A stretch of DNA of 64,000 bases, from NCBI GenBank assembly GCA_002269645.1, contig NIVC01003126.1, forward strand, positions 1 through 64,000, written 5' to 3'. This document shows positions 1-64,000 of this stretch, one piece after another. Source of the DNA: Macrostomum lignano (lineage: Eukaryota). The stretch's first letter is position 1. Each line of letters starts with the position of its first letter. The position numbers and the translations under genes were made by a program. The notes beneath the pieces are model-generated. The model had not been told where the DNA came from. It saw only the letters and a program-made list of their open reading frames with translations, and did no database searches.

Positions 1-168
1 TATTTATTGTTAGGCATGTACACTTCACTGCGCCTTGGGGGGTTGGCTCTCAAGGCCGTTAATTGCACGAGCAGAGCCAGGAGCCGAGATTCCAATTTAG
101 TCCCCAATTAATGTGACTGCACTTGGAATCGAGCCTGGACAGGCGCTAGACCACTAGGCTACGGACCC
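1..168 (-). mobile_element. tRNA-derived SINE family B, copy 1 (truncated by window edge)
   Basis: Reverse complement begins gggtccgTAGCCTAGTGGtctagcg...GCTCGATTCC (Pol III box A/B-like). Its body (ttgagagccaaccccccaaggcgcagtgaagtgtacatgcctaac) recurs at about 11905-11940. Confidence 0.65.
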
Positions 169-966
169 AGACTTTTGACCATAGACTATTTTACTCTTAA
201 ATGAATCGAGTCAACGATTTGTCTATGGTAGTTGACCGATTTTTTTGCTAGTTGGACGCTTAGAGGACGATTAGATAACTGCAGCTGTTGCGTCATTGTA
301 AACTAAGAGTTTCTCTATACGCTGTTTGAGTTGGTTTAATTAAATTCAGGTAAAAGGTTTCGACATGTCTGTGTTATTACTATCAATGATATTATTTTAA
401 TTATTTATTGCTTTTTTTGTCTTAAATCTGTTTAGCAGCAACGACCCGTTCTATGCAATCAGTGTTTTTGCGCGCGGTGTGAAGTACAGCTTACTTGTTT
501 GCTTCTCTCTCTTTGGTACATGTAGTTCATTATTAACTCAATCATATTTGTATAGGCGCTGCTATTGCTAAAGTACTCGTACAATATAAAAGATATTGTC
601 ATTTAGAAAAAAAACAGTTAGTCGGAGTTAATCACAATCTCTCATTAATAAATTTTGACCTGAAAAAAAACTTAGCGCTTATTTTGTACACTTTTTGTTT
701 TCTATCTATAATGCATTGATTTTTTGTATGTTAATACAAAATATAGATATTATTTGTTAACAGTAGTCTAACTTGCTACATGTAGTGCTGTTCAAAATGT
801 CATCTGTATCAGTGTTTTTCTTAACTATGTCAGTCTAATAAATTCAATGGCTTTCTGGATGTTTGCAAATGTTTTTATTCGTTGTTGTTTTTATCTTGTT
901 TATTTCAGAACCACAGCCACCTCACACCTCCACCCACCCCTCACTGAATGTACACTCGGCTTCAGA

Positions 967-1702
967 CAGACTAGCCATAGAATGTACACTAGTCACCCAG
1001 CTCCAATCAGACTAGCCATAGAATGTACACTAGTCACCCAGCTCCAATCAGACTAGCCATAGAATGTACACTAGGCACCCAGCTCCAATCAGACTAGCCA
1101 TAGAATGTACACTAGTCACCCAGCTCCAATCAGACTAGCCATAGAATGTACACTAGTCACCCAGCTCCAATCAGACTAGCCATAGAATGTACACTAGTCA
1201 CCCAGCTCCAATCAGACTAGCCATAGAATGTACACTAGTCACCAGCTCCAATCAGACTAGCCATAGAATGTACACTAGCACCCAGCTCCAATCAGACTAG
1301 CCATAGAATGTACACTAGTCACCAGCTCCAATCAGACTAGCCATAGAATGTACACTAGTCACCCAGCTCCAATCAGACTAGCCATAGAATGTACACTAGT
1401 CACCCAGCTCCAATCAGACTAGCCATAGAATGTACACTAGTCACCAGCTCCAATCAGACTAGCCATAGAATGTACACTAGTCACCCAGCTCCAATCAGAC
1501 TAGCCATAGAATGTACACTAGTCACCCAAGCTCCAATCAGACTAGCCATAGAATGTACACTAGTCACCCAGCTCCAATCAGACTAGCCATAGAATGTACA
1601 CTAGTCACCCAGCTCCAATCAGACTAGCCATAGAATGTACACTAGTCACCCAGCTCCAATCAGACTAGCCATAGAATGTACACTAGTCACCCAGCTCCAA
1701 TC
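967..1702. repeat. 41-bp tandem minisatellite (cagactagccatagaatgtacactagtcacccagctccaat), about 18 copies
   Basis: Direct tandem periodicity of 41 nt, ending about 140 bp upstream of the nischarin ATG. Confidence 0.97.
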
Positions 1703-1844
1703 AAACGCATAACAACAGACCGTAGGATAAAATTTTCATTTTACTCTCACTTGCATGCTAGCTAGCACAATGCAAGTGCAATAATTTTTTTCAAAGCTGA
1801 TTTTGTTTTGAAAATAACAAATATTTTGCGCACAACATCTTGTC

Positions 1845-4800
1845 ATGGCCTCCCTAATTGACGAGACTGGACGAAGACGCATAATTAATATACGCGTAGC
1901 TGGCTTCGAAATTTCTGAAGATCACACTGTGAGAATTACTTCTTGTCTTCATTAACGCATGAGACATATTGTAATGGAAGACGCGTAATTATTCAACTAT
2001 TATTTTAATTACAGACCTATCTGATTGAGGTGCAAATCGATTCGGTCAAATGGCAAGTGAAGCGTCGTTTCAAAGAGTTTCATTATCTGCACGAGACTGT
2101 GAGTTTTGTTTTTTGGTATTTTCTTATTGTCTTTAAAATTAGATTATTATGTTGGAATCTCGTTACTAGATATAGGCACTCGTTTATCAGTGGTAAATTT
2201 GCTTATTGAGCATTGAAACCTGGTTATCAGGTGGTGAAACCTGGTTAAGAGGTAAAGAAACCTGGTTAAGAGGTAAAGAAACCTGGTTACTAGGTAGTGA
2301 AACCTAGTTATCAGGTGGTGGTTATCATGGAGTGAAACCTGGGTATTAGGTAGTGAAACCTAGTTAAGAGGTAAAGAAACCTGGTTACTAGGTAGTGAAA
2401 CCTAGTTAAGAGGTAAAGAAACCTGGTTACTAGGTAGTGAAACCTACCAAGTAGGTTAAGAAGTGAAACCTGGTTATCACGTGGTTAAACCCGGTTATTA
2501 GGTATTGAAACCTGGTTATTGGGTAGTGAGACCTAACTATTAAGTAGTGAAACCTCTGGTTATTAGGTATTGAAACCTGGTTACTAGGTAGTGAAACCTG
2601 GTTACCAGATAGTGAAACCTGGTTATTAGGTAGTGAAACCTGGTTATTAGGTAGTGAAACCTGCGTATCAGGTAGTGAAACCTGTTTATTAAGGAGTGAA
2701 ACCTAGTTGGTAGGTAGTAAAACCTGGTTATTAAGGAGTGAAACCTGGTTAGTAGGTAGTGAAACCTGGTTATAAGGTAGTGAAACCTGGTTTTTTGGTA
2801 GTGAAACCTGAATACTAAGTATTGAAACCTGATTATTAAGGAGTGAAACCTGGTTATTAGGTAGTGAAATCTGGTTATTAGGTAGGGAAACCTGGTTACC
2901 AGATAGTGAAACCTGGTTATTAGGTAGTGAAACCTGGCTATTAGGTAGTGAAACCTGGTTATTAAGGAGTGAAACCTCTGGTTATTAGGTAGTGAAACCT
3001 GTTTATTAGGTAGTGAAACCTCTGGTTATTAGGTAGTGGAACCTGATTACTAGGTAGTGAAAGCTGGTTATTAACGAGTGAAACCTAGTTATTAAGGAGT
3101 GAAACCTCTGGTTTTTAGGTAGTGAAACCTGTTTATTAGGTAGTGAAACCTCTGGTTATTAGGTAGTGAAACCTGATTACTAGGTAGTGAAACCTGGTTA
3201 TTAAGGAGTGAAACCTCTGGTTATTAGGTAGTGAAACCTGTTTATTAGGTAGTGAAACCTCTGGTTATTAGGTAGTGGAACCTGATTACTAGGTAGTGAA
3301 AGCTGGTTATTAACGAGTGAAACCTAGTTATTAAGGAGTGAAACCTCTGGTTATTAGGTAGTGAAACCTGATTACTAGGTAGTGAAAGCTGGTTATTAAC
3401 GAGTGAAACCTAGTTATTAAGGAGTGAAACCTCTGGTTATTAGGTAGTGAAACCTGATTACTAGGTAGTGAAACCTGGTTATTAAGGAGTGAAACCTGGT
3501 TATTAAGGAGTGAAACCCGGTTATTAGGTTAGTCAAACCTGGATATCAGGTAGTGAAACCTGGTTATTAGGTAGTGAAACCTGGATATCAGGTAGTGAAA
3601 CCTTTTTTTGGTAGTGAAACCTGAATACTAAGTAGTGAAACCTGGTTATTAGGTAGTGAAACCTGGTTACCAGATAGTGAAACCTTGTTATTTGGTAGTG
3701 AAACCTCTGGTTATTAGGTAGTGAAACCTGTTTTATTAGGTAGTGAAACCTCTGGTTATTAGGTAGTGAAACCTGATTGCTAGGTAGTGAAACCTGGTTA
3801 TTAAGGAGTGAAACCTGGTTATTAAGGAGTGAAACCTGGTTATTAAGGAGTGAAACCTGGTTATTAAGGAGTGAAACCTGGTTATTAAGGAGTGAAACCT
3901 CTGGTTATTAGGTAGTGAAACCTGTTTATTAGGTAGTGAAACCTGGTTATCAGGTAGTGAAACCTGGATATCAGGTAGTGAAACCTGGTTATCAGGTAGT
4001 GAAACCTGGATATCAGGTAGTAACCTGGTTAATTAATGCCGCACACTTTCCCCGTTGGCACCATTTTCAGCTGTGCAGAGATCGCGCAACCGAAATGAAA
4101 TCTGTGGCAAAATTTCCTCCAAAGAAGTCAATCGGCCACTTAACTGTGAAATTCGTACAGGACAGGCAGAAACGCCTGTCAGCTTACTTGCAATCCTTGG
4201 TCACCGTGTTCGATAGGCCGCCTCAGCCGTTTACTAATTTTCTACACTGGGAAAGATATGTAGGTTAACCTATTAATAATTCCTTATTTTGCATATACTG
4301 ATGTGTTCCTTATTACCAGTCCTCAACTGTAATCAAGGAACAATCACTTCTAGCTCAGTAGCTAGGCAACCCAGTAAGTCAACAGAAGGTATTCAATTAC
4401 CTTTAATCCGGATTTTTAAGTCTCGTCCTTGAGTCGTTCTCAACTGTAGATCTCTCGGTAGATCTCGTAGTCGTAGACTTCTAGACGTCTTCAGGTGTAG
4501 GTCAGGTTCGAGTTTCCTTCTTCTTTCCTGTAGAAGTAGTTCCGGCCGGAATCTGTCGTTCGGACCAATGGGAAGCTTCCAAATTAACAATGGGTACCCT
4601 GCGCCAAACTGCGGTTTAATATAAGCCTACTCCTTCTAGCAGTGCCTCTATGCACTCTAGGTACAGTATAGCTCCGGAAACCACTGATAGTCTTCTAAGA
4701 TCTATCAGGGGCAGTCCTGGAGACTGCAACCAGTAGAGTCTAAACAGACTCAGGAGTCTCAACAGACTCACTATAAACTCAAGTCACTCTTGGACTTGAG

Positions 4801-7800
4801 CGAGACGTCTCAACCAACAGGCGCAAATGAGTAAGGCTTACCGCAAGAACTCGACCACGTCTTCGAGTTGCTTCAGGAAGTCTGCTGCAGAGCTTCCTCT
4901 TTGGAGCTTTCTCTCTCGGAGAAACTGTGGCTCCGGGTCCGTTCCGGATCACTTGTATTTATAGGCAAATGGACCCCCATGAAGTCACGTGGGTACAACT
5001 CTTCAACTGTCAAAAGGGTCACGGTTTGGTTGCTGTCAAACATGGCAGGTTAGAAAGTTACTCCATTGGTTTAGTGTAAAAACGCGTGATTGGTTATCGC
5101 ATTCGAGTTATTTTTAGTTACATTTGATTGGTTCACGTGCGTACGGTTGAATGATGCATTTCTCCTGGGGTTTGCGTTTGACAAGTACAGGTTACACGTG
5201 ATTGGGTGATTTCTAAATTTAGCATGCTCAAGGTCTCTCTCTTCCTATTGGTTAGTCAGAATATACTTATAATTCAAAGCATACCTTTATCCATGCTCTT
5301 CAAATTACTACTGTATAAAATGTGTGAGTAGTACGTTAACACTTTTATGTTTTCTTTACGGGAGGTAGAACACTCTACAATACACTAGGGATTGTAGCAC
5401 AGTGGTAGAGCGCGTGTCGGACTCGAAACGGAAAGGTCGAGGGTTCGATTCTCGACCCATTCGGAATACGAGGTGTCTTTGAGCAAGACGCTTAACTCTG
5501 CATTGCTTCAGTTCACCCAGCTGTAAAATGGGTGTCAGCATTAGCTGGGGTAATTGAGGCTGTGTGTGGCGACCCGACCCCCCCCCCCCCCAGTCCTTGG
5601 ACTGAACAGCCGTACGCAGCCTTCAGATGCGCCGCGCAATATCTGCGGCTGAGCTGTCGATTGCACACCTGCTCATTAGGGCAGATGTATTAAAATGTAT
5701 TAAGTGCAAAAGTACATGTGTACTTTACAGAGTGCAAGTGCACATAAAACGTTACTATCTGGTATATTGAGATGCATTTTTAAGTATAAAGCTCTTATTG
5801 TAATTAAAATACTGAATTCGTGACTTTCAAAAATTGCAAAATGTACTTCTTTTATTACCACAGGAGATACAGGGCATCACCGGTTCGCTCACCGAGTACT
5901 TATTCGAGAAGGGCGACCTCTGGCTAGAGAGGGGCTACCCATTCGAGTTCTCTATATTGCAATTGTACGCCATCAATCAGCGAATGCGACTGCCGGCACC
6001 AACTTGCGGTGAGGTCCTATGCTCGAATCCTAAAGCGCAATATTTTTTTAATAAACGAAACTACGAATTTGATTTTGATATTGCTGCAGAACTCGGAAGC
6101 AGTTTTAAATCCGATTTTGGTCACCTGCTTGACTTCATCTCTCAGCTGGAGAGCGTCAAGCTGACCGGCTCGGACAGGCGGTACGGCAGAAGCAACCTGG
6201 TGCCCGACAGCCTGCACTATGATTTGAGCCCGTTCAAGCGGCTACTCAGGCTGCAGCTGGTTCAGGTGAGGCAGACAGACCGACAGAAAATACTAACACT
6301 AGGTGGGACACTAGGAGAGATACTTGTGAAGAGGCACATACACTGAAACAGATATTGAGGCAGACACCAAGACAGACACCAAGACAGATGCCAAGACAGA
6401 CACCAAGACAGACACCAAGATAGACACTGAAACAGACACCAAGACAGATGCCAAGACAGACACAAAGACAGGCACTGAGACAGACGGTCAGACAGGCAGT
6501 GAGACAGACACGCAGACAGACACCAAAACAGACTATACAGACACCTAGACAGACACCAAGACAGACACTGAGACAGACACCAAGACAGACACTGAGACAG
6601 ACACTGAGACAGACACTAAGACAGACAACAAGAAAGACAACAAGAGAGGCACCAAGACAGGAACTGAGACAGACGGTCAGACAGGCAGTGAGACAGACAC
6701 CAAGAAAGACACTGAGGCAGACACCAAGACAGACACCAAGACCGGCACCAAGACAGACACTGAGACAGACACTTAGGCAGACACCAAGACAGACACCAAG
6801 ACCGACACCAAGACAGACACTGAGACAGACGGTCAGACAGGCAGTGAGACAGACACTGAGACAGACACAAAACAGACAACTAGACAGACACCAAGACAGA
6901 CAGTGAGACAGACACTGAGACAGACACAAAACAGACAACTAGACAGACACCAAGACAGACACCTAGACCGACACTGAGACAGACACCAAGACAGACACTT
7001 AGGCAGACACCAAGACAGACACCAAGACCGGCACCAAGACAGAAACTGAGACAGACGGTCAGACAGGCAGTGAGACAGACACTGAGACAGACACAAAACA
7101 GACAACTAGACAGACACCAAGACAGACACCTAGACCGACACTGAGACAGATACCAAGACAGACACTGAGACAGACACTCCGCCCCTGCCCAGGTGAACCC
7201 GGACCGCCTAGTTGGCGCTGAGCATCTCCGAGCGCGCCTACTCACCCTGTCGGTGCGGGCCAGCGTCCACAGCATCCGCCAGCTGCTGCTGCCCGAGTGG
7301 CCGCCGCACCGTCAGCTGGGCCCCGACGCGCCCGTCTATTCGGCCTGCACTAGCGCCGATTTTAGCGACAATGGACTGTCGGAAATTGACGCCGGAGTGA
7401 AACTGATGCCAAGATTGAAACGACTCCGACTGAAAGGCAACTCCATAGCGAGGCTGGATAATTTGGACGAGCTGGAGCATCTGGCCGAACTGGATCTGTC
7501 TAAAAATAGCATCACTAAATTGGACTCCGTCCATCTGCTTGTTGGCAATTTGAAAGAGTTAGAATTGGCCAATAATCGGCTTACCGGATTGGAGGGACTA
7601 AGCAGGCTGTATGGATTGGTTAGTAACTGGCTTATCTATTGCTTTTTTCTAGGGTGTGTCGCGCTTCTAAGCGAGTGAAAATGTGTTGGGGAAAGAGTGA
7701 CTTAGTTAGAGTGAACTTTAAGATTGAGTGATTCAACTAGAGTGACCTGTGACATTGAATAACTTAATTAGAGTGACCTGTAAGATTGAGTGACTTAATT

Positions 7801-10778
7801 AGAGTGACCTGTAAGATTGAGTGACTTAATTAGCGTGACATGTAAGATTGAGTGACTTAATTAGCGTGACCTGTGAGATTGAGTGACTTATTAGAGTGAC
7901 CTGTAAGATTTAGTGACTTATTAGAGTGACCTGTAAGTTTGAGTGACTTATTAGAGTGACCTGTGAGATTGAGTGACTTAATTAGAGTGACCTGTAAGAT
8001 TGAGTGACTTATTAGAGTGACCTGTGAGATTGAGTGACTTATTAGAGTGACCTGTAAGTTTGAGTGACTTATTAGAGTGACCTGTGAGATTGAGTGACTT
8101 ATTAGAGTGACTTGTGAGATTGAGTGACTTATTAGAGTGACCTGTAAGTTTGAGTGACTTACTAGAGTGACCTGTGAGATTGAGTGACTTATTAGAGTGA
8201 CCTGTAAGATTGAGTGACTTTTTAGAGTGACCTGTGAGATTGAGTGACTTATTAGAGTGACTTGTGAGATTGAGTGACTTATTAGAGTGACCTGTGAGAT
8301 TGAGTGACTTATTAGAGTGACCTGTGAGATTGAGTGACTTATTAGAGTGACCTGTGAGATTGAGTGACTTATTAGAGGGACCTGTAAGATTGAATGACTT
8401 ATTAGAGTGACCTGTAAGATTGAGTGACTTATTAGAGTGACCTGTAAGATTGAGTGACTTATTAGAGTGACCTGTGAGATTGAGTGACTTATTAGAGTGA
8501 CTTGTGAGATTGAGTGACTTATTAGAGTGACCTGTGAGATTGAGTGACTTATTAGAGTGACCTGTGAGATTGAGTGACTTATTAGAGTGACCTGTAAGAT
8601 TGAGTGACTTATTAGAGTGACCTGTAAGATTGAGTGACTTAATTAGAGTAACCCGTGAGAGTGAATTACTTTTAGAGTGACTTATGAAAAGAGAGACTGA
8701 CTTTTGGAGTGACCTGTGTCCTATGAGAATGAGTGCTATTTAGAGTGACCTGTGATAGTGAATCTTCTATTAAACTACTATATGAGTGATTGCATTTAGA
8801 CGTTAGTGTGATCGGTGTCTGCAGGAAAGAGTGAGGAGCACAATACTCAGGCAGCATTATTAATTTAACTTTCTAAACCTCCCTTGAACTGCTCAAATCT
8901 CAGGTGACTCTGGGCCTGCGAGCCAACTTAATCTCAGACCTGTCGGAGGTCGCCCACCTGGCCAATTTGCCCCTGCTAGCCAGGCTAATCCTGGCCGATA
9001 ATCCGTTAACTCAGCTAGCGGATTATCGGGTTCGCGCGTTGCAATTATTCGATTCGAGAGCCTCCGAGCTGGTGCTTGACGATGAGCCTGCGACTGCAAA
9101 AGAACTGGACACTATTGCCGTGCTGCAGGCCATCCGACGGAGTCGAGAGCTCAGCTTGTCGTCGTCTTCAGCTGCTGTTGTTGCATCCTCTTGTTCGCCA
9201 CCGGCTGTGCTGCCGCCAGCAGCTCTTCAACCGCCATTTCGTTGTCAGGGCGTTTTGTTAGCTTGTCCTCAGCATCCTCTGCCGCCGCTGAGCCAGGGTT
9301 GCCACGCGAAAGTCGATATTAGCATTGAGAAGCAAGTGCTGATTGTAAAGCCAACAGGTTCAACTAGATCACAGCTTACTCGTAATTTCAATCGATTGCA
9401 ATCTGGGTGGTTCGATTTCGATATTGGGATTCAACGGCTTTCGATTGCCAACGATCAACCGATGGAAAGAGAGCGGTATTATTCGGAACAGTCTGAGCTG
9501 ACCTGTCAAGCAGAGGTGGATACTTACTCTGAGATGTCGACAGGTGCTGATGCACCGGAGCTCATAACTCAATCAGAGACAGGTGGTAATGCACCGGAGC
9601 TCAGAACTCAATTAGAGACAGGTGGTGATGCACCGGAGCTCAGAACTCAATCAGAGAGAGGTGGTGATGCACCGGAGCTCAGAACTCAATCAGAGACAGG
9701 TGGTGATGCACCGGAGCTCAGAACTCAATCAGAGACAGGTGGTGACGCACCGGAGCTCAGTACAGCAGCAGAATCCAACAGAACTCAATCAGAGACAGGT
9801 GGTGATGCACCGGAGCTCAGAACTCAATCAGAGACAGGTGGTGACGCACCGGAGCTCAGTACAGCAGCAGAATCCAACAGAACTCAATCAGAGACAGGTG
9901 GTGACGCACCGGAGCTCAGTACAGCAGCAGAATCCAACAGAACTCAATCAGAGACAGGTGGTGACGCACCGGAGCTCAGTACAGCAGCAGAATCCAACAG
10001 AACTCAATCAGAGACAGGTGGTGACGCACCGGAGCTCAGTACAGCAGCAGAATCCAACAGAACTCAATCAGAGACAGGTGGTGACGCACCGGAGCTCAAT
10101 ACAGCAGCAGAATCCAACAGAACTCAATCAGAGACAGGTGGTGACGCACCGGAGCTCAATACAGCAGCAGAATCCAACAGAACTCAATCAGAGACAGGTG
10201 GTGACGCACCGGAGCTCAGTACAGCAGCAGAATCCAACAGAACTCAATCAGAGACAGGTGGTGACGCACCGGAGCTCAATCCAGCAGCAGAATCCAACAG
10301 AACTCAATCAGAGACAGGTGGTGATGCACCGGAACTCAATCCAGCAGCAGAATCCAACAGAACTCAATCAGAGACAGGTGGTGACGCACCGGAGCTCAAT
10401 ACAGCAGCAGAATCCAACAGAACTCAATCAGAGACAGGTGGTGACGCACCGGAGCTCAGTACAGCAGCAGAATCCAACAGAACTCAATCAGAGACAGGTG
10501 GTGATGCACCGCTGCTCCAATCATTAACGAATCGACCAAGTACGTCCCAGAGTGAGTCATGCACCTCCCGCGTCGATGACTCATACACGCCGCACCAGTC
10601 GCTTCGAATTGATTTACCGTCCATCGTTTCTGCACTGCCGTCCGCTTCTTCCTGGGCAGTCTTCGGTCTGTCAGTTCGCTATAATGACAGGCCTGTGTCA
10701 GCCGAGTCTGTTCTGCTGTTGCTTAGTTTGGCTAGCGAATCCGACCGTGACAGGCTGATTAAAGTGCTCAAGTCTTAG
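1845..10778 (+). CDS. NISCH: Nischarin (PX domain + leucine-rich repeats), 6 exons, about 1019 aa
   Basis: Exons 1845-1928, 2015-2098, 4071-4259, 5864-6265, 7193-7618, 8904-10778; all introns GT-AG and phase 0. Joined protein has a PX domain (TYLIEVQIDSVKWQVKRRFKEFHYLHET...FPPKKSIG...RQKRLSAYLQ), the nischarin-type segment EIQGITGSLTEYLFEKGD...LQLYAI...DFGHLLDFI, LRRs (LKGNSIARLDNLDELEHLAELDLSKNSI) and LADNPL...DYRVRALQLF...KELDTIAVLQAI. These match recalled vertebrate nischarin motifs in order. Confidence 0.93.
2215..4030. repeat. Diverged 21-bp minisatellite (gaaacctggttattaggtagt) filling nischarin intron 2
   Basis: About 85 variant units spaced 21-23 nt, ending about 40 bp before the exon-3 acceptor. 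Confidence 0.95.
4299..5379 (-). mobile_element. Solo LTR of the Gypsy family present full-length at 48509-59469
   Basis: TG...CA termini; 1081 bp clearly homologous to both LTRs of the full element; 4-bp TSD ATAC (4295-4298 / 5380-5383). Lies in nischarin intron 3. Confidence 0.95.
5388..5632 (+). mobile_element. tRNA-derived CORE-like SINE family A, copy 1
   Basis: Box A TAGCACAGTGG and box B GGTTCGATTC, followed by a MIR/CORE-like segment (tttgagcaagacgcttaac...cttcagttcacccagctgtaaaatggg). A second copy is inverted at 23975-24226. Confidence 0.8.
6270..7178. repeat. Composite CAGA-based satellite filling nischarin intron 4
   Basis: Units such as agacagacaccaag and agacagacactgag run from just after the donor to about 14 bp before the acceptor. 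Confidence 0.95.
7700..8760. repeat. 30-bp minisatellite (gagtgacttattagagtgacctgtgagatt) in nischarin intron 5
   Basis: Clear 30-nt periodicity, about 33 copies. Confidence 0.96.
9545..10510 (+). repeat. Coding tandem repeat (39-nt and 60-nt units; RTQSETGGDAPEL[STAAESN]) inside the last nischarin exon
   Basis: Both unit lengths are multiples of 3, and ORF 8904-10778 stays open through the array. Confidence 0.9.
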
Positions 10779-10949
10779 TTGATTCACTGCTCTTCGATGT
10801 AGAACAAGGAATTATTTAACTGTGATTGCGATTCAGCAGACACTTTGAGGTGCGGTGCGATGGCTGTCTAATTATCGATTAGATATCCCATCGATTTTTT
10901 TCTTGCCGAATTCCTTCAAAGATACTCAGTTGCTGATCCACTGCCAGCC

Positions 10950-11310
10950 TCCATAGTGTCAGTTGCTAGGCCTGAGTCCCAGATCCTTATTTGCTGGGCC
11001 AGCCTCCCAGAGTGTCGGTTGCTGGGCCAGCCTCCCAGAGTGTCAGTTGCTGGGCCAGCCCCCCAGAGTTTCAGTTGCTGGGCCAGCCTCCCAGAGTGTC
11101 AGTTGCTGGGCCAGCCTCTCAGATCCTCATTTGCTGGGCCAGCCTCTCAGATCCTCAGTTGCTGGGCCAGCCTCTCAGATCCTCATTTGCTGGGCCAGCC
11201 TCTCAGATCCTCAGTTGCTGGGCCAGCCTCTCAGATCCTCAGTTGCTGGGCCAGCCTCTCAGATCCTCAGTTGCTGGGCCAGCCTCCCAGATCCTCAGTT
11301 GTTGGTCCCA
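10950..11310. repeat. 28-bp minisatellite (tgctgggccagcctctcagatcctcagt) 3' of the nischarin stop
   Basis: About 12 tandem units. Confidence 0.93.
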
Positions 11311-11817
11311 ATAGCTATAGATTGCCTCTTTAATAATGTTTTTTCAATTTATTCCTGCTCTGAAGTTTTAACGAATGTAATTTACTCAGATTTTAGATTA
11401 TTAAATACTCAATCATCATAGTTATTGCCTCTTCTGTAATTAATTACATGTACTTTTAATTTATAATTTCTGACTGAAAAGACTACTTTCAGTAGAACTG
11501 ATGATCATCATGCTGTATCGACTTTGTAGGCGTTTCAAATTGGTGCATAATAATAAAACAAAATGATTAACCTGTTTTTTCAACGATCCTCAGTGCCAAC
11601 TCCAATTGATCAAATGTATATTTAAATTATTGTAAATACTGAATGCAATTCCACTGATTATATTATAATTCGAGACAATCGCTTGCACTTTTAGTAAGTG
11701 ATGAATGCATGTGTTATTCTTCATATGCGAACGTAATTTTCACGTTGTCATGGTTATTCTTTTATAGTAATCAGTGCATCTCAATTTATTGTCAATTTTT
11801 TACTTGCCAAGACAAAC

Positions 11818-12160
11818 TGGTGGTCTTAGCCAGCGGCTTAGGCTCGATTCCAGGTGCTGTCACATTAATCAAGATAGCTTGTGCAATTAATGCCCTTGAG
11901 AGCCAACCCCCCAAGGCGCAGTGAAGTGTACATGCCTAACGATAAATAAAGTTAGGGCCGCTGTACACTCCTGTGTGAGTGTGTGCCTGCGCGTATGACT
12001 CTCTATGCAGTAATGCCTCTCGCTGGTTGTGTGACAATGGAGGGTTCATCGGAAGTCAGAGTTTAAGGCAATGGAGGGTTCATCGGAAGTCAGAGTTTAA
12101 GGCAATGGAGGGTTCATCGGAAGTCAGAGTTTAAGGCAATGTCGCTTAAAGTGCGCCGTG
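11818..12160 (+). mobile_element. SINE family B, copy 2 (with an internal 3x31-bp duplication)
   Basis: Homologous to 1-168 (reverse complement) and to 43036-43271. Contains gacaatgtcgcTTAAagtgcgcc, the empty site of the piggyBac insertion. Confidence 0.7.
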
Positions 12161-12627
12161 TCTATCTAAACTAGTATGAAAAAAAGCAGTCACCTGATAA
12201 AATTTGACTGTACATCACAACCTTGTAACTGACATTGGTTCTATAGAATTTCTTCTGTATAATCTATTTTTTATACCCTATAGTGTCCTACTATTCTGCC
12301 TTGATTGTGTGTCTACAGTGTATTATTAAGCTGATTTATGTTAATATCAATAGACATTTTTTCATAGAGCTGTTTTTTCTAATTGTTAAATAAAATCGAT
12401 TATTAATTTATGTTGTAATAGACAAGAGTCAAAACCGTGCAATTTATTAAATATTAATTTTATTTCAAAAGGCTTCAACAGTTTCATTACCAGAGAGGAC
12501 ACCTGCTAATCAAAGATCGTTTCGATATTTAGGAGGTTGATTTCCTGGTAAAAAAATACACCGCGGAGATAGGAAAAACTTCTAAAAGGTATTCAAAAAA
12601 GTACAAAACAAATAGTTCACTTGTAAG

Positions 12628-13114
12628 CAGGGGCGTCGCCATGGATTTTATGGTGAGGGGACAAAGCCAATAATTCTACATTTACATGTACATTATTGCA
12701 GCGGGCACTCATTTTTGCGCCGCAGGCACTCATTTTAGCGCCGCAGGCACTCATTTTGGCGCCGCAGGCACTCATTTTGGCGCCGCAGGCACTCATTTTG
12801 GCGCCGCAGGCACTCATTTTGGCGCCGCAGGCACTCATTTTGGCACCGCAGGCACTCATTTTAGTGCCACAGGCACTCATTTTGGCGCCGCAGGAATTTA
12901 TTTTAGCGCCGCAGGCACGCATTTCGGCGCCGCAGGAACTCATTTTGGCGCCGCAGGCACTCATTTCGGCGCCGCAGGCACTCATTTTGGTGCCACAGGC
13001 GCAAAAATGTTTTGTCCCCCTGAAGCAAAATTATTGATTTCCATAACGGTTCACAAGGTGGGGGGGGGGACAAAGCATTGGTCCCCCCTGTCCCCCCTAA
13101 TGGTGACACCTCTG
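12628..13114. mobile_element. hAT-type MITE with internal 21-bp tandem array
   Basis: TIRs caggggcgtcgcca / tggtgacacctctg; perfect 8-bp TSD CTTGTAAG (12620-12627, 13115-13122); about 14 copies of gcgccgcaggcactcattttg inside. Confidence 0.88.
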
Positions 13115-40687: not shown

Positions 40688-43600
40688 ATGTCTGCTCAAA
40701 CTTCACTACCAGTCGGAGCCGTGTTCGGCCTGGGCCGGGCCGGTCGGATCCACTTCGGCAACATCGCATCGCTTCGCCTTGCCCGAGTCAAATACGTCAT
40801 CGATGCCGACCCAAAGGCCGCGTCGGTGGCTGCAGCGGCAATTCTTGGCGGACAGACCGATGAGCTGCCAAAATTTCTGCTGCCAGAAGAAGAAGACCAA
40901 GCCATGGCCGATCCTGAGGTGACCTTCTGCGTCATCTGCTCGCCAACCATGACGCACGAAACGGCGCTGAGAAAGTGCATTAACAGCGGCAAGCAGATGT
41001 TCTGCGAGAAGCCCATAGCAACCAGTCTAGAAAGCATGAAGGAGGTGCACAAGCTGGCGGAGAACAAGGGACTGCTTCTGCACTGCAGCTTCAACAGGTT
41101 CGCTGATGGATTGACATGATGCTCTTGCGGTTGTTGTTGCAGAATTTGCTTTTTTGCATGTGTCTGACAGGTGATTCATGTGTCTAACAGGTGATTCATC
41201 TGTCTAAAAGGTGATTCATGTGTCTAACGAGTGATTCATGTGTCTAACAGGTGATTCATGTGTCTAACAGGTGATGAATGTGTCTAACAGGTGATTCATG
41301 TGTCTAACAGGTTATTCATGTGACTAACAGGTGATGAATGTGTCTAACAGGTGACTCATGTGTCTAACAGGTGATGAATGTGTCTAACAGGTTATTCATG
41401 TGTCTAACAGGTTATTCATGTGTCTAACGAGTGATTTATGTGTCTAACGAGAGATTCGTATGTGTCTAACAGGTGATTCATGTGTCTAACAGGTGATTCA
41501 TGTGTCTAACAGGTGACTCATGTGTCTAACAGGTGACTCATGTGTCTATCAGGTCACACCATTAGTCTAGCAACGTCAGCATGTACAGTTACTGTAGTAC
41601 TTCACTATAATTTTTGAAAAAATGAATTTTTTAAATCTTCAGGCGCTATGACCCGAGCTTCAGTCTGCTGAGGGATCGAATTCCGAACACCTGCGGCGAG
41701 GTGCACACTATTCGTACATGCAGTCGCGACAACCCCTATCCGAGTATTGAGTACCTGAGAACTAGCGGTATGTTTTGCCTTTTAACAATGTCCCGTGTTT
41801 TATCTTATCGCTAAAGTATTTTTAGCTTTTTGTCTTTTAGTGTGATTGACGCTCGTGACAGAAACACATCATTATTGGCAGAAAAGGTTAGATTAAAACG
41901 CACAGACACAATGGCTCGGATCCTTGCTGTCTCACGAACTATTCAAGCGCAATGCTAGAAAATAGCTAATAGAAAAGTATTCGTAAAGATAAAGGAACGA
42001 TAACCCAGTGAAGAATTGCCAGAGTGACAGAGTGACAGGTTGACAGAGTGACAGGTTGACAGAGTGACAGGTTGACAGAGTGACAGGTTGACAGAGTGAC
42101 AGGTTGACAGAGTGACAGGTTGACAGAGTGACAGGTTGACAGAGTGACAGGTTGACAGAGTGACAGGTTGACAGAGTGACAGGTTGACAGAGTGACAGGT
42201 TGACAGAGTGACAGGTTGACAGAGTGACAGGTTGACAGAGTGACAGGTTGACAGAGTGACAGGTTGACAGAGTGACAGGTTGACAGAGTGACAGGTTGAC
42301 AGAGTGACAGGTTGACAGAGTGACAGGTTGACAGAGTGACAGGTTGACAGAGTGACAGGTTGACAGAGTGACAGGTTGACAGAGTGACAGGTTGACAGAG
42401 TGACAGGTTGACAGAGTGACAGGTTGACAGAGTGACAGGTCGACAGAGTGGCAGGTTGACAGAGTGACAGGTTGACAGAGTGACAGGTTGACAGAGTGAC
42501 AGGTTGACAGAGTGACAGGTTGACAGAGTGACAGGTTGACAGAGTGACAGGTTGACAGAGTGACAGGTTGACAGAGTGACAGGTTGACAGAGTGACAGGT
42601 TGACAGAGTGACAGGTTGACGGAGTGACAGGTTGACAGAGTTACAGGTTGACAGAGTGACAGTGATAAATTAACGGAAGGAAAGTGTCAAAATGACTGTC
42701 AATATTGGTAAAAGAGGCAGAGAAAAGAAAGTTGGAAAGAAAATGGTTGAGGATCATTGATTGACACTTCTCACCATTTTTTTCACAAGGCGGAATTTTC
42801 CACGACTGCGGAGTGCACGACCTTGACATGGCCTGCTGGCTGGCTGGCGAGTGGCCCTCTACGGTTTTTGCCACCGCCGCTCGACACAACCCCCAGCTGA
42901 AGGACTTCAACGATCACGACACGGCCGTGATTGTGGTCAAATTTCCTAGCGGCGCGATTGGCATTATTGAGTTGGACAGGCGGTCAACTTATGGATATGA
43001 CCAGAGAATTGAGGCAAGTTTGAAGTCCTACATCCGGGGGCCCGTAGCCCAGTGGCCAGCGGCCCAAGCTCGATTCATTTGTTGTGCAGTCACATTAACG
43101 TCCTTGAGGGCTAACCCGATAAATAAAGTTAGGGGGCCGCTGTGCACTCCTGTGTGAGTGTGTGCCTGTGCGTATGACTGCGTACGCATCTGCGCGCCTG
43201 TGTGCCTGCTCAGGGGAGTCGGCGGAATGGGCAGTAATGCCTCTCGCCGGTTGTGTGACAATGTCGCTTAACCCTTAGATGCCGGGTGGCTAGCAGAGCT
43301 GACCATAGCCATAGAATAGAAGGTGACGAGGAAAAAAATTGGTAGTCTATGGCCAGTGAGGCGCAGAATTGCAGCTCCTTTCCTGCCGAATAAATAGCGC
43401 ACTCACTCAGTCTGTAGCACTCTGTAGCGACCACTAGAGCAACTTTCATGTACTAACAATGGCACAGAAAAAAGATGCAGTTTATTGTTGAATTAATTTC
43501 GAACTATACAGTTAAAGGGAAAGTTAAAGTTAAAGTTCAAGCAAAAGAAGATATTTGTCCAAAAGCAACAAAAAATTTATGATTTTGAGACGCAACTACA

Positions 43601-46332
43601 TGTACGCTCGTATAGTAGCATATAATAATACAGGGAACAGTATTGTGGTAGAGTGCCGCAGTTGGACATTTAATTATTTTTGTCTTAACATAAAGGTAAA
43701 AAATTAATAGTCAATGCCGAATACAAACGCGAATTATATAGTACGGCTGGTGAAAGGAGTTCTTTAATTCAGTGATTCACATGCCACCGTTCAAAGCAGG
43801 GACTTGGGCACAGTCCAGGTGCATTCGGACACGCACTGCAGCAGAACACGGTGCGCTTCGCAGTGCCGTTGCGGTAGCACACGCGGCATCGCTTCACCGG
43901 CCTCGGGCACGATTCCCTCGGAGGCAGCTTTGATGGAAAGTGCTGCTGAGCTGCGGCCGCCGCTGGTTGCCTAGCTGCCGTTCGCTGTCTTCCTGGTCCC
44001 GTGGAGTCAACCAGTAGGGTGATACAGCTCTCCAGGAATTTGAAGAACTGCAGCCGGCCATCGTGCTTTGAGTATACAACCCATGCATTGTGTACAAGCA
44101 GCAGGCAGAGATGAAACCCCAACTTATGAAACCACTTGTAGGTTTTGCGGCAGCTGTCGTACGGTTTCAGCATGGCATCGAGTCGGTCAACGCCTCCCAT
44201 GCAGCGGTTGTACAGCAGGTTCGAGGCGCTTTTCTGCACTTGCACAGCTTCACCATTCTTGCGAATTCGGTTCGTCGCTACTTTCTGAGCTGAGCCGTGG
44301 GTGTCGATCATGAAGAATGTTTTCAAGCCGCTTTCCTTGCGCTCCAGGATTTTCATGGCCAGCACTGGCAGCTTCCTCATGAAAACTACGTCATTCAACG
44401 GCACCTGCTGACTGCGCAATGCCAACGGCACTCCACGGTCGGCTCGAACAGTTGCTGTCAGCAGTGTGCTGCGTTCGTACAGAAAAGTCGCAAGCCGTAC
44501 TGAGGCAAACCACTTGTCGACGAAAAGGTGATAGCCGAAACCGAGCAGGTCCTTGCAAAGGTGCACTACGATTTTCTCGCTTAGAGACAGCTGGTCACAA
44601 CCGAGGTCGTCGCCAAAATGAGAGTTCTCTTCAGCAGTCGAATGTACTAGAAAGTTATACAGGTAGCCAGATGCAGACTCACAGGCGCAGTACATTTTAA
44701 TTCCAACTCTGGCTCTCTTCGATGGGATGTACTGCCTAAACTGAAGGCGCCCCTTGTACAGAATCAGAGACTCGTCGACGCTGACCTGCTGCTCCGGCTG
44801 GTACACGTTCGCGCAGAGCTGCTGAGCCAGACGGAGCAGCGGCCGAATCTTGTGCAGTGGGTCGTTCGAGGCGGGTGCTCGTGCATCGTAGAAACGAAGG
44901 AAGGCCAGCAGCTGCTTGAATCGGTCACGGGTCAAGCCATTGGGCGATTGAAAAAACGGAGTGCTGTGAATGACACTGGTGCTCCAGTAATCATGCAGTT
45001 CCGGCTTCCGTGAGATGCCCATGAACAGGTACATACCCAACAGCTTGGATATCTCACTGCGGTTTGTGTCCTTCCATGACTTCAGCAAGCTCGAAACATC
45101 TTCTCCATCATGTGTCGCCTGCTCATACTCAGCCCAAGCTTTTGCGTTTGTCCACTCCACGATCTTATCCAGCAGCTCATCGGTTAGAAACAGTCGTAGA
45201 AAATATTGGATGCCTTCACGGTCTTCGGGAAGGACAATGCTGGGGTTTACACCCGAAATTCCAGTGAAACTGGGGCCGTCTTCAACAATGTCTTCGCCTG
45301 GCTCCACAAACTGCCAATCGTCTTCTACTTCGCTGATAGTGACCGACTCAGACGACTCGGAGTTCTCCGCTATTCCAGCGTCACTTTCGGAGTCGGAAGT
45401 CAACAGAATATCCATATTTGGATTGATTTGAATTACATGAATAGAATTGTACAGAATTTGGCACAGCCCTTAATATACTAAAGCTGGACTGTCTATGGCC
45501 AGTCTTGTACAGTTTTGATAAGCGTGTGTGCAACCCATTCCAAATGTACATTCTCCTTCAACCCTAGATTAGACCAGCGATGGCTGGCTTATCGGCAGGA
45601 GTGGCAGTGCAATTCAGTTCACTGAAAACTTGAAATAGTCTATGGTCAGCTCTGCTGACCATGCCGGCAGGAACGGAGCTTTCTATTTAGGAATTCAGGC
45701 TTGAAAAGGTTAAAGTGCGCCAGGGTGCACACGGACGTTAATGTTTTGTCTAACTTTGCATTTCCAGCTTGTGAAGTTGTCCCAGTGACACAGTGTCACA
45801 GTGAATCGTGAATCTAACTGATTAAATCAGAGGTTATTTTTGTCAATTCCAATCCATTCGCCAGGTGCACGGTGCTCAGGGCATGATCGCGTCGAATAAC
45901 GTCTGCGACCGGGCGGTGACATCTTCGACAGCTGCTGGGGTGAACAGCGCCAACATTCAGTACTCGTTCCCGCAGCGCTACGCTGAGGGCTACGTTAATT
46001 CGATGCGCAGCTTTCTGAGCCGGATTTCCGGTGGGTTTGGCTTAGACATCAGGGTATTAGTTATTATCAATTTATCAATCATAAAATCGGGCAATAAATC
46101 AACCAGTAATTCAGATAATAAATAAATACGTAAATAAATCAATTAATCAACCTATCAATTAATCAATCAGTTAGGTACTCCATCAATTAATCAATCATAA
46201 AATCTATCAATAAATCAATAAATCAATCAATCAATCCATCAATTAATAAATCAATAAATCAACCAATCAGTTAGTTAATCAGTCAATTAATCAATCAACT
46301 AATCAATCAATCAATCAATCAATCAATCAACA

Positions 46333-46391
<59 letters not shown>

Positions 46392-46568
46392 TAATCAATC
46401 AATCAGTAAATCAACCAATCAATTAATCAGTCAATTAATCAATCAACCAACCAATCAATCAATCAATCAACCAATCAATCAACCAATCAATCAATTAATC
46501 AATAAATTAATCAATTAATCAATAAATCAACCAATCAGTTTGTTAATCAGTCAATTAATCAATCAACA

Positions 46569-46607
<39 letters not shown>

Positions 46608-46668
46608 TAATCAATTAATCAATAAATCAACCAATCAGTTAGTTAATCAGTCAATTAATCAATCAACA

Positions 46669-46701
<33 letters not shown>

Positions 46702-46778
46702 GTCAATCAATCAATAAATCAATCAATCAATCAATCGGTCAATCAACCAATCAATTAATCAATCAACCAATCAATCAA

Positions 46779-46871
<93 letters not shown>

Positions 46872-47144
46872 TAATCAATCAATCAGTAAATCAACCAATC
46901 AATTAATGAATCAATTAATCAACCAACCAATCAAGCAATTAATTAATCAATCAATCAAGTCAATGAGATCAATCAATCAAATCAATGACATCAATCAATC
47001 AATCTCAAATCAACAGGCTCCGACGAGAACGCGATGATAGTAACACCAATTGAGTCGCTCAACGTGAGCACTCTGGCGGACGCTTGCGAGAAGAGCCTGG
47101 AGACGGGCGCCCCAGTTAAATTCCAGCCAATCAATACTTTGTAG
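40688..47144 (+). CDS. Myo-inositol 2-dehydrogenase-like oxidoreductase (Gfo/Idh/MocA family), 5 exons, 350 aa
   Basis: Exons 40688-41097, 41643-41767, 42790-43013, 45865-46030, 47017-47144 (total 1053 nt). Rossmann GLGRAG, CEKP, FNRRYDP, SRD, GGIFHDCGVHDLD and YGYDQRIE|VHG motifs are typical of IolG-like enzymes. Intron 3 is GC-AG. Confidence 0.9.
41155..41555. repeat. 20-bp minisatellite (tgtctaacaggtgattcatg) in dehydrogenase intron 1
   Basis: About 20 units. Confidence 0.94.
42020..42660. repeat. 16-bp minisatellite (gacagagtgacaggtt) in dehydrogenase intron 2
   Basis: About 40 near-identical units. Confidence 0.97.
43036..43271 (+). mobile_element. SINE family B, copy 3, interrupted at its TTAA by the piggyBac (continues at 45710-45735)
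   Basis: Head gggggcccgTAGCCCAGTGG...GCTCGATTC; body matches 11940-12040; ends gacaatgtcgcTTAA and resumes TTAAagtgcgcc after the transposon. Confidence 0.75.
43272..45709 (-). mobile_element. Full-length piggyBac DNA transposon
   Basis: TTAA TSD (43268-43271, 45710-45713); CCYT-type ends (cccttagatgcc / ggcttgaaaagg); perfect 17-bp subterminal inverted repeat (43292-43308 / 45640-45656); intact transposase. Confidence 0.93.
43769..45415 (-). CDS. piggyBac transposase (PGBD4-like), 548 aa
   Basis: VDESL, VDKWF and GGVDRLD catalytic-Asp motifs, GRLQFRQYIPSKRARVGIK, and a C-terminal Cys-rich domain (CRVC...CSAC...LCPSPCFERWH). Confidence 0.95.
   Translation of the reverse strand: MDILLTSDSESDAGIAENSESSESVTISEVEDDWQFVEPGEDIVEDGPSFTGISGVNPSIVLPEDREGIQYFLRLFLTDELLDKIVEWTNAKAWAEYEQATHDGEDVSSLLKSWKDTNRSEISKLLGMYLFMGISRKPELHDYWSTSVIHSTPFFQSPNGLTRDRFKQLLAFLRFYDARAPASNDPLHKIRPLLRLAQQLCANVYQPEQQVSVDESLILYKGRLQFRQYIPSKRARVGIKMYCACESASGYLYNFLVHSTAEENSHFGDDLGCDQLSLSEKIVVHLCKDLLGFGYHLFVDKWFASVRLATFLYERSTLLTATVRADRGVPLALRSQQVPLNDVVFMRKLPVLAMKILERKESGLKTFFMIDTHGSAQKVATNRIRKNGEAVQVQKSASNLLYNRCMGGVDRLDAMLKPYDSCRKTYKWFHKLGFHLCLLLVHNAWVVYSKHDGRLQFFKFLESCITLLVDSTGPGRQRTAARQPAAAAAQQHFPSKLPPRESCPRPVKRCRVCYRNGTAKRTVFCCSACPNAPGLCPSPCFERWHVNH
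46100..47010. repeat. Degenerate (TCAA)n microsatellite filling dehydrogenase intron 4
   Basis: Runs right up to the acceptor tcaaatcaacag. Confidence 0.96.
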
Positions 47145-47797
47145 AAGATGGCAGTTGTTGGATCTTCATGAAAAATTGACTGATCAATGAGATGCGTTTT
47201 TTATTTAGTCCGTGTCAGAATTAGCACGAATAGTAATGAAGAGCCTGATAATGTTCAGAAATAGAAGAATTTTTCTACTTGATTTAATCTAGCGAACCAT
47301 TATTTTTTAGAAGCCATTGAATTGCATTAAATTAAATCCTTTATATATGTAGGTTTCAACCAATATTCAATTAGATTAGCGCAATTGTTCGTGTTTTAAG
47401 GATTCAGTTTTACTTGCCCTCAAGTATTATTTATGCTTTCTTTGCTAGTATATTTCTGATTTATGGGTTTCTAAATTTTATGTATAATAATTTTAAAATA
47501 CATTTTATCATTATTCTGCCATGCTTACAAAATAATTTGTAGGACTCTGAATAGGCTAGGGCGCAAACTTTTATATCTTAAAATCGCACCTGAGTTTTCA
47601 TCACCTCTTCTTTTACTCTTAGTAGGCTAGTTCTGCGTTTTTATTCTTTATTTATTCTGAGATCAATTTCTTAAACTTTTATGACAAGGGTCGGCAAACT
47701 CCGGCCCGAGGGTCACGTGCGGCCCGCAAAGCCTCTCTATCCGGCCCTCGGTTCCTTTGAAACTTCACAATAGAAATCCGGCCCGCTCAAGGTTTGT

Positions 47798-48508
47798 GTC
47801 TCCTCTCCTCTCTTGTTCTCTCCTCTCCCTTCTCTCCTCTCCTCTCCTCTCCCTTCTCTCCTCTCCCTTCTCTCCTCTCCCTTCTCTCCTCTCCCTTCTC
47901 TCCTCTCCCTTCTCTCCTCTCCCTTCTCTCCTCTCCCTTCTCTCCTCTCCCTTCTCTCCTCTCGTCTCCTCTCCTCTCTTGTTCTCTCCTCTCCCTTCTC
48001 TCCTCTCCTCTCCTCTCCCTTCTCTCCTCTCCCTTCTCTCCTCTCCCTTCTCTCCTCTCCCTTCTCTCCTCTCCCTTCTCTCCACTCCCTTCTCGCCTCT
48101 CGTCTCCTCTCCTCTCTTGTTCTCTCCTCTCCCTTCTCTCCTCTCCTCTCCTCTCCCTTCTCTCCTCTCCCTTCTCTCCTCTCCCTTCTCTCCTCTCCCT
48201 TCTCTCCTCTCCCTTCTCTCCTCTCCCTTCTCGCCTCTCGTCTCGTCTCCTCTCGTCTTGTCTCCTTTCCTCTCGTCTCCTCTCCTCTCGTCTCCTCTCG
48301 TCTCGTCTCCTCTCCTCTCCTCTCGTCTCCTCTCCTCTCGTCTCCTCTCCTCTGGTCTCCTCTCCTCTCGTCTCCTCTCCTCTCCTCTCCTCTCCTCTCC
48401 TCTCCTCTCCTCTCCTCTCGTCTCCTCTCCTCTCCTCTCCTCTCGTCTCCTCTCCTCTCGTCTCCTCTCCTCTCGTCTCCTCTCCTCTCCTCTCCTCTCC
48501 TCTCCTCT
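47798..48508. repeat. (CTCCT/CTCGT)n microsatellite, left part (continues at 59470-59838 and 60845-61620)
   Basis: Same pentamer family on both sides of the LTR element and of the LINE fragment. Confidence 0.95.
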
Positions 48509-49797
48509 TGATGTGTTCCTTATTACCAGTCCTCAACTGTAATCAAGGAACAATCACTTCTAGCTCTGTAGCTAGGCAACCCAGTAATCAAATGAAGGTA
48601 TTCAATTACCTTTAATCCGGATTCTTAGATTTCGTTCTTGAGTCGTTCTCAACTGTAGATCTCTCAGTAGATCTTGTAGACTTCTAGACGTCTTCAGGTG
48701 TCGATCGGGTCCGAGTTTCCTTCTTCTTTCCTTTAGAAGTATTTCCGGCCGGAATCTGTCGTTCGGACCAATAGGAAGCTTCCAAATTAACAATGGGGAT
48801 CCCTGCGCCAAACTGCGGTTTAATATAAGCCTACTCCTTCTAGTAGTGCCTCTATGCACTCTAGGTATGGCTCCGGAAACCACTGATAGTCTTCTAAGAT
48901 CTATCAGGGGCAGTCCTTCTGGAGACTGCAACCAGTAGAGTCTAAACAGACTCAGGAGTCTCAACAGACTCACTATAAACTCAAGTCACTCTTGGACTTG
49001 AGCGAGACGTCTCAACCAACAGGCGCAAATGAGTAAGGCTTACCGCAAGAACTCGACCACGTCTTCGAGTTGCTTCAGGAAGTCTGCTGCAGATCTTCCT
49101 CTTCGGAGCTTTCTCTCTCGGAGATTGTGGCTCCGGGTCCGTTCCGGACCACTTGTATTTATAGGCAAATGGACCCCCATGAGGTCACGTGGGTCCAACT
49201 CTTCAGCTGTCAAAAAGGTCACGGTTTGGCTGCTGTCAAACTTGGCAGGGTAGAAAGTTACTCCATTGGTTCAGTGTAAAAGCGCGTGATTGGTCATCGC
49301 ATTCGAGTTATTTTTAGTTACATTTGATTGGTTCACGTGCGTACGGTTGAATGATGCATCTCTCCTGGGGTTTGCGTTCGACACGTACAGGTTACACGTG
49401 ATTGGGTGATTTCTAAATTTAGCATGCTCAAGGTCTCTCTTTTTCTATTGGTTAGTCAGCATATACTTATAATTCAAAGCATACCTTTATTCATGCTCTT
49501 CAACTTACTACTAAATAAAATGTGTGAGTAGTACGTTAACACTTTTATGTCTTTTTTACGAAAGGTAGAACACTCTACAAAATCTCCCATGTTTACAAAA
49601 AACCCGTCCCGAGTTTTAAATAGAGGATTGAAACGCATAAAAGGTTCAAGCATGTCTTTATAATAATCATTTGTCACAAGTGTTACAGGTATTTAGTAAT
49701 GGGTAGTTAAGAGCATTGGTTATAAAAGTTATTTAAAGGTAAGTATACGCATGCAAATAAAATGTTTTTGGTTACAGTATTGACATGTGCGCCAAGA

Positions 49798-50010
49798 CTA
49801 ACAATAGGCGCACTGCCGCAAGCTACTTCTACCTATCGGGCAATTCTGCCAGAGCTGAATATAATGTGAGTCGCTTAAATATTGTCTGCATATGCGATGT
49901 CTGTTTTCACAAATAATTGGTGGCTTGACAGCCAAGTCATCAGTTAAACATATTGGGCATTCGTAGAGTTGCTGTAGTTGGGGCGCCTGTTTGGACAGTG
50001 CGTTGCCCAT
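49798..50010 (-). CDS. Accessory ORF of the LTR element: 70-aa protein with an N-myristoylation motif and a degenerate RING finger
   Basis: First ATG in good context (acaATGg). MGNALSK fits MGxxxS/K. CPIC-x12-CENRHRICRQY-x12-CPIG has RING (SINA-like) ligand spacing, with ligands 6 and 8 encoded by TAT and GGT, each one base from TGT. Confidence 0.65.
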   Translation of the reverse strand: MGNALSKQAPQLQQLYECPICLTDDLAVKPPIICENRHRICRQYLSDSHYIQLWQNCPIGRSSLRQCAYC

Positions 50011-50121
50011 TGTCGTCGTCGCTTGAAGTTTGAAGTCGCTCAGATTAGTCGCCTCTTGCGACAAGCTTGCGAAGCTGTAGAGCTATTCTGACCCGGTCTC
50101 TACACGGGTTGTTTTCGCAAC

Positions 50122-53100
50122 TTAACGAGGTCGCAGATTGTAGCCGTGTTGCTGTTTCTCGGTTGATGTTTGTGTCTCCTCGTGTTTTGTTGCGATGTGG
50201 CGGTTCGCCGAACGCGTGCGATCAGCGTTGTCTAGTGACGGTAAAAACGTTGTCATGTCAGTGTTGATCTTCTTTAGTCGATGAATGTGCACGTAGAATT
50301 GGTGCTGATGAGGATCTTGCACATTGGCCAGGCGTGCCGTTGTCGGTGACGTTAGTTGGACCACTCGATATGGTCCTTTGTATTTCTGTGCGTGTTTGTG
50401 CGTTTGTTGCGGCGGATAGTGCAGGTAGACGATGTCGCCGGCTGTCAGAGTTGTCGATCTCGTGTCGGTGCCGGTGGTTAGAGCCACCTGATTGTCGATG
50501 TTGTGCTTGGCTACTTTCCATGCGAGGTGTAGTTGCGTGACGAACTTTTGAATGGACGTCGGGACTTCCACATATTGCGATGGTAGTAGTTGCTGTGCCA
50601 ATAGGTTTGGTGGTTGGAAGTCTCGTCCAAACATTAGAAAGAATGGCGTATTGTCCGTCGATCTATGAATAGCGCTGTTGTAGGCCATTGTTACGGATTG
50701 TAGGTAGATGATCCAGTCTTCCGGCTGTTGATGCGCGAAGTGCGTGATCATCTCATGCAGATTACGATGAAACCGTTCAACCATGTTTGCTTTCGGATTG
50801 TAGGTCGACGTGTAGATCTGCGTGATGTTGAGTATCTTCACAACTTGCTGAAACAGTTGAGATACAAATTGTGATCCATTGTCCGACGTGAGATTCTTCG
50901 GTGAGCCGTACTTGCAAATAATGTCGTTGAAGAAACACATTGCCACCGTTTGAGCTGTGATGTCCGGTATCGGTATAGCGATAGCAAACTTCGAGAAAAT
51001 ATCCAAGGCGGTTAGGATGTAGGTGTAGGCGATGCCCTGGAGACAGCTCGGTGGTAGTGGTCCGGTGATGTCGATGCTGAGACAGTCCATAGTTGTTGAC
51101 TTCGGAATGGACTGTAGCTGTGGCTTCTGTCGTCGTCCCGTCTTTGATGCTGCGCATGAGTGGCAGTTGTTGCAATACTGCTTGATGTCGCCGTACATGC
51201 TTGGCCAAAAGTAGTATTGCTCCACTCTTGCAATGGTTTTGGCTGCCGACAGGTGTCCAGCGAGTGGATTGTCGTGCAGTTCGTTGAGAATTGCCTGCCT
51301 AAACGAATATGGCATGTAGATTTTAGGTTTGTTGTCACTCATCCAGTAGAGTCGTGACTTGTTGATTGTTAAATGTTGTCGCTGCTTGCGCAGGAATTTT
51401 CGTTCCACGGGGCTGAGCTTGATGTCCTTGTCGTTGTTTTTAATTGCTTGGTAGAAGTAGTCGTTCTCGGTTTCATCCATCAACTCCTTGATGTTAGGAA
51501 TTGGATGAATGGCGTTGACTTCGTAGGTTCTTGACAGAGCGTCCGCAGCCTTGTTAGTAATTCCTGGTTTGTAGACGAGTTTGTAGTTGTAGTCCTGGAT
51601 CTTGAGTGTCATCCTGATGAGTCGGTTGTTTGTTTGTCCTTTTGTAGTTACGACGTAGGTCAGCGGTGCGTGATCTGTGCGTACTATCGTCTGTAATGGA
51701 GATCCATAGATGTAGTAGTGAAACTGTCGTAGAGCGAACAGAACTCCTAGTAGTTCTCGTTCCGTAGCTGACCATTTTGTCTCATTCGGTTTAAGTGCTC
51801 GACTGACGTAGGCTATAGGTCGTTCCTTTTTGTCTTCAGTTTCCTGTAGTAGGACTGCTCCGAGTCCCGTTCCTGAGGCGTCTGTCTCGATGATGAAGGG
51901 TTTGTCGAAGTCCGGATGCTGTAGCAGTGCGTCTGATGTCAGCTGCCGTTTGATTTCGTCAAAACTTTCTTGTTGCTTTTGTGTCCAATTCTCTTGTTTC
52001 CACTTGTCGAACTTGAGCAGGTCGTACAGCGGTTTTGCTGTCTTCGCGAAGTTCGGTAAGAACTTTCGGAAGTATTGCGCTAGTCCAAGAAACGATTGGA
52101 CCTTTGTTATGCTAGTTGGCGTAGGAAACTTTTTTACTTTCTCCACGTTGTCTGGGTCCGGTGAAATTCCTTTGGCTGTCACTTGGTGTCCTAGGTAACG
52201 TACGTTGTCTCGGAAGAATTTGCATTTCGTTGGTTGCAGCTTAAGACCTTGGCGTTGAATGAGCGCTAGTGCCTTCTCCGTAGCTTCATAGAGTCGTTGG
52301 AAGTCTTCTCCGTAGGCCAAGATGTCGTCGACATAGTGCAACAGGTTCGTGCATCCTGCAAGCATGTATGCCGTTAGTCGGCTCATTGTTGCTGGGCTGT
52401 TGCTGAGTCCCATTGGCGATCGGTTGTACTCGTAGACTTGTCCATTGTAGGTCTTGAAAGCCGTGTACTGTCGTGATTCTTTCTCGATTTCAATTTGCCA
52501 AAATCCATGACGTAGGTCGAACACCGTGAACAATTTTGCTGTGTTGAGCTTCGCTAGTAGCTCGGAGATCTTTGGTAGGCTTTGCTGATCCGTCGGTATA
52601 TACTTGTTCAGCAGTCTGAAGTCGCATACCAGTCGTCTTTCGTTAGTCTCCTTCTTTTGTACCAGTAGGCACGGTGAGGAGTAGGCTGAAATTGCTTTGC
52701 TGATGATGCCGTGCTTTAGCATTTTATCGATAATTTCGTCAAAGTGTTGTTGCAGATGCTTGGCAATCGGGTACGGCTTGCACTGAATTGGTTCCGTGTG
52801 TGGTAGAAGCTTGATTTCTTGTTTAATGTCTTTAGCGCGTCCGATGTCGTAATCATGATGGCAGAAGGCTTCGTTGTACTTCCACAACAGTTGTCGAACT
52901 TTCTTCTTTTGTTGTTCCGTGATCGGGCTGTCGTCCAAGTTGATTTTCTTTTGAAATTCTTCTTCTGTTAGTCGTGGAGTCGCGTGCTCAATCAGCATAA
53001 CTGATGCTTGAGTATTAAGATGACCGATGCACATTCCTTGTCGTAGATGAACCATTTCCGCGTTTGGGTTAAAGATTTGTACTGGCAGCTGCGTATCTTT

Positions 53101-56100
53101 TGCCACCAGCACTAGTGCCGTAGGCATCATGATTTGATGTTTTGCCGTGACTCTCCTGTGTGGATCAAATATCATTGCTTCATCTGCCGCGCTGGTCGTT
53201 TTCGCTCTGACCCAGCATGCGCTTTCAGGCTGGATGATGACATCTTGCTGCAGAGTTACTTTTGGTAGTACTCGAATCTGGTTAATCAGTGGTTGCTCCA
53301 CCGTGTCGATCCTAAACGTTTGCTTGTTGAAGTCGAAGGTCAATGGTAGTCGAAGCTGTTTGAACGTGTCTATTCCAACGATGACGTCTTGGTTTGGTAG
53401 TCTGTCGATGATGTACGTCGGGACCGTCAGCTGTTTATTTGCAATTTTCAAGTCGATATCTGCTTTTCCTAGGATGTTGAGTGAATGTCCTCCTGCTCCT
53501 GCAACTGCGATTGCTGCTGGTCGTACCGCGAGTCGTAGCTTGTTGCATAATTGTTGCGAGATGACTGTGATCGAGCTGCCTGAATCCAGTAGTGCTCGAC
53601 ATGGCAAGTTGTTGACAATGACCTGAGCCATTGCTTTGCCAATCTCGGCGTGTAGCGTGCAGACGTAGTTTTCCGGCCATTTTGGCTCGTGTTGTTCGGG
53701 CTGATAAATAGGTGGCTGCATTCTCGGTGCTGTTGGTGTTGTCGGAATCGATGGATACATTCGCGTTGATAGTGTTGGCTGTCCTTGAGTTTCACGCTGT
53801 GCGTCTTCTGTCAATTCCAAGTTTTTGTCTTCATCCCTTGTCGTCTTTTGCATGATAGCGTTCACTGTTCGTTTCGCTGTAGGGCAAGTGTTGCTGAAGC
53901 ATCGTACTATCGATGAGATGATAAAAATTGCTGTGACTATCCAAACAACGCAGGCGCTGTAGAAGATGAAGCCTTGATATAGGCTGCCTCTTCCGTTAAG
54001 CAGCTCCAAGAAGCTGTTTGTCCAAAACGATTGGATGGCGTTGTCCATTGACACAAGGACCGGGAAATTGCGTGTTCCCGTTCCTTTATTCTTTCGTGTG
54101 AAGAGTTGACGAATCATTTTTCGTTGAGTGATAAACGCTTGCAAGAAGTCGTTGATGGTCCATCCTGGTGTTATTTCATCGAGTTGGATATCGGCGAATG
54201 GTGTGTACTTCGTTCTGTTGAATCGTATCTTCAGATCGTCCATATCGTACGTTTCATCGACAATCACCTCTGGTTCTGTGATGTTCGCTGTCGTTCCTGT
54301 CGTTTTAATGACATGTAGTGCATCGTCCAGTTGATAGTAGTTTGCTGCAGTGGTGCAAGGTCTTGGTATTGCGGTGCCAACGATGATGTTGTGTACCGTG
54401 TCCAAGAATCCTTGGATCCTTTTGCCTTCGTAGAATGCTTCAATTCTCGGCTTGTCGTAGCAAGTTGTTAAAGTGTTCGACGGTAAGATGTTGAAGTGCT
54501 GTATCGGCGTACACTTGTATATCAGGAGATGTCCATATATCGGAATTGCCAGAACCTCTCTCATTCCAGTGATCTTGCGAAATGTCATCGTAGGGTTGAC
54601 ATAGTAGTTTTGTCTTGCGTAGTTCAAGTTGATTGCGTGCATCTTGCAAGTTAACTGAACCAGTGATCGATGTAGGTGATTTAGCTGGTTATGCAGATTG
54701 TGATCTAAAGCCGTGATCTTTGCTGACAGTAGTCGGTTCGACACCAATCGTGGACGTTCTATGTCGCGTCGTTGCCTTTCTTGTTGCTGATATGTTCCGT
54801 TTATGATTGCCAGGAAGGTTTGTTTGTCACTATCCTTTACATAGACTGGTATTTCTTGCTCCGAGATGAACAGCGTCTTGTCCGTATTCTTGCATTTGAG
54901 TTCTTGTTCGATCGGCGTCTTTTGAAACGTCAAGGCCAAGTCTCCTGCTTTTGCCAAAAACGTATTCGACAATAGTCCTCCTTCCACTGTGTGATACTTT
55001 TGAAGCTTGCAGTCAATTTCCGGTTCTACTTCCCATGCGAAGAAATATTGTCGTGACTTGTACGGTTCCTCATAGTGTGAGTGTGCTCTGTGCTCAATCT
55101 GCCATCGATAGTTTTGATGATATGTTGGACTCAGTGGTAGACTGTGTAATTCTTCCTTTCGTAGAATTGGTGTTGGACACCATCCTTCACTGTATCGACA
55201 TTCGCTTAGTTGCAGCTGTAACGATTCCATTTTCTCGTACGGATTGTAGTAGAATGGAATATTTCTGATCAAGTAGCTGTTACGTGCCATATATTCTTTC
55301 CATTTTCCGAAGAAGTGAATATATCGACCGTTGGCTGAATTCTTTGTTCTGAACAGCTGTGCGTTACCGACCTTCTCATCTGGTTCCAATTCACCATCCT
55401 TTGAAAATAGTGTTTGGTTCCATTGTAGGCATTCCGCGTGTGACACATGTAGCTCATGTTGTTTAAATCGGATCCGGTTCCATTGTCCGCGCCAAACTTT
55501 TTCCACCAGGTGCTTGTCTCTAAAGCACACTATTCCAAGTTGTCGATGCTTCTTGATGTTAGCCTTGTAGAGATCGAGTGTAATCTTCTTTGGCTTCGTC
55601 TGGTTTGTCTTGAAGTAGCTGCATTTGATGTCGGTTGGTATCTTGTAGATCATCGGTTGGATATGCGCATCCGTTGGACAGATCATTGGTTTTTCTGTTG
55701 CCGTTGCTTTGGCGACTACTGCTATCAGTAGTATCACGATGATCCAGAGCAGCCAGTTTTTCCACTTCTTGGACCTTGCCGTTGTCTTTGCTGGCATTGG
55801 CTGCGATTGCCATTCGTTATCCTCCATGTCCGCATCGTATTCTTTCGGTTGTTCCATTGGCTGTTTCAGGCGGAAGGCTTCTGATTTGCTTTGCTCTTTG
55901 GCTAGTTCAGTATCTTCGTCTGCAGCTTCTTCCGATGTTTCCGTTGTTTCACTCCATTGCGTTTGGTATCTTTTCTCTGCCTTGTAGTCGACCGTTTGAA
56001 TATAGGCTTCACCATTTCGTTTGTATCGGATCTCGTAGCATTCGTCGCTGTCGGAACTCGGCTTTTCTTTTATCTGTTCTTTTTCCATTTCTTCATCTTT

Positions 56101-57609
56101 CCATTGTATTTCGTAGCCTTGATCGCTGTCGGAGCTTAGATTTTCCGCTCTCAGTTCTTCCTGCATTCCTTCTTCGGCTCGGTATCCGTTCGTGTCATCA
56201 TGCACCTCGCAGTCGTGATCGTTGCCGTAACTTATACATTCTTCTTCTTCCCTCATTTCTTTGTCTTTCGTGCTTGTTTTGTTGTCATCCACTGTTGTCG
56301 ATTCATAGTTGTTTTGTCTGCCAGTCTTCATCTTTTCTTCGTTGCCGGTGTCGCTCTCCGCCTCCTCCCTTTTCTGTTGATTTACTTTCTTCCTGTTTTC
56401 TCTGCTGTCTCCGGTGGTCTCTTTTAATTCGATCATTTCGGTTTCATTCGCCTCTTCTGTGTTGTCAGTGTTGTCCTCGTGCGTCGTCTTCTTTTCGATC
56501 AAGCTGATGTCAACTTCCGGGACTGTGAAGTCCATTTCCAAGTCGTCAATTGTGAACACTTGCTGTTCTTGCTGTTCATTTTCCGGTGTGTACGTGATGG
56601 CATTCGCGTATCGTGGCATTGCTTGCGTCGGCTGTCTTTGTGTGTACCTGGCGTTGCGTGGCCTGTAGCCATTATTTCTGAAGCGACCGTCGTTTCCGAA
56701 GCGGCCATTATTTCCAGAGCGGTCATTATTTCCGAAGCGTCTATCATTTCCGAAGCGTCTTATGCCTTGTTGTTGGCGATTTTGATATTGCTGCCATGGT
56801 TTCTGCGGCTTTTGATTGTTGAATATCTGTCGCGGCTTGTCGTACCTTGTTGACCAATGAGGACAATTAATCTGATAATGTCCTTCTTGTCCGCAGTAGT
56901 AACATCTGGCTGAGGCTTGTTCATTTCTTCTTTTTTGTTCGGCGATAGCAGCTGTCTGGTGCTGCATTAATTTGTTTAATTGCTGCGTCAGTTTCTGCAC
57001 TTCATTGTTGCCTGTCGTCATTAATGGGGCACTGGCTTCCCATTGCATTCCGCACCGCAAAAGGTCTTCTTCGGTTTCGATGTTTTCACGCAAAAGTCTA
57101 TCCCGAAGTGACGGCTGTGCGTTGTTTATTACGTGCAAGATTAGGTTTTGTTCGCGATCCATCAATCTCTGTCTCTCTCTGGCGGCCAATTCTGCCGCTC
57201 CCAGTGGCGGTTGATCTGCAGCTTGCAGCGGTGGCTGATGTAGTGCCTTAATTATCTGGCGGATATCGTCCACAAAGGCGAGGAAGGATTCTGTTGCCTG
57301 CATCCTTCTGTTATGTAATTTGTGCAGCAGCACTGATCTGTTTGTGCCGCAACGGTTGAAATGCGCGCGCAGTTGAATGATTAGTGCTGGATAATTTTGC
57401 TGTGTTGCCGCATCCAGCTTGCCGTAAATTTCTCGCGCAGTACCTTGGAGAAGAGGTGGCAGCAGCTGTGCCTTCTCTGGATTTTGTAGGTTGTACTCCC
57501 TACATACCAGGTCAAAATGGTCGACAAATGTGTTAAAATCTTTCTCCATCGAGAAAGTACCGACCGTTTCTTTGATGTCTCTGTGTACCGTTGGATTGCG
57601 CCGCGCCAT
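50122..57609 (-). CDS. 2495-aa Gag-Env-like-Pol polyprotein (CA, CCHC knuckle, gB-like glycoprotein, protease, RT, RNase H, integrase)
   Basis: CYYCGQEGHYQINC; hydrophobic signal/anchor at about aa 619-637; furin site RQRR at aa 945-948; TM at about aa 1214-1236; LLDSGS at aa 1342; YVDD at aa 1759; IETDASGTGLGAVL (RH); HDNPLAGH...CNNC, SIDITG, SDNGSQF, VERFH and the GPY motif (IN). No stops or frameshifts. Confidence 0.97.
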   Translation of the reverse strand: MARRNPTVHRDIKETVGTFSMEKDFNTFVDHFDLVCREYNLQNPEKAQLLPPLLQGTAREIYGKLDAATQQNYPALIIQLRAHFNRCGTNRSVLLHKLHNRRMQATESFLAFVDDIRQIIKALHQPPLQAADQPPLGAAELAARERQRLMDREQNLILHVINNAQPSLRDRLLRENIETEEDLLRCGMQWEASAPLMTTGNNEVQKLTQQLNKLMQHQTAAIAEQKRRNEQASARCYYCGQEGHYQINCPHWSTRYDKPRQIFNNQKPQKPWQQYQNRQQQGIRRFGNDRRFGNNDRSGNNGRFGNDGRFRNNGYRPRNARYTQRQPTQAMPRYANAITYTPENEQQEQQVFTIDDLEMDFTVPEVDISLIEKKTTHEDNTDNTEEANETEMIELKETTGDSRENRKKVNQQKREEAESDTGNEEKMKTGRQNNYESTTVDDNKTSTKDKEMREEEECISYGNDHDCEVHDDTNGYRAEEGMQEELRAENLSSDSDQGYEIQWKDEEMEKEQIKEKPSSDSDECYEIRYKRNGEAYIQTVDYKAEKRYQTQWSETTETSEEAADEDTELAKEQSKSEAFRLKQPMEQPKEYDADMEDNEWQSQPMPAKTTARSKKWKNWLLWIIVILLIAVVAKATATEKPMICPTDAHIQPMIYKIPTDIKCSYFKTNQTKPKKITLDLYKANIKKHRQLGIVCFRDKHLVEKVWRGQWNRIRFKQHELHVSHAECLQWNQTLFSKDGELEPDEKVGNAQLFRTKNSANGRYIHFFGKWKEYMARNSYLIRNIPFYYNPYEKMESLQLQLSECRYSEGWCPTPILRKEELHSLPLSPTYHQNYRWQIEHRAHSHYEEPYKSRQYFFAWEVEPEIDCKLQKYHTVEGGLLSNTFLAKAGDLALTFQKTPIEQELKCKNTDKTLFISEQEIPVYVKDSDKQTFLAIINGTYQQQERQRRDIERPRLVSNRLLSAKITALDHNLHNQLNHLHRSLVQLTCKMHAINLNYARQNYYVNPTMTFRKITGMREVLAIPIYGHLLIYKCTPIQHFNILPSNTLTTCYDKPRIEAFYEGKRIQGFLDTVHNIIVGTAIPRPCTTAANYYQLDDALHVIKTTGTTANITEPEVIVDETYDMDDLKIRFNRTKYTPFADIQLDEITPGWTINDFLQAFITQRKMIRQLFTRKNKGTGTRNFPVLVSMDNAIQSFWTNSFLELLNGRGSLYQGFIFYSACVVWIVTAIFIISSIVRCFSNTCPTAKRTVNAIMQKTTRDEDKNLELTEDAQRETQGQPTLSTRMYPSIPTTPTAPRMQPPIYQPEQHEPKWPENYVCTLHAEIGKAMAQVIVNNLPCRALLDSGSSITVISQQLCNKLRLAVRPAAIAVAGAGGHSLNILGKADIDLKIANKQLTVPTYIIDRLPNQDVIVGIDTFKQLRLPLTFDFNKQTFRIDTVEQPLINQIRVLPKVTLQQDVIIQPESACWVRAKTTSAADEAMIFDPHRRVTAKHQIMMPTALVLVAKDTQLPVQIFNPNAEMVHLRQGMCIGHLNTQASVMLIEHATPRLTEEEFQKKINLDDSPITEQQKKKVRQLLWKYNEAFCHHDYDIGRAKDIKQEIKLLPHTEPIQCKPYPIAKHLQQHFDEIIDKMLKHGIISKAISAYSSPCLLVQKKETNERRLVCDFRLLNKYIPTDQQSLPKISELLAKLNTAKLFTVFDLRHGFWQIEIEKESRQYTAFKTYNGQVYEYNRSPMGLSNSPATMSRLTAYMLAGCTNLLHYVDDILAYGEDFQRLYEATEKALALIQRQGLKLQPTKCKFFRDNVRYLGHQVTAKGISPDPDNVEKVKKFPTPTSITKVQSFLGLAQYFRKFLPNFAKTAKPLYDLLKFDKWKQENWTQKQQESFDEIKRQLTSDALLQHPDFDKPFIIETDASGTGLGAVLLQETEDKKERPIAYVSRALKPNETKWSATERELLGVLFALRQFHYYIYGSPLQTIVRTDHAPLTYVVTTKGQTNNRLIRMTLKIQDYNYKLVYKPGITNKAADALSRTYEVNAIHPIPNIKELMDETENDYFYQAIKNNDKDIKLSPVERKFLRKQRQHLTINKSRLYWMSDNKPKIYMPYSFRQAILNELHDNPLAGHLSAAKTIARVEQYYFWPSMYGDIKQYCNNCHSCAASKTGRRQKPQLQSIPKSTTMDCLSIDITGPLPPSCLQGIAYTYILTALDIFSKFAIAIPIPDITAQTVAMCFFNDIICKYGSPKNLTSDNGSQFVSQLFQQVVKILNITQIYTSTYNPKANMVERFHRNLHEMITHFAHQQPEDWIIYLQSVTMAYNSAIHRSTDNTPFFLMFGRDFQPPNLLAQQLLPSQYVEVPTSIQKFVTQLHLAWKVAKHNIDNQVALTTGTDTRSTTLTAGDIVYLHYPPQQTHKHAQKYKGPYRVVQLTSPTTARLANVQDPHQHQFYVHIHRLKKINTDMTTFLPSLDNADRTRSANRHIATKHEETQTSTEKQQHGYNLRPR

Positions 57610-59045
57610 GTTGTTGATAGGATAGAACGGTAGTTCAAGATCTGGATCGATTTGTAACGGATCGTCCAGTGTGGTGTTTGCCTCGGAATAAACCTCAACT
57701 GTAACGAATTGCCTTGTAGTGTCGATCTGTTATTCGCTGGCCTCGAAGTTGCGGCTTGCTGCCACTGGTTGTCCTCAAATGAACTTGTTCTGTTCGCTTG
57801 CCGTTTTCGCACTTATGCGGCGTCCCGCAAAGTGTATCCTGAAGTGGACTTTGTCTTCTTGCTTTGCAAAGACTTTTTTCTCTTCCCTGACTTTCTCTCT
57901 TTTGTCAATTAACTCCGCTCTCCACGAAGTGTCAATTAATTTCGGTTTTGTTTTAGTTTTTGTGCCGGCAAAATGTTTCAGTTATTTTTTGTTTGTTTGC
58001 GTCGACGATTCTTTGATTTTCGGTTTGTTTTCAGTGTACCGACGAAGTTAATTTCGGTTTTGTTTTAGTGTGTATTGATTAATAATTTTTTTGTTTATTT
58101 TCAGTGTACCGGACGTTGTTTTTCGGTTTTGTTTTAGGTTTACGCTTGCTCGAGCTCGTTAAAAACTAAAATTTAACACGCGTGCTCAAACGTTACTCAA
58201 AATTGACAGGTACTCAAGCCTGTATACCTAAGCTTTTACTCGAGTTTCAAATCGTACAAAAATCGAAAAGTGTCGAAAAGTGTTACCTCTAACACGTGCG
58301 CGCAAAATTAATGAAGTCGCTCTTTCGTCACTTTACAATAGCTTGGCCAGGCTATTGCTCAAAAGTTTGAGTAGTGCCGAGAGGGCGAGATCACCAATTG
58401 ATGTGTTCCTTATTACCAGTCCTCAACTGTAATCAAGGAACAATCACTTCTAGCTCTGTAGCTAGGCAACCCAGTAATCAAATGAAGGTATTCAATTACC
58501 TTTAATCAGGATTCTTAGATTTCGTTCTTGAGTCGTTCTCAACTGTAGATCTCTCAGTAGATCTTGTAGACTTCTAGACGTCTTCAGGTGTCGATCGGGT
58601 CCGAGTTTCCTTCTTCTTTCCTTTAGAAGTATTTCCGGCCGGAATCTGTCGTTCGGACCAATGGGAAGCTTCCAAATTAACAATGGGGATCCCTGCGCCA
58701 AACTGCGGTTTAATATAAGCCTACTCCTTCTAGTAGTGCCTCTATGCACTCTAGGTATGGCTCCGGAAACCACTGATAGTCTTCTAAGATCTATCAGGGG
58801 CAGTCCTTCTGGAGACTGCAACCAGTAGAGTCTAAACAGACTCAGGAGTCTCAACAGACTCACTATAAACTCAAGTCACTCTTGGACTTGAGCGAGACGT
58901 CTCAACCAACAGGCGCAAATGAGTAAGGCTTACCGCAAGAACTCGACCACGTCTTCGAGTTGCTTCAGGAAGTCTGCTGCAGATCTTCCTCTTCGGAGCT
59001 TTCTCTCTCGGAGATTGTGGCTCCGGGTCCGTTCCGGACCACTTG

Positions 59046-59053
59046 TATTTATA
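59046..59053 (-). promoter_or_regulatory. TATA box in the 5' LTR, with several upstream CCAAT boxes
   Basis: Minus strand ccTATAAATAcaag; at least four ATTGG on the + strand between 59155 and 59345. Same TATA at 49156-49163 and 4956-4963. Confidence 0.65.
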
Positions 59054-59837
59054 GGCAAATGGACCCCCATGAGGTCACGTGGGTCCAACTCTTCAGCTGT
59101 CAAAAAGGTCACGGTTTGGCTGCTGTCAAACTTGGCAGGGTAGAAAGTTACTCCATTGGTTCAGTGTAAAAGCGCGTGATTGGTCATCGCATTCGAGTTA
59201 TTTTTAGTTACATTTGATTGGTTCACGTGCGTACGGTTGAATGATGCATCTCTCCTGGGGTTTGCGTTCGACACGTACAGGTTACACGTGATTGGGTGAT
59301 TTCTAAATTTAGCATGCTCAAGGTCTCTCTTTTTCTATTGGTTAGTCAGCATATACTTATAATTCAAAGCATACCTTTATTCATGCTCTTCAACTTACTA
59401 CTAAATAAAATGTGTGAGTAGTACGTTAACACTTTTATGTCTTTTTTACGAAAGGTAGAACACTCTACACTCTCCTCTCGTCTCCTCTCCTCTCCTCTCC
59501 TCTCGTCTCCTCTCCTCTCCTTTCCTTTCCTCTCCTCTCCTCTCCTCTCCTCTCCTCTCGTCTCCTCTCCTCTCCTCTCGTCTCCTCTCCTCTCCTCTCC
59601 TCTCCTCTCGTCTCCTCTCCTCTCGTCTCCTCTCCTCTCCTCTCCTCTCCTCTCCTCTCCTCTCCTCTCGTCTCCTCTCCTCTCGTCTCCTCTCCTCTCC
59701 TCTCCTCTCGTCTCCTCTCCTCTCCTCTCCTCTCGTCTCCTCTCCTCTCCTTTCCTCTCCTCTCCTCTCCTCTCCTCTCCTCTCCTCTCGTCTCCTCTCC
59801 TCTCCTTTCCTCTCCTCTCCTCTCCTCTCCTCTCCTC

Positions 59838-60845
59838 TCCTCTCCTCTCGTCTCCTCTTACTTGACTTAACTGCAGGGCAGTCCGAAGACGCAGCGGGGA
59901 GGCGAGAATCGCCCATTCCGCTAAACCCTGGTGACCCGCTTCGGCAATGGTGCAGGGCCATGCAGTCAGGGCGGTCCGCCAGTACGTCCTGCAGCGTTTT
60001 CTTCATTAGGGAGAAAGAGGCTCGTCTAGTTGCCCGAAGGAACCGGACGAGCCGTGAGATGTTCTCGGGTCTACAAACGTCATCGATGGATGGGTTTGGA
60101 CCGAGGTGGTTTAGCCGCTCCCTGGTGAAGAACGGGCATTGACAGACGAAATGTTGAGCATCTTCGTTGTCGTACAGTACTCGCAAGAGGGGCACAGTTC
60201 ATTCCGGATGTCGCCCCGGAGGAAGCAGTGCCTAGCGAAGCAGCCATGACCCGTGAAGGTCATAGCAAGAGCCCGGATGTCCTTCCTGCTTTGGTTCAGG
60301 AGGACAGTTCGAAGCTTTCGAGATGGACGAGGGACCGCCGCACGTGATTGGCGGCAGGTGGTGAGGTTCATCCATCTGTCCCTGTGCAGGGCGGAGGCCC
60401 AGGCAACAATGCTGCGATTGATGGTGGCCGCAGGGATTGGAGCCAAGGGCAGGGGTCCCTGGAGGGAGCCGCCACTTCCTTGTTTTGCAAGCGAGTCGGC
60501 TAGCTCGTTTCCAGGGAAGCCCGCGTGACCTGGGATCCATTTGAGCTGGACAGCATTTTTGCGTCCCAGCGTATTGAGCATCCGGACGCAGTCGGAGACC
60601 GTCTGGGAGGCCGTAGTGGTGTGACAGACGGCTATATAGCAGAGCAGCCTGACTGTCGGGGTGAAAAACTATAGTTTTTCCGGAAGTTTTTTGCTGCATA
60701 CCTCTGCAGTGTGCAGGAGCTAATAGCAACTGGACTTCGTTCTGGAAGACAGTATAGAGAGTCTTCCAGTGTGCTGGGCATGCGTGGCGAGCACGCGGCC
60801 ATTGGTGAGAAAGCAGACCCCAAAGCCGGGGAGGCCGTCTTTTCT
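59838..60845 (-). mobile_element. 5'-truncated, frameshifted non-LTR retrotransposon (RNase H + CCHC; R1/LOA/I-group-like)
   Basis: DSQAALL...VQLKWIPGHAGFPGNELADSLAKQG (RNase H), then FTGHGCF..H..CPSC..EDAQHFVCQCP. A 5-nt insertion near 60175 shifts the frame; GC-rich 3' UTR. Confidence 0.88.
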
Positions 60846-61620
60846 CGTCTCCTCCCGTCTCGTCTCGTCTCGTCTCGTTTCCTCTCGTCTCGTCTCGTCT
60901 CGTCTCGTCTCGTCTCGTTTCCTCTCGTCTCGTCTCGTCTCGTCTCGTCTCGTCTCGTCTCGTCTCGTCTCGTCTCGTCTCCTCTCGTCTCGTCTCGTCT
61001 CCTCACCTCTCGTCTCGTCTCGTCTCGTCTCGTCTCGTTTCCTCTCGTCTCGTCTCCTCTCCTCTCGTCTCCTCTCATTTCTTCTCGTCTCCTCTCGTTT
61101 CCTCTCGTCTCGTCTCCTCTCCTCTCGTCTCCTCTCATTTCTTCTCGTCTCCTCTCGTTTCCTCTCGTCTCGTCTCCTCTCCTCTCGTCTCCTCTCATTT
61201 CTTCTCGTCTCCTCTCGTTTCCTCTCGTCTCGTCTCCTCTCGTCTCGTCTCCTCTCATTTCCTCTCGTCTCGTCTCCTCTCGTCTCGTCTCCTCTCATTT
61301 CTTCTCGTCTCCTCTCGTTTCCTCTCGTCTCGTCTCCTCTCCTCTCGTCTCCTCTCATTTCTTCTCGTCTCCTCTCGTTTCCTCTCGTCTCGTCTCCTCT
61401 CGTCTCGTCTCGTCTCGTCTCGTCTCGTCTCCTCTCGTCTCGTCTCGTCTCGTCTCCTCTCGTCTCGTCTCGTCTCCTCTCGTCTCCTCTCGTCTCGTCT
61501 CGTCTCGTCTCGTTTCCTCTCGTCTCGTTTCCTCTCGTCTCGTCTCCTCTCCTCTCGTCTCCTCTCATTTCCTCTCGTCTCCTCTCCTCTCGTCTCCTCT
61601 CGTTTCCTCTCGTCTCGTCT
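60845..61620. repeat. (CTCGT/CTCCT)n microsatellite, right part
   Basis: Pentanucleotide-based array. Confidence 0.96.
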
Positions 61621-61984
61621 TGTCATGCGCTAGGTTCTCTGTATCTGGCCCTTGAGGTAAAATTTCGCCAACCCCTGTTTTAGAACATATGGGCCACCTC
61701 GTCTTGGGTGTTTATGTCCTGTCAAGTTGTTTAACAGGTCAACCTGCCCTGGGCCGATCTTAATTAATGATCACCTATAGCTACCATGGCATTTTAATAG
61801 TCAAATAGTTTAAGGAAAGCGATCCTTTTGCGAAACATTTGCGAAACAGCGAAACATTTTGCACGTTAAAAGTCTTTGTGTTTTCGTACCGATTCAAAAG
61901 CGGCGTTTTCAAGGAATCGGTCACGTTAGGTGAGTTGAGAATAAAGCAGAACTTTAAGTTTTCTATTCTTACTTCTACATTTAA

Positions 61985-62684
61985 GCAAGGACGACTTAAG
62001 TAGAAGGACGGGAAACCTCGTTTCTTAGAAAAGTTTTGAAGGCACTTTTTCCCGAAAAAATACACTACGGAGATAGGAAGTTTTCATTTTTTCAGCACAA
62101 AAATTGTTATTGCGTTTGATAGGAGGCAGATCCAGTGTTCATCTTTTGATATGTTGTGCCTTTTTTATTGCTCTATCGATATTTATAAAGCTTTTCGTTC
62201 AGAAAATTAGGATTCTATGTTAATTTTTTATTCTACGTATATTTTCGCGCGTCTTGTGCTTGAAATACATTAGAATGCCACGGCTCGGCTCTTTAGCTTC
62301 ATGAGTCTTTTTTATCATTCTTACCCGACTGTTTAGCAAATATTTGTAACAGAGATGATAAAATAGGTTCATAAAACCAAATATTGGAGCTGTGTCATGC
62401 ATTTTTGTGATTTTTAGATACAGGAAATATACGTAGAATAAAAAATTAACATAGAATCCTAATTTTCTGAACGAAAACTTTTATAAATATCGATAGAGCA
62501 ATAAAAAAGGCACAACATATCAAAAGATGAACACTGGTTCTGCCTCCTATCAAACGCAATAACAATTTTTGTGCTGAAAAAATGAAAACTTCCTATCTCC
62601 GTAGTGTATTTTTTCGGGAAAAAGTGCCTTCAAAACTTTTCTAAGAAACGAGGTTTCCCGTCCTTCTACTTAAGTCGTCCTTGC
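61985..62684. mobile_element. Foldback / long-TIR non-autonomous DNA element (260-bp arms, 180-bp spacer)
   Basis: 61985-62244 is the near-perfect reverse complement of 62425-62684; flanked by the direct hexamer ATTTAA. Confidence 0.85.
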
Positions 62685-63013
62685 ATTTAAGTCAGATAAT
62701 AAAAAGTAAACCCAGAGCAAGCAATGGTGACAGTGAATTTCAAAATATTAAATTTTTCAAAGTGTTAAAGTATCTGTAAGACTTCAGGTCGATGATAATA
62801 TCAAATAAACTTCAAAAGTTCAACTTACATACTATTTTATTTATCTTCAGCATTCAGGTTTTATAGATTTCACTTAAAAATACTGTTTTTTTAACTTCCT
62901 AGTTTTATCATTGGATATTTAGCTTCTTAAATTTATCATGTCTGTCTATTCTAATTGTATTTTTTACATAAGACTATTTATCTAAATTTAGCAATTAAAA
63001 ACATTAACATATT

Positions 63014-63207
63014 CAAGGGCATAGCCAGGAATTTCCTATGGGGGGATACACCAAAGGTGAATTTTCTATGGGGGGATATGCCAAGGTAAAATTGCTATGA
63101 CAGAGACATGTGGTATCATGTATAGCAACAGAAGGCAACAAAAAAGTTTTGGTCAAGCTCTTTGGGAGGATACATCCCCCTCCCTATCCTCCCTCCCTAT
63201 GCCCTTG
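63014..63207. mobile_element. hAT-type MITE (194 bp)
   Basis: Perfect 11-bp TIR caagggcatag / ctatgcccttg; perfect 8-bp TSD AACATATT. Confidence 0.9.
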
Positions 63208-64000
63208 AACATATTACCAATTTATGAATTTATCTAACTTTTTAATTCAAAAATAAGTTGATACAATGATACTCATAGAATTTGAGCAATTTCAAATAAA
63301 TAAATACCCTTTGCATCAATCTGGTAGGCCTAATATTAATAAAGGCCAAGGGGGGCCTATTTCTAAAAAGTAGAATTCTAGCATAGGCCTAACCAAAATT
63401 TTCTTTTAGTTATCTATACTATATCTAATCTCAAATATTTACCTGTTTGTATCCTATCCATATCCATAGCTAGTATATTTTCTGTAACTTCCTTGCTTTG
63501 GTTACAAAGCACTATTAACCAATAATACTTAAAGAAAATATTATAGCATTAATCTAAATTTTTGTCACCCACTACTCTATCTATACAAAAGGTAAGGTAC
63601 CCCACACTCTGGATCATATAGTATACGCCCAAAAATTTGGTTATTGGTAAGAGAAAAAAAGAAAAAAAAGAGTTGGTATTAAGTAGAAAAAAGATAAAAA
63701 GTTCATTTTTAATTATAAAGTGCAATTTTTGGCATGCTTTGCATTAATTCAATTTTTGCTTGGGTGTGCACCCAGCACAATCTAGACTATGGAAGATAGA
63801 CAAGAAAAAAATTAGACAGATTTTTTGTATTATTAGGAATAAGCAACTTATACTAAGAATTTCTTAAAGAGGTATAAGTAAATAATCAAAGTTAAAAATG
63901 GTAAAAAAATGGCTTTAGCTTATAAATGAGTAAGCCTATGTCATTTTTTGGTTCCTTTTTAGTTTTTTTAAAATAAATATTAATGGAATCATACATTGGT

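Follow-up and report, generated by a model that had tools for sequence, protein, structure and literature searches.

Retroelements with the gene order GAG-ENV-POL and an Env protein of the herpesvirus gB type are described in nematodes, bryozoans and flatworms, including one from Macrostomum lignano, and since they are catalogued there the element class is already known (PMC13524379). The main text of this publication contains none of the terms ESCRT, late domain, budding, PTAP, RING, myristoyl, tail and cytoplasmic (the last four as whole words). The use of ESCRT by errantiviruses was stated to be unknown in a review of 2012 (PMC3383448). The available text of a further paper does not mention 'budding' (PMC3315495), and that of a study on M. 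lignano LTR families contains nothing on env (PMC12801592). A literature search which covered mainly papers available without subscription returned no report of late domains in the Env tails of these elements, and the family-wide enrichment of such motifs between Env and protease presented here is apparently unreported so far. Three classes of late domains and their host partners are given as in PMC7995964: P(T/S)AP (TSG101), PPxY (NEDD4 family) and YPXnL (ALIX). HIV-1 p6 possesses PTAP and YPXnL, ASLV has PPxY, EIAV has YPXnL and Ebola virus the sequence PTAPPEY (PMC7995964).

The element described here is located on the minus strand of a window of 64,000 nucleotides, i.e. the whole stretch of M. 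lignano DNA that was analysed (contig NIVC01003126.1, positions 1 to 64,000). It is an intact LTR element with a single uninterrupted open reading frame (ORF) of the type GAG-ENV-POL, env being located between gag and pol, and comprises the following features.

58399..59469, minus strand: 5' LTR of 1071 nt with TG...CA ends, 99.8% identical to the 3' LTR
58385..58396, minus strand: primer-binding site (PBS), a 12-mer identical to one listed for Mlig_errantivirus_2 (supplement row of PMC13524379)
55768..57609, minus strand: Gag, with a capsid-like part, one CCHC knuckle (56863-56904) and then a long acidic spacer (sequence, Pfam)
55693..55767, minus strand: TM1, internal signal/anchor between Gag and Env, residues 655-679, with basic residues on its N-terminal side (hydropathy peak 2.46; putative signal peptide)
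53983..55692, minus strand: Env ectodomain, herpesvirus-gB-like (class III), with a furin-type RQRR at residue 985 and five N-glycosylation sequons
53890..53982, minus strand: TM2, C-terminal transmembrane anchor of Env, residues 1250-1280 (Kyte-Doolittle peak 2.39)
53644..53889, minus strand: predicted cytosolic Env tail or Env-protease linker, residues 1281-1362 (from hydropathy and the Pfam start of the protease)
53674..53679, minus strand: Trp-Pro upstream of the protease fold, residue 1351, candidate N-terminal cleavage site of the protease
53356..53625, minus strand: aspartic protease (Pfam PF13650/PF13975)
50122..53355, minus strand: rest of Pol, in frame, with RT, RNase H and integrase in Ty3/gypsy order (PF00078, PF17917/PF17919, PF17921, PF00665)
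48509..49579, minus strand: 3' LTR of 1071 nt; an AGAG 4-bp duplication is present at the element ends

The ORF thus reads Gag, acidic spacer, TM1, Env ectodomain, TM2, linker, protease (PR), RT, RNase H and integrase (IN). Judged by its LTRs, its PBS, the order of the Pol domains and the Pfam families, the element is most probably a Ty3/gypsy LTR retrotransposon; it has paired LTRs with TG...CA ends, a PBS, a target-site duplication and the Pol order PR-RT-RNaseH-IN. The AGAG duplication is weak on its own because it lies inside a GA-rich repeat. A solo LTR of the same family (4299-5379, 94% identical) is flanked by a clean 4-bp GTAT duplication. As in errantiviruses of the GAG-ENV-POL HSV/gB type, a gB-like ectodomain is found between a signal/TM segment and a second TM segment, and env lies between gag and pol. 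Env is not recognised by Pfam. An Env profile matches EBV gp110 among the PDB sequences with an E value of 2e-16, and the AlphaFold model of the ectodomain (pLDDT 71) resembles KSHV gB in Foldseek (E 8e-21, TM about 0.41). The intact fusogen fold and the nearly identical LTRs indicate a recently active element.

The closest described element, Platyhelminthes_Rhabditophora_Mlig_errantivirus_2, shares the gene order, a gB-type Env between hydrophobic segments, a Ty3/gypsy Pol, the LTRs, the 12-nt PBS and the host of the nearest relatives (PMC13524379). It differs in the LTR-to-LTR offset (9727 vs 9890 here) and in the LTR length (863 vs 1071 nt, the listed copy reaching the contig end), the comparison being one of PBS and LTR figures (PMC13524379). 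Since basic residues stand before TM1 and after TM2 and the Env sequons lie between the two segments, Gag as well as the linker and Pol would be cytosolic. The predicted Env tail possesses a juxtamembrane Cys and basic residues, with lysines at 1286, 1295, 1302 and 1350.

Residues are numbered in the stop-to-stop frame 50122-57729 (2535 aa), whose first Met is residue 41 at 57609. Translation of the minus strand at 53701-53760 gives 20 residues (1324-1343) of this frame, in which the following three motifs are found.

53746..53760, minus strand: MYPSI, a motif of the YPxL/I type (ALIX-type), to which the endocytic pattern YxxPhi also fits; LYPSI in the relatives P0004, P0012 and P0013
53725..53736, minus strand: PTAP, a TSG101-type motif, identical in P0004, P0012 and P0013
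53704..53715, minus strand: PPIY, a PPxY motif (NEDD4/WW-type); PPNY in P0004, P0012 and P0013, which is a change at the free position only

The motif patterns used are ELM-type definitions. MYPSI, PTAP and PPIY are packed into 19 residues of the linker which leads from the Env anchor to the protease, 44-62 residues past TM2 (1250-1280) and roughly 40 ahead of the protease DSG (D1382). Each of the patterns [LM]YPx[LI] (at 1324), PTAP (1332) and PPxY (1339) occurs once in the 2535-aa ORF. A match to the loose YPxL pattern, YPAL, is present at residue 113 in the Gag of the element. The presence of YPSI, PTAP and PPIY within 20 residues of the Env tail, as reported in the preliminary description, stands, and the cluster is confirmed as real and non-random. 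When the 89-aa linker was shuffled, all three strict motifs appeared together in 0 of 1,000,000 sequences and in 10 of 1,000,000 with the loose YPx[LI] version; for shuffles of the same 20 residues the figures were 9 (strict) and 84 (loose) per 1,000,000. A three-motif cluster within 20 aa was found in none of 20,000 shuffles of the whole ORF and in none of 20,000 shuffles in 50-aa blocks. These tests are post hoc, as the patterns were picked after the cluster had been seen, but the counts lie far from chance. A comparable three-motif cluster is absent from the window's other five frames.

An overlapping reading frame is an unlikely source of the block, because two of the three plus-strand frames have stops there and no overlapping ORF of at least 150 aa spans it. 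Nor is translation likely to begin internally at the Met of MYPSI, because the relatives carry Leu at this position. The block matches the late-domain patterns P(T/S)AP, PPxY and YPXnL in sequence. With regard to position, hydropathy, the flanking basic residues and the sequons predict a cytosolic linker, so the motifs would be accessible to ESCRT.

The nearest relatives of the ORF are proteins of M. lignano with 94-97% identity. In P0004, P0012 and P0013 18-19 of the 89 linker residues differ, yet LYPSI, PTAP and PPNY are read, and all changes within the block affect free motif positions. These three proteins form one lineage and count as a single independent comparison. Compared to P0012, 12 of 43 residues differ in the proximal tail, 3 of 19 in the block, 53 of 570 in the ectodomain and 2 of 221 in RT. 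The conservation in this sister lineage is weak taken alone (P about 0.09 for 18 changes sparing 10 fixed sites). P0003 (84% identity), a chimeric gene model with several gaps, is without the motif block; from the neighbouring codons this gap seems to be a predicted intron and was not counted as a loss. Word-indexed homolog searches gave two matches, the same two with an Env profile on longer proteins and one at near lengths; no further close copies and no Env tails of GAG-POL-ENV elements were found by these searches. In other M. lignano families with about 30% identity, PSAP is present in the same linker (P0015, which has LYPTL too, P0020 and P0029), and P(T/S)AP motifs occur in the homologous linker of P0015, P0016, P0020, P0027 and P0029.

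For the distant relatives a phmmer scan with 230 matches was used, of which the best 150 entered the analyses. With the linker masked, 145 of 149 of these matches (P0003 aside; best 150 of 230) still pass, so the selection of relatives is independent of the motifs. Env was found in 80 of the best 150 of 230, and 58 of them with a callable TM2 were kept (6079 aa of linker). The remaining 22 of the 80 were dropped for lack of a TM2 call, most of them ending before TM2; among these, P0016 has PSAP in its tail. In the 58 linkers (best 150 of 230) P(T/S)AP occurs 6 times against 0.44 in shuffled sequences (0 of 2000 shuffles), PPxY 8 times against 1.08 (0 of 2000), loose YPxL 8 times against 1.72 (0 of 2000) and strict LYPxL 3 times against 0.18 (3 of 2000). 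Any strict motif is present in 15 of the 58 linkers from the best 150 of 230, with 1.65 expected (0 of 2000 shuffles). It is absent from 43 of 58; two classes are found together in 4 of 58 and all three in 0 of 58.

The excess of P(T/S)AP and PPxY in the 58 linkers (best 150 of 230) holds under doublet shuffles and under local shuffles over 15 aa. In the same set, PPxY is more frequent than each of its 12 letter-permutation controls, and the count of P(T/S)AP is equalled only by the overlapping (T/S)APP. If the 25 residues adjoining the protease are left out, P(T/S)AP still stands at 6 against 0.37 and PPxY at 6 against 0.88 (58 linkers, best 150 of 230). With one linker per clade and the own clade excluded, 7-10 of 27 clades (best 150 of 230) carry a motif, compared to a null mean of 0.85 and a maximum of 5. 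The clades were grouped by hand from a quick Env tree with long branches flagged. Mapping the motif label on this tree takes 11 changes, of which well-supported branches force 5 or more. Where the host of a motif carrier is named among the matches listed, it is M. lignano or one of the nematodes Ostertagia ostertagi and Acrobeloides nanus.

In the Gag-side sequences (29 sequences, 14,123 aa) and in Pol (41 sequences, 22,254 aa) of the listed relatives no motif excess was found. P(T/S)AP is mildly over-represented also in the lumenal ectodomains (3 vs 0.64, 7 of 300 shuffles, among the matches listed), where no action is possible. Both regions are available in 21 listed relatives; a motif is present in the linker of 4 of these and on the Gag side of 3, the two regions amounting to 2511 and 13067 aa, respectively, and P0167 carries LYPNL close to its N-terminus. 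The preliminary description had proposed that ESCRT is recruited through the Env tail rather than through Gag. The first half of this proposal agrees with the enriched linkers, with the Gag-side and Pol sequences that are not enriched and with the Gag of the element itself, which contains zero PTAP or PPxY and has no MG at its N-terminus. The words 'rather than Gag' are soft, because Gag, Env and Pol form one polyprotein and some relatives have Gag-side motifs.

The ALIX-type motif appears to be the weakest leg family-wide. Once the 25 residues next to the protease are cut away, none of the 3 strict LYPxL matches is left, and the loose YPxL pattern is found 4 times against 1.33 (228 of 5000 shuffles; 58 linkers, best 150 of 230). 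The trim also removes the motif of P0015, which is separate from the WP of this protein. In P0024, P0054 and P0051 the YPxL matches occupy the slot which in other members is taken by Trp-Pro, and Trp-Pro within the last 45 aa is found in 14 of 41 relatives' linkers among the matches listed (2.2 expected, 0 of 5000 shuffles). As regards conservation across the family, which had been named as a check, all three motifs are kept in the sister lineage and P(T/S)AP and PPxY are enriched; the triple is present in 0 of 58 distant linkers (best 150 of 230). As classes, P(T/S)AP and PPxY are conserved above background, though not universally (15 of 58, best 150 of 230).

On balance we lean towards the view that the block consists of functional late domains, used for budding, in the cytosolic tail of the gB-type Env. 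TM1 would thread Env into the ER and leave Gag tethered to the membrane, and TM2 would return the chain to the cytosol, so that tail and Pol may hang beneath each Env trimer. Since Gag has neither a matrix-type myristoylation signal nor PTAP or PPxY, assembly would take place on the membrane where Env is located. The tail might bring TSG101 (through PTAP) and a NEDD4-family ligase (PPxY), perhaps also ALIX (YPSI), to the bud neck, and ESCRT-III could then carry out scission, either at the plasma membrane or towards the interior of multivesicular bodies. Retroviral proteases often cleave aromatic-Pro bonds, which makes Trp-Pro 1351 a candidate cleavage site. After a cut near this site, Pol would be released and the motifs would stay with Env.

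Rather unlikely, and still the best of the alternatives, is that the same host partners are bound by motifs which serve as sorting or turnover signals. PPxY-dependent ubiquitination and uptake through YxxPhi or PTAP would then send Env (or Env-Pol) to endosomes and lysosomes, and the fusogen would be limited or positioned at the cell surface without scission of element particles. The tail of a membrane protein is the usual site of such signals, YPSI fits YxxPhi too, and four lysines are present in the tail. Furthermore, herpesvirus gB is ubiquitinated via its tail and sent to multivesicular bodies, and the epithelial sodium channel was the first protein on which signals of the PPxY type were noticed (PMC7995964). 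The relatives' linkers among the matches listed speak against this possibility, as generic sorting signals are not enriched in them (YxxPhi 30 vs 25.1, dileucine 3 vs 5.4, LPxY 0 vs 0.74), whereas there is an excess of P(T/S)AP, the type known from viral budding. In addition, 5 of the 6 P(T/S)AP cases in the 58 linkers (best 150 of 230) read P(T/S)APP, the form which HIV p6 carries. Because the same partners sort membrane proteins into endosomes, the motifs are not an independent proof of budding. The claim of the preliminary description that they independently support budding and extracellular particles could not be upheld, also in view of rubella E2, whose PPAY is ESCRT-independent (PMC11481484); taken alone, such motifs would not establish extracellular particles.

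A different origin of the segment, compatible with budding, would be a C-terminal late-domain peptide of Gag (p6-like), split off when env was inserted between nucleocapsid and protease and belonging to the Env tail by position only. In lentiviruses the late domains are located in p6, directly upstream of the protease. A position in Gag-p6 is also given in PMC7995964, and in the relatives among the matches listed the motifs are found in the distal part of the linker, for the most part 17-94 aa ahead of the protease. We consider this origin improbable, as motif type and order vary by clade and the linkers are only 20-31% identical (among the matches listed), which looks like repeated gain. Spacers between CCHC and protease in env-less relatives contain 0 motifs in 9 sequences (487 aa), a control too small to decide. 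Moreover, the records of P0057 and P0167, which belong to one family, end 28 aa past PSAP, so that the motif would there be part of a Gag-Env product without Pol.

It seems very doubtful that the motifs are look-alikes with another job (capsid contact, non-ESCRT SH3/WW partners, protease processing) or that they simply result from a disordered linker rich in proline. In favour of this, the 58 linkers (best 150 of 230) contain 8.4% proline, several YPxL matches (P0024, P0054, P0051) sit in the Trp-Pro slot and rubella E2 PPAY works through capsid contact (PMC11481484). Against it, shuffles preserving composition and permuted-motif controls fail to reproduce the counts, YPSI (1325) and the WP site (1351) do not coincide in this element, and a single unrelated function would hardly account for three different ESCRT-linked patterns side by side.

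Going beyond the proposed late-domain function of the block, a small ORF in the 3' region has to be considered.

49798..50010, minus strand: 70-aa ORF in the gap from the pol stop to the 3' LTR, with an MG start followed by a RING-like Cys/His stretch

The MG start fits a myristoylation pattern. In the second half of the ORF the spacing deviates from that of canonical RING ligands, and the RING matches are each weak yet agreeing (Pfam E 0.025-0.98; TRAF6/SIAH1 E 0.04-0.16; Atlas RING clusters 0.89-0.91). When the gap was shuffled 20,000 times, the first-half RING pattern appeared in 0 and an MGxxxS/T ORF in 37 of 20,000 sequences. No relative of the 70-aa ORF was found among the proteins retrieved. 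Arenavirus Z is a parallel in outline for a small myristoylated RING-like protein; homology of the 70-aa ORF to Z was not found. As a membrane-bound ubiquitin ligase or with a matrix-like role, the putative protein would suit either ESCRT reading, budding as well as sorting. A wider proposal, which we put forward tentatively and think doubtful as a whole, is that a single membrane-anchored polyprotein is the assembly unit of GAG-ENV-POL retroelements of the gB type, and that budding proceeds via Env-tail late domains gained by several lineages, Env replacing the matrix. In the present family, a matrix or ubiquitin-ligase function might further be contributed by a small myristoylated RING-like protein from the 3' region, and this part, considered alone, is quite improbable.

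The excess of TSG101- and NEDD4-type motifs across the family is evidence at the level of sequence that these elements engage the budding or sorting machinery of the host. Specific partners and a handle of 20 residues can be named, both testable in a tractable flatworm, and the arrangement hints at a route by which membrane assembly could proceed for a Gag-Env-Pol polyprotein that has no matrix domain.

Among known systems, the retroelement Cer1 was rejected as a model, as its extra ORF lies after pol and is not an Env (PMC10309623). Herpesvirus gB resembles the Env described here in its ectodomain fold, and its ubiquitination and multivesicular-body sorting depend on the tail (PMC7995964). 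It differs by an identity of 10-14%, by being a free-standing protein and by a budding role shared with tegument proteins. The tail of rubella E2, from a virus without matrix protein, has a late-domain-like PPAY which is experimentally ESCRT-independent and not conserved (PMC11481484). For the GP2 tail of hartmanivirus, likewise a virus without matrix protein, a budding-type motif has been proposed; this motif is of the ALG-2 type and a prediction only (PMC6261641). Bluetongue virus NS3, a viral membrane glycoprotein, carries PSAP and PPRY, and budding is promoted by these motifs, to which TSG101 and NEDD4 bind (PMC7409164). However, this virus is non-enveloped, and NS3 is non-structural, is no fusogen and is not fused to Gag or Pol. 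The late domains of retroviral Gag belong to the same three classes and are likewise clustered, proline-rich and located just upstream of the protease (PMC7995964). They differ from the block of M. lignano in that here the motifs follow the Env anchor within one polyprotein, whose Gag has no PTAP or PPxY and no MG start. If assembly as one membrane-anchored polyprotein with Env in place of the matrix proved true, a flatworm would harbour an active budding route that resembles that of retroviruses but differs from the one driven by Gag.

Among relatives of the element's ORF, protein records P0057 and P0167, which belong to one family, have an identical end point 28 aa past PSAP, and this shared end suggests that a Gag-Env product is made separately from Pol. 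Other relatives (P0022, P0032, P0033, P0040, P0043, P0051, P0052 and P0154) carry at least two protease-like domains in tandem after Env. Four features of the element itself are located as follows:

57936-58111, between the primer-binding site and gag: leader repeats, with short direct repeats and A-rich runs
55770-56760, minus strand: long acidic spacer, lying between the CCHC knuckle of Gag and the hydrophobic segment TM1
53674-53679, minus strand: Trp-Pro, a short distance upstream of the protease fold
49798-50010, minus strand: ORF of 70 aa inside the element, with an MG start and a RING-like Cys/His pattern

The Trp-Pro is a candidate processing site; it recurs before the protease fold family-wide, with Tyr-Pro or Phe-Pro in some members. 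The acidic spacer contains four copies of an 18-nt repeat as well as a 78-nt duplication, and has diverged fast in the relative P0003. A donor-like site lies near 58290 in the leader region, and a candidate splice acceptor is found about 70 nt upstream of the small ORF. The start of this ORF is in good Kozak context, and its MG fits a myristoylation pattern.

The window also contains the following features:

8877-10778, plus strand: frame of 633 aa that starts like a leucine-rich repeat and contains a tandem repeat of 20 aa (60 nt)
4299-5379, minus strand: solo LTR of the element's own family (94% identity), flanked by a target-site duplication of 4 bp
43769-45469, minus strand: piggyBac-like transposase ORF (DDE_Tnp_1_7, E 6e-71) with a zinc finger
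61958-62711: inverted repeat pair of 287 nt (94%, gap of 180 nt)
1-72 and 11877-11948: inverted pair of 72 nt, 11.8 kb between the arms

The 633-aa frame is probably a host exon. The transposase ORF appears intact, and both inverted pairs are possibly non-autonomous DNA transposons.
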